A DNA stretch of 64,000 nt from the NCBI GenBank assembly GCA_964291215.2, contig OZ219790.1, positions 416,001 to 480,000 on the forward strand. The letters run 5' to 3'. This document shows positions 1 to 64,000 of the stretch, piece by piece. Each line of letters opens with the position of its first letter. Within the stretch, counting starts at the first letter, position 1. The notes below the pieces were generated by a model. It ran no database searches and was not told the DNA's origin. It worked only from the letters and a program-made list of their open reading frames with translations. The translations under genes and the position numbers were made by a program. The stretch comes from Alphaproteobacteria bacterium. GTDB taxonomy: Bacteria > Pseudomonadota > Alphaproteobacteria > MPNO01 > UBA830.

Positions 1-135
1 TACCTCGGCGTACGCTTGTAGCGTTCCCAGTAGCGACACACCCGATTTTTTCAAACGTCAATACATTCATAATGATACGTCTGATCGGTGCTGGAACTTC
101 GGCTTAACGTTGGACGAGGTCAGGGTGTTTGAAGT

Positions 136-3100
136 TCAGTCACTCAGAAGGTATTGCGTGACCAGAGCCCGCATGATGGCCTCACCTCGTCCGGAGAGCC
201 GTCGAATGTCGACCTCCGACATCGCGGAGAAATCGGTCGGATAACGAATCACATCTTCTCTGTCGACCCAGTTGGCTGGCTTGAGCGGCACCCGCCGGTC
301 GATCTGTCCGAGAGCGGCGTAGACGAAGCCGTCAATGCGTTCCGCCTTGGCGTGCTCGTGTAGGCGTTGCTTGGTCGCGTCCTGGACCTTTCGCATGATT
401 GCGGAGACGACTTGGCTCATGCGCTTCGGCCAGCTGAGGGGGCGGATCTCGCCGGTGAACTGGCCGATCCCGGCGTCGCTTGCGATGATGATGTCGACGT
501 CGTAGTCAATCGTGCTGATCCGGGGATCCCGGTCAGGTTCCATGACGGTAATGCCGAGGTTCTCGAAAACGCCGCCATCGGTCACGATGACCCGCTGCAT
601 TTCGGTCTTGTCGTTTAGTTTGAACGGCCTTCTCCAGTCGAAGGGCGGAAGTAACGGCGGGTAAGCGGCCGAGGCTGCGACGGCGTCGGCCACGCGAAGT
701 TCTCTGGCCGGAGCCCATCCATACCGGTAGGAGCCGAAGCGTTGGTTGCTCATGCGGAAGGCAGTGCCGGTTCGAAGCTCACACGCGTTGAAGACGATCA
801 ACTTGTGCTGACGGGTGGGTGCATCGCATTTCTGCGGGCCGACCACGTCGGCAATGGCGTCGGCCAACACATGCGTTAGCGAGTAGCGGCGTCGGATGGG
901 CCACGAGGTGCGGGACAGCGCGGCGCATGCACTGCGGAGACCCGGGAAGAGCGAGGCGACACGACTCGCCGACCCGGTGAGGAGGTCGACAAGGAGCGTT
1001 GGGAAGGCGACGAAGACGAAGTTCCATACAAGGGGCGCAGCGCGCGCGGGATGGATGAGTTTCACGAGTCCCGGCACTACCAGGCCCCGGCGAAGGAACT
1101 GGACGATGTTGCGATCTATGTCGACGAACGGTGCTTCGGTATAGCCGAGCCTCCCGGTCATGACGGCCCCACCCGACACGCCGGAGATCACGTCGACCTC
1201 ATTGAGCAAGTTCAGGTCTTCGAGCGCGCGCAAGGCGCCAAGGTGAAACGCAACGGCGCGTGATCCGCCGCCAGAGAGTGCCAGACCGATCACCTTGTCG
1301 AGCGCCGCGACGGGAGGCGGAGTGGTGATGCCGCCGCGGACCGAAAGGGCCAGCTCGGTTTCGGTATCAAGCGCGGCGAGTTTCTGTTTCTGGAATGTGT
1401 AGACTCCGAGTTCCGGTTGCGTACGGACCGCGTGGCCGACGATCGCCATCAAATGATGGGCGCCGTCATCAGGAGCCGCTGTAAAGATGTCGGTGATGCC
1501 CAGGTAGTCGGTGAAGCTGGGTTGGGCACTACCGACCGGATGGGAATGCCAGGTGCCGATGTAGCGAACGATACCGTCGGTGCGCGCGCGGTAGTCCTCG
1601 CACAGCTCCCTCGTGCCGTGCGTTCCGCAAACGAAGCCCTCGGGAGAGAAGGTGCTGTCGCGCGGGGGGCCGCTGACGTTGGTAATCCACGCGATTCCGA
1701 GGGTCTCGTCCAACTCGCCGAACAGCAGGCCGCCGGTCTCGTGCTCGGCGGAGCGTTCACGGGCGCCGGCGCGGACCCAGCCCGTCATGTCGCGCCAGGC
1801 GTTCATGGACATGCGGAAGTCGATTCCATCGGCGATCCAGCGCATGTCGGGTCGAAAGCGGAACCTGTGCTCGCGACGATGGGGAGAGCACGAAATGAGA
1901 AGACCGCTGGCTGCATCGTCCGGTTCGGCGAGGATTTGGGCGAGAGCGTTGAGGGCTTGGGCAGAGAGCGCGGCGACATCGGTATGCGACGCCACGAAGG
2001 TCGGATTGGAGCAGCCGGGCTCGGGTTGGCGGAGGCCGTCGATGGCCCCCTGGGTCCAGAAGGCTTCGGACCAGTCGCTCAGCCAGTCCCGCGCGATGGC
2101 GGCGATGCCGAGACGGCGAAGCGCGTCGAGGGGGCCGGCGCGGTATCCGGTTGGAGCGAGCACCGCAACCGCTTGGCGGGCGGTGGCGCTGATCATCAAG
2201 GTCGCAATGGGAGCCTGGCGCTCGTGCTCCTTGAGCAGCGCCTCGAGCTTGCTGCGCACCTGCAGAGACGCGGTCGCGTCGATGATGAGGTCGGCATCCG
2301 CGTCCCAGTCCGGTTCGGCGAGGGTGTGCGAGATGAGGTCCTCGGACCGGGTCGTGACCTGAAGTCCGGGGGCGATGGATTGCAGACGCCCGGCAAGCGC
2401 CGCGGCCTTGGGCTCATTGGCGTCGAGTGCGGAGAAATTCTGCCGTATCAGCAGACTGGGAGCGACACGGCCTCGATCGAAGAGCTTGAGTTGGGACACA
2501 CCGGCGCGTACGAGATGTTCGGCGATGAGCCCGCCGATCGCCCCGCAGCCCCAGAGCGCAACGCGCTTGCCGCGAAACCAGTCCATCGATGTGCCCTCGT
2601 CGCGCCGAGTGATGACTTCGGGCCGGTTCTCAATCACATGACACCATCGTACACGGGCTTCCTTCCTCCAGGTAAACAAGGTGCCGAGGATGGTGTCGCT
2701 CAATGCCTGTATGGCAGCGGGAGTGTCCTGTCCTTTGTAGCGGTTGCTGAATTGGCAGGCGATGGATGCGGCGCGCAGCTTGGCGACGTCCCCCGGCTCA
2801 ATTTCCCAGAAGGTGAGGTGCTGGTTTCGTTGTGCGGGGTCGCCAGCGATGCCGCGCGACGGCGCACCGATGCCGATGTAGAGTGAGGTGCTATCGGGGA
2901 TCCGCTCGGAAGCGACCATCATGTGGGCAAGGAAGCGGTAGCCCAGACGTCCCTTGGCCTCCAGGTAGTCGAAAAGGTATCGTACTTTGCGCGGGTACTC
3001 GAACGGAAGCTCGAAGTTCAGCAGCACGGTCGGCGCAAACGGCATGTGGTCGGGGAGCGCATGCAGGGGGATCCACGCCTGGACTTCGAGAAGGGCCGGT

Positions 3101-3636
3101 TTGGGCTCATGGAGGGTGGCGGCGCCGAACCATGGCCAGGTATCACGAGCCGGGGTGTCGGCGTTGACGCAGATCGTAGTTGTGGCAACCGGGTAGGTGA
3201 CCGGCGGGTGCAGGGGTCCCTCGGGATCGTCGAGCTCGTTTCGCGCTCCGCGTCGAAACCACTCGTCGATCTGCGCCAAGAACCCGAACATGCCTTGGGA
3301 GGGGATCCACTGGGTCTCGGTGGACAGATAAACGCAGAGACGGGTTCCCCACTGCACATGGCCGAAGCCGTGGAACCGGGAATGGGGGGTGTCGACCGAC
3401 GGCGAACTGAATGGAAAATCCGCCGGCACCGAAAGCGTGATGCCTTCTCGGTCGTGCAGCGGAAGGCCTCCCTCGACACGCGGGTAGTGCGTGCAGTCGA
3501 GCGAGATATCGACGTTCAGATAAGCGCCGGGAGCCGGGTCATCGTCGATACCGACGATCCGGATGGGAGATCGGTGCGTATTGGCGATACGCCGGAGTTG
3601 GGTGAGGGCAATCCGTTGCCCTTCACTTATTGCCAC
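136..3636 (-). CDS. Four-domain fusion: E2/UBC-like + ThiF/E1 adenylyltransferase + JAB/MPN isopeptidase + patatin phospholipase (1166 aa)
   Basis: E2: FPFSSPSV..HVQWGTRLC (Cys101). E1: VALWGCGAIGG..FDRGRV..LIRQNF and PEPGC (Cys542). JAB: HETGG (E633) and WHSHP..SFTD (H697/H699/D710). Patatin: LALSGGGSRA, GVSGG (S821), DGG (D1020). Single uninterrupted ORF whose GTG start overlaps the end of the upstream MBL gene. Confidence 0.9.
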   Translation of the reverse strand: MAISEGQRIALTQLRRIANTHRSPIRIVGIDDDPAPGAYLNVDISLDCTHYPRVEGGLPLHDREGITLSVPADFPFSSPSVDTPHSRFHGFGHVQWGTRLCVYLSTETQWIPSQGMFGFLAQIDEWFRRGARNELDDPEGPLHPPVTYPVATTTICVNADTPARDTWPWFGAATLHEPKPALLEVQAWIPLHALPDHMPFAPTVLLNFELPFEYPRKVRYLFDYLEAKGRLGYRFLAHMMVASERIPDSTSLYIGIGAPSRGIAGDPAQRNQHLTFWEIEPGDVAKLRAASIACQFSNRYKGQDTPAAIQALSDTILGTLFTWRKEARVRWCHVIENRPEVITRRDEGTSMDWFRGKRVALWGCGAIGGLIAEHLVRAGVSQLKLFDRGRVAPSLLIRQNFSALDANEPKAAALAGRLQSIAPGLQVTTRSEDLISHTLAEPDWDADADLIIDATASLQVRSKLEALLKEHERQAPIATLMISATARQAVAVLAPTGYRAGPLDALRRLGIAAIARDWLSDWSEAFWTQGAIDGLRQPEPGCSNPTFVASHTDVAALSAQALNALAQILAEPDDAASGLLISCSPHRREHRFRFRPDMRWIADGIDFRMSMNAWRDMTGWVRAGARERSAEHETGGLLFGELDETLGIAWITNVSGPPRDSTFSPEGFVCGTHGTRELCEDYRARTDGIVRYIGTWHSHPVGSAQPSFTDYLGITDIFTAAPDDGAHHLMAIVGHAVRTQPELGVYTFQKQKLAALDTETELALSVRGGITTPPPVAALDKVIGLALSGGGSRAVAFHLGALRALEDLNLLNEVDVISGVSGGAVMTGRLGYTEAPFVDIDRNIVQFLRRGLVVPGLVKLIHPARAAPLVWNFVFVAFPTLLVDLLTGSASRVASLFPGLRSACAALSRTSWPIRRRYSLTHVLADAIADVVGPQKCDAPTRQHKLIVFNACELRTGTAFRMSNQRFGSYRYGWAPARELRVADAVAASAAYPPLLPPFDWRRPFKLNDKTEMQRVIVTDGGVFENLGITVMEPDRDPRISTIDYDVDIIIASDAGIGQFTGEIRPLSWPKRMSQVVSAIMRKVQDATKQRLHEHAKAERIDGFVYAALGQIDRRVPLKPANWVDREDVIRYPTDFSAMSEVDIRRLSGRGEAIMRALVTQYLLSD

Positions 3637-4780
3637 GACCGAATCCGACCGCGACGGCAGGCGGCGACGCGGCGACGCCGCCGACAGCCTTCAGCACCTC
3701 GCTCATGGAGCTGCTCGATTGTGTGTCGCCAACATATGCGAAACCGTTCCGGTCGACCTCGAAGATGATCGGCTTGGGATTCTTGCGGTTCGGGTGTTCG
3801 TGGGTGCACAGGAAGGCGTTGGCGACGATGCGTTCGTACTGTCTCTTCGCCTTGGCGTGAGGTGGGTTGTCGCCCGGGTCGTTGCGTGTCGGCACAGGTT
3901 CGGAACTCGAGACGACATGTCCCGGGTTGAGGGCTGCGGCAGCGATCTCGCGAACGATATGCTCCTTTAGGGTCTCGTCGCTGTCCCCCTCTTCCTTCCA
4001 GTACATGGCGGACTTCGAGCAATGATGCGGGGCGAGCAGCACATTCCAGGCGAGTGTCGTGCGGATACTTCGGTGGAAGATTCGCCGGATGACGGGATAG
4101 CTGAGGTCCCCCATGAGCAGTGCCCGGCCAGCGTGGTTGCCATTGTAGAGCGAGACCTGGAAGGCGAGGCTGCAGTCGTTGCGGTCACCGAAGCTGTCCT
4201 CGCGAAACGGGGCGTGGACAAACGCCTCGAACCGATTGGAGAGATCCTCACCGTCCAGTGTCGTAATGGTCTTACCGGGAATGGTCAGGAACTGCGCGGG
4301 GAAGCCACGAAACTCGCGTTCGCACAGAAGGTCGTCGTAGCCGATGATGCGAATGCGGTTACCCCGGCCGGGGTCGCCGCCCGCCCGGATAGCGGCTTGG
4401 ACGCGACGCATGGCCTCATCGTGAAAGGCTTGTGCGTCGTCGCAAAGGTCGTCGCCCTCCATGAATTCGCGAAAGGTGCGCGGCGACATCCAGAGTTCGG
4501 AGACGATGACGCGGCGTTTCAACTCCTCGAAGCCCTGGCAATGGTCGAGATCGGGATGGCTAAGTCCGAACACCGACAGGTATGGCGTGCCGCTGAGTCT
4601 CGGAAGGATACGTATGAGCTCGTCGATGACCGGCCAGGCGGGGTCGCTGCGGTTTCCCGCCTTGGCCATGTGCCGAAGGTCGATTTGAAGGTAAACCGTT
4701 TCTGTTACTCGAATGGTCGTGCTGTCGCCCGTGCCGACGGGCCAGAAGATGAAGCCCTGATCAGGTGGTTTGATGGCCAT
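3623..4780 (-). CDS. Metallo-beta-lactamase-fold (ComEC-like) hydrolase with a flexible C-terminal tail ending VGFG-RGNK
   Basis: Motifs VGTGDS, SHPDLDHCQG, NDCS..GDL and PHHCS. ATG at 4780 follows an AAGGGG RBS. Overlaps the next gene by 14 nt. Confidence 0.85.
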   Translation of the reverse strand: MAIKPPDQGFIFWPVGTGDSTTIRVTETVYLQIDLRHMAKAGNRSDPAWPVIDELIRILPRLSGTPYLSVFGLSHPDLDHCQGFEELKRRVIVSELWMSPRTFREFMEGDDLCDDAQAFHDEAMRRVQAAIRAGGDPGRGNRIRIIGYDDLLCEREFRGFPAQFLTIPGKTITTLDGEDLSNRFEAFVHAPFREDSFGDRNDCSLAFQVSLYNGNHAGRALLMGDLSYPVIRRIFHRSIRTTLAWNVLLAPHHCSKSAMYWKEEGDSDETLKEHIVREIAAAALNPGHVVSSSEPVPTRNDPGDNPPHAKAKRQYERIVANAFLCTHEHPNRKNPKPIIFEVDRNGFAYVGDTQSSSSMSEVLKAVGGVAASPPAVAVGFGRGNK

Positions 4781-4840
4781 GTTCCGCAATCCCCTTGGTT
4801 ATTATTGAAACCGAGCATACTGAGGAGAAACACTCGCCCA

Positions 4841-4856
4841 ACACAAGATATGGGGG
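4841..4856. promoter_or_regulatory. NrdR-box-like 16-mer upstream of the MBL operon
   Basis: ACACAAGATATGGGGG (reverse CCCCCATATCTTGTGT) matches about 13/16 of the recalled consensus ACACwATATmTwGTGT. It lies next to a candidate minus-strand promoter (TTGGGC 4841-4836, TATGCT 4819-4814). Only one box was found. Confidence 0.3.
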
Positions 4857-5056
4857 TAGCTGGGCTGATTTCAAGGCTTGGGCAAGCGGCACCGTTATGG
4901 CACGGGCCAAGTGACGCCCGGTATGGAGCTCGAGTGCGCTGACGGAAGACGAGCAGCGGGAGCGGCACGACGGCTTGCGGGAGGTGGGTGCCTTCGTGCC
5001 GGCGTTCCGGCTCGCGCTTCCAGGGGCAGCGTCCTTGGCCTGGCGGGGCGGTCTCA

Positions 5057-5407
5057 TCACCCGGTGTCATGGTGCGCGAGCGTGGACGGAGCGGTGAGAA
5101 TGTCCTCGGCAGGCCGCTCCGCATCGGGGTCCGGCACGATCGTCGAGATGAACTCCCGGATTTCCTCTACTTCGGCCTGGCGTCCGTTGGCGATGAGGTT
5201 CCGGGCGATGGCCTGGGCGGCGAACAGCGAGGCCCGGGCCATCTTGATTTCGGTCTCGGTACCGGGCCATTCGCGCCGGTCGAGGGCCTCGATGGCGAGG
5301 TCGACGACGAGCCGATTGGGCGAAACCTGCCGCTCCCTTGCCGCCGTTTCGATACGCTTCCACTGGTCTGCGGTGACCCGGATGTTCTTCTGAAGTGACG
5401 ATGCCAT
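5057..5407 (-). CDS. Small ribbon-helix-helix/CopG-like DNA-binding protein (116 aa)
   Basis: N-terminal QKNIRVTADQWKRIETAARERQVSPNRLVVDLAIEAL fits a strand-helix-helix pattern. Confidence 0.55.
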   Translation of the reverse strand: MASSLQKNIRVTADQWKRIETAARERQVSPNRLVVDLAIEALDRREWPGTETEIKMARASLFAAQAIARNLIANGRQAEVEEIREFISTIVPDPDAERPAEDILTAPSTLAHHDTG

Positions 5408-5535
5408 GCGGTTTCACTCGTTCTTGCGTGTGGATTCGCGAGAGTTCCGGTTCCGGTTCTTTCAGATCCCCGGGTCCGCGCTGCCCCCGGTCGTTCGGCG
5501 TGGCGGGGCGAAGTCGCGGGCGAACGCGGCCTCCG

Positions 5536-5560
5536 GACAGCTACCGGACCGGTAGCTGTC
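5536..5560. repeat. Perfect 12-bp inverted repeat GACAGCTACCGG-A-CCGGTAGCTGTC
   Basis: Read directly. Related half-sites occur near 5591 (CTGGTAGTT) and 5716 (GAGCTACC). Lies upstream of the RHH gene. Confidence 0.8.
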
Positions 5561-5820
5561 ATGGTGCAGCGTATGCGAGGCCGATATCAGACTGGTAGTT
5601 TCGCAGGAGCAAGTCCATATCCAGCGGGGGCGGAAGGCGCCGCCATGTCTGACGGAGTGCGGCGGGGCGGCGCCCAACCTCCTGATATCGCGCATGTGTT
5701 TGCGGCAAACACGGGAGCTACCAATCCGGTGCGACCTTTCCCGGCGTGACAGGAGCGGACAGTCCTGCGCCCGCCCGCGGCATGGGCAGCCAGCAGCGGA
5801 CACGGGCAGCCATGGCAACG

Positions 5821-5847
5821 CCTGCATCAAGGATGCGTCGGGTGTGA
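5821..5847. repeat. Conserved 27-bp cis element CCTGCATCAAGGATGCGTCnGGTGTGA, copy 1
   Basis: Second copy at 31807-31833 with one mismatch. Contains a GCATC-AAG-GATGC hairpin. Confidence 0.75.
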
Positions 5848-6660
5848 CGGTAAAACTCCGAACGGAGTCGAGATCGGGCGAGGTTGCCCTGCACACCACC
5901 ATCGCCTGAAACGCCGGCGTCACAAGGGACGGGAGCCGTCGCGGCGATTGAGCGAGACGACCGGTCCGCGATCTTCGGGCGCGTTCCGCGTTGTCGTCCG
6001 GTCGCAGAGGTAACAGAACGCGGCGCGGCGTGCAAACGGCGGAGGGCAGTCTTCACACATGGCGCACCGGAGCCGGCGGCGTTACCTCGGCGACACGGGC
6101 GCCGCCGCACATGTTCCGCGGAGCCGAAGGACGCCGCGCACATGTTACCGCGATACAGGCGTGCTGGACGAAAGCGGGGCTGTTCAGGGTGATCGCGTGC
6201 TGCTCACACATTGCCGCAGACGCAGACGGGGATGGCGCACCCGTTACCGCGGCGTCGGCCGCGCGGGTGCGGTGACGGTTGCGATAGCCGTTGCGATCGG
6301 AGGCGCCGACGGCGGCGCCTGCACGACTGCGGGCAGCGGTGCGAAGCACGGTGTCGTGCCGGTCCGGCAGCAGCGCCGGCAGTGGGCGGGTCAGCAGTGC
6401 CTGCGGCCCTGCGCCGGGCTCGGCGCAGCCCGCGATGCACCCATGCGCAGCATGGTGCAGCGGCGCGTGATGCGGCAGCCCCGGATCGCAGTCCGGGGCA
6501 GGTGCCGCAACGGCGAGCGGCGAGCGACAGCGAGCCGGAGCACGAACGCGGCGCGGAGCGCGCGCGAGGTGTCGGCGGCGCAGCGCGACGGGTGTGCGCA
6601 TACGGAGACGGACCGCGCCGCCGCCGGAGCGGAGACGACGCGGCCCGTGGGTGCTGCGTG

Positions 6661-7281
6661 TCAGGCGGGGCAGCGCATGACCGGGATGCCGAGGCTGCGG
6701 GCCTTGTCGACGAGGTTGTCGGTGATGCCGGAGCCGGGGAAGGCGATGACGCCCTTCGGCAGGAGGTTGAGCAGGTCGTCGTTGCGGCGGAAGGGGGCGG
6801 CGCGACCGTGGCGGTCCCAGTCGGGCTTGCAGACGACCTGGTGGACGCCGTTGCGCTCGGCCCAGCTTGCGGCGATCTTCTCGACGCCGGGGCCGCCGCC
6901 ATGGACGAGGACGAGGTCGGCATACTTGGCGCGGACCTTGTCGAGGCGCTCGATGACGGCCGCCGGGTTTGCGATGTCCTTTCCGCCTGCGATGGCGACG
7001 AGGGTTCCCTGGGGCAGGTGGGCCTGTGTCTTGCGGTCCTTTCGGGCGCGGACGAAGTCGCGGGCGTCGATGGCTGCGGAGGTCAGATGTCCGGTCTGGC
7101 TGGCGTGGCTGCCGCGCCGGGGCCGCCATGTGTTGCCGGTGACGGTGCGGTAGGCTTCGGCGGCCTCGTCGCGGAGAGCCTCGAAGGCGTCGCGTCGGTC
7201 GCCGAAGAGTGCGGCGTTGTCGCAGACGATCGCGGTTGCGGACTGCGCGGCGGTCTTGATGGTGTCGGTATGGAAGGTCAT
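6661..7281 (-). CDS. DUF2493 / YspA-related SLOG-family protein, internally deleted copy (206 aa)
   Basis: LVAIAGGKD..LVLVHGGGPGVEKIAASWA..PDWDRHGRAAPFRRND..VIAFPGSGIT. Lacks about 100 codons present in the copy at 32282-33201. Confidence 0.8.
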   Translation of the reverse strand: MTFHTDTIKTAAQSATAIVCDNAALFGDRRDAFEALRDEAAEAYRTVTGNTWRPRRGSHASQTGHLTSAAIDARDFVRARKDRKTQAHLPQGTLVAIAGGKDIANPAAVIERLDKVRAKYADLVLVHGGGPGVEKIAASWAERNGVHQVVCKPDWDRHGRAAPFRRNDDLLNLLPKGVIAFPGSGITDNLVDKARSLGIPVMRCPA

Positions 7282-7667
7282 GTCGTTTTCCTTTCGGTTT
7301 TCACGTTCGGGGCCGATCCCCGTTGTGATGTCCTGTCGGGACACGCGCGCGGACCGCAGCCACCGGGGCCGGAATGAATGGCCTGGCGGGATGCGCGAGT
7401 GGTGCGGGCGCACAAGCGAGCGCAGCAAGCGCGGAGCCACGGTCGCGCATTCCGCTAGGCCCAGGCGCGCCCGCGCCGTTTCATTCCGAGTCCCGGCCGG
7501 AACGGAGCGCGAGCGGAGTGGAGGACCCCGCAGGGGTTGGCGGAGGGAGCCCGTGTGGCACAATGGGACAGCACAGCACCCGGCCAATTCTCTCGCCCTG
7601 CACGGACCCCATCGGCGGTTCGGCCGGCACGGTGCCGGAGCGGGAGGCGCCGTTGCCCGCCCTTGCG

Positions 7668-7895
7668 TCAGTTCCACAGGGGATGGGAGTCGACCCGCTG
7701 CCGGGCGACCTCGCGGATGCGGGTGCGGTCGTGGAGATACACCGGCCCGCGCGGGTCCTCGTCGAGATGTATGGCGAACACCCTGCGCCCCGGCCGGGTG
7801 CTGTCGTCGAAGGCGTGGACGTCGCCGACATGGTCGCCGTCCCGGTAGATGCGGGATTCGTCGGGGGCGATGCGGCGAAAGGTGATGGTGCTCAT
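7668..7895 (-). CDS. Conserved hypothetical protein (75 aa), copy 1
   Basis: MSTITFRRIAPDESRIY.. with a GGAG RBS. Near-identical copy at 33572-33799. Confidence 0.7.
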   Translation of the reverse strand: MSTITFRRIAPDESRIYRDGDHVGDVHAFDDSTRPGRRVFAIHLDEDPRGPVYLHDRTRIREVARQRVDSHPLWN

Positions 7896-8077
7896 CGGGT
7901 TCTCCGGGTAGCGTGACGGGTGCGCGAGCGGGCTCCCTCTCCTCCTCGCGCGGTTCACCCGCTTTCCAGCCTCGCTCCCACTCCCGTATGCGCCGCGGCG
8001 AGACTCGAACCTGCCCGCATGAGAAAAGGGCCGGCGCGCGAGGCGCCGACCCTGTGGGGAGGGAAGAACGGGAAGCT

Positions 8078-8524
8078 CTAGAACGGGATATGGTTCCCAT
8101 CCATCGGGTCGCCACCGGCCGGCGCGGCGCCGCCCGCCGCGTCCGGGCCGGGCTGCCCGGCGTTGCCGTTCGCCTTGTCGAGGAACTGGACGCGCCCGCC
8201 GGGCACGAGCAGGATCTCGGTCGAGAAGCGGTCCGAGTCCTCGCCCGGCTTCGACCAGCGCCGGGTCTGGAGCTTGCCATCGATGTAGACCAGCCGGCCT
8301 TTCGTGGCGTGCCTGGCGAGCATGTCGATCAGCCCGTCCTGGAAGGTCACGACCCGGTGCCACTCGGTCCTGTCGATCCGCTCGCCGCTGCCGTTCCGGT
8401 CGATGTAGCTCTCGTCGGTGGCAACGCTCAGATTGGCGACGCGGCCGCCGTTCTGCAGGTGGTTGATGGTGACGTCCGCACCGAGGCGGCCGATGATCTG
8501 CGCCTTGTTCAGTCCGAAGCTCAT
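8078..8524 (-). CDS. ssb: Single-stranded DNA-binding protein
   Basis: LNKAQIIGRLGAD..VANLSVAT..TEWHRVV..GRLVYIDGKLQTRRW and C-terminal IPF. Confidence 0.95.
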   Translation of the reverse strand: MSFGLNKAQIIGRLGADVTINHLQNGGRVANLSVATDESYIDRNGSGERIDRTEWHRVVTFQDGLIDMLARHATKGRLVYIDGKLQTRRWSKPGEDSDRFSTEILLVPGGRVQFLDKANGNAGQPGPDAAGGAAPAGGDPMDGNHIPF

Positions 8525-8628
8525 TGCGATACTCCTTCAGGTTCGCGTTGATGACGATGGGTTGCGAACGGACGGGGCCGGGGTCACTCCCCCGAACCCC
8601 CGCCCGTTCAATCTCTTCAGGCCCTCCT

Positions 8629-8828
8629 CTACCCCTGACCGCCCGGAGAGAACGACGACGCCGGTTCCGGGAAGAGGCTTGCGAAGCCGTGTTCCGGACA
8701 GGCCGCGCCCCGGTCGGGACAGCGGATGGCGCGCTCGTCCCCGGCGATCTCGCGGACGGTGCGACGCCGAGTTCGGCGAGCAGGTCGCAGCCGAGCGGAA
8801 GGTCGAGGGGTGTATCGGGATGGAACAT
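8629..8828 (-). pseudogene. 5-prime remnant of the toprim/primase-like gene (paralog of 34173-35282)
   Basis: MFHPDTPLDLPLGCDLLAELGV matches the start of the copy at 35282. Similarity stops near 8660. Confidence 0.7.
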
Positions 8829-9014
8829 GGGCGGGGTCTCCTTTGCCGTTGCCCTGCGACCTGTGCCGGACATCGATCCGGCATCGGCGGGGAGTCCTCT
8901 CCTCCGCCCTGCCGGACACTCGCCCGGCAGGCGCTTCACCCCTCTCCACGACACAGGGACGGCGCGGCGGATCGCGGCCAGGCGAGCGCCGCCATCGCCG
9001 CCCGGGACAGCATG

Positions 9015-9857
9015 TCAGATCCAGGCGGTGAAGGAGGCGGTGACGGGGGCGTCGGCGACAATCTCGACGCGGTTGCGGTCGAGCTTCCCGAAGGCGAGGC
9101 AGAGGGCGACATCGGCCGGATCGTCGAACGGACCGTGCTCGCGGCCGGTCTCCAGTTCGATCACGGTCCAGACCGGCTCGTGGACCGGGGTGCCCCTGAA
9201 ATGCGCCGAGCCTTGATACGACCTCTCGGCACAGGGCGCACAGCGCGCCGCCCCCTGTGACGGCGCCCCGCAGGCCGTGCACAGGCCGGCGGCCCGGCGT
9301 CGGGCGTACAACTGCCGCGAGCGTGCGTTCTTGCGCTCCGGGTTATGGCTGGCCTCCTCGATGGCGGCGCAGGGGCCGCAGCGCGAGAGGCCGGCCGGCT
9401 GCCCGCAGCGTGTGCAGCGGCCCCCGGCCCTGCGTTCGTCATATTGCCGCCGTTCCGCCGCCTGCCTCCTGTCCCGGCAGGGCTGGCAGGTGGTTCCGCA
9501 CTCGACGGGGGGACGCCTGCCGCAGCGGATGCAGAGGCCGGCCTCGGCCCTTGCCTTCTGGCGGCGCCTGCTCTTGAGGCGGGCGGCCTTGCGTTTCGCC
9601 TCCGCATTGGCGCCGCCATAGGGCAGCCCGGCGGCCTTGCAGGCGGCGTAGCGGGCGCGGTCGTCGGCGCGGCGTTTCTCCAGGCACGGCTCGCACGACG
9701 CGCGGCCCTCCACGGCCGGCGCATTGCCGCAGCGCGGACACCGGCCTTGGGCGATACGCGATGCGGTGCGCCGGGCGATACGCGATGCGGTGCGCCGGGC
9801 GATACGCTCGCGGTCGCGGGCCTTGCGGACTTCCGGTTCCCGGCAAGCCATTGCCAT
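9015..9857 (-). CDS. Arg-rich protein with four repeated CxxCG..CxxC zinc-ribbon-like units
   Basis: GRCPRCG..CEPC, GLCIRCG..CQPC, GRCTRCG..CGPC, GLCTACG..CAPC. GGGAGA RBS before ATG 9857. In-frame 24-bp tandem duplication at 9751-9807. Confidence 0.65.
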   Translation of the reverse strand: MAMACREPEVRKARDRERIARRTASRIARRTASRIAQGRCPRCGNAPAVEGRASCEPCLEKRRADDRARYAACKAAGLPYGGANAEAKRKAARLKSRRRQKARAEAGLCIRCGRRPPVECGTTCQPCRDRRQAAERRQYDERRAGGRCTRCGQPAGLSRCGPCAAIEEASHNPERKNARSRQLYARRRAAGLCTACGAPSQGAARCAPCAERSYQGSAHFRGTPVHEPVWTVIELETGREHGPFDDPADVALCLAFGKLDRNRVEIVADAPVTASFTAWI

Positions 9858-9937
9858 TCTCCCGGTGGATGATGCGGGTTCGGGCGGGAGACACCCGGCC
9901 GGCGGCGGGCCGGCCGGACGTCCGGCGAGGCGGGCGG

Positions 9938-10267
9938 TCAGCCGCGCTGGCGGCGGTCGATGCCGAAGCCCATGGCGTGGACGCCCCAGTACTGCACCCC
10001 GCCGCGGGAGCGCAGGCCGGTACACACGATGATCTCGTTGCGCGCCGGGCGCATCTCCTTCACTGCCTTCAGCGTGGCGGTGGCCGGCTTCGCGCCGCGC
10101 CGGGCACCCTTCGGGGCGGTGTCGTCATGGCAACGGCGAATGTCGCCGTCCACCATGGCGCGAAAGCGTTCGACGGCGTAGCGTTCGCCGTCTTTCAGGC
10201 CGCCGTTGAAGAAGTGGATGAGGAAGGTCGTGTCGGTGTTGCCGGGCCTCGGGATTGCGGATGTCAT
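9938..10267 (-). CDS. Hypothetical protein (109 aa)
   Basis: ATG with GGAGG RBS, protein-like composition, same orientation as neighbours. Confidence 0.55.
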   Translation of the reverse strand: MTSAIPRPGNTDTTFLIHFFNGGLKDGERYAVERFRAMVDGDIRRCHDDTAPKGARRGAKPATATLKAVKEMRPARNEIIVCTGLRSRGGVQYWGVHAMGFGIDRRQRG

Positions 10268-10651
10268 GGGGAGCGCCTCCGTCGTGTCGGGACTTCAGGA
10301 CGGCGGCGGAGACCCTCTCCCGGACCCCCCGCCCGCCGCCCCGCTCACGGCCACACCCGGCCTCCCGGCGGTGCGCCGCGTGCGGACGCCAGCGGCTTCA
10401 ACCGTACCGCACAACCCGGCCACCCGCCGCCCCGGCGACCGGGCCCCCGCCTCCCCCAACCGCGCCGAATTCTGGAATCGGGTCGACGATGAATGCACCG
10501 CCGGAGCCTCCCGCCGCGCTCCGATCGACAGCGGCGCTTCCCGCGCCGTCGCACAGGATCGCGTATCGGCGGGTTGCGGGAACGGACATCGGACAGACTT
10601 GCTTGACGGCAAGGGGGTTCCGAAATGATCTCCTACCCCTTACCCGGCTAG

Positions 10652-11551
10652 CTAAATCCCTGGGATGTAACCGAACGCTGACTTAACTATTGAACTGAAA
10701 ATGCCGACGACAATCGCCGCGAGTGCAACACGGTGCCGTGTGGCGCGATCTTTATTCTCCTCCAATATGTTTACCGGAAAAGCCCACTTCAAGTATCCAA
10801 ATAACGCCCGATAAATCACGAGAGATATTCCCATTCCATATATATAAAAGGCCACACGGAAGGACGAGTGATCGCCATCATTTGGAAGAAAGTAGTCAGC
10901 GTATACAGTAACCCAATACAGTGCGTACGGTAGTGCAAGAAACCAAAGTCCAACATCGTAGGCAAAACTCTCATGAATGAAGGAATACCACTTCTTTTTA
11001 GACTTGAATTTACTATTTGCGATGTCCCTAATTGCATGAAAGTAAGCAGAATTACATGCTTGAATTGATACGTTGCTGTTGTTGGGTGTTGGTTCAGACG
11101 TCAACGAATTGAAATCAAATAGCGGCGGTTTGTCGAACTGAAGCAAAACCGAGAAACGATTCGGAGGAATATTTCCATTCGTGTACTTTTTGTACGAGTT
11201 CTCATTCGTGAAATACACCGCTTTGATGGGAAACGGCAAATTCTGAGAATCGAAAATCTGCTCTGTCTCCCCGTACTTAGTTTGGCCTTCAAAACCAACT
11301 ACTGACACTGTCAACCGGAATGCACCATCCAACAGAACGTTTTTTCGTTCTGCGAATTCATCTTCGGTCTCGCCATCGAACTTGGGAACGGTAGCAACAT
11401 CCTGCTGTCCCTCCTTCCTCGTGAGAGTGTTTAATTCACGATATGCGGCTTTGATTTGTGGCAAGGATAACTGGCATCCGCGTATTGGTATATTGTCCTC
11501 CCACCACTGGATATCGTTTGCGGCATGGCTGATTAACGAAGTGCCGGACAT
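10652..11551 (-). CDS. AT-rich hypothetical membrane protein, soluble N-terminus with about three C-terminal TM helices (299 aa)
   Basis: Hydrophobic segments VGLWFLALPYALYWVTVYA, VAFYIYGMGISLVIYRALFGYL and VALAAIVVGIFSSIV. Visibly lower GC than flanks. GGAG RBS. Confidence 0.75.
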   Translation of the reverse strand: MSGTSLISHAANDIQWWEDNIPIRGCQLSLPQIKAAYRELNTLTRKEGQQDVATVPKFDGETEDEFAERKNVLLDGAFRLTVSVVGFEGQTKYGETEQIFDSQNLPFPIKAVYFTNENSYKKYTNGNIPPNRFSVLLQFDKPPLFDFNSLTSEPTPNNSNVSIQACNSAYFHAIRDIANSKFKSKKKWYSFIHESFAYDVGLWFLALPYALYWVTVYADYFLPNDGDHSSFRVAFYIYGMGISLVIYRALFGYLKWAFPVNILEENKDRATRHRVALAAIVVGIFSSIVKSAFGYIPGI

Positions 11552-11624
11552 TGTACTCAGTCTCCCATACTGCCTTCAGTCATCGGGACGGCTTCTGTAA
11601 TTCGCACGCGACGCAAGTAGTCCT

Positions 11625-12032
11625 TCAACATGGAGATTCGATAGGACCGGAGTTTATCCGAGTGGTCAGCGGGCAAATGTCCCAATCAAGGACGCGACCA
11701 AGCGAGAAGGCGCGGAATCGGCCTTTTCCTTCCTTGCCGTGCAGAATTCGCTTCTGTCCGTTCGAATGAAATCGCGATTGTTTCCACGATCCTCCCAGAC
11801 GGGAGAACAACCCCTCGGCTTCGGCAAAGGGAATGCCATGTCCGTTGTCGGCGACTCTGATGGCCTTGAGCCCGTCGAGGTCCTCTTCAACCAGCGTCAC
11901 GTCGATATGCGTGGCATCCGCATCGACTGCGTTCCAGATCAGCTCGGCCAGGGCAAGGAGGGGTTTTCGGGTCTGCGCGACCCGTTCCAGATGGTCGTCC
12001 TGAACCTGTATCTCAAAGGTCCTGGCGGTCAT
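11625..12032 (-). pseudogene. Truncated GHKL (HATPase_c/MutL-Hsp90-like) ATPase
   Basis: [22 protein letters not shown] and GKEGKGRF motifs. Similarity ends after about 120 aa. ATGA overlap with the hsdR stop. Confidence 0.8.
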
Positions 12033-15000
12033 GCTGCCCACTTCGCCGATAACGCTTCGGCCTGTTGCAGAACCGTCTGCACGGCGGCGTCCTGGAGGTC
12101 GGGCGGATACCCGTGCTTGCGGAGGATGCGCTTGACCAGAACCCGCATCCGGGCGCGGGCCGGCCCGCGGTGCTGCCAGTCCACGGAGGCTTTGCTTTTC
12201 AGCCCGTTCAGCAATTCCCGGGCGATGACGCGAAGGTGATCGTTGCCCATCACCTCGACCGCGCTCTCGTTCTGGGCCAGGGCATCGTAGAAGGCGATTT
12301 CCTCGGGGCTGAGACCCTCCTCCTCGCCGCGCCGGTGTGCGGCGCGGATGTCCTTCGCAAGCCCGATCAGTTCCTGAAGGACCTCGGCCGTCGTGAGGGC
12401 GTTGCCGTGGTAGCGGGCGATCGCTTCTTCCAGCCTCCGGGAGAAGGCCCGGGTCTGCACGACGTTGACCCGGCTTCGCGAGCGAAGCTCCCCGTTGATG
12501 AGCTTGCGCAGCGCCTCCAATGCGAGGTTCTTCTTCTCCATCTCCCGTATCTCGGCCAGGAACTCGTCGGAAAGGATGGAAATGTCCGGCGTATCCAGCC
12601 CGGCGGCTGCGAGAATGTCGACGATCTCGGTCGAAACGACCGCGCGGCTGACGATCTGCTGAACCGCCAGGTCCCGCTCCGCGGAGGACTTGCCGGCGCC
12701 GGGCGCGCTTTTGGCGAGCGCTGCACGGACGGTCTGGAAGAAGCCCACCTCGTCGCGGATTTCCCGGGCTTCGTCGCTGGCGGCCGCGAGCGCGAACGCC
12801 CTGGTGAGCGCCAGCACGGCGTCGTTGAAGCGGCGCCGGGCGTGCTTCTTGCCTTCTCCGGTCGATTCCCGGGCCGCCTCGCGGTGCTGCATGTCGAGGA
12901 CCCACTCGATGGCGCCGGCCAGCGCCGCGAGCCGCTCCTGCGGCGACCCGACAAGGCCGTTGCGGAAGTCGAAACCATGGAACATGGCGCTCACGATCTC
13001 GTACTTCTCCAGCATGACCGCGACGGCTTCGGCCTCGTCGATGCCGGCGTGCCTTCGGTCGTCGCGCGAGTACTGGCCGAGGGCGGACTTCAGGTTCTGC
13101 GCGATGCCGATGTAGTCCACGATCAGACCGGCGGGCTTGTCGCGGAACACGCGGTTGACGCGGGCGATGGCCTGCATGAGCCCGTGCCCCCGCATGGGCT
13201 TGTCGATGTACATCGTGTGCAGGCGCGTCGAAGCCGGTCAGCCACATGTCCCGCACGATCACCAGCCTGAGCGGGTCGTCCGCGTCCTTGATCCGCTTGG
13301 CGAGCAGCTCCCGGCGGGCCTTGCCTCCGATGTGGCGTTGCCAATGCGTCGGGTCCGACGCCGCGCCGGTCATGACGATCTTGATGACGCCGCTTTCGTC
13401 GTCGTCGCTGTGCCAGTCCCGGCGCAGCCTGACGATCTCGCCGTAGAGCGCAACGCAGATGCGGCGGCTCATGCAGACGATCATGGCCTTGCCGTCCATG
13501 CCGGCAATACGACTCTCGAAATGGTCGACCAGATCCCGGGCAACCAGGCGCAGGCGCTTCTCCGTCCCGACGACGGCCTCGACGTTCGCCAATCGTCTCT
13601 TGAGCCGTTCCTGCTCGCCTTCGGCCTCGTCCTCGATCAGTTCGGCGACCTCGTCGTCGAGCGCCGGCTTCTCACCTTCGTCGAGTTCGATGCGGACGAG
13701 GCGGCTCTCGTAGTAGATCGGTACGGTCGCGCCGTCTTCGACGCCGCGGTTGATGTCGTAGATGTCGATGTAATTGCCGAACACGGAAGGCGTGTTCACA
13801 TCCTCCCTTTCGATCGGCGTGCCGGTGAAGCCGATGAAGGAAGCGTTCGGCAGGGCGTCGCGCAGATATTTGGCGAAGCCGTAGGAAATCTCTCCGGTCT
13901 TGCGGGCCATCCTGGCGCGGAAACCGTACTGGCTGCGGTGCGCCTCGTCCGCGATCACGACGATGTTGCGGCGGTCGGAGAGGGCCGGGTATTCGATCTC
14001 GCCGGCCTCGGGTGCGAACTTCTGGAGGGTGGTGAACACCACGCCGCCGGACGGACGCGTCAGAGCCTGTCGCAGGTCCTCCCGGCTGTCGGCCTGCCGC
14101 GGGGTCTGGCGGAGCAGGTCGCGGCACATGGAGAACGTGCCGAACAACTGGTCGTCGAGGTCGTTGCGGTCGGTGAGGACCACGAGGGTCGGGTTCTCCA
14201 TCGCCGGGTGGGCGATGACCTGTCCGGCGTAGAACGCCATCAGCAGGCTCTTGCCGGAGCCTTGCGTGTGCCAGATCACGCCGATACGGCGATCGCCTGC
14301 CGGGCTCGTCGCGGTGATCGTGCGCTCGATCGCATGGCGTACGGCGTGAAACTGGTGATAGCCGGCCACGATCTTGACCAGTCCCGCGCCCGTGTCCCCG
14401 AACACGGTGAAGTCCCGGATCAGGGCCAGGAACCGGTTCTTCTCGAACACGCCTTCGACGACGGTTTCGATCTCGGGGGCGCCCTTCGATGCGACGGCGG
14501 CGCCGTCCACGGTGCGCCAGGGCATGAACCGCTCAAGATTGGCGGTCAGCGATCCGAACCGCGCCTGAAGGCCGTCCGAAGTCATGAGAGCGGCATTGGT
14601 GCGGAACAGGGAAGGTATCTCCTCCTTGTAGGTCCGGAGCTGGTTGAACGCCCCTTCGAGGGTGGCGTTTTCGTCGCCGGGGTTCTTCATCTCGATCACG
14701 GCCAGCGGCAGGCCATTGAGGAACAGCACGATGTCGGGGCGGCGATTGTGTTCGTGCTCGATCACCGTGAACTGGTTCACCGCCAGCCAGTCGTTGGCCT
14801 CGATGTCGTCGAAATCGATCAGACGGGCAGCGTCGCCGCCGATGCTGCCGTCCTCCCGCGCCACCTCGACCGGCACGCCCGCGATCAGGTAGCGGTGCAG
14901 GCGGCGGTTCTCCTCGACGAGGGAGGGAGTCTCCGTCTGCCGCACCTTGCGGAGCACCTCCTCCAGCGCCGCGGCGGGCAGGTCCGGGTTGAGGCGGGCG

Positions 15001-15164
15001 AGCGCCTCGCGGAACCGGCCGGCCAGCAGCACCTCGTCGTAGCTGCCCCGCTCCGGCGCCGGGCCTTCCGGGCCCATGTCCGGCCCATGAACCACGGCAT
15101 AGCCCAGTCCGGCGAGCCATGCGAGAGCCGCGTCTTCGACATCCGATTCGGAAAGACGGCTCAT
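12029..15164 (-). pseudogene. hsdR: Type I restriction enzyme R subunit, frameshifted near 13222
   Basis: [46 protein letters not shown], then MYIDKPM continues in another frame. Confidence 0.92.
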
Positions 15165-16150
15165 TCGCCGGATTCGCCCAGAAGATTGACGATAAGGCGA
15201 ATTATGAGATCCTTGTTCGACGGTGCGCTTTCGGCGATCAACAGGGTGAGCGCCGTCAACCCCCGGGGGTCGAGCCGGTGCGCGATTCCCTCCTGTGTCA
15301 GATAGAGCAGGAACAGCAGGGCGCCGATGCGCTTGTTGCCGTCGGTGAACGGGTGATCCTTGACCAGAAAATAGAGCAGGTTGGCCGCCTTGTCCGCGGC
15401 GCTGCGGTAAAGGGGTTCGCCGAACATGGTCTGCTCCACATTGCCGAGAATGGCTTTCAGGGCTTCGCCGCGCCGGGTGCCGAACAGCGATGTGGCTTCG
15501 CCCTTTGCCGCAAGATCGCTCCTGAAAGCGTCGATCGCGGCGACGGCGGTGTCGAGGCCGAGCGCGCTGGTGGCCGGCTTCGCGCCGGCCGGCGCCTTGA
15601 GGCGGTCCTCGTCGTATTCGAGCAGCACGCGCCACGTGTCGGCGTATCTTGTGATCAGGTCCAGTACGGACTGGCCCGTTTCGTCGACGAGCGCTTGGTT
15701 CCTGAGCGTCCGGGCGAGCAAACCCAGGGTTTGGCGCGCCTCGTCGAGGCCCCGCTCGGCAAGCCGCCGCTCATTCATCGTGTAACCGCTGACGAGATGC
15801 TCGCGCAAGGTGCGGGTGGCCCAGATACGGAACTGTGTGCCGCGCAGGGACTTCACCCTGTAGCCGACCGAGATGATCATGTCGAGGTTGTAGTGATCCA
15901 CCTCCCTGGATACCCTTCGCCCGCCCTCGGATCGAACCTGTGCAAAATTTGCACAGGTTGACCCTGGGTCCAGCTCTTGTTCACGGTAGGCGTTGTGGAT
16001 GTGCCGGGCGATTACGGAACGATCCCGCCCGAACAGTTCCGCCATCTGCGGCCGGGTCAGCCAGACTGTCTCCCTGTCGAAACGCACGTCCACGCGCGCC
16101 TCGCCGTCCCCGGACTCGTAGACGATGACTTCGCCGCCGGGGGAGTTCAT
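15161..16150 (-). CDS. RhuM-like virulence domain + Fic/Doc domain protein
   Basis: [14 protein letters not shown] and [21 protein letters not shown] (RhuM), plus [11 protein letters not shown] (Fic/Doc motif). Stop/start overlaps with hsdS and hsdR. Confidence 0.9.
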
Positions 16151-17759
16151 GCAACGTCCTCGACTGCCTCTTCGGCATCACGAAGGCGGATTTCGCCGGA
16201 CATGAGCTTGGGGAGCAGGAGGTCGCGGGTTTCTGCAAGCTTTCGGCTCTCCAGTTTATTCTTGATGGTGTGTTCTATCAGCGGGCCAATCGACGGGCCA
16301 AGCAAGGAAAGGACGCCATCAGAGGGGCAAGTCGTTGTTGCCTCCTTCAGGTGCCGTCGTTGAATGTGACCCATGGTTGTTGTCTTCGAGGCTGCTATAG
16401 CCTGAAACTCTTCCAAGTGATGGAGAACCCACTGGCTGACGAACCATGATGGAAATCTCTCCGAAGTCACTTTGAAGAGGTGTTGGTTCAGCGCTCCTTC
16501 GCCTTCGGTCCAGAACTTTGCAAGAAGGCTGCCCGACCAAGAGAACAAGAAGTCACCATCCCTCACGACATACTTGTCTGGGACATCGTATGAGGCCCGG
16601 CTAGATCTGGGCGTTATGCCCGCGCGCAACTCGGCGATTTTGATGACCGGTAAACTGTCGTCAGGGCCCAAGGCAGGAAATTTCTGAAGAGCCAGACCGT
16701 TCAGGAAGTTTGCGATCTTGTCGAGAGGCAGTCTCACCCACCCGGCCGGCTTGCCCTCGCCGTCCAGCGCATCGGGAAACAGTTCCCACAGTTCGGGGGC
16801 GAGGTACGGAGCACGCCCTTCCATTTTCGCCCGGACCGGCCCGAAATCGACGAACCAGTCCTTGAAGATCGCCCGCGCCATCGCCTCCAGCGTCTCGTTC
16901 ATGCGCCGGTTCAGTTCGATCTTGTCGTCCAGCGCGCCGAGAATGCCCGCAATGGCGCGCTGTTCGAGTAGGGGGGTACTGGAACCGGCAGATAACTCAG
17001 GGAATCGACAGGCACTCGCTGACGCCCGGAAGTGCCGGTCATTTGATCCACGGCGTAGCTTCTCACCCCCTCCCATTGAGTTAGGTAGTAGGCGTACTCG
17101 GAATCCGTGACGCCCGCGCGTCCGCGGATAACGATGAACTCGGTCGAGCCATGCGCGCACTCTGCCGCCCGGTCTGTGCAATAACGGGCAATCTTGCCAT
17201 TCTCCAAGCACGGCGTAATGCGCGCCATGAGCGTGTCGCCATCTTGGAAGCGCGACCCGCCGCCGGAATAGGCGCGCCGGTCAATCGCATGTACGCACCG
17301 GGAACCGGCAGTGACCGCAGCCATATCAACGAACGGATACGCCATTCCGCGTTCAAGACGCACTGCCGGGTTGACAACGACTGCTTCGGTAAACGGCATA
17401 CGCCGCCACTTTTCATCTACAGAGAGCCTCCTTCGCCTGGTGTCATCAATGTCTGCCAGCACCGCATGGTTCCGCTCAATCTCCCGATGAAATCGCTCCG
17501 GCAGGCGCGCCCAGTCGCGGGCCTCGACCAAGAAGGGAATGGTCGATTCCCGCACCGCCTCCTCGAAGTCCGCCAACTTGTCGGCCGGGATCTCCCCCTG
17601 TCCCGGCCCGCGCAGCACCAGATCGAGATCACTGCCGTCATGGCTGCGCCCGTTGACGCGGCTGCCATAGGCCCATACCTCGACATCGGGCAAATGCTCC
17701 CGCAGCAGGGCTGTCAGCACCTGGCGGTGCTTCGGCTCAAGATGCAACCGGTCAGTCAT
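16147..17759 (-). pseudogene. hsdS: Minimal nucleotidyltransferase (MNT) fused to type I specificity subunit HsdS; frameshift at G6 tract 16971-16976
   Basis: N-terminal AYGSRVNG..SDLDL (MNT), then TRD1 (ARITPCLENGK, GTSGRQR), PP/LLEQRAIAGILGALDDKIELN, TRD2 and RDLLLPKLMSGEIR. Confidence 0.88.
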
Positions 17760-18177
17760 CCGGCGCCGCCTCGATCATGTCCGCCAGCGCCCGGGCATCG
17801 GCGATAAAGTCGGGCAACAACTTGAGCGGGGTCTCGGCGAAGCCTGCGCCGTAGTCGTGCGCGGTATCGTTGCGGTTGTCGCGATAGCTGAACCAGCGTT
17901 CCGCCGCGACGGCTTCGATCAGTCCGTGCCGGGCGGCGTGGCGGAACAGGTCCTTGAAGGCAAGCCGGTCCGCCTGTCTGTTGCTGGCGAAGAAGGCGGC
18001 AAGCCGCTTGCGCAACAGTTTGCCGCTCTGCTCCAACACCAGCTCGAACTCCTTCACGCAGGCGGCGCGATAGATGTCATACATGAAATCGTCCGTCGCG
18101 CGCTGGTTGTCGATCTCGCCGAAAGCTGTCTCCAGCGTTCCGATGCAGCGCCGCAAGAAGGTGGTATCGATGCTCAT
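17752..18177 (-). CDS. HEPN toxin (HI0074 / nucleotidyltransferase substrate-binding family)
   Basis: ACVKEFELVLEQSGKLL..KDLFRHAA..RNDTAHDY (Rx4H). Directly upstream of MNT-HsdS. Confidence 0.85.
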   Translation of the reverse strand: MSIDTTFLRRCIGTLETAFGEIDNQRATDDFMYDIYRAACVKEFELVLEQSGKLLRKRLAAFFASNRQADRLAFKDLFRHAARHGLIEAVAAERWFSYRDNRNDTAHDYGAGFAETPLKLLPDFIADARALADMIEAAPDD

Positions 18178-18299
18178 GCCCCGCTGCTCCGTCCCCGGTG
18201 CGCAGACCCGTTGCGGCTCATCCATGAGCGGCAGACCGATTGGTCGATCAATTTCGGCAAGATTATGAGCCTCAGCAACCGTTGCTATGACACAGGCGT

Positions 18300-18570
18300 G
18301 CGCCATGTTGCCCACCGGAATTTCCTCCAATTCTGGTCCGCGCAGCACCAGATCGAGATCGCTGCCGTCATGGCTGCGCCCATTGACGCGGCTGCCATAG
18401 GCCCACACTTCGACATCGGGCAAATGCTCCCGCAACAGTACCTCAAGCGCCTCGCGGTGCTTCGGCTGGAGATGCATCCGGTCAGTCATCCGGCGCCGCC
18501 TCGATCATGTCCGCCAGCCCCGGTGTCGGCGATAAAGTCGGGCAGCAGCCTCAGCGTGGCCCCGGCGAAG
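18300..18570 (-). pseudogene. Remnant of a second HEPN-MNT pair (HEPN 3-prime end plus truncated MNT)
   Basis: 18340-18545 is a near-identical repeat of 17610-17815. The MNT copy (ATG 18489) diverges after about 60 aa. Confidence 0.75.
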
Positions 18571-18724
18571 TCTTTCCCGTTGTCATGGACGATATCGTTA
18601 TCGACAATCCCTCGCAGGTCATGGCAGGGGCAAGGCTGTCGGGGAACAGCCTTCACTGGAAGGCGCCGCGCGCCTTGGCTTACCGACATATTTCCCGGCG
18701 CATGCAAATGGGAAGAGATCATCG

Positions 18725-20263
<1,539 letters not shown>

Positions 20264-20494
20264 ATAGTCTGAATCCTTGGCCGCCAACGCGGATACAGTT
20301 TGCCGACTCGGCTCTACGAATACCACTGCATACTTGGCCGACACGGTTCGGGTGGGGAAGGATCCCGTAGATCGCGGTGCCACCATTCCAGCGTCGCCGA
20401 CGCTGCCCAACAGATCAATATGATAGCGCGTCACGGGGTACAGGATGCGCCGCCCGAGCGACAGGCACTGAGCTCGACTTTGTACAAAATTACC

Positions 20495-20782
20495 TCACGT
20501 CCATGTCCAGAAGATCTCGTTTTTGGCGATTTCGTCGAGGGCCTGTTCGAGCGGGAGCACGATACCCCCCATGTCTCCGACGTCCTGCCAGGACTGGCGC
20601 CAGGACCAGTAGCGCATCCTCATCTTGTTACCTGAGCCTTTCGGCTGGAGCCTTGCGATCGGTGCCTGCGTGGCTGTGAGATACAGATTGTAGCCGCCGC
20701 GCACCCTGGTGACCGTCACGCCCCCGCCATTCGATTTGTTGAACGCTTCGATGCGCGCCAGACAGGGGTCGGATACGGCCAT
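20495..20782 (-). CDS. Small hypothetical passenger protein (95 aa), possibly DUF3024-like
   Basis: MAVSDPC..PIARLQ..RYWSWRQSW..LEQALDEIAKNEIFW. Lies inside the IS inverted repeats. Confidence 0.55.
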   Translation of the reverse strand: MAVSDPCLARIEAFNKSNGGGVTVTRVRGGYNLYLTATQAPIARLQPKGSGNKMRMRYWSWRQSWQDVGDMGGIVLPLEQALDEIAKNEIFWTWT

Positions 20783-20891
20783 GAAGCAGTGATATCGGAT
20801 TGGATGGCTTCTGTCGCTGCAGCGATGCTGATTCACCCGGTCGCATGCGGGCGCCCTTGCATGCCGGATGCTTCTGGATTCGAAGGTCGTC

Positions 20892-22273
20892 ATGACACAT
20901 TTCGACGACCCTTCGAGCGCCATCGGCGATCCGGTTCCGCCGTTCCTGATCGACTGGCTGGAGCCCTTTCGAGGCGCCTTCTCATCCCCGACCTGGCGGC
21001 TGGTGGCGGTTCTGGTCATGGGAGCGTTGCTGGCGCCGGGCAAGAGAACCGTGTCGGCCTGCCTGCGGGTGACCGGGCGGGCGATGTGCGAGACATTCTC
21101 GTCCTACCATCAGGTTCTCAATCGCGCCCGCTGGGACCCGCGTGACCTTTCACGCCGGCTCGTGCTCGTGCTGGTGGCGCGGCTTGCCGGGCAGGGACCG
21201 ATCATCATCGGGCTCGATGACACCATCGAGCGCCGCTGGGGCGCGCGTATCAAGGCGCGCGGCATCTATCGCGACCCGGTGCGTTCCAGCCATGGCCATT
21301 TCGTCAAGACCAGCGGGCTGCGCTGGCTCAGCTTCATGCTGCTTGTCCCGCTGCCCTGGTCGCCGGGCATCAGGGCCCTGCCCTTCCTGACCATCCTGGC
21401 CCCGTCCGAACGCTTCGCCGCCAGGCAAGGCCGGCGTCACAAGCAACTCACCGACTGGGCGCGACAGGGCATGCTTCAAATCCTTCGCTGGGTCCCGCAA
21501 CGCGCGATCGTCTTCGTCGCCGACAGCAGTTTCGGAACCCACGAACTCGCCTGGCGCATCGGACAGCGCGCAACCCTCATCAGCAGGCTGAGGCTCGATG
21601 CCAACCTCTTCGCGCCCCGCCGCCGCGCGACCCGAACAAACGCGGTCGACCCCGGCAAAAGGGGCCGCCCCTGCCCAAGCTCCAGACCCGCCTTGACGAC
21701 CCCGATGCCCGCTGGACAAGCATCACGCTTCCGCGCTGGTACGGAAGTCCGAAGGAAAAGACACTCCAGATCATCTCCGATACCGCGCTCTGGTATCGTC
21801 CCGGCACACCTCCCAAGGCCATCCGATGGGTGCTGGTGCGAGACCCGGAAGGCGAGCGGGACCCGCAGGCGTTCTTCTGCACCGACACCAACATGGAGCC
21901 GGCCAAGATCATCGCCACCTTCGTGCGGCGCTGGCAGGTCGAGGTCACCTTCCAGGAACTGCGCGCCCATCTCGGGCTCGAAACACAACGCCAGTGGTCA
22001 CACGCGGCGATCGCACGAACCACCCCCGTCCTCTGCGGGCTCTACAGCCTCGTCTGCCTCTGGGCCACAGACGTGCTCTCGACAAACCACCTGTCCTACG
22101 CCGCCGCCTGGTACCAGAAAACCAGCGTCACATTCTCCGATGCAATCGCGGCCATACGATGCCAACTCTGGCTTGGAAACAATTTATCGCGCTCCCCGCC
22201 AAACCGGGAACCAAACATAATTCCGCCCGACAAGATAATGCGTATGCAGTACGCCCTCTGCTTCGCAGCATAA
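20892..22273 (+). pseudogene. IS701-family DDE transposase, frameshifted near 21620
   Basis: IGLDDTIERRWG..GIYRDPVRSS, VADSSFG and RRWQVEVTFQE..LGLE in two frames. Confidence 0.85.
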
Positions 22274-22351
22274 TGCACAAAGTCGAGCTGAGAGCACGGT
22301 CAAAACCAGTCCAGGGCCGGGCGTCGGGTCGACGCGTCCGGGGCGCAGCCG

Positions 22352-22465
22352 GTTGACATCATCCGCCTGTTGCTGCTCACCGGCTGCCGCAAGGGTGAGA
22401 TCGTCTGCCTTCACCGGGAAGAAGTGAAGGGCGACCGGCTCGAACTCGCCGATAGCAAGACCGGG
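22352..22465 (+). pseudogene. Tyrosine integrase fragment
   Basis: Translates to VDIIRLLLLTGCRKGEI..LADSKTG, related to the integrases at 29-31 kb. Confidence 0.7.
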
Positions 22466-22533
22466 CTGAAAACCGCCCTGCTGAATGCCGAGGGGCAGAC
22501 GTAAAAGTCGCCGACTGAGCGGAAGACAGCGCT

Positions 22534-22962
22534 CTACTTACGCCAACTCCCTGACCATAGACCACGCCATATTCGTACGATCCGTGATCGAAGAGCCCGA
22601 CGGCTCCGTGTTGAGTCCAGCAAACGGGCCCGCTCGCCGTCGACATACTCCGAATGACGACTTGGATCGATCCCCTCCAACCAAATCACCGCGTTATCCC
22701 GTATCACGTAGTGGCTGCCGCAGCCGGAATTGGCCCACACGGATCCACCCGTAGGACCGTCCAGCGAGACCGACTTCCCATCGAAGTGAACGTGCCATCG
22801 ACTGGGGTGGAGGGACAGCACCGTCAGATCGCCGCATCCGCAAGGGCAGCGCAGGTTGACAGTCCGATGTTTGTGGCTGATCCAAAGCTCGCCGGTTTTG
22901 ATTTGGTCGAACTTGGGCAGCACCTCTACGAAGACAGGGCAGAGTTTCACGGGCATTCTCAC
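22534..22962 (-). CDS. DUF6527-family protein
   Basis: GELWIS..CPCGCG..LSL...W..SV...GCGSHYVIR..VIW pattern. GTGA overlap with the ThiF gene. Confidence 0.8.
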   Translation of the reverse strand: MRMPVKLCPVFVEVLPKFDQIKTGELWISHKHRTVNLRCPCGCGDLTVLSLHPSRWHVHFDGKSVSLDGPTGGSVWANSGCGSHYVIRDNAVIWLEGIDPSRHSEYVDGERARLLDSTRSRRALRSRIVRIWRGLWSGSWRK

Positions 22963-24161
22963 CGCGAGTCATTCGCTCTGACACTGACAATGCGCGGGGT
23001 TTCGAGTCGGAATTTATAGAGGAACGAAGCCGACTCCGACACATACTGCTCCGTGCGGCGCCGCCACTCCATCACGGCGAGCGACGCCGCCAACGCGTTC
23101 ACTTCCGGTAACTGGACGTTGTGATAGCCGGGCACACTGCCCTCGATTCTAGCGTTCGGTATGGCCTCCTTCCATGCCTCAGACCCAGCGGCATAGGCGC
23201 TTGTCGTCACGGCGCCTCTAACAGCGCAGTCTTCCAGCGCTATGCTCACGCCCGAATCTATAAACGGAACCTTCGTCTCAGAGAGTGCGCAGTAGACGGC
23301 ATCCTGACGCGACGAATCGCCGTTGGTCAGCTGGTCGATACACACGAATGCATAGTCGATGGGGTGTGCCGACAGAAACTTGCCGAAAATTGACGGACTG
23401 TCTACCCGGACAGCGTGCGCGTGGATGCCTTCCCGGAGAGGTGTATACTTGGAGAAGTAGTAGTCTACTTTGCGCAAATGTTCCTTTTTGCACGACTCAA
23501 CCTCCTCGGCTGTAGGTGCACCGGGCGCACGCATCAAATTGTGCCAGTTAACGTCGTCTGAATCCAGTAGATGAATTTCCTTCACGGGTGTTTTTGCGAC
23601 AAGATCGAGGACGTAGGCGCCTGTTCCGCCCAGACCAATGATCGCAATCCGTTGACTACGGATGCGATCCTGAACCGGCCTCAACGCCGCTCGTGCCTCG
23701 AACGTGTTGGGTATCTTGAAAGGCTCCTGCTTCGCTAGAGAAGCGGTTTCGTAGTAACCGGCCTCCGACACGGCCCCGACGATCTGCTTCGCGTAGCGGT
23801 GAATCAAGTCATCCACCGACCCATCCTCCTCCGGACTGCCTTGCCCACCTTTCTTGATGGAAATGATCGACCAAGTCTTTCCATCGCCGGCGATGTAGTT
23901 CTCGATCGGGGTTCCATCCGCGTGGTACACGCGCCCGTCGAGTTCTTCGTCAGTGATGATCCGCACCGCATGGATCGCGTCGCCTATCTGATCATTCGGC
24001 TTCCCGTTCGCGCGGTCGTACGACTTCTCTATAGTGCAAGTGCCAACGCCCCTGTCTGCAAGGAGACAAGGCACCCCCACGGCCCGGACGACATCGGAAT
24101 CGACTCTGATGCTAAACCCGGCCTGCTCACCGAACGCTTTGAGGCGATTCCTACGAGACAT
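22959..24161 (-). CDS. E2-like (DUF6791-like) + ThiF/E1 adenylyltransferase fusion (400 aa)
   Basis: IAIIGLGGTGAYVLDLVAKTPVKEIHLLDSD..HNLMRAPG, FVCID, FIDSG and YHNVQLPEVNALAA. ATG 24161 overlaps the end of the Ubl gene. Confidence 0.85.
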   Translation of the reverse strand: MSRRNRLKAFGEQAGFSIRVDSDVVRAVGVPCLLADRGVGTCTIEKSYDRANGKPNDQIGDAIHAVRIITDEELDGRVYHADGTPIENYIAGDGKTWSIISIKKGGQGSPEEDGSVDDLIHRYAKQIVGAVSEAGYYETASLAKQEPFKIPNTFEARAALRPVQDRIRSQRIAIIGLGGTGAYVLDLVAKTPVKEIHLLDSDDVNWHNLMRAPGAPTAEEVESCKKEHLRKVDYYFSKYTPLREGIHAHAVRVDSPSIFGKFLSAHPIDYAFVCIDQLTNGDSSRQDAVYCALSETKVPFIDSGVSIALEDCAVRGAVTTSAYAAGSEAWKEAIPNARIEGSVPGYHNVQLPEVNALAASLAVMEWRRRTEQYVSESASFLYKFRLETPRIVSVRANDSR

Positions 24162-24399
24162 GCTCGGGGTCGACCGAAAAGCTTGTGCCGTCCTTGACTT
24201 TAACATCCTTGCTCGGCAAGAGAACACCATCCTCGTCCTTGAAATCGTCTTTGTAGTCGATGCCGGGTGTACCGATGATGTGCTTGTTCTCTGCCTTGTG
24301 CAGCTTGTTCCAGATCTTTACGACCTCGGCATAGTTAACAATATGGCCGGGGACTTTGTACACTCGACCGCTCACGTAGATCTCCGTGTCGCCATTCAT
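24151..24399 (-). CDS. Single-domain ubiquitin-like (multi-ubiquitin family) protein, 82 aa, ending in Ser
   Basis: IYVSGRVYKV..VNYAEVVK..IDY..GVLLPSKDVKVKDGTSFSV fits the beta-grasp Multi_ubiq pattern. GGAGAAG RBS. Sits first in an operon with an E1. Confidence 0.7.
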   Translation of the reverse strand: MNGDTEIYVSGRVYKVPGHIVNYAEVVKIWNKLHKAENKHIIGTPGIDYKDDFKDEDGVLLPSKDVKVKDGTSFSVDPEHVS

Positions 24400-24826
24400 C
24401 GTTTTACTTCTCCGATTGTTGGAGGTTGAAGGGAATTCGAACCACTCGGCCCAATTGTACATCATGGCAACCCGATGTTCGTCGAAGCACGGGTGGGTCT
24501 TGGCGCTCCGCGCTTCCCGGCGCCATAATCTCCGACCTCAATCCGGGCTCGCACGGCATGATCTCCGTGTAACAGCAATGCGCCTCTGCCGTACGAACTC
24601 CGCCGCCCCTTCGGTCAGATCCAGGGTCCTCCGAAGGCCAACGAATCTCGTCACTGCATCGCCGCCCTCGATACCAGTGTATTGTTGGGCAGCCTGATGG
24701 CGCGACGGTCCGACCCACCTTGTCACAGGTGCCGCGGTGATCTATCGTGTATGCCCATGCAGTCCACGGGCAGATAGCCTTACGCGGTGCTGACGAGATC
24801 CATTGATGCATGCGTCTCACTGAGAT

Positions 24827-24870
24827 TGTTGTCCGTACAGACAACATAAGCCACCGCGGCCGCATGTCAA
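24827..24870 (-). promoter_or_regulatory. Sigma70-like promoter for the Ubl operon overlapped by a palindromic operator
   Basis: Minus strand TTGACA (24870-24865), 16 nt, TATGTT (24848-24843). Near-perfect 20-bp palindrome TGTTGTCCGTACAGACAACA at 24827-24846. Confidence 0.65.
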
Positions 24871-24880
24871 GGGGAGAGCG

Positions 24881-25264
24881 ATGTCGTTCGGCTACACGCT
24901 GAGGAGGTTCCGGGAAGCCCGTGGTCTGAGCTTACGCGAGTTCGGCAAGCTCTGCGGAATCGACCACGCGTACATCCACCGGCTCGAACGGGAGGAAAAG
25001 ACGGCTCCCTCCGAGCAAGTGGTCGACACCTTCGTCCGCACCTTGAAGCTCAACTCTCGAAGGGCGCGCCTGCTGCGCCTGCTGGTCGGGAAGACGATCA
25101 ACCGTACCCTCATCGACGTGTTCATCGAAGACGAGCAGCGACCGCTGGACCTACTAGAGCCTGCTCACCAGATGAGCTTCCGGGGAACGCGCCCTGAAGC
25201 CAAGGACGACTGGCGCCGGCATGTCGATCGTTTGGCTCGCCTGTTCGATGAAGACGACGAATGA
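24881..25264 (+). CDS. XRE/HTH transcriptional regulator (CapH-like)
   Basis: FGYTLRRFREARGLSLREFGKLCGIDHAYIHRLEREEKTAPS. GGAGAG RBS. Confidence 0.9.
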   Translation: MSFGYTLRRFREARGLSLREFGKLCGIDHAYIHRLEREEKTAPSEQVVDTFVRTLKLNSRRARLLRLLVGKTINRTLIDVFIEDEQRPLDLLEPAHQMSFRGTRPEAKDDWRRHVDRLARLFDEDDE

Positions 25265-26146
25265 ATGGACGAGTTCCCGACGATTCTCAGTGCTCGCCAG
25301 TTCCTTCGGGACGCTGGCAACGACTCTGTGCCCGTCGACGTCGGGCGCTTGGCTGCGGCAGCCAACGCGAAGATCAAGGTCGCTTACGATCTCGCCGACG
25401 ATGAATCTGGCCAGACCACCCGGTTCAAAGGAACACACGTCATCATCGTCAACGGCAATCACACGGAGGAGCGGCAGCGCTTCACCGTGCTTCATGAAAT
25501 CGCCCACATCGTTCTTGGACTGCCTTCCCAGCACCACGGCTCGACGCTCAAGACCGACGTGCTTCTCCGGTACGGACGGCGACCCGAGGAAGAAGTGCTT
25601 TGTGATGTTTTCGCTGCCGAGTGCCTGCTTCCTTACCACCCGTTTGCCGAACAAGTCGCCGACTCGGAAATCTCCCTGAATGCCGTGAAGTCGCTTGCCC
25701 GAGAATACAAGGCATCATTGACCACGACGGGATCGAGATTCGCTCTGAATGCGAGAGAGCCCTGTGCGTTCGTCCTCAGCGAGAACGGGCGGATCCGTTA
25801 TGTGTCCCGGTCGAAATACCTGAATGAGCTGAAGGGATGGATCAATTTCAACGCCTCTGTGCCGCAAGGCAGCGTCGCGCAGCGCCTGATCGAGGGTGGT
25901 CCGAAGATCGAGGATTACGACGAACTCCCAACAGATGTCTGGTTCGACGGAGGCGTCAGGAACCGACCATTGATTGCTGAGGAAGCCATCCTCCTGCGGG
26001 ACTGGAATCAATGTCTTTCACTCATCTGGTTTGACGAGCGCCTGACACCAGTCCGGGAGCGCCGGGACGAGGATGAAAAGGTTGAGCCTTTGCTCCAACA
26101 GCTTGACGGTACACTACCGTGGCCATCCAGAAGTCGCCGTGGATAG
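25265..26146 (+). CDS. ImmA/IrrE-family Zn metallopeptidase (CapP-like)
   Basis: RQRFTVLHEIAH (HExxH), EEVLCDVFAAECLLP and a C-terminal GAF-like extension. Abuts the HTH gene. Confidence 0.9.
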   Translation: MDEFPTILSARQFLRDAGNDSVPVDVGRLAAAANAKIKVAYDLADDESGQTTRFKGTHVIIVNGNHTEERQRFTVLHEIAHIVLGLPSQHHGSTLKTDVLLRYGRRPEEEVLCDVFAAECLLPYHPFAEQVADSEISLNAVKSLAREYKASLTTTGSRFALNAREPCAFVLSENGRIRYVSRSKYLNELKGWINFNASVPQGSVAQRLIEGGPKIEDYDELPTDVWFDGGVRNRPLIAEEAILLRDWNQCLSLIWFDERLTPVRERRDEDEKVEPLLQQLDGTLPWPSRSRRG

Positions 26147-26676
26147 GTGCGGCTTCTGGCGACATTTGACGGCGATTCCTGCGTGATTTGACGATACTTT
26201 TTGGCCATTGCGCTGTCTCTCCGGGGACTGTTGCCGGAGTTGTTCAGCTCTCCTCCGTGACGTTGTGGGCTAGCCAGAGGCCAGCCCAGTGCGAACGTAA
26301 GCGAACCCTGTTTGTCATGCAAAGGCGGTTGGGCGCGGTGGCGAGCTCTTCATGTCGAGTGATCCTCCGCCGAGATGCGCCGGTCTTTCTTCCATCACTC
26401 TCCGGTCGGCTTTTTCTTGCGTAGCGTAAATTTCATTCAGCCGCCGCTGCCGTTCCAGCAAGCTTCATTCCGCAACGATGACGAAAAGCAGCGAGGCGAT
26501 TTCAAGCACGTCTCTCGGCCGGATGCCGTAGCGTTCGGCCACAAAGCGCAGGGCGGACGGAACGTGGCGCGACATCAACCGCTGCATCCTGGGTAAGGCC
26601 CAACGGCGGTCGATTTGCCTCTGGGTCGGGCGGCGTTGTCAGCGTGCCCCACTCGACGACGAGTGCCTTGCCCAAG

Positions 26677-26711
26677 TGATCTGCCCCCGTCGACTGGTCC
26701 AGGGTGAATAT
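26677..26711 (+). mobile_element. Orphan IS3-family-like terminus, cut by the IS5 insertion
   Basis: TGATCTGCCCCCGTCGACTGGTCCA resembles IS3-family terminal repeats. No transposase follows. Confidence 0.4.
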
Positions 26712-26713
26712 TA

Positions 26714-27547
26714 GGTCGTGTACCCATAAGGGGTTTCTTCTTCAGCGAAGCTGTGATTCAAGCTCCCAACTTCAGGGAGCGAGGACATGGGCCGGTACGA
26801 TCTGACGGACTTCGAATGGCGGGTGATCAAGCCGTTGCTGCCGAACAAGACCCGTGGGGTGCCGCGGGTTGACGACCGGCGGGTGTTGAACGGCATTCTG
26901 TGGGTGCTTCGCGCGGGGGCGCCGGCGAGACCTGCCGGAGCACTACGGGCCTTATACGACCTGCTACAACCGGTTCAACCGCTGGCGCAAGAAGGGCATC
27001 TGGGATCAGTTGATGGATGCGGTGGTGGAGGCTCACGACGGCAATGTGCAGATGATCGACAGTTCGAGCGTCCGGGTTCACCAGCATGCGGCGGGATCAA
27101 AAAGGGGGTCCGGATCGTTGCATGGGCCGTTCTCGTGGCGGACTGACCACGAAGATCCACGCCGTGTCGGACGTGAGCGGCCTGCCGGTCCGCTATGACC
27201 TCAGCCCTGGCCAGGCGCACGACACCACGGCCGCCGGTGCCATGCTGGCGACCCTGCCGCCCGACAGTTTCCTCATCGCCGACAAGGCCTATGACGCCAA
27301 ATGGATCCGTGACCTGATCGAGCAACACGATGCCGTCCCGATCATCCCCGACCGCGAAGGCGCGAAGACCAGGCACGCTTTCTCCAAACCCTTGTATAAA
27401 TTGCGAAACCGGATCGAACGCGCCTTCAACAAACTCAAGCAGTTCCGCCGCATCGCCACCCGATACGAAAAGCTCGCGGCCAACTTCCTCGCCATGATCA
27501 AGATCGCTACTGTCAGGCTCTGGCTACGCGCTTATGAGTCCACGGCC
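26714..27547 (+). mobile_element. IS5-family element (two-ORF transposase, 26787-27550) with an additional inactivating frameshift
   Basis: IRs GGTCGTGTACCCATAAG / CTTATGAGTCCACGGCC flanked by TA. MGRYDLTDFEW, GRSRGGLTTKIH, ADKAYD and RNRIERAFNKLKQFRRIATRYEK. Slippery AAAAAGGGGG near 27100 and a further break near 26925. Confidence 0.88.
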
Positions 27548-28728
27548 TAGTCATCTGAATCTAAAGTTCGTGGCATAAGTTTTGTTCGACGCGGAGACAG
27601 AAGCGCTTGACGGCGGCGAGGATTTCGTCAGCTGATTTGGTCCATTTGAAGGGCTTGGGATTTTCGTTGTGGGTTTCGATGAAGGCCCGGATGTCGGTTT
27701 CGAGTTGCAGGGTCGAGCGGCCGCGTTGCAACTGCTTGCGGGTCAGTTCGGCGAACCAGCGCTCGACCTGGTTGAGCCACGAGGCGGATGTCGGCGTGAA
27801 GTGGACGTGCCAGTGCGGCCGCCGGGCCAGCCAGGCTTTGACCGCGGCGGTCTTGTGGGTGGCGTAGTTGTCCATGACGATGTGGATGTCGAGCCCGTCC
27901 GGGACATTGCGGTCGATCACCTTGAGGAAGTCGAGGAACTCCCTGGCCCGGTGGCGGCGATAGCACTTGGCGATCACCGCACCGGTGGCGATGTCCAGCG
28001 CCGCGAACAGCGAGGTCGTGCCGTTGCGCTTGTAATCGTGGGTGCGCCGCTCAGGGATGCCGGGCAGCATCGGCAGGACCGGCTGGGTGCGGTCGAGGGC
28101 CTGGATCCGGCTCTTTTCGTCGACGCAGAGCACCAGCGCGCGGTCCGGCGGCGAGAGGTAGAGGCCGACAATGTCGCGGACCTTGTCCACGAAGTGCGGA
28201 TCGGCCGACAGCTTGAACGTCTCAGCCCGGTGCGGCTGCAGGCCGAAGGCGCCCCAGAGGCGCCAGATCGACGTGTGTGACAGCCCCGCCTCCTTCGCCA
28301 TCGAGCGCAGCGACCAGTGGGTCGCGTCCGCAGGCGTCGAGGTGAGCGTGCGCTCGATCACTTCCGCCACTTTCTCGTCCGCGATGCTCCGCGGGCGCCC
28401 CGGACGGGGCTCGTCCGAAAGCCCCTCGATGCGGTTCTTGACGAAACGCCTGCGCCACTTGCCGACGGTGTGCTCATGCATGCCGAGTTCTGCGGCTACC
28501 GCCTTGTTGCCCAGCCCGTCAGCGCAACGCAGGATCATGCGGCAGCGATCCGACAGCGAGCGCGCCACACGGTGACGCCGAACCTGCGCTTCCAGAAACG
28601 ACCGTTCCTCATCGCTCAAGACCAAGGCCGCCAGCGGCCGTCCCTTACCGCGCCCCATCAAGATGACCTCCTTTGTCTGACCCGGAAGACCATCTTACAA
28701 TGAACTCTACTTCAGTGCCAGATGACTA
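27548..28728 (-). mobile_element. IS630-family element, transposase 27561-28661
   Basis: IRs TAGTCATCTGAATCTAAAG / CTTCAGTGCCAGATGACTA with TA at both ends. Motifs CVDEKS, MDNYATH and WLNQVERWF. Confidence 0.92.
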
Positions 28729-28940
28729 GGTCCTGTGGACGGATTTGATCAGGATGAAGGCGGCGGTGAATGCGACGAAGAAACTGAAGTTTGTGGCCGT
28801 TTTTTCGCAACGCAAGGCGATGCGTTTGAAGCGTTTGATCTTGCCGACGGCCTGTTCGGCGCGGGCGCGGGGGCCGTAGAGCGCCCTTGCGAACCACTTC
28901 GGCCTGTTTTGATGTTCCTGATCGGCGATCTGGGAGGTGT
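28726..28940 (-). pseudogene. 3-prime fragment and right end of a second IS5-family transposase
   Basis: RARAEQAVGKIKRFKRIALRCEKT..LIKSVHRT stop. Confidence 0.8.
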
Positions 28941-28984
28941 GCGGATGGTAGTATGAGCTATTTCTTGCAATGAGTTGAGCGCAA

Positions 28985-29249
28985 TCAGGCGCGCCGCGGC
29001 CATGTACATCCTGATCGGCACCGCTAGGCTCAACAAGGCCGATCCTCAGGCTTGGCTCGTCGATGTGCCCGCCCGCATCGCCGGAACGCCGCAGAGCCGG
29101 CTCGACGGGCCCTTTCCCTGGAACTGGCGGGACGACCGGCAACCCGATCAGGGCGCATGGCCAAAGACCCTGCCTGGCGCTCCCCGATCAGCTCGACGTC
29201 CGCGACAAACTCAGATCTCTATACCCTGCGGTCTTCGGCGGATGCTTGC
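28985..29249 (+). pseudogene. IS66 TnpC C-terminal fragment and degenerate right end
   Basis: RAAAMYILIGTARLNKADPQAWL..PWNW, followed by GCGGTCTTCGGCGGATGCTTGC (IS66-type end). Confidence 0.75.
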
Positions 29250-30543
29250 ATCCGATCGCTCCGGATCCCCGGTTCTGCCCCGAAGAGGAACCCCCTCCCC
29301 CTCTGGCGCAATTGGCTTTCCGGGACCCGGGAGCCCGGGCGTGGCAGCCGACACATCGCCGTGTTCCGCCTCGTCCGGCATTGGAGGCGCCTCCGCCCTG
29401 TATCCCATGGCGCGCGCGATGACGGCCGCGGCCTGCGCGGCGGCGTCCCGCAGCGCGCCGTCGTCGAGATGGGCGTAGATCGCGGTGGTCTCCCGCTTGC
29501 GGTGTCCGAGCAGCCGCCCGACGGTGGTGAGCCCGACGCCGTTCATGACGCCCTGCGAGGCCCAGGTGTGGCGGCAGTCGTGGATGCGAAGACCCGGAAG
29601 CCCCGCCTCGTCGCGTATGCCGACCCAGAAAGTATAGAGCCTTGCCGTCGTGAGGTTGTCGGGAAACACTCGCTCCCGGCCATCCGGTCGCGGCAGTTCC
29701 GCGATCAGCCTTGCCGCTTCCGGCCCCAGCCAGATGGTGCGCGGCCCGGTCTTGGAGTCTTCGATGCGCGCGCTCGCGCCGTCTCCGCCCAGCTCTCCGA
29801 TCTCGTCCCACCTGAGGTTGATGACTTCGGAGAGCCGCGCCCCGGTGAGCGTCAACAGCCGGATGGCCGCCACCGGCCAGGGATGCTGTTCCCGGTGGCG
29901 GTCGAGCACCGCGCCGAGACGCTCCAGCTCTTCGCGGCTGAGATAGCGCGCGACAGGCTTGCGGGGGTTCTTCACGATGTTGGCGCAGGCGTCGGGGACA
30001 TGCTCGCCGATGTCGCCCCACTGCCGGGCCGTCCCGAGCATGGCGCGGAGTATCTCGAAGGCGCGGTTGGCGGCGCCTGTCCGCGCTGGCGGCGTCGAAC
30101 CATGCCGAGACCCGCGCATGGTCGATGGCGTCGAGCCGGAGCCTGCCGAAATGCGGCATCAGGCGGTTCTTCAGGTAGATGTCGAAGGTCTCGAGCGAGG
30201 ACGGCTTCCAGCGGTGTTTCCGCCGCGAGCGGTAACGGGCGGCGAAGTCCCGGAACAGCGGCGCCTTCTCCTTGCGCGGCGGCGTCACGTCCTCGCCGCC
30301 CCACAGGCGGGCGAGCACGGCCGCGCCTTCCCGGCGGGCCGCGTCGAGAGGCAGTTCGGGGAAGCGCCCGAGGGTGATCTTGCGCATGCGTCCCCGGACG
30401 CGGGTCTGGACGATCCAGGACCGGACGCCGGAGGGCTGTATCCGCACCCCGAAATGCGCCAGCAGATTGTCCCACAGGGTGTATTCCCGTTCCGCCGGCT
30501 TGGCGACGGCCTTCACGGTGAGCCGGTGCCTGCGGCCGCTCAT
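29211..30543 (-). pseudogene. Tyrosine integrase with arm-binding domain, frameshifted near 30080
   Basis: LWDNLLAHFGVRIQPSG, LTGARLSEV, DSKTG, RIHDCRHTWAS and LLGH..TTAIY. Confidence 0.88.
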
Positions 30544-31625
30544 CGCCCGCTCTCCTTCCCGGTCATGGCCTCGTGGACGATGCCGGAGATGCGCCCGGCC
30601 GCCTCGCGGACATGCTCGTCGGCGAGATGGGCGTAGCGTTCGGTGGAGGCGGTATCGGCATGGCCGAGCAGGCGGCCGACGGTGTAGAGGTCGAGGCCGC
30701 TCATCACGGCATGGGAGGCGAAGGTATGTCGGCAGTCGTGGATGCGCACATCGTCCAGCCCGGCGAGACCGCGCAGCTTCTGCCAGCGCAGGCCGAGGTC
30801 GGTCATCGGGCCGTCGCCCTTCCCGTTCGGGAAGACGAAGCGTCCCTCGCGCGGCAGGCCAGTCAGGACGGCCCGCGGGGGAAGCTGGAGCGCCCGGTCT
30901 TGGAGTCCGGCAACACCGCGCGGGTGTCCCGTATCCAGTCCCATTGCAGGCCGGCGATCTCGGACGACCGGGCGCCGGTGAACAGCAGCAGGCGGCCTGC
31001 CGGTCCTCGGCATGGTCGAGGACGAAGCCGAGGCGCTTCAACTCGTCCAGGGACAGGAACCGCTCGCGCGGCGCCGTCCTGTAGCGCCGCATGTTGCGGC
31101 AGGGGTTGGAGCCCTGCGGGCGAAGGTCCCATAGCTCCGCCTGGCGCATCATCACCGAGAGCACCGGCAGGGTCCGGTTGGCGCTGCCGGGGGTTCCGCT
31201 GAGGGAATCGAACCAGCGCCGCACATCGGCGCGGTCGATCTTCGCGACGGGCATCGCGCCGAAGAAGGGCACGAGGCGGCGCTCGATCAGATGGGCGTTG
31301 GCCTTCCTCGTGGAGGGTTTCCAGCGCCGCCCCTGGCGGCGCATGAAGTCGGCCGCGAAGTCGGCGAACAGCGGCCCGGTCTCGCGGTCGGCCCCGGCTT
31401 CGGCGATGGCGGCAAGGGCCTTCTCCCTCGCCTCGGCGGCGGTCATGTCGTCGGTCGTGCCGAGGATCGCCCTGGGCGCGCCGAACTGGCGTGAGGTCCA
31501 GACGAAGAAGGTCTTCGTCCCGGCGACGGTGAAGCCGAAGGCGGGCAGGTCCCTGACGGTCAGGCCGTATCCGGGTTTCTTCTCCCTGAAGGTGCGGCGG
31601 ACCGTCCGCTCGTTGATGGGGGCAT
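30540..31625 (-). pseudogene. Second, upstream tandem tyrosine integrase with several frameshifts and deletions
   Basis: LLLFTGARSSEI, DSKTG, RIHDCRHTFAS and LLGHA..TERY spread over three frames. ATGA coupling to the downstream integrase. Confidence 0.85.
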
Positions 31626-31806
31626 GGATGCGCGTGTCTCCGTTGTCTGTTCCCTCGGGCGCCGTCCGTCCCGGGGGAACGGAACGGCGCTCCTGAACGG
31701 ACAACGCGACCCGCGCGCGAAACCGCGGTCAGAGGCCGGGCCAGGCCCAACCGTCTGTCACGCAACGGAAAACTGCCGACCGATGCAGGCCGGCCGGGCC
31801 TCGCTC

Positions 31807-31833
31807 CCTGCATCAAGGATGCGTCTGGTGTGA
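31807..31833. repeat. Conserved 27-bp cis element, copy 2
   Basis: CCTGCATCAAGGATGCGTCTGGTGTGA; compare 5821-5847. Confidence 0.75.
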
Positions 31834-32281
31834 GAACCGAGGCCGCCCCGGGCGGTCCGAAGCGGCCTGATTTGCTGCATTGACGGTGGGGGGATCGACG
31901 CCGGCGAGAGCGGCGGAGGGAAGCCGCCGCGGCGTGTGAGCGGCGAGCTGTGCGGCCGGAGGTGCAGGCAGTGGTGCGCAGCACGCTGCCGAAGGCTCGG
32001 GCGGTCATGTCCGCACTTTTGCGGACAGCGTTGCACGGCGTGGTGCGGAGCGCGGTGTGCGGCGGAGCCGTCACCGGCGAGGCACGGAATGCAGCGGCGG
32101 CGAGCCGGGGCGGTGCCCGCAGCCGGCGCAGCCGGCCAGGGCGAGCGGGGCGCGTTCGCCGACGAGCGCGGTGCGCAGCGCCGGCGCGAGGAGACCGTTG
32201 CGGTCAGGCGGGCGGTGTGCGCATACGAAAACGGGCCACGCCGCCGCCGGAGCGACGACATGGCCCGTCGAGGTGCTGCGG

Positions 32282-33201
32282 TCAGGCGGCGCAGCGCTGC
32301 ACGGGGATGCCGAGGCTGCGGGCCTTGTCGACGAGGTTGTCGGTGATGCCGGAGCCGGGGAAGGCGATGACGCCCTTCGGCAGGAGGTTGAGCAGTTCGT
32401 CGTTGCGGCGGAACGGGGCGGCGCGACCGTGCCTGTCCCAGTCGGGCTTGCAGACGACCTGGTGGACGCCGTTGCGCTCGGCCCAGCTTGCGGCGATCTT
32501 CTCGACGCCGGGGCCGCCGCCGTGGACGAGGACGAGGTCGGCATACTTGGCGCGGACCTTGTCGAGGCGCTTGATGACCGCCGCCGGGTTTGCGATGTCC
32601 TTTCCGCCGGCGATGGCGACGAGGGTGCCCTGCGGCAGGTGGGCCTGTGTCTTGCGGTCCTTGCGGGCGCGGACGAAGTCGCGGGCGTCGATGGCTGCGG
32701 AGGTCAGATGTCCGGTCTGGCTGGCGTGGCTGCCGCGCCGGGGCCGCCAAGTGTCGCCGGTGTCTGCGCGGTAGGCTTCGGCGGCCTCGTTGCGCAAGGT
32801 CTCGAAGGCGTCGCGGCGTGCGGTGAGGCACTGTGCGCGGTGAGTTCCAGTTCGAGGGACCTGATCTCGGAGCCGTCCTGTGTGCGCTGGAGGTCCTGGA
32901 GTTCGGGGGTGAGCCTGTCGACGCTGCGGTCGAGGCGCTGCGTCTGGGCGTGGAGCATGTTGACGAAGCCCCAGAGCAGGCTCTCGCGTTCGTCTGCCAT
33001 CTGGTAGCCATCGGGCGCGACGCCCTGGCTGAGGATGCGGAAGGCTTCGTTGACGGCGGCGATGGCATCGTCCTCGTCCCAGACGTCGCGGGTGTCGAAC
33101 TCGTCGCGCTCGGGGGTTGCGCCGAAGAGTGCGGCGTTGTCGCAGACGATCGCGGTTGCGGACTGCGCTGCGGTTTCGGTGGTATCGGTATGGAAGGTCA
33201 T
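32282..33201 (-). pseudogene. Full-length DUF2493/SLOG protein, frameshifted near 32825
   Basis: N-terminal part in ORF 32704-33201 (ERESLLWGFVNMLH) and SLOG part in ORF 32282-33463. Confidence 0.8.
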
Positions 33202-33571
33202 GTCGTTTTCCTTTCGGTTTCACGTTCGGGGCCGATCCCCGTTGTGATGTCCTGTCGGGGCACGCGCGCGCAGCAGAAGCACCCGGGCGTAGAAGCTCTT
33301 GGGCGGAGTGGTGCGGAAAGTCGGCGATGGTGCGGAAGATCGCCCTGCGATCTTCACGGTCGTCGACTTTCACGGTCCGCCCGTAGAGCTTCTTGCCCGG
33401 GCCGCAGGGAGCGGAGCGACCGGAGGACCCCGCAGGGGTTGCTGTCGCGAGCACGTGTGACACGATTGGAGATCACAGCGGGGTGGCGTATTTCTCTCCC
33501 CCTGCACGGACCCCATCGGCGGTTCGGCCGGCACGGCGCCGGGGCGGAGGGTGCCGCCGCCCGCCCTTGAG

Positions 33572-33799
33572 TCAGCCCCACAGGAGATGGGAGTGGACCC
33601 GCTGCCGGGCGGTCTCGCGGATGCGGGCGCGGTCGTGGAGATACACCGGCCCGCGCGGGTCCTCGTCGAGATGTATGGCGAACACCCTGCGCCCCGGCCG
33701 GGTGCTGTCGTCGAAGGCGTGGACATCTCCGACATGGTCGCCGTCCCGGTAGATGCGGGATTCGTCGGGGGCGATGCGGCGGAAGGAGATGGTGCTCAT
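33572..33799 (-). CDS. Conserved hypothetical protein (75 aa), copy 2
   Basis: Paralog of 7668-7895. ATGA overlap with the DUF4326 gene. Confidence 0.7.
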   Translation of the reverse strand: MSTISFRRIAPDESRIYRDGDHVGDVHAFDDSTRPGRRVFAIHLDEDPRGPVYLHDRARIRETARQRVHSHLLWG

Positions 33800-34146
33800 G
33801 ACGCGCCTCCTTCCGTCCGGCCGGTGTTGCGCTGCGCCAGCTGCCCGGATGCCCATTCTGCGGCCCGGGCGAGGACATCGCCGTGGCAGGGCAGCGGCTC
33901 GCACCAGCAGGCGAGCCAGCAGCCGTCCAGTTCGGCCAGCTCTTCGAGGGTAATCTCGCCCGCGCGGATGCGACGCCAGAGGTCGGCGCGGTAGCGGGTG
34001 ATCGCCTGCGCGCGGTCCTGGCCGATGCGGAACGGATTGCCCCATTTGGTGCGGCGGTCGATCAGCACGGTGTTGTCGACGACATGCGCGTATTCGAACT
34101 CTTCGCGCAGCCGGGTCTCGGTCTTCAGGTTGACGACGGCTTTCAT
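33796..34146 (-). CDS. DUF4326-domain protein
   Basis: IDRRTKWGNPF..LACWCEPLPCHGDVL signature. Confidence 0.88.
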   Translation of the reverse strand: MKAVVNLKTETRLREEFEYAHVVDNTVLIDRRTKWGNPFRIGQDRAQAITRYRADLWRRIRAGEITLEELAELDGCWLACWCEPLPCHGDVLARAAEWASGQLAQRNTGRTEGGAS

Positions 34147-34172
34147 GGACTCCCTCCACTCTTCAGGTCGGC

Positions 34173-35282
34173 TTACCCGACCCTCCGCTCTCCTCTTCCT
34201 CCCCCGGACCGGGAGCCCGCGCCGGCCTGCGGGCCGGTGGCGCAGGAGGGGGTGCGGAACAGCGGCGCGAAGCGGGCGCGGAGCGTTGCCGGGCCGAGGG
34301 CGACGAGGTCGTCGTTGAAGTCGTTGCCGGCGGGCAGGATCACCGTGGCGGCGACGCCGGCCCGCGCGCAGCGCCGGGCGAGGCGTTCGGCCGCGAGCGC
34401 GCCGTGCCCGTCATTGTCCTGCGCGATGACCAGCCGCGCGAGGCCGGGCGGCGGCGCGAACGCGCCGAGGCTCCCGGCGGAGAGCGCGGCGGCGGCCGTG
34501 ATCTCGGGCACGGCGGCGACCAGCGAGAGTACCGTCTCGATGCCCTCGCCGACGACGAGCGGTGCGTGACCGGCAGGCGCGCCGAAGCGCACCGCGAGGC
34601 CGTGGATGCGTCCGAGCGCCTTGCGCGGCGACGGCCGCCTTGGCGGGCGCGCGGGGATCGAGCCAGGTGCGCTGCACGCCGAGGACGGCGCCGTCGTCGC
34701 CGGTGACGGCGGCGACCAGCGCCGGGAAGCAGCGCACCGCCGGGCCTTCGCGGTAGCGAAGCTCCGGGTGATAGCGCAGCGCCGCGAAACGGCAGCGCGC
34801 GAGGCCCCGGGCGTGGAGATAACGCTCGGCATGGGTGGCGTCGATGGCGCGGCAGCGCCGCCACAGGCGGCGGGCAGCCTCTGTCGCGTCCCAGGGTGCG
34901 TCCGGGGTTCCCGGATACCCGGAACAGGTCCGGGCACTGTCCGGGGCAGGCTCCAGGGCGAGGAAGGCGCGCGCCTCGTCGAGCGCCGCGCGCAGCGTCG
35001 GCGCGCCCGAGCGGTAGCGGACCAGATCGAGCAGGTCGCCGTGCGTGCCCCGGGCCGCATCGGTCCACTTCCCCGGCGTGCCGGGTCCTGGAGGGACATC
35101 CCGAACGCCGGTTCCGGGAAGAGGCTTGCGAAGCCGTGCACCGGACAGGCCGCGCCCCTGTCGGGGCAGCGGATGGCGCGCTCGTCCTCGGCGGTCTCGC
35201 GGACGGTGCGACGGTCGACGCCGAGTTCGGCGAGCAGGTCGCAGCCGAGCGGAAGGTCGAGGGATGTATCGGGATGAAACAT
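34173..35282 (-). pseudogene. Toprim-domain primase-like protein, frameshifted
   Basis: GKWTDAA..GDLLDL, AERYLHARG, PALVAAV..GVQRTWL, VGEGIET, IAQDND and GNDFNDDL across frames. Confidence 0.82.
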
Positions 35283-35372
35283 GGGCGGGAACTCCTCTGC
35301 CGGTGTCCGATCCGGCATCGGCGCGGGGAGTTTCTCTCCTCCGCCCTGCCGGACACTCGCCCGGCAGGCGCC

Positions 35373-35918
35373 TCACTCCTCTCTACGCGGGGGGACGGCG
35401 CGGCGGATCGCGGCCAGGCGCTCGCAGACGGCGCGCGGCGGCATCGACCCCAGGTTCAGCACCGGGATGCCGCGGGTCCGGGCGATGCGGATGGCCATGC
35501 CCGTGCCGCCGATTGACGCGCCGCGTTCGCTCCAGCACATGACCGCATCGACCGGGCGCTCCAGGGTCCCGCCGAGCACCACCGCCGCGTTCCGGGCATG
35601 CAGCTTGCGCACGGCCGGCGAACAGTGCTCCCAGGCCGGATGCAGGGGCGCCGCGATCTCCAGGCTTGCCGCCATCGCCGCCGGAGACAGGGTCCGGCAG
35701 TCGGCGCCGCGATGCCCGTTATAGCCCCGCCACGGCAGCCAGATCGTCCGCTGCTCTGCTGACGCTCCCGCCGCAAACGCCGCATCGGCGCCGCCCGCTC
35801 CGCCGCTCGACAGATGCCAGCCGGTCCGAGCCAGCCATCCCGCCATCGTGGTCATGTCGGCCAGCATCCCCGTCGGCGTCGCCCGCGCCCCGATCCCCGC
35901 ATAGGTCAATGTCGTCAT
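35373..35918 (-). CDS. DprA/YspA-like SLOG-fold protein (181 aa)
   Basis: YAGIGAR..SSGGAGGADAAF..LHARN..GGTGMAIRIA..IPVLN. Confidence 0.75.
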   Translation of the reverse strand: MTTLTYAGIGARATPTGMLADMTTMAGWLARTGWHLSSGGAGGADAAFAAGASAEQRTIWLPWRGYNGHRGADCRTLSPAAMAASLEIAAPLHPAWEHCSPAVRKLHARNAAVVLGGTLERPVDAVMCWSERGASIGGTGMAIRIARTRGIPVLNLGSMPPRAVCERLAAIRRAVPPRREE

Positions 35919-36534
35919 GGTCCGATCTCCCCGGTTGCGTCCGCCGCGACTCCCTCCCGGTCAACGGCTTCGCTCCCGAACCGCCTTTCTCCACCTCTGC
36001 GGCGCGAACGGGTCGGCCTCGCCTGCATTGCCGCGCTGCCCGGGGCATCGGTGCGCATGAACGGGCGGGGATCGATGGCGCGGCGCGGCGCGGGTGACGA
36101 CAGACGGCGGCGGGCCGGCAGCGGAGCATGGCCGCCATGTGCGAGCCCCCATGGGTCGCCGGACAGCACGGGCCGGCGGCGCAGCAGGAAGACGAACACG
36201 GTCGGGCCGCCTGTTCCGTCCGGCGAAGGCGACATGGCGAAGGCAACGATCGGAGGGCGGTTCAGCCTCAGTGCCACGGCTCGCTGTCGGGATCGCCGTC
36301 CTCGGCGCGCATGGAGGCGGCAACCATGGCGGTCCAGGCTTCGCGGTCGTAACCGAGCCTTCGGTTCAGTTTGTCGCAGCTATGGAAAGCTTTCCATAGC
36401 TGCGATTATGGTGACAACAAGACTATGGTGAGTTGCAGAGATAAAGCCTTGAAATAAAGAGCGAGTCGCTCCGGATCGCTTTCCATAGTATCAGCATTCT
36501 CCTCGCGTCAACCCAATTGCGAAGGAGAATGAAA

Positions 36535-38100
36535 ATGCGATCAATAAGCGAACCAGGGTGTTCATGGCACGTCATCAACGACCTGCATGCCGGGTTGTTG
36601 TCGGAGTTTCACATTTATCTGCAACAAGCAGGTAATTCTGAGAACTCCATCCGGTTTTATCTCGGTACAGCAAGGCATTTCCTAGCTTGGCTGAAGGCGG
36701 ACGGGACCACGCTGGAAACCATTGATAATTCAGTTCTGTTAGCTTTCCGGGACCATGATTGCGACTGTTTCGTGTCGACGCAAGGGTTTCCATGGCCGAA
36801 GCGGGAACCCGGGCTTGGCAAGACAAGCATGTTGCAGGCTATCCGCTTTGTGAATTTCCTGGAAAGCAGCGGCAGAACCTGGCATCCCGGCGAGATTCGA
36901 ATTGGCATTCAATACCTTGAAGATTATAGCGAACAATGTTCGGAACTGGGGTATCGAGAAAGGACCCTTCGTGACTTGAAGTTTTACATCCGCCACTTTC
37001 TGGTGTGGCTCTACCGAACAAGAACTTCGATAAAGTCGATCAACTCGAACATTATAGAGTCGTTTCTCAGTCACGACTGCTTGTGCCACAACTACGCTTT
37101 AACCCCCAACAAGCTCAGAAGGGCCAAGACCTGCGAATCGACTGTCAAGGACTTTGCAAATTACCTCGCCGAGCAGGGTGTCGCATCAGCGGCCGCTGCG
37201 AAATCACAGCAAGGAAGACCTCGAAAACTGGAGGGGTTTTGCGTCTGGCTTGAACAGCATCGCGGCATATCAACATCGACCATCGAGGTACATGATCACT
37301 ATGCGTCGATTGTTGTCGGCAATCTTGGAACCGACACGAACCAGTACGATGCCGCTTTGGTCCGTCAAGTTCTGCTCCGCGAATTTGCCAGTAGCGGCTT
37401 GGGCCGTGCGAAGGCCATGACTTGTTCCACACGCATGTACCTGCGCTTTCTCGCGTCGACCGGTGCGTGTTCTCCTGGCCTCGTCAACTCAGTTCCATCC
37501 CCAGCGTTTTGGCGGCTCTCGACGCTGCCGCGTTACATACCCATGGAAGATGTCGAACAGATGATCGCATCCTGCGATGTGAACACGCCTGGAGGCGTGC
37601 GTGATCGCGCCATCCTGCTTCTACTTGCGAGGTTGGGTCTGCGTGCTGGAGATATCTGCGAACTTGGGCCCTCGGACATCGATTGGGTCAACGCCGAAAT
37701 CCATGTCTGCGGCAAGACGAGGCGGTCTGTGGCATTGCCGCTCCCACAAGACGTTGGCGATGCGGTGTTGCATTACATTCGCACAGCTCGTCCGACCGCC
37801 GCGACATCAAAGCTGTTTCTGTGCCTGAATGCGCCACATCGGCCTTTCGCCGATTCCAGCGCTGTGTCGATGATAGTCGCGGCCGCCCTCAAGCGCGCAG
37901 GTATAAATAGGCCACGCGGTCGAGGTGCCCATCTTCTGCGCCATTCTCTGGCCACAGACATGCTCCGCTCCGGTGCATCGATGGATACCATAGGAGCGTT
38001 GCTTCGGCACAAGTCTCGGGAAACCACCGCGATCTACGCCAAAGTCGACGTTCCCATGCTCGAAAGTGTGGCTCAGCCGTGGGTCGGAGGCGACCGATGA
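36535..38100 (+). CDS. ritA: RIT tyrosine recombinase A with extended, internally duplicated N-terminus
   Basis: RDRAILLLLARLGLRAGD, GAHLLRHSLAT, LRHKS..TAIY. Two HDCxC-containing N-terminal repeats. Confidence 0.88.
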   Translation: MRSISEPGCSWHVINDLHAGLLSEFHIYLQQAGNSENSIRFYLGTARHFLAWLKADGTTLETIDNSVLLAFRDHDCDCFVSTQGFPWPKREPGLGKTSMLQAIRFVNFLESSGRTWHPGEIRIGIQYLEDYSEQCSELGYRERTLRDLKFYIRHFLVWLYRTRTSIKSINSNIIESFLSHDCLCHNYALTPNKLRRAKTCESTVKDFANYLAEQGVASAAAAKSQQGRPRKLEGFCVWLEQHRGISTSTIEVHDHYASIVVGNLGTDTNQYDAALVRQVLLREFASSGLGRAKAMTCSTRMYLRFLASTGACSPGLVNSVPSPAFWRLSTLPRYIPMEDVEQMIASCDVNTPGGVRDRAILLLLARLGLRAGDICELGPSDIDWVNAEIHVCGKTRRSVALPLPQDVGDAVLHYIRTARPTAATSKLFLCLNAPHRPFADSSAVSMIVAAALKRAGINRPRGRGAHLLRHSLATDMLRSGASMDTIGALLRHKSRETTAIYAKVDVPMLESVAQPWVGGDR

Positions 38101-39017
38101 CCATGACTTATCACGTCGAGCGCTACGTCGCTCTCAAACGCCATCTTGGCTTCAAGTTCGTCGGGCAGGGACGAATCCTGGGGACCTACGCCAAGCATGC
38201 GGACGATCACGGCGATGAGTTCATTCTTTGCAACCGGATGATCGAAGCGGCGACCGGAACCGCGAAACTTCCGACCATAAGGACGAGGCTCGCGTTTCTC
38301 CGGAATTTTGCCTTGTGGCTCCACTCAGAAGACGAACGCCACGAAGTCTTGCCCCGGAATGTGCTTGGCCAGCCGGAAACACGACGGCGAACGCCATGCC
38401 TGATGACGCCGGAGGAAATCCGGAAAGTGATGAACGCGGCACTGGACTTGCCGCCTGCGGGTTCAATTACGCCGCACAGCATTTACTACATGATCGGACT
38501 CGCCGCGGCCACGGGAATGCGAGCAAGCGAGGTCGTTTTGCTGACGATATCGGACCTCACCCCCGACGGTGTTGTTATCCAGGAGACAAAGTTCAAGAAA
38601 TCAAGGCTCGTTCCCTTGCACCTTACCGTTCGCAGAGCTCTCGAACGGTATCTGGAGATCCGGAGGCAGAACGGAGCTGTCCACGACCGCCTGTTCGTTC
38701 TATCGAACGGCAATCCGGTTCAACCCGGGTACCTGTCCCAGAAGTTCACCGAACTGGCGATAAAGACAGGAATCAAAAAGGGGCCGGGCGAGGGACCCAG
38801 CTTTCACAGTTTGCGCCATACCTTCGCGGTCAGATCTCTGGAAACGGCCGATACGACCGATCACGCAGACATTAGTCGGCACATCGTGGCTTTGACTACC
38901 TATCTCGGCCACGCTCACATGTCGAGCACCTACTGGTACCTGGAGGCCACTCCGACTCTGCTCCAGTCAATCTCCGACGCTGTCGAGAACGCACATGTGA
39001 AAGGGGTATCGCGATGA
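38097..39017 (+). CDS. ritB: RIT tyrosine recombinase B
   Basis: TGMRASE, TKFKKSRLVPLH, HSLRHTFAV and YLGH..TYWYL. Confidence 0.9.
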   Translation: MTMTYHVERYVALKRHLGFKFVGQGRILGTYAKHADDHGDEFILCNRMIEAATGTAKLPTIRTRLAFLRNFALWLHSEDERHEVLPRNVLGQPETRRRTPCLMTPEEIRKVMNAALDLPPAGSITPHSIYYMIGLAAATGMRASEVVLLTISDLTPDGVVIQETKFKKSRLVPLHLTVRRALERYLEIRRQNGAVHDRLFVLSNGNPVQPGYLSQKFTELAIKTGIKKGPGEGPSFHSLRHTFAVRSLETADTTDHADISRHIVALTTYLGHAHMSSTYWYLEATPTLLQSISDAVENAHVKGVSR

Positions 39018-40006
39018 CGGACCTTGCCCCTTACATCTCTATGTTCCTGCAGCAGCATCTGCCGCGTGACCGAAACGTCAGCCGCCATACAATCGCGAGT
39101 TACGCATACACCTTCGAGTTACTTGTCGACTTCGCCGCGGACAGGTTGGGAATCTGGCCGTCCGAAATGGCGATCGAGCAGATTACGGTAGAACTGGTTC
39201 TCGACTTCCTCGATAGTCTTGAAAAAGAGCGTCAGAATACGGTCCGGACCCGTAATCTCAGGCTTGCGGCGATCAAGTCGTTCTTCCGGTATCTGGAGTT
39301 CAAGGTCCCCGCATGCCTGCATCTGGCGCAACGCGTTCATGCGATCCCCATAAAGAGCTTCGACCAAGCCTTGGTCGATTACCTCGAACGCGATGAGCTG
39401 CAAGCGGTACTGGATGCTCCGGACCCGACGACCGTGAATGGCGTACGGGATCGAGCAATGCTGCACTTGACCTACGCCGCGGGCTTGCGGGTCTCCGAAC
39501 TCATCGGGCTCAAGTGCAACGATATAGCTCCCAATCCGGGGTGGGTTCATGTGATGGGAAAGGGCGACCGCAAATTGCCGGTAAGGAAGGAGACGCGCTC
39601 GCTCTTGGAGGACTGGCTGGCTGTACGGCCGGACTGTATCAGTGACCATCTCTTCCTGAACGCTCGGGGGCGGGCGATGACCCGACATGGGTTCGCGCAC
39701 CGATTGGCTATCCATGTCGCTGCAGCAAAGCAGATAGTGCCGTCGATTGCAGAAAAGCGGGTCAGTCCGCATGTCATTCGACATTCCTGCGCGATCCATA
39801 CCTTGGAAGTGGTCAGAGATCCGCGAAAGGTGTCGTTGTGGCTAGGTCATGCAAGTGTGCAGTCCACCGAAATCTATCTGCGCGCCGAACCGATCCAGAA
39901 ACTCGAAATGCTGGGCGAAATGGTTCCGCCACATATCAGGAAAGGCAGATTCAATAATGTGCCAGACCACTTGATCGCAATGTTCCGTGATCTCAAGAGG
40001 GTCTAA
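39014..40006 (+). CDS. ritC: RIT tyrosine recombinase C
   Basis: RTRNLRLAAIKSFF, GLRVSE, PHVIRHSCA and WLGH..TEIY. The GKGDRKLP loop looks a few residues short. Confidence 0.9.
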   Translation: MTDLAPYISMFLQQHLPRDRNVSRHTIASYAYTFELLVDFAADRLGIWPSEMAIEQITVELVLDFLDSLEKERQNTVRTRNLRLAAIKSFFRYLEFKVPACLHLAQRVHAIPIKSFDQALVDYLERDELQAVLDAPDPTTVNGVRDRAMLHLTYAAGLRVSELIGLKCNDIAPNPGWVHVMGKGDRKLPVRKETRSLLEDWLAVRPDCISDHLFLNARGRAMTRHGFAHRLAIHVAAAKQIVPSIAEKRVSPHVIRHSCAIHTLEVVRDPRKVSLWLGHASVQSTEIYLRAEPIQKLEMLGEMVPPHIRKGRFNNVPDHLIAMFRDLKRV

Positions 40007-40082
40007 CGCTATGGAGATAGTTAAGGCCCTGAAATCCAATGATCACAGGGCCTTATCTCTGCAACTCACCATAGTCTTGTTG

Positions 40083-43000
40083 TCACCATAATCGCAGATG
40101 TTCAGGGCATCGTCGAGGTCGAGGGCGATGAGCGCGGTGGGGACATGCCCGGCGAGGCCTTCGATGACGATCCTGATCTGCTGGGCATCGACTTCGACGT
40201 CCCAGGCGGGGCAGAAACAGAAGTTCGGATTGTCCGGCAGGGTCTGCGCGGTCATGGCGTCGGTCTCCTTGTCGGGTCGCCCGGCCGGCATCATGGATTC
40301 TGGCGGGCGGCGGCGCGAGCCTGTCTTCGGGTGGGTTCGCAGACGGTACCGGCCCCTCGATCTCGACCCGGTCGGCGCCCATCAGGCGGCGGCGGGCGAG
40401 CCGCCAGCCATTGGCGAGCGGGTTGCCGCGTTCCATCACCGCTTCGAAGGCTTCCGCGCCGGTCATGGCGGGGCCGCCGTCAAGGCCGAAGCCGGCGCGC
40501 ACGGCGCGCACCTGCTCCGCGTCGAGCACGCGCCCGATGAGGACCATGCCGTCGTCCGAGGTGAGCCGGCGGACGCGCATGTTCTCGGCCGGGAGGCGGT
40601 CCCAGACGGGCATCAGCAGGCCGGTGGCGAGCCAAAAGCAGGACTCGCGGTGGGACGGCAGGCCGGCGGTCTCGGCGTCCCAGAGCATGCGCCAGTGCCG
40701 TTCGTCGGCATGGCTCCAGTTGGAAGCGGCGAACTCGGCCCGGGCCATGCGGTCCCGGGCGGTGGGGCGGAGCAGTTGCACGCGTTCCTGCACCCCGCCG
40801 TCGTCGAGCATGCGCGACGGGGCGGGCAGCAGGACGGCGGCGCGCTTCGAGCGCGCGTTGACCGCCAGACGGGGCTTCCCGTCCGGCCCCGGATCGCGGC
40901 TTCCGATCTCCAGCGCGGCATCGGCCGTGAGCGGCGCCAGCCTGTCGCGGCGGACGATCCCGACCAGTTCGGTTGCGGCCCCGGCGCCGGGATGCTCATG
41001 GAGCGTCTCCCTGCCGGCGACGGCGAGCGAGTCGGCGGTGACGGTCTCGACCCCCCGCTCGTAGCTGCCGGCCTCGATCGCCTGCTCGATATTGGCGGCG
41101 ATGCGCTCCTCCAGCGCGGCGATGAGCCGGTTCTGCTCGGCGATGGGGAGCGCCAGCAGCCGGTTGAGGAACTTCGGCATCGGCGGCAGGTCGTCCTTCA
41201 GCCCGCCCTCGTGGACGATCCTGAGGCCGGTCGACTCCTGGAACCGTTCCGTGTTCCAGCCCTTGATGGCGCCGCGCCAGAGCGCGCCGTAGAACTGCCT
41301 GAGCGCCGCCTTCGCGTAGGCGCTCTCCAGGTTGTCGCTCTCGCGGAACAGCGCGGCGTCGCCCATGGCGGTCTGGCTGTCGCGCTGGCCGCGGGTGATG
41401 GCGCCCAGGCTGTCGAGCCGCCAGGCGATGGTGGCGATGAAGCGGCGCTCGCCCTTCACGTCCGTGGTGACGGGCCGGAAGAGCGGCGCGCTGGCCTGGT
41501 GCGTCCTGTGGGTGCGGCCCAGCCCCTGGATGGCCTGGTCGGCCCGCCAGCCGGGCTCCAGCAGGTAGTGGATGCGCCGCTCCGTGTTCCCGCAGGAGAG
41601 GTCGGCGTGGTAGCTGCGCCCGGTGCCGCCGGCCATGGAGAACACCAGGATGCGCTTGGTTCCGTCCATGAAGGCGGCAGTCTCGGCGAGGTTGGCGGAG
41701 GCGGGCCGCGAGCGCAGCGCGAGGCGTTCGCCCCTTGCGTCCACAATGCGCAGCACCCGCCGCGACCGGCCGGTGACCTCAGCGCCGGCCTCGTGCCCGA
41801 AATGCTGCACGATCCGGTCCAGCGCCGTCGGCACCGGCGGGAGCGCGGCGAGCTTCCCGATCAGCGCGTCGCGCCGCTCCTCGGCTTCCCTGCAGGCGAT
41901 CGTGTTGCCGTCGGCGTCCCTGGCGGGGCGGCTGAGCAGCTTGCCGCCGTCGTCGGTGAAGGGCTCCTGCAACTGCACCGGGAAGGCGTGCATCAGGCAG
42001 GACAGGATGGCGTCCCGGGGCGTGAGGTCGATGTTGAGATCGTCCCACTCCGAGGCCGGGACCTCGGCGATGCGCCGCTCCATGAGCGCCTCGCCGGTCG
42101 AGACCAGCTGGACCACGGCCGACCGGCCGGCTTCGAGGTCGGCCTCGATGGCGCGGATCAGGCTCGGACACTTCATGCCGGTGAGCAGATGGCCGAAGAA
42201 GCGCTGCTTCGTGCCCTCGAAGGCGCTCAGTGCTGCCGCTTTTGCGCTCCTGTTGAGCGTGTCCTCGCCCCGGACGATGCCGGTGGCCTTCAGCGCCTCC
42301 CCGATATTGTGGTGGATCACCTTGAAGGCGCCGGCATAGGCGTCGTAGATGCGGCGCTGCTCGGGTGTGAGCGGGTGTTCGAGGATATCGACCTCGACGC
42401 CGTCATAGGCGAGCGCGCGCGCCTGGTAGAGGCCGAGCGCCTTCAGGTCCCTGGCGACGACCTCCATCGCGGCGACGCCGCCGGCTTCCATGGCGGAGAT
42501 GAACTCGACGCGCTTCTCGAACGGCGTCTCGCCGGCGCCCCAGAGGCCGAGCCGTCCGGCATAGGCCAGGCCCGGCAGCGTGGTGGCGCCGGTCGCGGAC
42601 ACATAGGCGATGCGGGCGTCGGGCAATGCGTTCTGGAGCCTGAGCCCGGCCTTTCCCTGCTGCGACGGCTTGGTGTCGCCGCGTTCGCTCTTCGAGCCGG
42701 CGGCGTTGGCCATGGCGTGGGCCTCGTCGAAGACGATGACCCCGTCGAAGGCGTGGCGGTCCTCCTCGTCCAATGAGCCGGCGAGCCATTCGACGATCTG
42801 TTCCAGCCGCGACGGCCTGCCTTGGCGGGACGGCGAGCGCAGCGTGGCGTAGGTGGCGAACAGGATGCCCTCGTCGAGGGGGATCTCCCTCCCCTGGCGA
42901 AAGGCGCCGAGCGGGATGACGTCGCTTTCCAGCCCGCCGAGCGCGGTCCAGTCGCGCCTTGCGTCCTCCAGCAGCTTGTCGGACTGCGACAGCCAGAGGG

Positions 43001-44711
43001 CGCGCTTCCGGCCCCTCAGCCGGTTGTCGAGGATGACGGCGGCGACCTGCCGGCCCTTGCCGCAGCCGGTGCCGTCGCCCAGCATCCAGCCCCGGCGGAA
43101 ACGCACCGGCAGGGTCTCGTCCCCGGATCGAGTCCGGGGCAGGCTGTCCCGGGTGGCCGGAGACGTGCCGGGTTCTTCAACTTCGCCGTCCTGCGGGCAG
43201 CGGTGGACGGTCTCCCAGCCGGAGCCGATACGGTACTGCGCTGCCAGATGGCGGGAATGGGCCTCGCCCGCCAGCACGACGCTCTCCAGCTGGGCGTCGG
43301 ACAGGAGGCCGTCGGTAACCACGCGCTCCGGCAGCATGGGCCGGTATGCCGGCGCCGGATGGGGCACGGCGGCCATGGCGGCGGACTGCACCAGCGGCGT
43401 CGGATGCTCGACCGCCCCCGGCACCCGCACCGCGCCGGGCCGCCAGGGTGCCCAGGGGCCGGTGTCGGCGGCGGGACGGGTATCCTGTTCGGCGGGTTCG
43501 ACCGGCTCGGTCTCGACGACCAGCTCCGTAACCGGCCCCCGGTCATGGGCCTGCTGCGTCTCGGGCGTCGATGCGGATTTCGGACCCCGCAGCTTCGCGG
43601 GCGGCGGCGCGACGGCTGCGCCGAACAGGTCGCGGGCGGGTCCGGCGGGAACGGATGCGATGGGCTGGCGCTTCGGCACGCGCGCGATGACGGCATCGAG
43701 CAGCCCGGCAGCGGTCGCGGCGCGGGCGGTCGTGTCCAGCTCGACTTCAGGTCCGGCGCCGCGCTCCAGCACGGTGAGGCGGGTGTCGAATCCGGTGCCG
43801 CGCCTGGCATAGGCGCGGCCGTCGAGCGCCATGGTGAAGATGCAGCGGGCGTCGTCGATCGAGCCGAAGGCATCGCGCCATGCGGTGTCGCCGGGCGCGC
43901 AATGGGCCGAGGTGACCGCGACCAGCCGCCCGCCGGGCGGCAGCATCGAGGCGGCCGAGCGGACATGGCGCAGATCGGCGCCGCGGGCGGTGCGGTCGAC
44001 GCCGGGCGTCGCCGAGAAGGGCGGGTTCATCAGCACCACGGTGGGACGGACATCGCGCAGCCGGTCGGCGATGGTCTCGGCGTCGAACGCGGTGACGGCG
44101 GCCCCGGGGAAGAGCCGCGTCAGCAACCCCGCCCGCGTGGGCGCGTATTCATTGAGATGGAGCGCGTCTGCCGCCCGGTCGCCGAGCGCGCACTGCGCCA
44201 TCACCGCCAGCATGCCGGTGCCGGCGGACGGCTCCAGCACGACATCGCCCGGCCGGATCGCGGCGGCCTGGAGGACAGCATAGGCGAGCGGCAGCGGGGT
44301 CGAGAACTGCTGGAGCCGGACCTGTTCCTCCGAGCGCCTGGTGTGCGAGGGTTCCAGCGCGGCGAGCACTTCCAGCATCGCCAGCATGCGGCGGGGTCCG
44401 CCGGCACCCGCATTGCGGCGCATGGCCCGGGCGTAGCGCTGCATGAAGATCACCACGGCCGCTTCGGCGGCTTCATAGGCGTCCTTCCAGACCCAGCCGC
44501 CCTCGGCGTCGGTGGCGCCGAAGGCCTCCGTCATGGCGGCGCGCAGCGTCGCGGCGTCGAGCGGCCGTCCGGCCTCCAGCGCCGGCAGCAGGGTTCGGGC
44601 GGCGGCGATCAGGGCGTCGCCCGCGGCCGGGCGGGCCGGGGATGCGGGCGGGTTGGTGGCGAGCGCGGGAAGGGGCGGACGCGCGTCCGGCGCCTGCGGG
44701 GCGTCTAGCAT
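40083..44711 (-). CDS. Strawberry-notch family protein: N6-methyltransferase-like + SF2 helicase/NTPase; C-terminus probably truncated near 40350
   Basis: QQFSTP, LEPSAGTG, MNPPFS, LGDGTGCGKGRQ, DEAH, SATG and QGLGRTHR. After RVEIEGP the ORF runs out of frame over the next gene. Confidence 0.88.
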   Translation of the reverse strand: MLDAPQAPDARPPLPALATNPPASPARPAAGDALIAAARTLLPALEAGRPLDAATLRAAMTEAFGATDAEGGWVWKDAYEAAEAAVVIFMQRYARAMRRNAGAGGPRRMLAMLEVLAALEPSHTRRSEEQVRLQQFSTPLPLAYAVLQAAAIRPGDVVLEPSAGTGMLAVMAQCALGDRAADALHLNEYAPTRAGLLTRLFPGAAVTAFDAETIADRLRDVRPTVVLMNPPFSATPGVDRTARGADLRHVRSAASMLPPGGRLVAVTSAHCAPGDTAWRDAFGSIDDARCIFTMALDGRAYARRGTGFDTRLTVLERGAGPEVELDTTARAATAAGLLDAVIARVPKRQPIASVPAGPARDLFGAAVAPPPAKLRGPKSASTPETQQAHDRGPVTELVVETEPVEPAEQDTRPAADTGPWAPWRPGAVRVPGAVEHPTPLVQSAAMAAVPHPAPAYRPMLPERVVTDGLLSDAQLESVVLAGEAHSRHLAAQYRIGSGWETVHRCPQDGEVEEPGTSPATRDSLPRTRSGDETLPVRFRRGWMLGDGTGCGKGRQVAAVILDNRLRGRKRALWLSQSDKLLEDARRDWTALGGLESDVIPLGAFRQGREIPLDEGILFATYATLRSPSRQGRPSRLEQIVEWLAGSLDEEDRHAFDGVIVFDEAHAMANAAGSKSERGDTKPSQQGKAGLRLQNALPDARIAYVSATGATTLPGLAYAGRLGLWGAGETPFEKRVEFISAMEAGGVAAMEVVARDLKALGLYQARALAYDGVEVDILEHPLTPEQRRIYDAYAGAFKVIHHNIGEALKATGIVRGEDTLNRSAKAAALSAFEGTKQRFFGHLLTGMKCPSLIRAIEADLEAGRSAVVQLVSTGEALMERRIAEVPASEWDDLNIDLTPRDAILSCLMHAFPVQLQEPFTDDGGKLLSRPARDADGNTIACREAEERRDALIGKLAALPPVPTALDRIVQHFGHEAGAEVTGRSRRVLRIVDARGERLALRSRPASANLAETAAFMDGTKRILVFSMAGGTGRSYHADLSCGNTERRIHYLLEPGWRADQAIQGLGRTHRTHQASAPLFRPVTTDVKGERRFIATIAWRLDSLGAITRGQRDSQTAMGDAALFRESDNLESAYAKAALRQFYGALWRGAIKGWNTERFQESTGLRIVHEGGLKDDLPPMPKFLNRLLALPIAEQNRLIAALEERIAANIEQAIEAGSYERGVETVTADSLAVAGRETLHEHPGAGAATELVGIVRRDRLAPLTADAALEIGSRDPGPDGKPRLAVNARSKRAAVLLPAPSRMLDDGGVQERVQLLRPTARDRMARAEFAASNWSHADERHWRMLWDAETAGLPSHRESCFWLATGLLMPVWDRLPAENMRVRRLTSDDGMVLIGRVLDAEQVRAVRAGFGLDGGPAMTGAEAFEAVMERGNPLANGWRLARRRLMGADRVEIEGPVPSANPPEDRLAPPPARIHDAGRATRQGDRRHDRADPAGQSELLFLPRLGRRSRCPADQDRHRRPRRACPHRAHRPRPRRCPEHLRLW

Positions 44712-45246
44712 GGACAGTCTCCGTGCTGGAAGGCGGGAAGCGGGCCGGCGGCGCAAGTCCTCCCGCGCCGCCCGGCGGACCGCCCCCGGACGGCTGGCCG
44801 GACTCCCGCCGGCGGGACGCACGGAGACGCGAAGATGGAGGGAATTGGCCGGAACGGCCGGTCCGCCCGGGCCGTGTCAGTGGGGCTGCGGAGGGCGCTC
44901 AGGCATGAAGACGGATAAGTACGGCCGCGGCAAAATCGGCCGCAGCGTTGCCGATAGCAGCCGGAATTCTCGAATCGTATTCAGGCGATGATTGAGCCGA
45001 TGAACGAAAGATACGGCCGCGCGGTCTCGTGGGAGGATTTGATGTTCACCGTCGAAACAGCGCAAGGCGAGCAAGCGATGGGCGGGAAGGCGCCTGGCGG
45101 GCGATCAAGACCGCCTGAAACCGGTTGGCAAGGCCGCGCCGGACCGCGTCCAACCCGGCAGGATGCGCAGTTCCGACAAGTCGCCGGGGAACGTTCGGAT
45201 GGCCGCAGCCGGCGGAGCGGCCGGCTGAGGAGGCTGAGAGACCTGT

Positions 45247-46278
45247 CTATTCCCGTTCGGTCGGCGCGGTCCCGCCGATAGTGAACGTCCCCAGACCCCG
45301 AAAGAGCCTCTCCCGGGCAAGCGTATCGTCGCGCTCGATAGCGCGCCGCGCCACATTCAGCAGGTCCGGTTCGGGAGGGGCGCTCCCCGGGGCGTACATG
45401 CGCGGCATGACGGTAGCGAGGGCGTAGCCGGTGCTGCCCATGTGGGTGTAGGCGGGACCGGCGACGGAGGCGGCTTCGGCGATGCGCATGGTGACATCGA
45501 CCGTGCGGGCGCGGACGTCGGACAGGCGCTTGACGTCAACGTTCCGATGCTCGAATCCGGCGGGAAGGCCTTCATGCCTGAAAACGTGCTCAAGGCGGGC
45601 GGAACCGTCCTCATCGACGCTGAGCCATGCGCCGTGGCAGAGTGCGTTGCGCCAGGGCCGGAGTTCATCGAGGCGCGCGACGAGATCCTCACGAACGGCG
45701 CGGGGAATCAGCCCGCCTTCGGTCAGGACCCGGTCGAGTTCGCAGGTGAGGTGGTACAGACCGTCGGTCTGGGAGCGCAGGAGTCGCTTATACCACTCGG
45801 ACAGGGCTTCATGGTCGTTCTCCTCAAGAAGGGCGATTGCCCTCTCGCCCGTCCCCAGGAGCGCGTAGCAGGTGGAGGCCAGAATGTGCTCCAGGTAGCC
45901 GAAGGCGGCTACGGTCTTGCCGAGTTCCTGCCAGAAGGCGGCGGGCCCCTGGTTCATCGGCCAGTCGGGCGGCAGGGCGTCACGGTCGATGGGCAGACAG
46001 CGGCGCATCCGTTCGCGGGCCTCGCGGATCGCATCGGGGTCGCGGGATACGGCGAGCCGGCGAACGAACCATGCGCCGTTCTTCCGGTTGGGGCGCTGCA
46101 CCTGGCCTGCAATACGCCCGGCACACAGCAATCTGCGCAACGGCAGGCCGTTCTTGCGGTTTCGCAGGAGGCTGGCCTTGTCGAGCCAGCGCGCGGCCTC
46201 TACGGCGCGGACTTCCTCGTGCCACTCCTGTTCGAGCCGTTCCTGAAGATGAAGATTGATGGCGTAGAGGTCGGGCAT
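45247..46278 (-). CDS. Hypothetical protein with basic N-terminal domain and C-terminal helical domain carrying an Rx4H (HEPN-like) motif
   Basis: 343-aa ORF with ELGKTVAAFGYLE..LRPWRNALCHGAW. Confidence 0.55.
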   Translation of the reverse strand: MPDLYAINLHLQERLEQEWHEEVRAVEAARWLDKASLLRNRKNGLPLRRLLCAGRIAGQVQRPNRKNGAWFVRRLAVSRDPDAIREARERMRRCLPIDRDALPPDWPMNQGPAAFWQELGKTVAAFGYLEHILASTCYALLGTGERAIALLEENDHEALSEWYKRLLRSQTDGLYHLTCELDRVLTEGGLIPRAVREDLVARLDELRPWRNALCHGAWLSVDEDGSARLEHVFRHEGLPAGFEHRNVDVKRLSDVRARTVDVTMRIAEAASVAGPAYTHMGSTGYALATVMPRMYAPGSAPPEPDLLNVARRAIERDDTLARERLFRGLGTFTIGGTAPTERE

Positions 46279-46437
46279 GGGGACTGCCGGGTGTATCGAG
46301 CAAGAGCGTCGATGGATTGCCTGACGGAGTACGGCACTGTCAATGATCGGTCAGCGACGGACGATTGGGGGCGAAGGGCGCCTGCGACGCGACGAAAATC
46401 CACGATTGGCGGGGTGAAGTCCAGTCGATGCACCCTG

Positions 46438-46869
46438 TCAGTCGAACCGGTTTCCAGAGACCGCAAACGACCGGGAGTTGGCCGCAATTGTTTCGTCGCC
46501 CGCTTCGTCCGAGCTCAGGTGTTCGTACTCGGTGCGAAGCTGGCGGTAGAGCCAGCACGCGAGGGCGCACATGGCCCCGGTCACCGTGTCCCCGGCATCG
46601 TCCGTCGGCAGCTGCCGGATCGGGCTGTCCCGTTCCACCTCGGTGGACATGGTGTATTCGTGGCAGTAGCGCCCGCGCTGGCGGATCGTGGCATGCAGCT
46701 GGTGGTAATTTCGCTTCTGGATGGTCTGCAATGCATCCGCGATGCGGTGCAACTCGTCATCCTTGGGGGCGCAGGCGCGAATGGCTTTGGCGGCGCCTCT
46801 GGCGTGGCTGTAGTGACCGGCGAACGAGGCGCCCTGATTCCAGAAACCCGTGAAGAAGACCTGCGGCAT
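46438..46869 (-). pseudogene. C-terminal part of a conserved ICE protein (often annotated as antitoxin of a toxin-antitoxin stability system)
   Basis: GRYCHEYTM..VERDSP..LACWLYRQLRTEYEHL. Shorter than typical members. Confidence 0.5.
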
Positions 46870-46871
46870 TG

Positions 46872-47380
46872 TCAGCCCTCCTGCGGACGGGGGATGCCGG
46901 CCACGCGCACGAACCGGACCGCTTCCCGGACACGGCGGAGCGCGACGCGGTCGTGTTCGGCCCGGGACCACCGGGCGGGCCGGCGCGAGAATCAGCAGAA
47001 TCCGCGACGAAGCCGTCCGCACAGGCCACGAAGTGGCTGCTCGCGGAGATCGTCCATGTCCCGGCGGGCGCGGCGTCGAGGAACGCGCCCAGCGTGATCG
47101 CGCGCTCGTCGAAGGGGACGCCGGCGAAGAGGGGCTCCCATTCCCGCTCGCGCCGGGCGAAACAGCGGTTCCGGTATTTCGGATGGCGGAGCGCGTAGTC
47201 CGGCGCCCACCCGAACGCTTCGAGCGCGGCGGCGAGTTCGTCGATGAAGACGCCGTTCACCGACGGCCGGTCGAACAGGCGGCGGATGACGGCGGCGGCC
47301 TCATGGGTCGGCACGCCGGCGATCGCGGAAATGGCGGACGGGCTGCACTTCGTGGCGCGGCCGGTGATCCGGTGGAGCAT
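46872..47380 (-). pseudogene. Hypothetical protein, probably frameshifted near 46990
   Basis: MLHRITGRATKCSPSAISAIAG..HFVAC. GGAG RBS; sequence turns low-complexity after ADS. Confidence 0.4.
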
Positions 47381-47464
47381 GGCGGTCTCCGGGCTGGGTG
47401 GCGGGGGATCGGCCCGACGCGGCGCGGACCGCGGTCGCACCGGGGAGGTCCATCGGTTCGCCTT

Positions 47465-48199
47465 TCAGAGCAACCCCCTCTCGTGGAAGCTCACGGAGCC
47501 GGTCGGCGTGACGATCAGATGGTCGAGCAGCGTGACCTCGATGGTCTTCAGCGCGTCGCGGAGGCGGTCGGTCATGGCGATGTCGGCGCGGGACGGTTCG
47601 GGCGAACCGCCCGGGTGGTTGTGGACCGCGATGACCGCGCTGGCCTGAAGCTCCAGACAGCGGATGCAGACCTCCCGGGGATAGGTGTGGCAGACGGAGC
47701 CCTTCTGGAGGCGCTCGTCGGCAATGAGGAGATTGTTGCGGTTCAGGTACAGCAGCCTGAATTCCTCGACCTCGCGGTGGCCGGCGAGGGTGCGGCAATA
47801 CTCGATCACCCTGTCGTAGCCGGCGAGGGACGGGCGCAGGGTGTCGGGCATTTCGGCCCGCGCCATGCGGATGGCGAGCGCTTCGGCGGCCTTGAGGGCG
47901 GCGATGGCGTCTTCCGGCAGGCCCGGCACGGTGCGCAGGCGGTCCGGGCGGGCGGCGAGCGCGCGCGGCGCCGTGCCGAAGGTGTCCAGCAATGCGCGGG
48001 CGAGCGCCCCGGCATCGTCCACCGGCGGGCGCCCGGAGAGCAGCAGTTCGAGCAGGTCGCGGTCGTCGACCGCCTCGCGCCCGGCGCGGAGGAAACGGCG
48101 CTGGAGCCGGCGGCGGTCCACGGCCTTCCGGACCGATGCCGGCGCTGCGGGCATGTCGTGCAGCGGCATGTCGTCGAGACCTGGCGAGGAATCGGGCAT
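47465..48199 (-). CDS. radC: RadC-family JAB-domain protein
   Basis: DLLELLL, EEFRLLYLN, YPREV, VHNHPGGSPEPSRAD and LLDHLIV. Confidence 0.93.
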   Translation of the reverse strand: MPDSSPGLDDMPLHDMPAAPASVRKAVDRRRLQRRFLRAGREAVDDRDLLELLLSGRPPVDDAGALARALLDTFGTAPRALAARPDRLRTVPGLPEDAIAALKAAEALAIRMARAEMPDTLRPSLAGYDRVIEYCRTLAGHREVEEFRLLYLNRNNLLIADERLQKGSVCHTYPREVCIRCLELQASAVIAVHNHPGGSPEPSRADIAMTDRLRDALKTIEVTLLDHLIVTPTGSVSFHERGLL

Positions 48200-48302
48200 G
48201 GCGGCGTCCTCCGCGGGTTTGAAGGGAAACGCCCGGTTCCGGCGAGCGGGACGGGCCGATGGCGGAACGGGGCAGCGTCGGGGCGAACGGATCCCGGGCG
48301 GG

Positions 48303-48491
48303 TCAACGGGCCGGAACTTCCGGGTCCGGGCCGAGTTCGACCGCGACCCTGCCGTCGGTGACGGCGATGGTGACCGTGCGGTCCGGCGGCATCAGCAGGT
48401 CGGTCCACACGGCGATGGCGCGTTTCCGCACCTCGTCGCCGGGGTCACGCGGAGCGGTCGCTTCGGGGGCGGGCATGGCGGCCAGCGTCAT
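48303..48491 (-). CDS. Small hypothetical protein (62 aa)
   Basis: ATGA-coupled to the upstream gene, with a GGAG RBS. Confidence 0.4.
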   Translation of the reverse strand: MTLAAMPAPEATAPRDPGDEVRKRAIAVWTDLLMPPDRTVTIAVTDGRVAVELGPDPEVPAR

Positions 48492-50303
48492 GGCTGCGGT
48501 CTCCCTTGATGGCGAGCCGTCCCGGCGCACGGCGGCGCCGGGACGGCTTCGGGGGAGCGCGGAGGCGGTCGGGCGCCGTCCGCCGCGCTTCCGTCGCCGA
48601 GGATCACGGTCACGTCGGGTCGGCGGATGCGGATGTCGACGGCGCGGTCGCGGGGCGCAAGCCACATCAGCTCGCGCCGCACCGCCTCGGCGATGGATGC
48701 CCGGCAGGCCTCGTCGTCGGACAGCAGCAGGCGGGTCGCCAGGTGCAGCGCGTCCTCCTCGAAGCGGTTGCGCTGGGTCTCCCAGCTGTCGGCGTCGGCA
48801 TCGTCGGAGGGCGAAAAGAACCCCGCCATGAGCAGCGCGGCGAGCTCGTGCGGCTGAAGTGGGCTGTCTTCGGTGACCAGCGGCATGGCCTCGTCGATCT
48901 AGGACCAGGCCTCGCCGGCGAACGCCATGTCGGCCGGCAGGTCGAGGGTGCGTTCCGGACCCGACGTCGGGCGGACGGCGAGCGCGATGCGGATGGCGGC
49001 GGGGCGGGCCGGCAGCGGCGCGAGACGGCCCGGGCAGCGGATACTCCGCGAGCGTTGTCCAGTCGTCCCCGGCAGCGACCCGGACGGCTATATCCGTCAC
49101 CCGGTCGAGCGCATCGTACCAGCCATGGCCCTCCAGCCGCCGGTCGGCCTCGAAGAGCCGCGGCGCGATGCCGGCGCGTTCGGCGGCGCGCCACAGCGCC
49201 TGCGCCTCCGGCGGCTCCGGATCGCGGTCCATGACCAGGGCGTCATGGCCGGCATCGGCCAGCTTGCCCGGTTCGCGCCAGTCGTTGCAGTCGGCGATCA
49301 TGGGCCGCCAGGGCCGCAGGGCGGCCGGCGGCGGCGCGATGGCGATGCCGGCCTTGCGCGCCCGCGTCCAGTCGGCGAAGGCCGGGCGCGGCGAGGGGTC
49401 GGCCGCCATGGCGCGCCAGACCGCCAGCCGCGCGGCCTCGCGCATCTCTCCGGGAAAGGCGTTCTCGACCGCTTCCTTGCGGGCCGGCAGGACCAGTTCG
49501 AGGTCCGGGCAGTCTTCCAGATCCGCCAATACGGTCCAGGTCGCGCCGTGGACGGTCTCGACCGTGGGCAGGCGGAGCGCCAGGGTCAGCCCGAAGAAAT
49601 TGAGGTCGGGGTCGTTGTAGCCGCTGCGGCGGTCCTTGAAGACCCCGAAGACGAGGCCGCGCCAGGGCTCGACATGGACCGCGCCGTCGAGAAAGGCGCG
49701 GCGGGGCAGTTCCTCCCCGGCGCCGTCTCCCCCGCCGTCCTCAAAGACGACCGGCAGCGGGTAGTGGCGGGCGGCGTTCCCGGCCGCGTTGCGGATGGCC
49801 AGGGCGGGTTTGGTGGCCTCGAACGAGACTGCCGTCCCGCAGGGATACGGGGCCTCGTTATCGCCCTGCACCCCGGCGTCGGCCTCCCCGAGGAAATGCG
49901 CCGGTTGCAGCGCGACGTGCCAGCCGGGCAATGTCTCCCCGTCCGGCGAGCGGGGCCGCGAGGAGACGGCGCAGTTGCGGCGCGCGAGGCTGGCGAAGCC
50001 GAAGCCGGCGGCGTCCTCGCGGCGGACCAGCGCGTCGTCCCAGCCGTTCTCGCCGAAGCTGAGCAGCACGGCAGGATCGGCGATGCCGTCGTCGGAAACG
50101 GTGACGGTGAGCGGCGTCTCGCCCGCAATGGCGGCGGTTTCGTGCGCCGGGGCGGCGGCAACCGAGATGCGCACCCGCCGGGCGCCGGCGCGGCGGCTGT
50201 TCTGCAATGTCTCGGCGAAGATGTCGGCCAGGGTTGCGGTGTAGATGCGGGTGACCCGCTTCACGGCGGTTTCGTGGATGCGGGCGCGGATCGTCCGGTT
50301 CAT
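48488..50303 (-). pseudogene. GHKL-like ATP-binding protein with frameshift (about 49010) and nonsense codon (about 48900)
   Basis: ETLQNSRRAGA, VSDDG, EDAAGFGFASL. The C-terminal frame reads AWS-TAG-IDEAMPL. Confidence 0.75.
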
Positions 50304-50411
50304 GGACGGACCTCCATGGATTGCTGAAACGGAAACGCCCCGCCGGCGCTACCCAGGGCCTGAAGCCCGGAGCAATGCGCCGGCGGGGCGTCTTGCGGGG
50401 TCTGCGGTCGC

Positions 50412-52656
50412 CTACCGGACCTGGCGGAGGAACTCGGGGATCTCCATCGGGTGGGCGGCCTGCCCGTTGACCGGGCCGGTCGCCCCGATGTCGTCCGGCC
50501 CGTTCGCGGTGACCGGACCGGCATCGGCCTCCCCGGTATCGACCGCGTCGGCGGCGTCCGTCGCCTCCTCCCCGGCATTGCCGACCGTGCGCCCGGTGTC
50601 GAACGCGGTGAAGCCGGGCGGCGTCCAGGCGAGCGCGGCGGCGTGCATCGCGGCGCTCACTCCGACCGGCGGGTCGCCGGCGGCGAAGGCGGCCTCCATC
50701 GCCTCGGCGAGCGCGGGCTTCCTGTATTTCGACCGCGCCGAGGCCCAGTTGATGCCGAACACCGTGCGGGCGATGTCGAGGATGCGGCTCCTGGCGATCC
50801 GCGACCACAGCATCGCCGCCGTCGGACGGACATGCCTGGCGAAGTCGATGCCGAGCCGGGCCACCGTGGCTTCGAGTTCGGGCCGCGCCTGGGGTTCGAA
50901 GGCGAGCTGGCCCTTCACCGTGCGCGCGACGCAGGCCGCGAACAGCGCCTGTTTCTCCGCCCGGGGCAGCGCCCGGAGCGCGGCGAAGGACTGGCCGTCG
51001 TCCTCGATGGTCAGCCAGTCGAGCGACAGGTGCGAGCGGTCCTCCAGCATCGCCTCGCCCGGCGACCAGGCCGCGAAACCGGCATCGTTCATGCGGGCGC
51101 CGGGCCTGTCCGAGGTCTCGTTGACCGCGATGTCGAGGGCGTGACGGCCCGGCGCGAACACGGCGCGGCCCGTCTGGAACAGCACGAGGTCGAAGGCGGC
51201 CTCGAAGTCGCCGGCGAGATGCGCCTTGACCAGCGCGGTGCGGATCGCGCGCAGGTCGTCGGCGAGCCCGATGCCGACGCCGGCCTCCCTGCGCGCCTCG
51301 GATTCGGGGTCCTTCGGCGGCGCCATGGGCGTCGAGATGGGCGGATTGACGGACGGGCCGGCGGTGTGAACGCCATGACCGGCGGCAGGATCGACAGGGG
51401 TCCCGGCATCCGGGTCGCGGCCGGCCGGGGTCGCCGTACCGCTGGTTTCCGCCTGCTTCGGCATGTCCGCAGGTCTGACCAGGCCCTGGATGACCTGCAT
51501 CGCGCCGTCATGGCCGACGGTGACGATGCAGCCGGCCATCGCGAAGTCCTCGCGCCGGAACACCGCGCGCGCCTCGACGGCGGCCTCGATCCCGTCGAGC
51601 CGGGCCTCGACGGCCTCCGCTTCGGCGGCCAGTTCGTCGGTCCACTCGTCGTCATCGAGATTGACGAGTTCGTCGTGGCGGGTCGTCAGCTTCCCGATCT
51701 CGGCCCGCTCTTCGTCGGTCGGTGCGCCGGGCCGGGGCTCGATGCGCCCGTAACGGGCGGTGTCGCTCCAGTCGACCTCGACCATGGGGACAGCCCACTT
51801 CCAGCGGGTCGCCAGCTCGTCGGCGGCGGCCCGGAGCTTCTCCGCCGCGAGCTTCTCCAGCAGCACCGGGTCCTCGAACCAGATGCCGTGCTCGTATTCG
51901 TCGGCGAACAGATCGCGCATGACCTGGCCGCCCGCGGCCTCGTAGGCATCGACCCCGACGAAGCGGGCCACGGCCGAGGCGCCCGGCACGCGCTCCTCGG
52001 TCAGCAGGCGCTTCACCTGCCAGGCCGACGGGCGGCCGGCCTGCCCGGAGAGTTGTTCCCATACCGTCATCTGGCGCGTGCGGTCGGCGGTGACGGCGAA
52101 GGCCTTCAGCACTTCGAGGTCGATCCCGCCGGCCCGGTAGGCGTCCAGAAGCTCGGGTGCGGCGTTGCCGAGGCGCAGGCGCTGCTCGACGGTGCGCTCC
52201 GAGGCGCCGAACCGCGCCGCTATGGCGGCAACCGGCTGGCCGGCGTCGGCCAGCTTCGTGAACGCGACCACCTGGTCGGCCGGATGCATGGCGATGCGGA
52301 CCACGTTCTCGGCGAGCGAGAGTTCGGCCGGCTCGGCGTCGCCGGTCCTGACCAGGCAGGGCACCGGGTGGTCGGCGTCGAGCGCCTTGTCCCCGACGAG
52401 TGCCTGCATGGCCTTGATGCGGCGCCCGCCGGCGACCACGGCATAGCGCTCGATGCCATCCGGAGCCTGTCCCGGACCAGATCCGGGATCCGGCCGGACG
52501 ACGAGGTTCTCCAGCAGGCCGAGGGCGGCGATCGAGGCCTTGAGCTCGGCGTCGGCCCGGGCATCGGGCGGGGTCTTGCGGACGTTCTCGGGGGCGAGGC
52601 CGGGCGAGCGGGATGTCCCGGATGAGCGGCGCGGCCCCGGGGGCGATGAAGTTCAT
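50412..52656 (-). pseudogene. ParB/RepB/Spo0J-family protein of ICE type, frameshift near 52600
   Basis: LAPENVRK..LKASIAALGLLENLVV, VVAGGRR, SLAENVVR..MHPADQ and HTH IAARFGAS..VEQRLRLG. Confidence 0.85.
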
Positions 52657-52987
52657 GCCAGTCTCCATGGAGGGTTGCGGACGGTCGGCGCGGGCGGCCC
52701 ACTCCGGCGGCCCCGCGCCTGCCCGGACCGCCGCCCCGCTCCGGCTCCGGGCGGTGCGGTCCGGCGGGCGCCGGCGCCGGATACGGCGGCCGGCGCGGTG
52801 CGGCGGTATCGGGAAAGGCGGCAGACGGCGCGCGGCCGGAAGGGGTCCGGCCGGCGCTGCTGCGGGCGGGGAGCGGCGGTCCGCCCCGCGTCACGGGATC
52901 CGGATACGCAGGCGGCCGGCAGCGCCGGGGGCGCCGGCAGACGAAGGCGCCGTGGAGGGTCGGGAAGCGGCGCGCCGCCATCGGAGG

Positions 52988-54306
52988 TCAGGCGGCGATG
53001 CGCTCGCCCCAGGGCGCGGGTTGCCGCCACGGGCTGTCCCCGTGGTCGCACCACAGCACCGGGAACGGGGGCTCCGTCTCCGGATAGCGGGAGCATTCCA
53101 TGTCGGTGAAGTAGAGGCACACGCCCGGTTGTATCCCCTGCTCGTCGAGCCACTCGAAGCCCGGGCGGAAGTCCGTGCCGCCCCGCCCCTTCAGCGCGAT
53201 CTCTTCGGGGAGGTCGTCGGGCGCGTATTCCGCCGCGTCCTGCAGCGCTGCATCGACCTGGAGCACGACGACGCGCCCGGGCCGGATGTCTGCCGCGACC
53301 TCGCGCAGTTCGGCCCGGAACGCGGCCAGCGTCTCCGCCGGCAGCGAGCCCGAGGTGTCGATGATGACGGCAATCGTATCCATGCCCTCGGAACGGATCG
53401 AGGGGAGATAGAGGCCGGAGTCGATGAAGCGCCGGTTGGGGACGCTCCAGGAATAGTCGCTCTTCGCCGCGTCGGTCATGTGGCGGCGCAGCAGCGAGCG
53501 CCAGTCGAGCGCGCCCGCATGGGCGCCGCGGACGGTTTCCTCGACCGCGCCGGGCAATCTGCCTTCGGCCCTGGCGAGACCGAGCGCCTGGTGCATGGCC
53601 TCGTCCCAGGCCTGTTCTTCCAGCGTCATGTCGCCCGGCGAAGGCGCGCCGTCCCCGGCGCCGCCCGCCGGCGCGTCCATGACCTCGCCGGTGCCCGACG
53701 GATCGCAGCTTGCGTCGCCGCCGTTGTCATCGTTGCCGGAACCGCCGTCATCGTTCGAAGCGTCTGCCGAAGCATCCGCCTCCCTGTCATCGCCCGGTCG
53801 GACGGGTCGCTCCCGTCGGGCATGGGAGCGCCTGCCGAACCGGCGCCGGCATCTCCGCTGCCGGACGGGGGATTGCCGGCATCGCCGGATCCACCTTCGT
53901 CCGGCTTCGGCAATTGCTCGTATGCTTCCTCGACGCTGATCCCGTCCCACGCTTCCGCGTCGGGCGGCAGGGTGAAGCCGGCATCGCGCAGCAGGCCGTG
54001 GGTGACGAGCTGCGAGGCCAGCTGCCAGCGTTCCGGGTCGCGTTCGCCCCGGCGCGTGTGGTGCTTCAGCGCGCAGGCCAGCACCACCCGGGCGATCGCG
54101 GTCCCGATAAGGTGCGCCCCGGTCTCCGCGATTCATTGCGGCGAATAGCGGATCTCCCGCCCGTCGCTCGCCAGCGTCTTGCGGCCGGCGTCGGCGCGGA
54201 CCGGCAGGCGGAGCGCCAGGGTGCCGAAGAAGGGCTGCTCCCGCAGCAGCGCGGTCACGCAGCGGCTCACCCGCTGCGCCGACTCCGGGCAAGGGCGGGC
54301 GGCCAT
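52988..54306 (-). pseudogene. DUF2201-like (degenerate metallopeptidase) + vWA protein; nonsense at 54133 and frameshift near 53800
   Basis: PFFGTLALRL, LASDG, HHTRRG, LDWRSLL, YLPS, IIDTSGS (MIDAS), GRGGTDF and YFTD. Confidence 0.82.
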
Positions 54307-55204
54307 CACGCGGCCTCCCGCACCGGCGCCGTCCCTGCCTCCGGCGCGAAATACCCCGCGAACCTCTCCGCCAGCGCATCCGCGTCGCGCTTCACCCGCG
54401 CGCGGGCGACCGGATCGAAACTCTTCGACGGCCTGAGCGCGTCCGGCTCGACGCCGGCGATCTTCTCCTTCACCTGCCCGCAGAGCCGGGCGAGTTCGTC
54501 GTCGCCGAAGATATTGAGCCGCGGCACGATGTCGACAAGGTCGCGGATGTTGCCGATCATCGAGTCCCGGAACACCAGCGGCTTGCCCTCGCCGTCCTCC
54601 CGCAGGCGTTCGGAGACCCGCTCCACGGCATCGCCGAGGCGCCGGTAGAGGTCGCCCACCGCGCCGTGCAGCCGCTCCTCCACCTGGTTCTCGATGTCGC
54701 GCTTCACCCGGTCGGTGTCGTCGGAGGCGAGCTTCGCCATGAAATGGTCGGCACCGGGACGATCCGCCAGCGCAGGCCGAACCTGTCCCGGAGCGCCTCC
54801 TTCGAGGGATAGTCCCCGATGCGGAACAGCTTGCCGAGGTCGAGCCGGGCCTTTTCGATATTGTCGTCATAGTCCTCGATGAAGCGGGCGCGCTCGCGCA
54901 CCATGCGCTCGCGCAAGGACTCCATCAGCCCGGTGTAGCGCTCGTGGTTGGCGACGGGGAGCAGCCGGCTCCCCCGGTCGTCCCAGGGCAGGGTCTGGGC
55001 GTCGTGGGCCGCGCGCGCCGCGCTGACGGTGGCGTTGAGGGCGGCGAAGGCGGTTCGGGGCAGCAGGCACTTGTTGTAGCGCCCGGCGCTGACGCTCGCC
55101 TCGTGGTGGACGGCGACATGGGTGCTGGCCTGGCGGTCATGGAGCCGGCCCGACCAAGCGGCGATGCGCAGGCTGACCAGCATGGCGTCGTGGCTGAGAT
55201 TCAT
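54306..55204 (-). pseudogene. Conserved hypothetical (DUF3150-like) protein between AAA and vWA genes, frameshift near 54745
   Basis: AMLVSLRIAAWSGR..AGRYNKCLLP..TLPW..YPS..FRDSMI..LNIFGD. Confidence 0.55.
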
Positions 55205-55344
55205 CGGCGTTGTCTCCCTTGCAGTGGTTATCGGAGGGTCCATACGGGGAGGTTCGGAGCGGCGGCGAGACCGGATGCCCGCACGGCGCAGCTGCGCGTC
55301 TCCCGGCGGGTAGTGGATGAGTCGCCGGACCGCGGGATACTCCG

Positions 55345-56337
55345 TCATTGCGTGCGTGCGGCGGCCCAGCGGATGAAGGCCGGCGAGTGCTGGAGGGCGG
55401 CGGATGCAGGACCCGACCAGGAACTCGCCGACCTCCCGGCGCAGGCGCCCGGCATAGGTGACGATGGCGTCGAGCGTGATGTCGTCGGCCATGCGGTAGA
55501 GCACGCCGCAGAGCGCGATCAGCGCGCTCGCGTTGTCCGGCACGACCGCGTTCCCGGGATCGTCGAGCACGGCCCGGGGATGGGGCAGTTCGCGCCATAC
55601 CTTCAGGAAGGCCGAGAACTCGACCGCCGCCGCCTCGCCCACCGTGCCCCGGAACAGCGCCCGCTCGACAGAGGGGTCGGGACCGGCGCGCCGGTTGACG
55701 ATGCCGGAGACCATCTCCCAGGTCCGGGGGCAGCAGAACGCCTTCTCCTGCGGATCGAAGCGGTGCAGCAGGTCCGGGCGCATCCGGATGTAGAACAGCA
55801 CCTCGGGCGCGATGCCGTTGGCCGCCCCCCAGGCGAGCCAGTCTTCCGCGTCCACCCGGACCTCCAGATGGACAAAGCGCGAGGCGTCGGCATGCGGTGG
55901 ACCACGCCGCGGTCGCTCTCGCGGTTGCCGCAGGCGATCAGCGAGGCGCCCTCGGGCAGCTCGTATTCGCCGACCTTGCGGTCGAGCACCAGCTGGTAGA
56001 GCGCCGCCTGCACCATCGGCACGGCCGAGGGCAGTTCCTCCAGGTTGATGAGCCAGCGGCCGGGGTCGTCCGCCGGCGGCAGGAAGGCGGGCGGCGCCCA
56101 GCGGGTGCGCCCGTCCGCGTCGCGCCACGGGATGCCGCGCAGGTCCACCGGATCGAGCAGCAGCGCGCGCACGTCGACATAGCGGCGCGAACCCTCGGCG
56201 GCGGCCTGCTGCGCGAGCGCGCTCTTGGCGCAGCCCGGCGCGCCCCACAGGATGCAGGGCTGGCGCGCCTCGACCAGCAGCGCCAGGGTCGGCGCAAGCT
56301 CGCGCAGCGTGTAGTCGGCGGAAACGGTGTCGGTCAT
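55345..56337 (-). pseudogene. MoxR-like AAA+ ATPase, frameshifted
   Basis: LWGAPGCAKS (Walker A), INLEEL (Walker B), QAALYQL, ACGNRESD, SRFVHL and CPRTWE. Confidence 0.85.
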
Positions 56338-56767
56338 CGGCGGCCTCCGGAATGGCGGAAATGCGGCGCGGGCTCCCTCCGGGCGCCCGGCCGTTCACCC
56401 GAACCTCCGCGGCCCTTTCCTCATCGTGCCGGGGGAGCTTGTGCCGGCGCGCCAGGCGGGGGCCGGCACAGGACGGGAATGTGCGGTCAGGCGCCGACCG
56501 GATCCGCCGGGGTCTTCGAGGTCGCCAGCCAGGGAAACGCCGGTCGGTTCCGGAAGCGGCCTGCCGATGGCAGGGTGTCCGGCTGCCGGGCTTTCGGGCG
56601 CGGCGTGTGTTGAAACCGGCCTCCGGACGGATTATGGGTTGCAACGGCGGGTTCGCTGCGGCCGTGCGGGCGCGGCGCAGGTTTGGAATTCGGCAAGGGA
56701 GGATGGGGCCATGACGCGGATGCCCGGCGATGTCGGGATGCATGACCTGCGGCTCTTCGGGCGGGGC

Positions 56768-59022
56768 ATGAGCGCCTCACGCGCGAACCCGAACTCGTTG
56801 TACCCCCCCCCTCAAGAGTCAGGGCTAGCCCTGCCGTGTCATGACAAATCTGGTTGACAATGGTTTACGTGTTCACGCGTGTCTTTGTCCATCCCGGAAC
56901 CCGATTTCCCGGCCGATTTGGTGACCCAGTGCGGCGCTGGTGTGTCTGGCCACATGATCTGGTGACCCGGGCGTGCTGCGGTAGCCGCCGAGATGGGCGA
57001 CCAGGTGCACCGCATCGGCGAGACGCTCCGGTTCCTTCAGGGCGTACTTGTGTGCGTAGTCGCGCGAGTTCGCTGTCGGTGAACATCAGCTGCGGCTCGC
57101 ACCTGGCGGCCGAGCAGGGTCATGACCATGATGCGCCATGCGATGACGGCGTTGATCGCCCGCTGCAGGCGGTGCGGAACAGCAGGTGTTCCACCCTGCA
57201 TCCGGATTTGAGCACGTAATCCTCGATTCGCCAGCGCTGAAGGTAGAAGCCGACGATGTCGGCCGCCTCCTTCGCCAACCCGCACGGTGGTCAGCAGGCA
57301 CCGGGATCCTCACCCTCGGGCGCTCCCTGACCCCGTGCAGGGACACCGGCTTCGCGCTGGGGGCGGTGCCCGTCACGGGTGACGGACCGTAACTCGCCAG
57401 GCGCTTCTGTCGCGCGGGCCTTCTTCCGGCTGGCTTGCTCCGTCAGTCCCTCGATCTCAATCAGGCCGCCGGCCATGACGGCGAACAGCCTTCCCTCCTT
57501 CAGCACCCTGTCATGCTTGGCGCGCAGATCGACGCGGGGCAAGCGCGTGTCGAACAGCTCGAAGATGTCGGCTTCCCGACGGAGATGACGCGCGTCTTGC
57601 CGCCGGGGTGGCAGCGCCTTGAACCCCTCGAGCTGCGGCGTGTCTCCTGCGACCGGGGCTTCACCGGACCCAGCACCCCGAGTGGCAGGTCAGTCACCGC
57701 CAGGGTCGCGTGCAGGCTTGAGGCCCCGGTCTGGTTCTCACCTGCAGGCCGTCGCAGCCGGGAGAAGTTCAGGTCCGTGCCGCAAGAACCGTCTTCTGGC
57801 CACGGATGCGCCGGATGCTGCGCTCACGGTGCGGCGCAAGAATGTTCGCCGGCGTGATCTCCGAGGGCGACCATCCGGTAAAACGCATTGATCGCGGTGT
57901 TGTCGGCGCTGGGAGACGCATTGATCTTCTGACCGGCCGCCAGAAGGCTGGCGCTCCAGGCGCGCAGAAAGTCGCTTGTCACCCCCCTCCAAACTCGTTC
58001 TGCGCCCAGTCGTTCAGACCTTCGCCCGGCGAGGGCGCATGATCGACCTCCCCAGCTTCCTGCGCGCTCCAGTTCGGCCACGAAGACCGTCTTCACCGTC
58101 TCCCAGTGCTCCCGATCCTGCCGGCCTTCGGTCCTGCACAGGAAGTTGGCTGCGCGCAGGCAGGGTAACCTTCATCGGCAAAACTGAGCCATGGTCGAAA
58201 CGGTCCTCGAAGTCACGCGGCGCAGGATGCGCACATGGCTGGGCGGGCAGAGCACCTGATCAAGAAACGGCTCAGACAGACGATCCGCTGCAGGTGGTTC
58301 CGGCGCTGCCCGTCGTTCCATCCAGCGGTCCCGCGCCGCGCGGCGGCGGCAAACCCCGCCACCCGTGCGCCGAGCCCACGAGATATTGGCAGCCGGCGAA
58401 GGTCGTCGCGGGTGTTCACGCGCAATCAGCGTGACCGCTCGGTCAATACGATCCCCGACCACGATGATCTCGAGATCCCGAATGCGCGCGCCGGAACCTC
58501 TGCAGCGATACCAACAGGCGAGGCCGGCGGTCGATTGTCGGTGACTTCGGCACCGGCAGGACGATCTCCGGGCGCCCTCAGCGCCTTCATGCAGCCGGCA
58601 AGCTGCAGACGGCCGCGCGCGTCGACAAAGGCAAACTCCTCGCAGACGACCCAGAGCCGACCGGCTGTCGAACTGCTCACAGGACAGCAGCGACGCGATC
58701 CGCGCAACTGCTGCCTCGTCCCGCAATGTGCGGCTGATCTGAGACTGTGACATGGGACACTTATGCCACGCCGAAACACCGTTGTCCAGCTAAAATTTCC
58801 GTGACATGCGAGGGCTAGGGGCTCAGCCGGTGGGCGCCCCCGGGAGAACCGCCCGCCGCCTGAGCGCGGGACTCGCCTTCGTCTTCTTCGCGCTGGTGGT
58901 GCTCTCCGCACCCGAAAATGCGCATGCGGCCAAGACCGTCACCATATCGACCGCGTCAACCACGATCACCGAGGGCGATTCCGGCAAGAAGGATGTGACG
59001 ACCAACGTCAAGCTCGGGGAAG
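56768..59022 (+). pseudogene. Secreted Calx-beta-like/adhesin gene 5-prime end, split by IS4 and truncated by an IS66-type end
   Basis: MSASRANPNSLYPPPQESGL joins in frame across CTAG to GAQPVG..LAFVFFALVVLSAPENAHA-AKTVTISTASTTITEGDSGKKDV. C9 tract at 56803-56811. Confidence 0.65.
56829..58814 (-). mobile_element. Heavily eroded IS4-family (Tn5/IS50-like) element with N-terminal DUF4338-like region
   Basis: Imperfect IRs CCCTGCCGTGTCA / TGACATGCGAGGG flanked by duplicated CTAG (56825-56828, 58815-58818). Fragments INAFYR, GLHATLA, EADIFELF, RWRIED and LQRAINAVIAWRIM. Confidence 0.78.
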
Positions 59023-59760
59023 GTAAGCGTTCGTTCGTACGGTGAGGTGTTGCTGTTTTCGTCCGTTCGACGGGCTTTCGTCAGGGAGTTCCAGCGTCAC
59101 CTGGAGCGGTTTCGTGCGCCGCCGGGCCGGATGCGCGGTGAGGGGCACTGGTGCCATGCCGTGTTTTTCGCATTGGTTGCCGTTTGTCCCGGCGCTGCGG
59201 AGGAGGAGCTGAGCGCTATCCTGTGCCGGTTGCAGGGTTCGGCGATTGAGGGTCCGCTTCCTGTCCTTGCGAAGCGGGCAGAGCCAGATGTCCTTCTTCG
59301 GCTTGTCGGCCCTGTCATGTCGGTCGTAGCGGCCGCGCCCCTTGGTTGTTCCGACGCGGATCTGGCCCGCGGCCCGGTAGACGCCGCCGCTGTGGCGCGG
59401 GACCTCGACCAAGGTCTCACAGGGCGTGGTGTTGTAGCGCGCGGTTCAGTCTCCATGCGGCGGTCCAGAAGCCGAGCATGGCCAGCGGCTCGCCGTTCCG
59501 GTCATGGGCCGCGTAGCGGATCTGCGCGCCGACCAGGCGCGTGTATCCGAGGCAGTGTTAGCGGGCGACGAACTCGTTCCACAACCGGCCTTCCCGGGTG
59601 CCCACGATCCGGAAGTCGGCGGGCGGAGCTCGTCGAGAGTCTTCGGGGCTACGGCTCGGTGTCCGACGTGATCAGCTTCGGGGCCGGCGGGGTCCGGGCT
59701 GGCGGCGGCAGAAGGCGCGGGCGATGGCCAAACGGGTCCGCTCCGTGATCGTCACCCGTG
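59023..59760 (-). mobile_element. Remnant of an IS66-type element end with a DUF4338 (DruA-like) fragment
   Basis: GTAAGCGTTCG terminus at 59023. Minus-strand fragment YRAAGQIRVGTTKGRGRYD..PKKDIWLCPL. Confidence 0.55.
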
Positions 59761-61038
59761 GTGGCCTTGTATTCGAGCGTTTCCGACTCTCCGGCGGCAA
59801 CGATTGCGTAAATCTGCTCAGGCGTCATGGGCTATTACCATCGCGGAGTCCCGCACTATGCGTGCTTCTATGGAATCGCTTCCGAACCCATATCGGTTGG
59901 TAAGGGCTCCAAGGTCTGCACGATCTCCTCCAGAATATCGAATACCTTTTCAAAGTGCCGAAAGTCTTCGTCCGTGCCTTCGTTACGTAGCCAATCGCAG
60001 AGATTTCTTTTCTCGTCCTTATTTACACTCCAACATTCTGGAACTTCCTCTTGCCGTCCTCTAATGGTTCTGGCATGAGATGAGGCGATATCTATAAATC
60101 TCGGGTGATGTTTCCGAGCCCTCTCCAAAGTTGTCCTATCAAAAAGATTCTCGACACCTTTCTTTATGGGATGATTTTCGAAGTAAGGCATTTTCCTTTT
60201 GTAGATGCTGTCTTCCCTGTCTTCCCTGTCTTGGCTTTCCGGATCATGCAGCAAGATTATCATCTTTTCAGACAATGTGTCAACATTTGCAAGCTTTTTT
60301 AGGCTCGTCCATATCATCTTCAGATTTCCATTACCCCCAGAGCATTTAATTTCGAATTTTTCCAGGACGTCATTTTTCCCAAGGAACATTGCCGCACTCC
60401 TAAGGTAATCTCGATCTGTTTCACCTTCAACGATTATCATCAAATGTTGTGCACTTTCAACCAAATACCGAACCTCATTTGAAAATCTTGTAGTGTCCTT
60501 ATACGCCTGAAATGCTTGATCGAACTCGTCAAACTCCTCTGGAGAGATGCGAGAGCCGCTCGGAAGGTCATAGATCTCGAATCCGTCGTCTCCAAACACC
60601 TTTGCCATTCCGAGGGCAAACAACACCGAATGCGTAGTCATTACAAACTGAATTTGAGGAAACATCCGAATCAGTGTCGGGAGTATATCGTGCTGATGTC
60701 GTGAATGAAGATGCAGGTCAACCTCATCAACTACTACAATCCCTTTCACGGTTTCGATCGAAGTAAAAGGTATATTCCGCGCTTCCCTGAGGTCAAAATC
60801 CCTCAGTATGGAAAAAAACAGTGTTAACAGAGTCATCTCTCCGCTGGACAGCTGGAAGAGATTAGGGACCAATGCCTGCTGATCGTCCTCCAAGCTTATG
60901 ACTCGATTGTGTCTCCCGCCGATACCAAACCGAAGATTTTTCGTAACTGCCCAGGTCTGCTTCCGGCGATCAGCCACGGGTTATGGACTGAAGCTTCCGG
61001 TCTGCTGCCGCGGACGCGGAGGCGAGCGGCGGGGGATT

Positions 61039-62444
61039 TCAGAGGCGCAGTCTCGGGATCAGCTGCATGGGATCGGGATGCGCCAGGGTTTCGAGGACAT
61101 TCCAGCGTTGCTTTCGGGCTGTTGCGATGACGGAACGCAGGCTGGCGAAGTCGCGGGCGCCTTGCATTGATCGGAAGCCGCCCGAGATTTTCTGGCGCAG
61201 CTTGCCCATGCGGAGGTCGCGCTCGGCCTGGTTGTTCGAGAAGGGGGTTCTCGGGTCGGTGAGGAAGCGCAGGCAGCCCTCCTTGTATTTCTGGAGCCGG
61301 AGGGCGAGGTTGTGACCGATGCGGCGCTTTTGTCGTCCGTGCTTTCCGCTCTGGAGGGGCGCCATCTCTTCGTGAGAGGCGATGGCCTGCTCAAGGATGC
61401 GGTCCCAGGCTCGGGAGATGCGGGCCACCAGTGAAGCGGGCAGGTCGCGGTCATTCTTGCGGGCGAAGCGGGCGGCTCTGTTGGCACGGCTGAGGAGCCG
61501 GTGCGTGGTGGCTGCCCAGTTCTCGATCTCGATCAGGGCTTGGAGTTCGCGCAGGTGATGGGCATTGCAGGCCCCGTGGCGCACGCCTTGGAGAGCGAAG
61601 TAGGTGGCGTAGTCGTCATGGATGACGATGCCGTTGAGCTTCTCGTCGATGTGGCTGCGCCCGGCGGCGATGCGCAGGATGGTCAGCAACGGGGTGCACA
61701 GTACGTGGAGCCATTGGGTCCGGGCGGCGATGCGGATGCCGGTCTCGTCGAGGTGTTTGACCGGGGCCGCGGTGCGGATGATCTCGCCGACACGGTCGAG
61801 GAAGCCCTCGAAGCGCCGGGCGGTGCGTCTGCCCATGGCGGCGATGGTGGCGGTTGAGAGCCTGACCGCGAAGAGGTCGCTCATGACTTCGGCGACGCGC
61901 TTCTCCGGAATGAACTGCGCGTGCAGCAGGTAGGTCACCCACGCGGTGATACGCGGCCCGTACTGGACCGGGGCGCCGTTCGGGAAGACGGCTGTCGTCA
62001 CGGTGCCGCAGGCGGCACAGAGGCAGCGGTGCTCGGTGACCTCAAGGGGCTGCGGCACATCGAAGACCTGCCGGCAGACGGGGGCTCGGTGACGCTCAGC
62101 GGCCGACAGCGGCGCGCCGCAGCCCGCACAGGCGCAGGGATCATGATCGACGACGTGGTCGGGCGTCGCGGTCCGCTCCAGAGTGGTTCCCTTGTGGCTG
62201 ACCGCCGCCTGTCGGACGTGCCGCTCCGGGTGCGCTGGGGTCCGCTCTTCTTCTTCAGACCGTCGCTGGCCGGCGACCGGGAGCTGGTGGTGCTGTCGAG
62301 CGCGGCACTGCGCTCGAGTTCGGCAATCCGCTCGCGCAAGTGGGCGTTCTCCCGCTCCAGCGCGTCGTTCTCCCTGACCAGCGCCGCGCTCAGGCGCAGC
62401 AGCCCCTGGCCCGGATGGCTTTGATGACCGTCATCGCCAGGCAT
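61039..62444 (-). pseudogene. IS66 transposase (TnpC-like), frameshifted in the 5-prime part
   Basis: LDSTTSSRSPASD, HLDETG, CNAHHLREL and SNNQAERDLRMGKLRQKISGGFRS. Confidence 0.88.
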
Positions 62445-62512
62445 TGTGGGGTGAAAAGGTCCTGCAGGCACGCAAAAGCCTCGTCGTGGCCGGCGAGGTC
62501 CTCGCGCCACCG

Positions 62513-63172
62513 TCACGGGACCTCGACGGCCATGATCGCGGCCAGCACCGCCAGGCGTTCGCCCGCCGGCATGGCCTCGTAGAGCCGGCCCCAGTTGGCC
62601 GCCTTGCGCTTGATGCGCTGGCGGTCGGTGAAGTTCCGGCCGGCGAAGCGCGCCCAGTGCACCCGGTCGGGCGCGAAGTTGAACCACACCACCTCGGTCC
62701 GCACCCGGGCCTGGGTCGTCACCTGCAGCGCCAGCCGGCGCCAGCCCGACAGCAGGTCGTCATAGAGCGCAGACGGGTGGCCCGAGACCATCACCTGGCA
62801 GGGCAGACCCTTGAGCAGCTCAAGCAGCGCGACGTGGTCGGCCTCCGCATACTCGAAGCGGTAGCGCTGCGACGAACGCCGGGTCGCGTGCAGATAGGGC
62901 GGATCGCTGTAGACCAGCTCCGGGCCCAGAAACGCAAACGACGCCAGAAAGGAGTGGGCGCAGCCATGCACCAACTCCACCGGGTAGTCGCAGCCAAAGG
63001 CCTCAAGCGCCCGCTCATCGAGGTCGATCCCGATCGAGCGCACGGCAGCAGGCTTGCGCTTCATCAGCGCACCGCCCCCCAGGTGACTCTCGATATAGAC
63101 AGAGTGCGGCGGCATCAGCGCAATCAGCGCCTGGCTCAGACCCGTCGTCGCCTTCGATCCGAAATACCCCAC
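62513..63172 (-). CDS. Dam/D12-class N6-adenine DNA methyltransferase (compact, about 219 aa)
   Basis: GYFGSK, YIESHLGGGA, GIDLD, YSDPPY, VMVSG and RTEVVWFNF. GTG start after GGAGGAG. Confidence 0.85.
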   Translation of the reverse strand: MGYFGSKATTGLSQALIALMPPHSVYIESHLGGGALMKRKPAAVRSIGIDLDERALEAFGCDYPVELVHGCAHSFLASFAFLGPELVYSDPPYLHATRRSSQRYRFEYAEADHVALLELLKGLPCQVMVSGHPSALYDDLLSGWRRLALQVTTQARVRTEVVWFNFAPDRVHWARFAGRNFTDRQRIKRKAANWGRLYEAMPAGERLAVLAAIMAVEVP

Positions 63173-64000
63173 CAGCCGCTCCTCCCATGCGAGAGGGCAA
63201 CCCATAGGCGCGCGCGCCTATGCAGTCAAGGCCGAGAGCAGCGACACGGCGAACAAAATCAGCAAGCTCTCACACTTGGCAGGGTACCTGGGTAGTTACG
63301 ATTTTTCTTTGCCGCCAATTCTGGCATAACGGCATGCAAGATTTCCAGTACCGAATTGTACATATTTGTTGCATCGCCTTGATACCCAAGAAACAGGGGA
63401 AGCATTGCAGTTTGCTTCTGCTCCTTATCCGGAGCAGCGGGAAGGGAAATGGGAATGTTGCCCGATTGTATTTCGAAAGCTGCACGGTCATAGGCAACGT
63501 CATACAACCAATCGTGGATGTCTCGAAGCGGCGAGTGAGCGATCAATCGACGTCGAGTTTCTCCTTCCCGGCGAGAGCCTTGTGTATAATGTGGCTTGGC
63601 GCGTAGATTGTCCTTATTCAGCCAAGCTGGTTCTTCAGTACGATTGGATGGAAAATAGAGCAAACAATTTTCTGATATTATGTTTTTTACGGCCGTGATT
63701 TGTGAAGGATCCAGTATGTTAGATTTGAAGTGATCCATTTCTTCGTCATCGAAGTGAGCTTCCCAAGCATCAAACCCGGGGCTGCCGTCTGGCATCGGTG
63801 CTTGGGTATACTCTTTCCTTGGTTTTCTCAGGCGGAGTTCTTGAATAAAATATTCAGGATGAAAGTCACATCTAGCATAATAATATTCGGCCCCAACGGA
63901 GATGTAGGAGCTGCTGCGCAGCTTGAATACCCTGTCGGCATCCAATTCTCTCGATTCCAGATAAACGCTGTCCTTGGCAATCACCATGGCATTGACTATG

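Follow-up and report, generated by a model that had tools for sequence, protein, structure and literature searches.

The window, the whole 64,000-nucleotide stretch of alphaproteobacterial DNA analyzed here, carries two minus-strand open reading frames (ORFs) that overlap by 14 nt. The first encodes a metallo-beta-lactamase (MBL) fold protein and the second a single chain with E2, E1, JAB and patatin domains. Both ORFs are unbroken, as the earlier note had claimed, and all residues it named sit where it placed them, i.e., C101, GxGxxG 363-368, C542, E633, H697, H699, D710, GGGSR 789-793, S821 and D1020. The features of the locus are as follows.

3623..4780, minus strand: MBL-fold gene, 385 aa, with its ATG at 4780
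3638..3646, minus strand: Gly-Phe-Gly, residues 379-381, at the end of the disordered MBL tail; predicted conjugation handle that ends at G381 once trimmed
3623..3637, minus strand: four extra MBL residues, RGNK, plus the stop, read from the sequence; overlaps the GTG start of the ligase gene
136..3636, minus strand: E2-linker-E1-JAB-patatin gene, a 6A-MBL cap2_3 gene with a C-terminal patatin; 1166 aa from the GTG
3187..3636, minus strand: E2 domain, residues about 1-150, catalytic C101 (PF14457, 67.8 bits)
2635..3186, minus strand: linker domain, residues about 151-334 (PADLOC E1-E2 model PDLC00857 over residues 3-585; folded in the model)
1852..2634, minus strand: ThiF-type E1, residues about 335-595, GxGxxG 363-368, catalytic C542 on a flexible loop (PF00899, 68 bits)
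1381..1824, minus strand: JAB/JAMM peptidase, residues about 605-752, E633, H697, H699, D710 (PF14464, 31.8 bits; PADLOC JAB models)
1759..1803, minus strand: JAB helix 612-626, predicted patatin docking surface (complex prediction, R626 conservation)
1300..1380, minus strand: JAB-patatin linker, residues about 753-779, variable in sequence (pLDDT dip at the linker start)
139..1299, minus strand: patatin-like phospholipase domain, residues 780-1166, Gly-rich loop 788-793, S821, D1020 (PF01734, 63.1 bits versus 27.7)
1210..1230, minus strand: patatin residues 803-809 (R803, D807), predicted to touch the JAB helix (complex prediction)
964..1038, minus strand: hydrophobic helix inserted in the patatin, residues about 867-891 (hydropathy 1.6-1.85; helix in the model)

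The operon is surrounded by defence and mobile genes. No beta-grasp ubiquitin-like gene was seen beside the two ORFs among ORFs of at least 80 aa. A nucleotide cyclase is likewise missing in and beside the operon, in line with the earlier note, and the three SMODS/DncV-like genes of the genome are remote, more than 1.7 Mb away or on another contig. The nucleotidyltransferase gene at 17755-18489, with NTP_transf_2 and NTase_sub_bind, is part of a restriction-modification cluster. No cyclase family was found among 110 same-strand flanking ORFs of relatives, and the nucleotidyltransferase-like motif in one flanking ORF (L028) was set aside because it had no Pfam support. A sigma-70-like promoter site at 4874-4845 was also dropped, as one match against 1.1 expected by chance is no evidence of a promoter.

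The ligase chain matches Prok-E2_A, ThiF, Prok-JAB and Patatin in that order, each above its Pfam cut-off, and is modeled by AF2 with a mean pLDDT of 88.7 and a pTM of 0.81. Its best Foldseek match is Cap2-CdnD (7to3, E 3e-22), and PADLOC models recognize the E1-E2 part (E 3e-76) and the JAB (E 3e-20). By position, the linker domain appears to be the counterpart of the Cap2 linker and the ATG7 N-terminal domain, whose role is described in the Ledvina preprint. Among 120 listed homologues, the first of which is the cluster of the window itself, ThiF and Patatin co-occur in 120/120 and all four Pfams in 115/120. C542, E633, H697, H699, D710 and S821 are each kept in 120/120, D1020 in 119 (the other has a gap) and C101 in 115 (the other five have gaps).

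The junction between JAB and patatin contains no stop or misassembly, either of which the earlier note had named as a possible objection. Contigs of two other sequencing runs span it gap-free (X2 record 9, 733-1743; X3 record 19, 275-2046), and homologues share the fusion. The three runs checked all come from one study, so the bridging is not independent of that study. An assembly artefact or read-through as the source of the fusion was excluded by the homologues, the residue conservation, the bridging read contigs and purifying selection.

The ligase protein scores 338.2 bits on NCBIfam NF058523 (cut-off 320; profile positions 5-665 of 665) and the MBL 285.6 bits on NF058524 (cut-off 220; full profile, 1-346). 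As both exceed the 6A-MBL cut-offs, the genes are adjacent, cyclase and ubiquitin-like genes are lacking and the catalytic residues of E2, E1 and JAB and the metal site of the MBL are in place, the locus is by sequence the known 6A-MBL system (type 6a of Iyer 2006), extended by a patatin. In Iyer, Burroughs and Aravind 2006 (PMC1779556), this is operon type 6a. PMC13276650 credits van den Berg et al. 2024 with naming the system and testing it, and anti-phage activity is reported for P. aeruginosa 6A-MBL in a review and a preprint.

The MBL is modeled with a pTM of 0.86 (AF2) as a ComEC-like metallo-beta-lactamase fold. The PDB structure that matches it best is 9ic4, the ComEC beta-lactamase-like domain, followed by the phosphorylcholine esterase Pce, and it is probably a nuclease or phosphodiesterase. 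Across 50 homologues, the metal-site and conserved residues D19, H75, D77, D79, H80, D225, H252, H253 and H308 do not vary, and neither does G381. The tail itself has a pLDDT below 50 (AF2). Gly-Phe-Gly followed by 3-4 residues occurs in 118/121 close MBL homologues, and x[FY]G followed by 0-6 residues ends 67/67 scored metagenome MBL tails compared to 25/1618 control ORFs. The motif is similar to cyclase C-termini ending in GRFA and GGFA. Gly-Phe-Gly with its short tail is therefore likely the conjugation handle of the MBL, and the MBL is likely the substrate of the ligase. The overlap with the ligase start is also found in close relatives, and the weak conservation of RGNK is likely due to the overlapping GTG start of the ligase gene.

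The patatin domain has a complete set of hallmarks, i.e., the Gly-rich loop, the GxSxG serine and the DGG aspartate, and is a predicted phospholipase. Its dN/dS is 0.13-0.25 in 6/7 pairs, comparable to the other domains of the chain, and on these substitution rates the domain is under purifying selection. It belongs to a subfamily tied to ubiquitin-like operons. The hydrophobic helix at about 867-891, shorter or missing in many relatives, is a candidate membrane-contact element. One relative (P0154) has a degenerate patatin-like tail without the catalytic serine motif. The best sequence matches in the PDB are ExoU and VipD, and these are weak (E 0.005-0.03 over about 47 residues). The CapV structure 9kej has the same fold at 16% identity, and, together with the three SMODS/DncV-like genes of the genome, this could suggest a CapV-like effector activated in trans by cyclic nucleotides from distant CBASS cyclases. 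We regard this as highly improbable, as the PADLOC CBASS phospholipase model covers only 44 residues (E 0.0019) and a SMODS/DncV-like cyclase is present in 0/4 other patatin-bearing genomes (three 97-100% complete, one 64%).

The earlier note took operons of the 6A-MBL type to lack a lipase and knew of no description of the four-domain chain. Our results contradict the first point, as such operons often carry this lipase, either fused or as a third gene, and the four-domain fusion with its MBL neighbor recurs widely. Fused patatin is found in 41 of the 150 best 50%-clusters, so homologues do not always encode it separately, and JAB-containing cluster rows comprise 97 without and 41 with patatin. 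The same subfamily is a separate third gene in many 6A-MBL operons, one of them on a Ruegeria/Phaeobacter plasmid. The single chain, which the earlier note treated as key, is thus dispensable, since separate-gene versions are common. An Atlas search with the fusion returned only one 52-member cluster (ThiF + Patatin + Prok-JAB). Among 400 same-phylum genomes, the MBL occurs in 10 and the patatin in 2, both within the 6A-MBL locus, and in 0/390 of the others. A 400-genome class sample gave two further patatin matches, one being the same 1184-aa open frame as the window fusion and the other directly adjoining an MBL. Of 11 plasmid matches opened, 10 carry the patatin, nine of them directly behind MBL and E2-E1-JAB; on one Mesorhizobium plasmid it stands behind a different conjugation operon. 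The MBL is upstream of the ligase in 9/9 genome loci (one of them broken) and in 68 of 80 metagenome loci, where 11 lack upstream DNA and one has none.

Patatin is absent from 7/9 readable sampled 6A-MBL loci. As it is missing in most loci and clusters, the lipase is dispensable for the family. The third slot is elsewhere filled by a 4-TM protein or a metallophosphoesterase, and patatin or a 4-TM protein is the third component in 7/9 readable sampled loci. The 4-TM membrane protein, the commonest alternative partner, has no match in Pfam, PADLOC or NCBIfam and falls only in unnamed Atlas clusters. TM and patatin genes occur together in five loci (L034, L036, L045, L052 and L054), so the slot is not strictly either/or. 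A slot open to lipase, 4-TM and phosphoesterase partners resembles the effector slot of CBASS, a likeness that counts against direct gating. CBASS effectors usually respond to a diffusible signal.

On the ligase tree, whose unfused rows include proteins of unknown context, the fused, separate and absent states are mixed and need 29 changes, 14 of them forced by starred branches. The patatin tree needs only 4 changes, and a single fusion origin was not rejected by the AU test (p 0.114; 29 chosen rows, quick tree). The intermixed states, together with several loci being broken, might indicate that the patatin is an independent toxin or defence-island passenger, fused by read-through and functionally unlinked to conjugation. 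This is improbable, however, considering that the patatin is nearly exclusive to ubiquitin-like operons, is under purifying selection, and has a predicted JAB interface with partner-specific conservation.

When JAB and patatin were given as separate chains, complex prediction scored their docking at 0.73, compared to 0.00 for the best control; the threshold is reached by 116/157 solved complexes and 2/215 mismatched pairs. The runs concur in at least 90% of contacts, with a partner pLDDT of at least 79. The predicted contact on JAB comprises helix 612-626 and segment 653-685. No column of the E1-JAB alignment is more partner-specific than R626, where arginine is found in 94% of the fused rows (n = 68), 100% of the separate-gene rows (n = 13) and 35% of those without patatin (n = 20), the last group being more divergent with 25% gaps at this position. 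Interface columns are conserved by +0.18 in the presence of patatin compared to +0.05 for the remaining columns, in a test whose sequences overlap those feeding the docking prediction and whose related rows are not independent. On the patatin side, R803 is kept in 100% of both sets and D807 in 100% of fused and 75% of separate rows (23 fused, 12 separate). Identity among distant pairs correlates between E1-JAB and patatin (rho 0.57), whereas the MBL shows 0.19 and 0.12 with either. A physical coupling of patatin to JAB, fused or separate, is supported by these predictions. The earlier idea of a membrane effector wired to the conjugation enzyme thus holds insofar as docking is predicted with the chains separated and conservation tracks the partner, whereas the single-chain fusion is not essential to it. 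Self-cleavage, also proposed there, is unsupported: the JAB-patatin linkers of 27 fused proteins vary in sequence and contain no conserved Gly-Phe-Gly-type site at which JAB could cut the patatin free. As the predicted interface excludes S821, D1020, E633, H697, H699 and D710, docking may work as a simple tether and not as a switch.

We put at about an even chance the reading that the locus is an intact 6A-MBL anti-phage module in which the patatin is docked on JAB and the conjugation cycle likely switches on membrane damage during infection. By analogy with Cap2/Cap3 chemistry, JAB would trim the MBL after Gly381, E1 would adenylate Gly381 and hand the MBL via C542 and then C101 to a lysine acceptor, and JAB could undo the link. 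The MBL would thus occupy the place of the cyclase in type II CBASS. The patatin is predicted to pack on JAB whether fused or separate, so the fusion would only fix a pre-existing complex. The weakest steps are the next ones, in which infection would tip the balance between ligation and deligation, and MBL-loaded ligase dimers might cluster or reshape at the inner membrane so that the docked lipase hydrolyzes phospholipid. The ComEC-like MBL would act beside the lipase, with death or stalling of the infected cell as the outcome. The slot of the lipase is taken in sister operons by a 4-TM protein or a metallophosphoesterase. A more far-reaching version, which we offer tentatively, is that 6A-MBL is a three-part immunity with a swappable membrane effector, where the phospholipase of the patatin form is gated directly by the ubiquitin-like conjugation cycle, JAB serves as its docking platform and allosteric relay, and ligation or release of the MBL tail fires lysis without a second messenger.

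The same variety of partners (patatin, 4-TM, metallophosphoesterase) could mean that the MBL is the signal generator: conjugation would prime it to produce a diffusible compound, such as a lipid head-group product or a nucleotide or oligonucleotide fragment, that activates the third-slot effector, with docking providing proximity only. The fold neighbors of the MBL are phosphodiesterase-type enzymes, and Ye et al. (PMC11601596) place "MBL pathways" and type II CBASS/Pycsar together among conjugating "signaling enzymes". We find this unlikely, since a diffusible signal needs no specific, conserved JAB-patatin interface, the identity of the patatin follows the ligase and not the MBL, and no SAVED-like signal-binding sensor domain was seen on the partners. 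Another explanation, to which we give a similarly low probability, is that the patatin has a regulatory or anchoring role, either keeping the ligase membrane-bound or providing or taking away a lipid acceptor, while the MBL nuclease alone is the effector. The curated system is a two-gene form (NCBIfam; row 6a of Iyer, PMC1779556), the most frequent alternative partner is a membrane protein, and a Ser-less patatin-like fusion exists. Variants of this idea, which also strike us as doubtful, are ATG8-like lipidation of the MBL, or its release from the membrane in the manner of the CBASS cyclase and PspA. The E1s of families 6a/6b are kin of ATG7, whose pathway lipidates ATG8 (Ledvina preprint), and membrane-associated PspA retains a CBASS cyclase, which Cap3 frees (PMC11153139). 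However, the close family shows no substitution of the catalytic Ser or Asp, residues that a lipid-processing role would need but a pure anchor would not, and the patatin alignment has no invariant lysine to act as a fixed acceptor.

For the conjugation-driven reading, the patatin form is useful in that lipid hydrolysis gives an easy enzymatic read-out from the chain that also holds ligase and protease, and the predicted R626-D807 interface and tail residue G381 are specific residues to mutate. It would let one test whether bacterial ubiquitin-like conjugation fires an effector without a nucleotide messenger; if true, bacteria would possess a cell-death switch triggered by conjugation. The patatin form of 6A-MBL is common and is not a new class of system. 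Its distribution suggests that the curated two-gene definition misses the usual third component, patatin or 4-TM. A third slot with patatin, 4-TM or phosphoesterase is absent from the NCBIfam and PADLOC models and from the portion of the Iyer 2006 text examined (PMC1779556), and the Iyer 2006 supplements mention "patatin" once, in a list of Shewanella genes that names no MBL. In the papers within reach of our literature search, no description of patatin in 6A-MBL was found.

ExoU and VipD patatins are activated by a host protein partner. The window patatin shares their catalytic motifs, but the similarity is confined to the N-terminal motif region and the gene lies in a defence operon, not a secretion system. 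Compared to type II CBASS (CD-NTase, Cap2, Cap3, CapV; family 6b), the locus has a Cap2-like E2-linker-E1, a Cap3-like JAB, a patatin-fold effector and a conjugation substrate ending in a Phe-Gly/Ala tail. However, the tail is on the MBL, the JAB is fused to the E1, and the patatin falls outside the CapV subfamily and is predicted to make direct contact with JAB. Membership in CBASS was therefore rejected, as the operon lacks a CD-NTase and a CapV-family patatin. The E1/E2/JAB conjugation is shared with Bil/Bub systems, in which JAB trims pre-proteins (PMC10557695, PMC11601596). Unlike these, the operon has no beta-grasp ubiquitin-like gene, its cargo is an enzyme and a lipase is attached; the cysteine chemistry is retained here, whereas Bub is without it. 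The MBL resembles ComEC-type MBL nucleases in defence (Avs1a, HamM of HamMAB, PDC-M48B) in its ComEC beta-lactamase-like fold and a weak PDC-M48B match, but it has a glycine-terminated conjugation tail and its partner is a ligase, not a STAND ATPase or helicase. The closest likeness is to 6A-MBL itself, with an MBL gene adjoining a single-chain E2-E1-JAB gene and neither a cyclase nor a ubiquitin-like gene. What sets the locus apart from the curated form is a patatin of 390 residues after the JAB, beyond the 665-position model.

By every testable feature, the operon in the window is a member of 6A-MBL. It consists of two genes, read as open reading frames, which share 14 nt:

ATG 4780 to 3623, minus strand: MBL, 385 aa
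GTG 3636 to 136, minus strand: E2-E1-JAB-patatin protein, 1166 aa, with residues numbered from GTG 3636

NCBIfam assigns the MBL to 6A-MBL_enzyme (285.6 against a curated cut-off of 220) and the long protein to 6A-MBL_cap2_3 (338.2 against a curated cut-off of 320). In a review (PMC13276650) and, likewise, in a preprint (10.1101/2025.09.30.679545), 6A-MBL is cited as a validated anti-phage system of P. aeruginosa. AF2 models the long protein with confidence (pLDDT 88.7, pTM 0.81), and the top PDB match of this model is Cap2-CdnD. The MBL model (pTM 0.86) best matches the beta-lactamase-like domain of ComEC, followed by the phosphorylcholine esterase Pce.

The JAB-patatin fusion is real, and the single chain described in the earlier note is borne out by four-domain homologues, dN/dS and contigs spanning the junction. 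In the 1166-aa protein, the Pfam matches to Prok-E2_A, ThiF, Prok-JAB and Patatin all exceed their cut-offs, and the residues which the earlier note had named are all in place in the translation. A search with the long protein gave 571 proteins from 7996 scored candidates. Among the 120 listed (54-85% identity), the first of which is the window's own cluster, ThiF and Patatin are found in every one and all four domains in 115. In their alignment, C542, E633, H697, H699, D710 and S821 are conserved in 120/120, D1020 in 119 and C101 in 115, the remainder being gaps. For the patatin part, six of seven pairs with intact relatives have a dN/dS of 0.13-0.25, similar to the other domains; the seventh relative is 96% identical, and its value of 0.42 comes from a pair too near to judge. 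That the patatin is a mere passenger strikes us as highly improbable. Contigs from sequencing runs X2 and X3 cross the junction without gaps, in a check that used three of five runs, all from one study.

The earlier note had also held that operons of MBL plus E2-E1-JAB lack a lipase. This is wrong, as this patatin subfamily is often fused or encoded separately; loci with a separate gene and loci without patatin both occur, and the covalent fusion is therefore optional. With the E2-E1-JAB part alone as query, the best 150 of 4310 matches among 50%-cluster representatives comprise 41 with fused patatin (some partial), 1 with a degenerate patatin-like tail, 1 with a fused hydrophobic tail, 96 further JAB-containing rows without extension and 11 fragments. 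Of 338 metagenome loci, the best 80, which are biased towards the fused query, include 46 fusions (2 broken inside patatin) and 9 loci with the same patatin as adjoining gene; another 7 have nothing but a different patatin subfamily nearby, 9 lack patatin and 9 are truncated downstream. On plasmids (11 of 17 matches examined) the patatin is a separate gene in 10/11, nine times behind MBL and E2-E1-JAB (some broken); in the one case from Mesorhizobium it follows a peptide/E2/E1/JAB/MBL operon of another kind. The remaining match is a CBASS. Across 400 evenly sampled other genomes of the phylum, with up to 4 candidates scored per genome, the MBL exceeds its cut-off in 10 and this patatin occurs in 2, each time within a 6A-MBL locus, and it was not found in the remaining 390 at that same depth. 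Nine of the sampled loci are readable downstream and carry patatin (2), a 4-TM family (5), another hydrophobic protein (1) or nothing obvious (1). A class sample of 400 genomes added two patatin matches: one shares the 1184-aa open frame of the window's fusion, and the other immediately adjoins the MBL.

The 4-TM family (about 230-290 aa, about 4 TM segments) occurs as third gene of 6A-MBL operons more often than any other (loci L124-L130, L075, L077, L079, L034, L045, L068, L081; protein P0172). It has no Pfam, PADLOC or NCBIfam model, and its Atlas matches are unnamed clusters only. In P0172 it is fused to JAB, the single such case, in the C-terminal position, and in 5 loci it occurs together with patatin. 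A calcineurin-like phosphoesterase (PF00149) takes the patatin's C-terminal position in L072-L074 and L076; this E2-E1-JAB-metallophosphoesterase fusion is a single protein found in four identical copies, and upstream of it lies a second MBL gene. The Mesorhizobium operon (plasmid NZ_CP080523.1, L016:2282-7188) is a conjugation operon that differs from 6A-MBL. It encodes a 57-aa peptide ending in Gly-Gly plus two residues, E2, Phd-E2, E1, JAB, a ComEC-like MBL that lacks a Gly tail, and a patatin of the same subfamily with 76% identity to a Bradyrhizobium 6A-MBL patatin.

Other neighbours recur beside 6A-MBL operons. A second, tail-less MBL (PDC-M48B-like in some) is often found there (L048, L065, L073, L089, L124, L126, L128 and others); the window's operon lacks it. 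An ImmA/IrrE-type peptidase gene is the immediate upstream neighbour of the MBL in a cluster of 14 metagenome loci and also on three plasmids (L031, L033, L037, L047, L055, L058, L059, L062, L064, L065, L098 and others), which suggests damage-inducible control; no such gene lies upstream of the window's operon. In L010, L109 and L018 the MBL and/or ligase gene is broken by insertions of a few kilobases.

The C-terminus of the MBL is a candidate conjugation handle. Gly-Phe-Gly followed by 3-4 residues ends 118/121 close MBLs, and x[FY]G with 0-6 residues after it ends 67/67 scored metagenome MBL ORFs (2 with glycine last), against 25/1618 control ORFs of the window's genome; more distant MBLs have tails of RAG or xHG type. 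All 50 aligned MBLs keep G381, the tail is modelled as disordered, and the overlap with the start codon of the ligase gene encodes the four residues past G381. The CBASS cyclases that Cap2 conjugates have tails ending in GRFA or GGFA, and Cap3 cleaves after the last residue of these tails (Ledvina preprint 10.1101/2022.03.31.486616; Kruger et al. PMC11153139). Because of this analogy, we infer that the MBL may be trimmed and conjugated through G381.

The patatin is also predicted to dock on the ligase. When linker-E1-JAB and patatin were folded as two separate chains, the docking score was 0.73 against 0.00 for the best control; the score mark is reached by 116/157 solved complexes and 2/215 mismatched pairs, a calibration that is approximate since custom alignments were used. 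At least 90% of contacts agree between runs, and partner pLDDT is at least 79. This model supports JAB-patatin binding, with the following predicted interface:

Ligase side: JAB helix 612-626, 653-661, 673-685; E1 508-515, 592-594
Patatin side: 803-809, 838, 841, 1117-1122, 1152, 1160, 1164-1166

Conservation was compared after dropping unknown-context rows and five cut-off loci and thinning the rest at 70% identity within groups. R626 shows the largest difference of any column between patatin-bearing and patatin-free rows: Arg is retained by 94% of the 68 fused rows, by 100% of the 13 rows with a separate gene and by 35% of the 20 rows without patatin, where gaps make up 25%. Gly or Ala occupies position 619 in 87% and 92% of the two groups with patatin, and the mean conservation gain with patatin is 0.18 for interface columns against 0.05 for others. 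These comparisons are subject to three caveats: kin are not independent, divergence is greater among the patatin-free rows, and the predictor's input overlapped with these sequences. Among the patatin residues, R803 and E1152 are kept in 100% of the fused rows (23) and of the separate rows (12), and D807 in 100% and 75%; they are not so kept in 6 rows of the other patatin subfamily. This second, more distant subfamily, found near L037, L047, L058, L061, L062, L065, L098 and L022, is often on the strand opposite the operon. We know of no solved JAB-patatin complex, and a structure search with the long protein's model returned none among its PDB matches. No cleavage motif is found in the JAB-patatin linker, which argues against self-release (self-cleavage in the earlier note). 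None of the catalytic residues lies in the predicted interface, which could therefore be a tether. In another reading, the patatin has a tether or lipid-processing role with the MBL as sole effector; ATG7 kinship and the PspA precedent bear on it, and we think it improbable.

We favour, at about even confidence, direct gating of the docked lipase by MBL ligation. As in the Cap2/Cap3 analogy, JAB would trim the MBL and the ligase would conjugate it through G381. A phage-induced change in MBL ligation would cluster or reshape the membrane-associated ligase-lipase complex and so switch on phospholipid hydrolysis, with the MBL serving as a second arm beside the lipase. A rival reading, in which the MBL makes a diffusible signal, we regard as unlikely. 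Gene content, motifs, conservation and linkage are observed here, the folds and the docking of patatin on JAB are predicted, and the trigger and the switch are the most uncertain steps.

The region around the operon is mobile and rich in defence genes, carrying SSB, type I restriction-modification genes, a second E1 operon, integrases and transposases:

5060-5407, 6664-8524, 29214-52439: mobile-element genes
10652-11551, minus strand: 299-aa low-GC gene, hydrophobic C-terminus
11625-20434, minus strand: type I restriction-modification cluster
22654-24465, minus strand: second ubiquitin-like candidate operon, with divergent 24881-26143, plus strand

The second candidate operon holds a 104-aa gene, a ThiF-family gene (PRK06153-like, below cut-off) and a small Cys-containing ORF, and the divergent genes are an HTH and IrrE/ImmA peptidase pair; the candidate operon resembles Bub/6e-type operons. 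The restriction cluster has HsdR matches split across two ORFs in different frames (frameshift or assembly error), an HSP90-like ATPase match at the end of a long ORF, and insertions of RhuM/Fic and of a combined nucleotidyltransferase and substrate-binding gene. The 10652-11551 product, with no Pfam or NCBIfam match and a faint PADLOC one (E 0.01), is possibly an uncharacterised defence membrane protein. The mobile genes include a weak NikA-like ribbon-helix-helix, YAcAr/SLOG, SSB, a three-integrase cluster, a strawberry-notch helicase, RadC and a ParB-like gene. The operon is located at the edge of an ICE- or plasmid-like island, and there are transposases immediately past its 3' end.

The earlier note knew of no description of the four-domain architecture. 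We likewise found no patatin-bearing 6A-MBL in searches of the literature together with look-ups in PMC13069673, 10.64898/2025.12.08.692795, PMC11601596, PMC10557695 and PMC13434031; outside this scope, the third gene may already be mentioned in van den Berg 2024, in Ledvina 2023 and Chambers 2024 as published in journals, in three Burroughs/Aravind papers or in preprint supplements. The Iyer supplements mention a patatin once, seemingly unrelated. The architecture is already in public databases under generic names. Worked out here are the surface of JAB on which the patatin is predicted to dock, the partner-specific conservation of that surface, and the swappable third slot.

A CBASS identity of the operon was considered and rejected. 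As the earlier note had stated, the operon contains no nucleotide cyclase, the genome's three cyclase-like genes all being distant. No cyclase family was found in 110 same-strand flanking ORFs of 89 relative loci or in 4 other patatin-bearing genomes, and activation of the patatin in trans by a CBASS seems to us barely credible.

Follow-up and report, generated by a model that had tools for sequence, protein, structure and literature searches.

The window analysed here, a stretch of 64,000 nt from contig OZ219790.1 of an alphaproteobacterial genome assembly, contains an operon of the known 6A-MBL system (operon 6a of Iyer 2006) in a patatin-fused form. The sequence conserved at the end of its metallo-β-lactamase-fold (MBL) enzyme suggests that the E2-E1-JAB enzyme encoded next to it likely uses this C-terminal tail as a substrate, and makes it probable that the JAB peptidase first trims the tail, after which the E1 and E2 activities conjugate the whole MBL enzyme. 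The operon was assigned to 6A-MBL because both of its proteins exceeded the cut-offs of the NCBIfam 6A-MBL models, the names of which also label this family as anti-phage. Its architecture matches type 6a of PMC1779556, and the MBL and partner genes adjoin on the same strand, a layout that recurred across the fetched loci. The features of the operon are the following:

3623..4789, minus strand: 6A-MBL enzyme with a ComEC-like metallo-β-lactamase fold, predicted to be a phosphodiesterase or nuclease (NF058524, conserved columns, structural model, Foldseek).
3650..3733, minus strand: flexible linker, residues 353-380 (pLDDT below 50 from residue 371; length and sequence vary in the alignments).
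3638..3649, minus strand: V381-G382-F383-G384, predicted conjugation handle, which would be the C-terminus once trimmed (homolog conservation, synonymous codon variation).
3623..3637, minus strand: extension R-G-N-K-TGA, predicted disposable cap (length variation, start-codon fit, gains and losses).
136..3636, minus strand: single-chain E2-linker-E1-JAB-patatin protein of 1166 aa, i.e. the 6A-MBL cap2_3 protein plus a fused patatin (NF058523, Pfam).
3148..3525, minus strand: prokaryotic E2 of family A, predicted catalytic Cys101 (PF14457, E 1e-18).
1837..2631, minus strand: ThiF/E1 adenylation domain, predicted catalytic Cys542 at 2013-2011 (PF00899, E 8.9e-19).
1357..1824, minus strand: JAB/JAMM zinc peptidase, predicted to trim the tail and to deconjugate (PF14464, E 1.4e-7; PADLOC, E 3.3e-20).
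139..1284, minus strand: patatin-like phospholipase (PF01734, E 5.3e-17; motif positions).

The MBL protein gave no match in a Pfam search and was identified by NCBIfam and by a fold search. It scored 285.5 bits against NF058524 (cut-off 220), the whole profile (1-346 of 346) being covered. Residues are numbered here as in the 388-codon ORF (3623-4789; 388 aa); since the homologs begin at MAIKPP, the true start is probably the ATG at 4780, giving a protein of 385 aa. Metal-binding motifs were found, and H78, D80, D82, H83, D228, H255 and H256 were invariant or nearly so in a 73-sequence alignment. In the AlphaFold model built with that 73-row alignment the core had a mean pLDDT of 90.6, and its last strand stopped at residue 352. 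The linker that followed contained one short helix (362-369) and then a low-confidence stretch rich in Ala, Gly and Pro; residues 371-388 had pLDDT values below 50 and were modelled as disordered. The top PDB match found by Foldseek was the β-lactamase-like domain of ComEC (9ic4; E 2.8e-12), and the fold search also matched the Pce phosphorylcholine esterase (2bib, 1wra; E 3.5e-10). The fold is common to these proteins, but identity is 18% or less, and the 6A-MBL enzyme has no membrane domains and shows no sign of antibiotic hydrolysis.

The partner protein scored 338.2 bits against NF058523 (cut-off 320), a model that covered residues 57-732 only, and matched the PADLOC E1-E2 profile with an E value of 1.3e-76. 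Pfam returned the domain order Prok-E2_A, ThiF, Prok-JAB, Patatin, and the E1 matched in sequence the Cap2 of 7TSQ and 7TO3. In all 69 partner proteins whose E1 and JAB share a single ORF, these residues were invariant (69/69): C101 of the E2; G363, G365, D387, R398, K410 and C542 of the E1; and E633, H697, H699, S707 and D710 of the JAB. E1 position 453 was Asp in 63 and Asn in six. We take the catalytic roles of these residues from their conservation and from knowledge of the families. They were equally intact in systems in which the MBL tail carries residues beyond the conserved Gly (capped) and in those in which it does not; intact residues alone do not therefore demonstrate trimming by JAB. 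The patatin motifs GGGxR (789), GxSxG (Ser821) and DGG (Asp1020) were all present.

An earlier sequence-only reading of this DNA had described a VGFG motif plus four residues, placed after the linker and encoded in the overlap with the next gene, and had taken it for the substrate of the E1/E2/JAB enzyme in an operon with no ubiquitin-like (Ubl) gene. The tail is as described: positions 3623-3720 (minus strand) encode MBL residues 357-388, the last 32, ending in PPAVAVGFGRGNK-stop, and the C-terminus reads PPAVAVGFG-RGNK-stop. The two genes, both on the minus strand, overlap by 14 nt, and the GTG of the partner gene (3636-3634) spans two codons of RGNK, taking its GT from the end of the Arg codon and its final G from the start of the Gly codon. 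No ubiquitin-like gene was found beside the operon, and no CD-NTase or cyclase gene in it or beside it (operon and flanking ORFs; Pfam, PADLOC and inspection by eye). The conserved Gly and aromatic residue of the tail, together with the intact catalytic residues of the partner, agree with the tail being a likely substrate. A complex prediction with two E1-JAB copies (residues 332-762), Zn, ATP and the 42-residue tail gave a score of 0.11 (mark, 0.32), which speaks neither for nor against binding.

The Gly of the tail proved to be conserved. Among the best 120 of 2536 homologs, 117 ended in GFG plus three or four residues; two of the remaining three had GRIRS, a reading of this DNA in a different frame (cf. 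ORF 3627-4022). Over 73 sequences with a mean column identity of 29%, G384 was conserved at 90% or more. The loci were then considered (118 of the 133 fetched, leaving out 12 short duplicates, two with a tail identical to that of the window, and one repeat). Of 101 MBL ORFs lying upstream of an E2/E1 ORF, 100 ended in an aromatic residue plus Gly (F/Y/H-Gly) or in RAG, followed by 0-8 residues, a count to be read with the pattern having been drawn up after the tails were inspected and with the loci being related and skewed to close homologs. The sole exception was a truncated ORF on a 1.2-kb contig. The skew, towards 40-70% identity, arose because the metagenome scan used a 21-sequence alignment, chosen since the 73-sequence alignment was too diverse for that scan. 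Twenty of the 100 motif-bearing MBLs terminated exactly at the Gly, and 80 bore 1-8 further residues. In the control set, the 1109 long ORFs of this genome that look coding, the same pattern was seen in 89 (8%), and GFG within eight residues of the stop in three. The alignment of homolog C-termini that the sequence-only reading had proposed thus returned the conserved Gly motif and variable extension it had anticipated (100/101 versus 8% of control ORFs).

A further 24 MBL-matching ORFs had no E2/E1 next to them: 10 were ComEC-like paralogues, four were family members and 10 were fragments. The motif was absent from the last eight residues of all 10 distant ComEC-like paralogues, which have no E2/E1 downstream, and present in all four family members, which sit at contig ends. 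In two members of the family the MBL is fused to an AGS_C domain, and these had no tail; a plasmid search for such fusions gave no record covering 80% of the query. Six annotated plasmid operons had MBLs ending in RAG-stop (three), TQG-stop, GFG-AE and RAG-VSNQ, and the type-6a operon of Polaromonas naphthalenivorans, which passes the same two NCBIfam models, has an MBL ending in RAG-stop. About a dozen full-length distant representatives showed FA, YA or other endings, or no clear motif. One of the homologs (P0262) ends in GTGRFA, close to the KTGRFA of the Enterobacter cloacae cGAS, which is adenylated by Cap2 according to the part of the source available.

The residues beyond the Gly behaved differently. 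Their number varied from 0 to 8 across relatives, and their identity followed the overlapping gene start. In the close homologs the codon of the first extension residue can end in AT or GT in 117/117 cases and that of the second starts with G in 115/117, both residues fitting an overlapping ATG or GTG in 115/117; in the wider loci all 20 amino acids occurred at the first extra position. The start codon of the next gene was callable in 62 of 92 loci, and in 56 of the 58 capped loci among these it lay at or before the MBL stop. Both shifted frames were used by the next gene, most of whose starts lay at +2 to +17 relative to the Gly codon. A quick tree built from 96 MBLs showed eight changes of cap state, at least seven of these changes being forced by well-supported branches: L018, for instance, ends in HTYG-stop, and its sisters L014 and L015 in HTYG-RA. 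Within the clade of this MBL 72 of 75 members had the cap, while 16 of the 21 outside it ended at the Gly. The RG following GFG looks conserved among close homologs. The possibility that it is a protease recognition site was considered and rejected; RG tracks the start codon that overlaps it and is lost in more distant members. Since the extension was repeatedly gained and lost, and its letters track the overlapping start codon, it looks disposable, and the removal of RGNK put forward in the sequence-only reading is likely. A conserved Gly beneath a freely changing cap has the look of a cleavage site.

The preferred reading, with JAB trimming the tail ahead of conjugation, would run as follows. 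JAB would cut the G384-R385 bond and remove RGNK; the E1 would adenylate G384 and then hold it as a thioester on C542; the MBL would pass from C542 to C101 of the E2 and, during infection, would be ligated to a lysine or the N-terminus of a phage or host protein. This ligation would position the ComEC-like nuclease or activate it, and JAB would also undo the link between the MBL and its target. The extension would exist since the tail codons overlap the initiation region of the next gene, with JAB rendering the extra residues harmless. In capped systems JAB would be required for activity, because the Gly would first need uncapping. The search for conjugates in a JAB-dead background suggested in the sequence-only reading is flawed in this respect: with a capped tail none would be expected to form, except from a pre-trimmed MBL. 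Loss of JAB should abolish defence in capped members, with Gly-terminal members keeping or increasing conjugation. If right, this reading would also account for a reactive C-terminus whose codons run into the following gene.

With the 6A-MBL systems already described this operon shares an MBL gene followed by a gene for a single-chain E2-E1-JAB (both above the curated cut-offs), the lack of a Ubl or cyclase gene, and an MBL tail with an aromatic residue and Gly. It differs in having a patatin fused behind the JAB, outside the coverage of NF058523, and in having its Gly capped by four residues. The operon is predicted to work like the ligation step of Type II CBASS without being CBASS. In the available text of 10.1101/2022.03.31.486616, Cap2 adenylates the disordered tail of cGAS, Cap3 cuts a cGAS-GFP peptide bond just after the last cGAS residue, and Cap3 is dispensable for CBASS defence. 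Both systems have an E2-E1 ligase with two catalytic cysteines plus a JAB peptidase, and the substrate of both (here by prediction) is a folded enzyme, not ubiquitin-like, that is acted on at its disordered C-terminal tail, with similar tail chemistry, an aromatic residue followed by Gly or Ala. However, there is no CD-NTase here, the predicted substrate is an MBL hydrolase and the JAB is fused; in CBASS the encoded chain ends at the reactive Gly or Ala, whereas here Gly384 is followed by RGNK; and JAB is predicted to be required rather than merely inhibitory. Against the Cap3 model the JAB scored 23.4, far under the cut-off of 200. The exposure of a reactive Gly by JAB pre-processing, predicted here, is a feature of BilABCD and Bub: in the available parts of the sources BilC is shown to process BilA, and BubCD to process BubAB (PMC10557695, PMC11601596), the trimming of BilA exposing a Gly (PMC10557695). 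Their substrates, however, have the β-grasp ubiquitin-like fold, while the one predicted here is a 385-aa enzyme, and Bil has separate E1 and E2 proteins, in contrast to the one chain found here.

If right, the proposal would extend ubiquitin-style ligation of a whole enzyme from cyclases to a nuclease-like hydrolase, and 80 of the 100 predicted substrates sampled here would escape a scan for a terminal Gly or Ala. The final version of Ledvina et al. 2023 reportedly discusses MBL operons; the accessible portion of its preprint makes no mention of the MBL. The system name, 6A-MBL, is already known, and a 2024 discussion counts MBL pathways among those that conjugate their own enzyme (PMC11601596). 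The core idea being in print, the present finding refines it usefully but does not amount to a new type of system. In the open-access text searched, descriptions were found neither of a patatin-fused E2-E1-JAB nor of a cap encoded in a gene overlap, both of which the two primary 6A-MBL papers may cover.

In 100 loci surveyed for patatin, 30 were uninformative, ‘absent’ requiring at least 600 nt of room; in the other 70 it was fused in 28, a separate next gene in 17 and absent in 25, and in L038 a metallophosphoesterase is fused where the patatin would be. The patatin is thus a swappable accessory effector of this clade. The sequence-only reading had also offered the patatin fusion as a target of conjugation; such a link is possible, but nothing in the analysis favours it. 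It appears doubtful that the operon forms a single-chain immune switch in which JAB, as an obligatory licensing step, removes a cap forced by the gene overlap, the whole MBL is ligated to a phage protein or to the fusion, and this ligation switches on the fused phospholipase; were this true, conjugation would be wired to membrane destruction without a second messenger, cyclase or ubiquitin. Unlikely, too, is a tail that is trimmed and activated only for the MBL to stay on its partner, as a thioester on C542 or C101 or as an isopeptide on the fusion; such loading would either keep the nuclease inactive or serve as a switch for the fused patatin. Cap2 itself is modified at five sites in CBASS, according to the part of PMC10449767 available, and patatin was fused or adjacent in 45 of the 70 informative loci, and 44 of the 45 had a capped tail; these loci are not independent, since the association of cap with patatin runs along a single clade. 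Retention of the motif and catalytic residues in the 25 loci with no downstream patatin argues against such loading, as does L038, with its metallophosphoesterase and no patatin.

Something other than JAB might instead remove the cap, either the cysteine of the E2, with protease or transpeptidase activity, or a host or phage protease serving as the trigger. For E2-only CBASS, the available part of PMC12948482 describes an E2 that works as a protease on the tail of the cyclase, and one preprint bears the title ‘Phage protease enzymes activate CBASS antiphage immunity’. JAB and E1 were, however, intact in 69/69 partners, the JAB enzymes of the sister systems cut exactly such peptide bonds (in the portions of the sources available), and the extension offers an outside protease no conserved sequence. 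Removal by anything other than JAB is accordingly quite unlikely.

Short disordered tails commonly serve as binding motifs. The tail might thus be a non-covalent docking peptide for the E1 or JAB, the ligase acting on another molecule, and an uncut extension would indeed prevent adenylation. A Gly, replaced by Ala in some distant members, at or near the C-terminus, with free variation beyond it, nonetheless fits a cleavage and ligation site, and no alternative substrate is encoded nearby; docking alone therefore seems very unlikely.

The nucleotide sequence of the tail may have a second use. The first Gly codon was GGA in 31 of 68 tails (46%), compared with 19% in MBL bodies, and in the clade of this MBL this GGA lies about 7 nt ahead of the partner GTG. 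This enrichment suggests use as a ribosome-binding site, from which part of the conservation of the tail may come. Such use alone cannot explain the motif, because the codons vary (every one of the four Gly codons was seen at each of the two Gly positions, and Phe, Tyr and His each used both of theirs) and the frame and offset of the next gene vary as well. The least probable explanation is that GFG is kept purely for RNA-level reasons (ribosome binding, translational coupling) with the MBL not being a ligase substrate: the GGA excess speaks for it, as does an extension that overlaps the start of the following gene in 56/58 capped loci, but GG stays an in-frame Gly after an aromatic residue through all this variation in codons, frame and offset, 20/100 MBLs end exactly at the Gly, and the operon has no other candidate substrate gene.

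The surroundings of the operon look like a mobile defence island. Transposase-like ORFs were recognized by eye downstream of it, beyond the left edge, and to its right lie genes for Ssb, a Doc-like protein and HsdR, of which HsdR and Ssb alone were above cut-offs. A 116-aa ORF upstream of the operon had no Pfam or PADLOC match. A promoter-like site at 4874-4845 was set aside as being at chance level (one found, 0.7 expected). The anti-phage activity of 6A-MBL is credited to van den Berg et al. 2024 in the accessible part of a review (PMC13276650), and the system is listed among jumbo-phage defences in the available text of a preprint (10.1101/2025.09.30.679545). In a sample of 401 genomes from the phylum, 11 had a member of the MBL family above cut-off, and in one of 401 from the class, seven did, this genome being included in both counts.

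In one related 6A-MBL operon, that of locus L038, a calcineurin-like metallophosphoesterase is fused to E2-E1-JAB (L038:6128-9622) at the position where the patatin, the phospholipase-like domain, would be expected; the counterpart in locus L041 has the same length and the same tail. This replacement of patatin by a metallophosphoesterase shows the C-terminal effector slot of E2-E1-JAB to be swappable. Patatin genes also adjoin more distant 6A-MBL operons (L137, L139, L128, L052 and L098), where they lie downstream, convergent, upstream or on the opposite strand. Two of these flanking genes, and a second ubiquitin-type cassette found immediately upstream of the 6A-MBL operon in L016, are as follows:

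L137:7433-8755, patatin gene flanking a distant 6A-MBL operon
L139:7338-8510, patatin gene flanking a distant 6A-MBL operon
L016:2202-5958, second cassette, comprising two small ORFs of E2-like appearance, one ThiF and one JAB protein, and a ComEC-like MBL

The ComEC-like MBL of this cassette is tail-less. None of the second-cassette proteins reached a cut-off in the NCBIfam profile comparison; similar genes were found in L007, L014 and L019, and in part in L015. In L016 an 88-aa ORF lies ahead of the cassette; its product ends in LGGEYG-WRSTPA and is a possible capped substrate.

Some homologous MBL proteins carry extra domains. In P0252, the 6A-MBL-like enzyme does not end at its PHG motif but extends into an additional domain of ~250 residues, E2-like in appearance when judged by eye and without a match in a Pfam search; the protein may be a naturally occurring pre-protein fusion, or else a read-through. 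P0250 and P0260 have an AGS_C sensor domain fused to a 6A-MBL-type MBL and lack the Gly tail, possibly forming a ligase-independent branch.

Several related operons, those of L012, L016 and L124, are broken by 1-3 kb insertions or frameshifts. Elsewhere in the window's island lie:

10652-11551 (-), 299-aa ORF of low GC (~48%) with hydrophobic C-terminal segments
11625-15635 (-), HsdR (TIGR00348, above cut-off)
12029-13213, ORF resembling the C-terminus of HsdR

The 299-aa ORF had no match in NCBIfam. The HsdR match in the long ORF stops near residue 806, and the gene appears to be divided over frames, possibly through a frameshift or an assembly error.

What the first reader, a model, noticed from the sequence alone, without database searches (positions are those of the whole stretch)
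22534..26146. Minimal ubiquitin-like operon (Ubl + E2-like/E1 + DUF6527) under a divergent CapH/CapP-like switch
Seen: three translationally coupled genes face away from an HTH + HExxH peptidase pair, and all five are intact. Established (from memory): Bub/DUF6527-type operons encode Ubl, E2-E1 and a processing peptidase and are often controlled by CapH/CapP, which respond to DNA damage. Here there is no JAB or separate E2-fold peptidase, only one short Ubl, and a very divergent E2-like domain. Inference: a stripped-down, stress-inducible conjugation system.
Basis: partly seen in the sequence, partly recalled or inferred. Interest (0 to 1): 0.75.

Follow-up and report, generated by a model that had tools for sequence, protein, structure and literature searches.

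The report
Divergent Type II Bub tagging operon
These five intact genes are a complete, distantly related member of an already described bacterial ubiquitin-like system (Type II "Bub") that likely tags proteins when a likely DNA-damage-sensing repressor/protease switch turns it on, so it is ordinary in design rather than a stripped-down new system.

Summary
All five ORFs are real, intact and under purifying selection. The three-gene operon is not stripped down. Ubl + E2-E1 fusion + DUF6527 without a JAB is the published definition of Type II Bub, DUF6527 (BubE) is itself the peptidase, 40% of Bub Ubls have one domain, and 31% of operons carry CapH+CapP. The same five-gene layout is catalogued for Croceicoccus. 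The 82-aa protein folds as a beta-grasp whose best PDB match is E. coli BubA. Its Ser terminus is normal (85 of 85 canonical Type II Ubls). The catalytic residues map: E1 R211/Y346, E2 H64/S101/K103, BubE S74/H84 plus four Cys. What is distinctive is the lineage: a long-branch group, seen only in metagenome-assembled genomes of seven named phyla, whose E2 domain escapes Pfam DUF6791. In it the accessory Lys varies, Cys42 is invariant (probably structural), the Ubl tail is PEHVS, and the divergent peptidase regulator comes in three forms. Activity, induction and phage defence are untested. The scan had already called Type II Bub operons on four other genomes. Verdict: new member of a known kind.

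The parts
24151..24399 (-). bubA: single beta-grasp ubiquitin-like protein, 82 aa, ends VDPEHVS (free C-terminal Ser, no glycine, no pro-peptide)
   Evidence: Multi_ubiq E 0.003, under cut-off; pLDDT 88; top Foldseek hit 9CD2 E. coli BubA, E 1.9e-4, TM 0.67
22959..24161 (-). bubBD: E2-E1 fusion, 400 aa. Divergent E2-like domain about aa 1-140 (H64, S101, K103; lineage-invariant C42); ThiF-type adenylation domain about aa 160-390 (GxGGTG, R211, crossover-loop Y346)
   Evidence: (PRK06153 models E 3e-53, under cut-off)
22534..22962 (-). bubE: DUF6527 zinc-binding serine peptidase, 142 aa from GTG (C39, C41, C43, C81; S74-H84 dyad)
   Evidence: E 3e-15; S74 and H84 in 32 of 32 related loci
24881..25264 (+). 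capH-like XRE repressor, 127 aa; F100-R101 is a candidate cleavage site (E. coli CapH is cut between F82 and R83)
   Evidence: capH E 7e-12; R101 invariant in 6 aligned HTH proteins
25265..26146 (+). capP-like IrrE/M78 zinc metallopeptidase, 293 aa (H77, E78, H81, E110); no Cys in the cysteine-switch loop
   Evidence: (capP E 7e-51 over 9-242 of 242 positions)
24843..24870 (-). sigma-70-like promoter match TTGACA-16-TATGTT facing the bub operon (consensus match only)
   Evidence: 3 sites found in the region against 0.2 expected in shuffles; the -35 hexamer is kept in L003
24827..24846 (.). 7-bp inverted repeat with a 6-bp spacer overlapping the -10 box; candidate CapH operator (inferred)
   Evidence: read; 6-bp arms kept while the spacer changes in L002 and L003. 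Only 2 really independent sequences.

Best explanation
This is an intact Type II Bub ubiquitin-like operon of a divergent lineage, whose E2-E1 enzyme likely attaches the 82-aa tag to other proteins through tyrosine and serine oxyesters once the neighbouring CapP-like protease likely cuts the CapH-like repressor under DNA-damage stress. Steps: (1) at rest CapH likely binds near the promoter at 24843-24870 and represses bubA-bubBD-bubE (inferred from homology and divergent layout). (2) Single-stranded DNA from damage or infection would activate CapP, which would cut CapH, possibly at F100-R101 (inferred from Lau et al.). (3) The E1 domain would adenylate the free C-terminal Ser82 of BubA using R211. 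No processing is needed because the gene ends at that Ser (sequence shown), which explains the absence of a JAB. (4) BubA would pass to Y346, then to S101 of the E2 domain assisted by H64, then to a target amine (chemistry shown for E. coli and Citrobacter Bub; residue mapping shown here; activity inferred). (5) BubE (S74-H84, four-Cys zinc site) would remove the tags and so damp the system. The target is unknown; the most likely role is defence against phage or other mobile DNA, from the defence-island setting.
For: Gene order and content equal the published Type II definition and a catalogued operon with CapH+CapP. Ubl model's best PDB match is E. coli BubA. C-terminal Ser in E. coli BubA and in 85 of 85 canonical Ubls found in 92 loci examined. 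R211 and Y346 invariant in 120 of 120 close homologs; they align with the Arg and Tyr that are invariant in 76 of 76 canonical BubBD and equal E. coli R219/Y342 (counted on the sequence). Deep profile comparison of the E2 domain with canonical BubBD: probability 96-97%, E 2e-10 to 4e-9, aligning H64/H66, S101/S106, K103/K108. H64 and S101 invariant in 69 of 69 sequences down to 25% identity; S101 ends a strand in the model. BubE S74 and H84 in 32 of 32, with the same 10-residue spacing as Citrobacter S92/H102. dN/dS 0.06-0.40. 21 of 36 related loci have a divergent HExxH-type regulator of one of three forms. Neighbours include a type I RM system and a 6A-MBL defence system.
Against: The E2 fold was not confirmed structurally: Foldseek gave no match at E 0.001 or better, and BubB (9EAE) was only rank 16, E 0.11, TM 0.39, though it had the highest probability (0.63) of the listed rows. 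A shallower profile alignment put the canonical Ser on non-conserved Q107 rather than S101. The accessory Lys is K in only 32 of 69 lineage sequences (R 22, H 9) against 74 of 76 canonical. The Ubl Pfam score is below cut-off. No Bub operon has been shown to protect against phage. No activity or induction was tested here.
Confidence: 0.85

Rival explanations
1. Same operon, different chemistry: this lineage's E2 uses its invariant Cys42 (with H64 and S101) as a thioester carrier or as a replacement for the accessory lysine.
For: C42, H64 and S101 are the only invariant columns in 69 lineage sequences; the canonical position is Gly in 70 of 76; the Lys is variable.
Against: C42 aligns with canonical G46, while canonical Y36 and C76 align with lineage C32 and Y79. 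That pattern looks like a compensating repack of one structural pocket (inference). C42 starts strand 39-49, several residues along the sheet from H64 (no coordinates were available to measure). Y346 and S101 are both fully kept.
Confidence: 0.07
2. The E2 domain is catalytically dead or only a binding module, so the system stops at adenylation or at a BubA-Tyr intermediate.
For: No DUF6791 hit, weak structural match, one alignment register without a Ser at the catalytic position.
Against: A His and a Ser stay invariant over 25-100% identity and map on the canonical catalytic pair with deeper profiles.
Confidence: 0.05
3. One reading: a stripped-down or deletion-derived system that lacks its processing peptidase.
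For: No JAB gene in the operon and only one short Ubl.
Against: This is the standard Type II content and BubE is the peptidase. The same three genes recur complete in 26 of 36 related loci and in 10 of 10 plasmid loci fetched.
Confidence: 0.03

Closest known systems
Type II Bub operon (6E.2 / DUF6527): BubA, BubBD, BubE; reference E. coli ZDHYS365 (Ye, Gong, Chambers, Corbett, PMC11601596)
   Same: Gene order and content, no JAB, Ser-ended Ubl overlapping the E2-E1 start, E1 Arg and Tyr, E2 His/Ser/Lys in this copy, BubE four Cys and Ser-His, divergent CapH+CapP.
   Different: About 25-30% identity to canonical BubBD; E2 not recognised by DUF6791; Lys variable and Cys42 invariant in the lineage; Ubl tail PEHVS against mostly T-[DNG]-[KR]-S; 11-nt rather than mostly 26-nt Ubl/E2-E1 overlap; BubE has a short insertion and Type I-like S-V-W spacing.
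Croceicoccus naphthovorans plasmid p1 Type II Bub operon (Table S1 row 310; locus L045)
   Same: Identical five-gene layout: ImmA/IrrE peptidase and HTH divergent from a single-domain Ubl, E2-E1 and DUF6527.
   Different: Canonical lineage (DUF6791 E 3e-51, tail TATDKS); 28% BubBD identity.
CapH/CapP regulator of CBASS and other immune operons (Lau et al., 10.1101/2022.04.27.489752)
   Same: Divergent HTH + HExxH peptidase pair, full-length capP profile match, same His-to-Glu spacing, a Phe-Arg pair in the CapH C-terminal part.
   Different: CapH is about 20 aa longer with a weak profile score (44 bits); no Cys in the switch loop; cleavage and binding untested.
Type I Bub and Bil operons
   Same: Ubl, E1, E2 and peptidase functions; Type I Bub shares BubE and the oxyester chemistry.
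   Different: These encode a JAB peptidase and Gly-ended or pre-protein Ubls; Bil uses cysteine thioesters and separate E1 and E2. Not the family here.

Membership tests
Type II Bub | Operon of Ubl, E2-E1 fusion and DUF6527, typically no JAB | tested here: met
Type II Bub | BubA has 1-3 beta-grasp domains | tested here: met
   AlphaFold2 pLDDT 88; top Foldseek hit 9CD2, E 1.9e-4
Type II Bub | BubA ends in a free Ser (seen in the reference and in canonical loci; not found stated in the passages searched) | tested here: met
   (85 of 85)
Type II Bub | E1 adenylation Arg (R219) and crossover-loop Tyr (Y342) instead of a catalytic Cys | tested here: met
   R211 and Y346 in 120 of 120; aligned; canonical 76 of 76
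Type II Bub | E2 domain homologous to BubB with invariant Ser and His | tested here: met
   profile-profile 96-97%, S101/S106 and H64/H66; 69 of 69; the shallower alignment gave another Ser register
Type II Bub | Accessory Lys two residues after the Ser | tested here: met
   K103 in this copy, but only 32 of 69 in the lineage; mutation of K108 does not abolish the product in E. coli (Fig. S5h legend)
Type II Bub | UBC-like fold of the E2 domain by structure search | tested here: inconclusive
   Foldseek no hit at E 0.001; BubB 9EAE E 0.11, probability 0.63, with other E2 folds among weak rows; the VIA searches could not be run
Type II Bub | BubE with four-Cys zinc site and Ser-His dyad | tested here: met
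Type II Bub | ATP-dependent conjugation through oxyesters | not testable with these tools
   needs biochemistry
CapH/CapP | Divergent HTH + full-length IrrE-like HExxH peptidase sharing the promoter region | tested here: met
CapH/CapP | ssDNA-stimulated cleavage of CapH and damage induction | not testable with these tools
   needs biochemistry; no RNA holder listed
Type I Bub / Bil | JAB peptidase in the operon and Gly-ended or pre-protein Ubl | tested here: not met

The most novel reading that the evidence does not exclude
A separate branch of Type II Bub, passed between many phyla in what look like marine-invertebrate symbiont communities, has rebuilt its E2 around a Cys-His-Ser set and changed its Ubl tail, so that it uses a different transfer chemistry (a Cys42 thioester step or Cys-assisted Ser) and an orthogonal tag.
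Probability: 0.07. Interest if true: 0.6.

Novelty: new member of a known kind. Interest (0 to 1): 0.25.

Why it matters
The design is published, so the locus alone adds little. Its modest value is as a compact representative (82-aa tag, under 2 kb operon) of a deep Bub lineage that Pfam DUF6791 misses. The biological role and targets of Bub systems are still unknown. A lineage that has spread across seven named phyla and repeatedly sits beside a divergent peptidase-type switch gives indirect support for a stress-induced defence role, and a natural comparison for which E2 residues matter (Ser and His kept, Lys dispensable).

Tried and rejected
Rejected: 'missing glycine is novel' (Ser is the Type II norm); 'missing peptidase' (BubE is the peptidase); 'deletion derivative' (26 of 36 related loci complete; the broken ones are frameshifted, IS-interrupted or partly deleted copies, e.g. 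L008 with an in-frame Ubl-E1 deletion); longer upstream starts for the Ubl (104 aa) and E2-E1 (423 aa) frames, because conservation begins at the inner Met in relatives. The tree is the quick one; the careful search did not finish and no test_one_clade was run. Literature searches listed only the two Corbett-lab preprints on Bub; a search for sponge + symbiont + ubiquitin-like + ThiF gave 0 papers; subscription papers are not covered.
Full report
Observation. The five ORFs are present and open: on the minus strand an 82-aa protein (24151-24399), a 400-aa protein (22959-24161) and a 142-aa protein (22534-22962); on the plus strand a 127-aa HTH (24881-25264) and a 293-aa HExxH peptidase (25265-26146). 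The operon genes overlap by 11 nt and, taking the GTG start, by 4 nt; the regulator genes abut. Pfam gives Multi_ubiq (E 0.003, under cut-off), ThiF (1e-13), DUF6527 (3e-15), HTH_31 and Peptidase_M78. PADLOC gives capH (7e-12) and capP (7e-51). NCBIfam gives PRK06153 models for the 400-aa protein (3e-53, under cut-off). dN/dS against L003 is 0.06-0.40 for all five genes, and 0.07-0.26 for the operon genes compared against L006 and L009.

What the literature says. Of Ye et al. (PMC11601596) I read parts 1-4 of 7 of the text, passages, part 1 of 2 of the supplementary PDF, part 1 of 7 of Table S1 and a term search in it. It defines Type II Bub as Ubl + E2-E1 fusion + DUF6527, typically with no JAB; 168 of 544 operons carry CapH+CapP. 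The E1 works through a crossover-loop Tyr (Y342) and the E2 through a Ser (S106) with a His and Lys nearby. Mutating R219, Y342 or S106 removes the product, mutating K108 does not. DUF6527 (BubE) is a Ser-His peptidase that removes conjugates. No Bub operon had been shown to protect against phage. Of Gong et al. (PMC11601603) I read part 1 of 6 and passages: 218 (40%) of Bub Ubls have one beta-grasp domain. Of Lau et al. (10.1101/2022.04.27.489752) I saw the listing and passages: CapP is activated by ssDNA and cuts CapH between F82 and R83. Table S1 lists Croceicoccus naphthovorans with the same five genes, and its plasmid locus shows the same layout.

The Ubl. The AlphaFold2 model (pLDDT 88) has a beta-grasp topology and its best Foldseek matches are the two chains of E. 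coli BubA, 9CD2 (E 1.9e-4 and 3.0e-4). It ends in VDPEHVS, as do 30 of 31 related loci with a Ubl match (the other is a deletion fusion). E. coli BubA ends in TQTDKS. Among 92 canonical loci examined (10 plasmid, 2 viral, 80 metagenome), 85 had a callable Ubl and all 85 end in Ser (one locus had no BubBD call and six no Ubl call). The Ser end is therefore a family trait; the PEHVS tail, without the usual penultimate Lys or Arg, is lineage-specific.

The E2-E1 protein. The E1 domain keeps GxGGTG, R211 and Y346, invariant in 120 of 120 sequences (the query and 119 close homologs), and these align with the canonical Arg and Tyr, invariant in 76 of 76 canonical proteins. The N-terminal domain is truly divergent. 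It has no DUF6791 hit, nor did any of 16 representatives scanned, while 2 of 2 canonical controls score E 1e-51 or better. A profile of the domain found 41 representatives among 1.84 billion proteins; two of these are unrelated repeat proteins. In 69 aligned lineage sequences down to 25% identity only C42, H64 and S101 are invariant. A shallow profile comparison with 10 canonical domains gave 89% probability but placed the canonical Ser on Q107. With 69 against 76 sequences the probability rose to 96-97% (E 2e-10 global, 4e-9 local), and the alignment was H64/H66, S101/S106, K103/K108, Y123/Y123. In the model (pLDDT 87.5) S101 ends a strand and Q107 lies in a low-confidence loop. Foldseek was inconclusive: no hit at E 0.001; BubB 9EAE had the highest probability of the listed rows (0.63, TM 0.39) and several E2 folds appear among the weak rows. 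C42 sits on canonical G46, with C32 on Y36 and Y79 on C76. I read this as a repacked structural pocket rather than a new nucleophile, but no coordinates were available to test it. The Lys is K in 32, R in 22 and H in 9 of 69 against K in 74 of 76 canonical.

BubE and the regulators. BubE keeps C39, C43, C81, S74 and H84 in 32 of 32 related loci and C41 in 31 of 32. S74 to H84 has the spacing of Citrobacter S92 to H102. CapP has H77, E78, H81 and E110 and no Cys in the switch loop; the paper's tree legend shows CapP members with and without the switch. CapH has F100-R101, with R101 invariant among 6 aligned HTH proteins. A promoter-like TTGACA-16-TATGTT faces the operon, and a 7-bp inverted repeat overlaps its -10 box, with arms kept and spacer changed in L002 and L003; this is a candidate operator only.

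Relatives. A scan of GTDB genomes gave 36 loci, all from metagenome-assembled genomes, labelled Pseudomonadota, Chloroflexota, Acidobacteriota, Latescibacterota, Gemmatimonadota, Binatia and Saccharibacteria. That many of these names belong to sponge-associated taxa is my recall and comes from no call. The scan used peptides of this protein, so it is biased to close relatives. 26 of 36 hold all three genes full length. None of 60 sampled relatives of the host matched, which fits patchy, mobile inheritance. A quick maximum-likelihood tree of 34 lineage and 38 canonical proteins (every second one of the 76) separates them by one branch of length 1.41 with SH-aLRT 100 (unrooted, groups defined by how they were found, long-branch warning given). 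The divergent regulator varies: close CapH/CapP in 3 loci; a shorter HTH plus about 195-aa ImmA-like pair in 16 (only weak capP scores for 3 tested); and single 371-385 aa HExxH proteins in 2 (probably HTH-peptidase fusions, not scanned).

Context. The cassette (GC about 57% against about 65% flanks in L001) lies between a type I restriction-modification cluster and broken tyrosine recombinase genes, in a region with RadC, ParB and a 6A-MBL defence system. The insertion sequences on both sides (IS701; an IS5-like element, named from recall, and IS630) are absent from L001 and L002 and do not cut the five genes.

Verdict. A complete Type II Bub operon of a divergent lineage, most likely functional by the published oxyester mechanism (0.85) and probably damage-inducible; target and role unknown. 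Four earlier scan reports on other genomes reached the same family call; I had recorded this reading before opening them. New member of a known kind; interest 0.25.

Noticed in passing
window 136-4789 (-): A second ubiquitin-like defence system, 6A-MBL: MBL enzyme (3623-4789, NF058524 above cut-off) and a 1166-aa E2-E1-JAB protein (136-3636, NF058523 above cut-off) with a patatin phospholipase domain fused at its C-terminus (aa 785-1030). One literature search listed nothing on it.
   Followed up: partly
G000:C1:869768-870268 (L140 4768-5268, -): An orphan C-terminal half of a canonical-type DUF6527/BubE elsewhere in the genome, in a conjugative-element-like region with no Ubl or E1 seen beside it.
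   Followed up: partly
L004, L007, L009, L010, L012-L014, L017-L021, L023, L025, L030, L032, about 4350-5900 (-): 16 relatives carry a different divergent regulator: an HTH plus a short (about 195 aa) ImmA-like peptidase lacking the CapP C-terminal part. Its inducing signal is unknown.
   Followed up: partly
P0148, P0150, P0153-P0155, P0157, P0159, P0160, P0166: Very divergent (25-37% identity) E2-E1 proteins that share the C42/H64/S101 pattern; no names, neighbourhoods unknown.
   Followed up: partly
window 11625-20434 (-): Type I restriction-modification cluster (hsdM 18725-20434, hsdR pieces) with two tandem nucleotidyltransferase-like genes and a RhuM/Fic gene inside it; some frames look fused or shifted.
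   Followed up: no
window 24400-24880: The 481-nt leader between capH and bubA is long; canonical loci often hold a small gene there (DUF2188, DUF3892), but L003 differs from the window by a 53-nt indel, which argues against a conserved ORF.
   Followed up: partly
window 36517-40006 (+) and 59868-60977 (-): A triplet of tyrosine recombinase genes, and a low-GC PtuA-like ATPase fragment.
   Followed up: no
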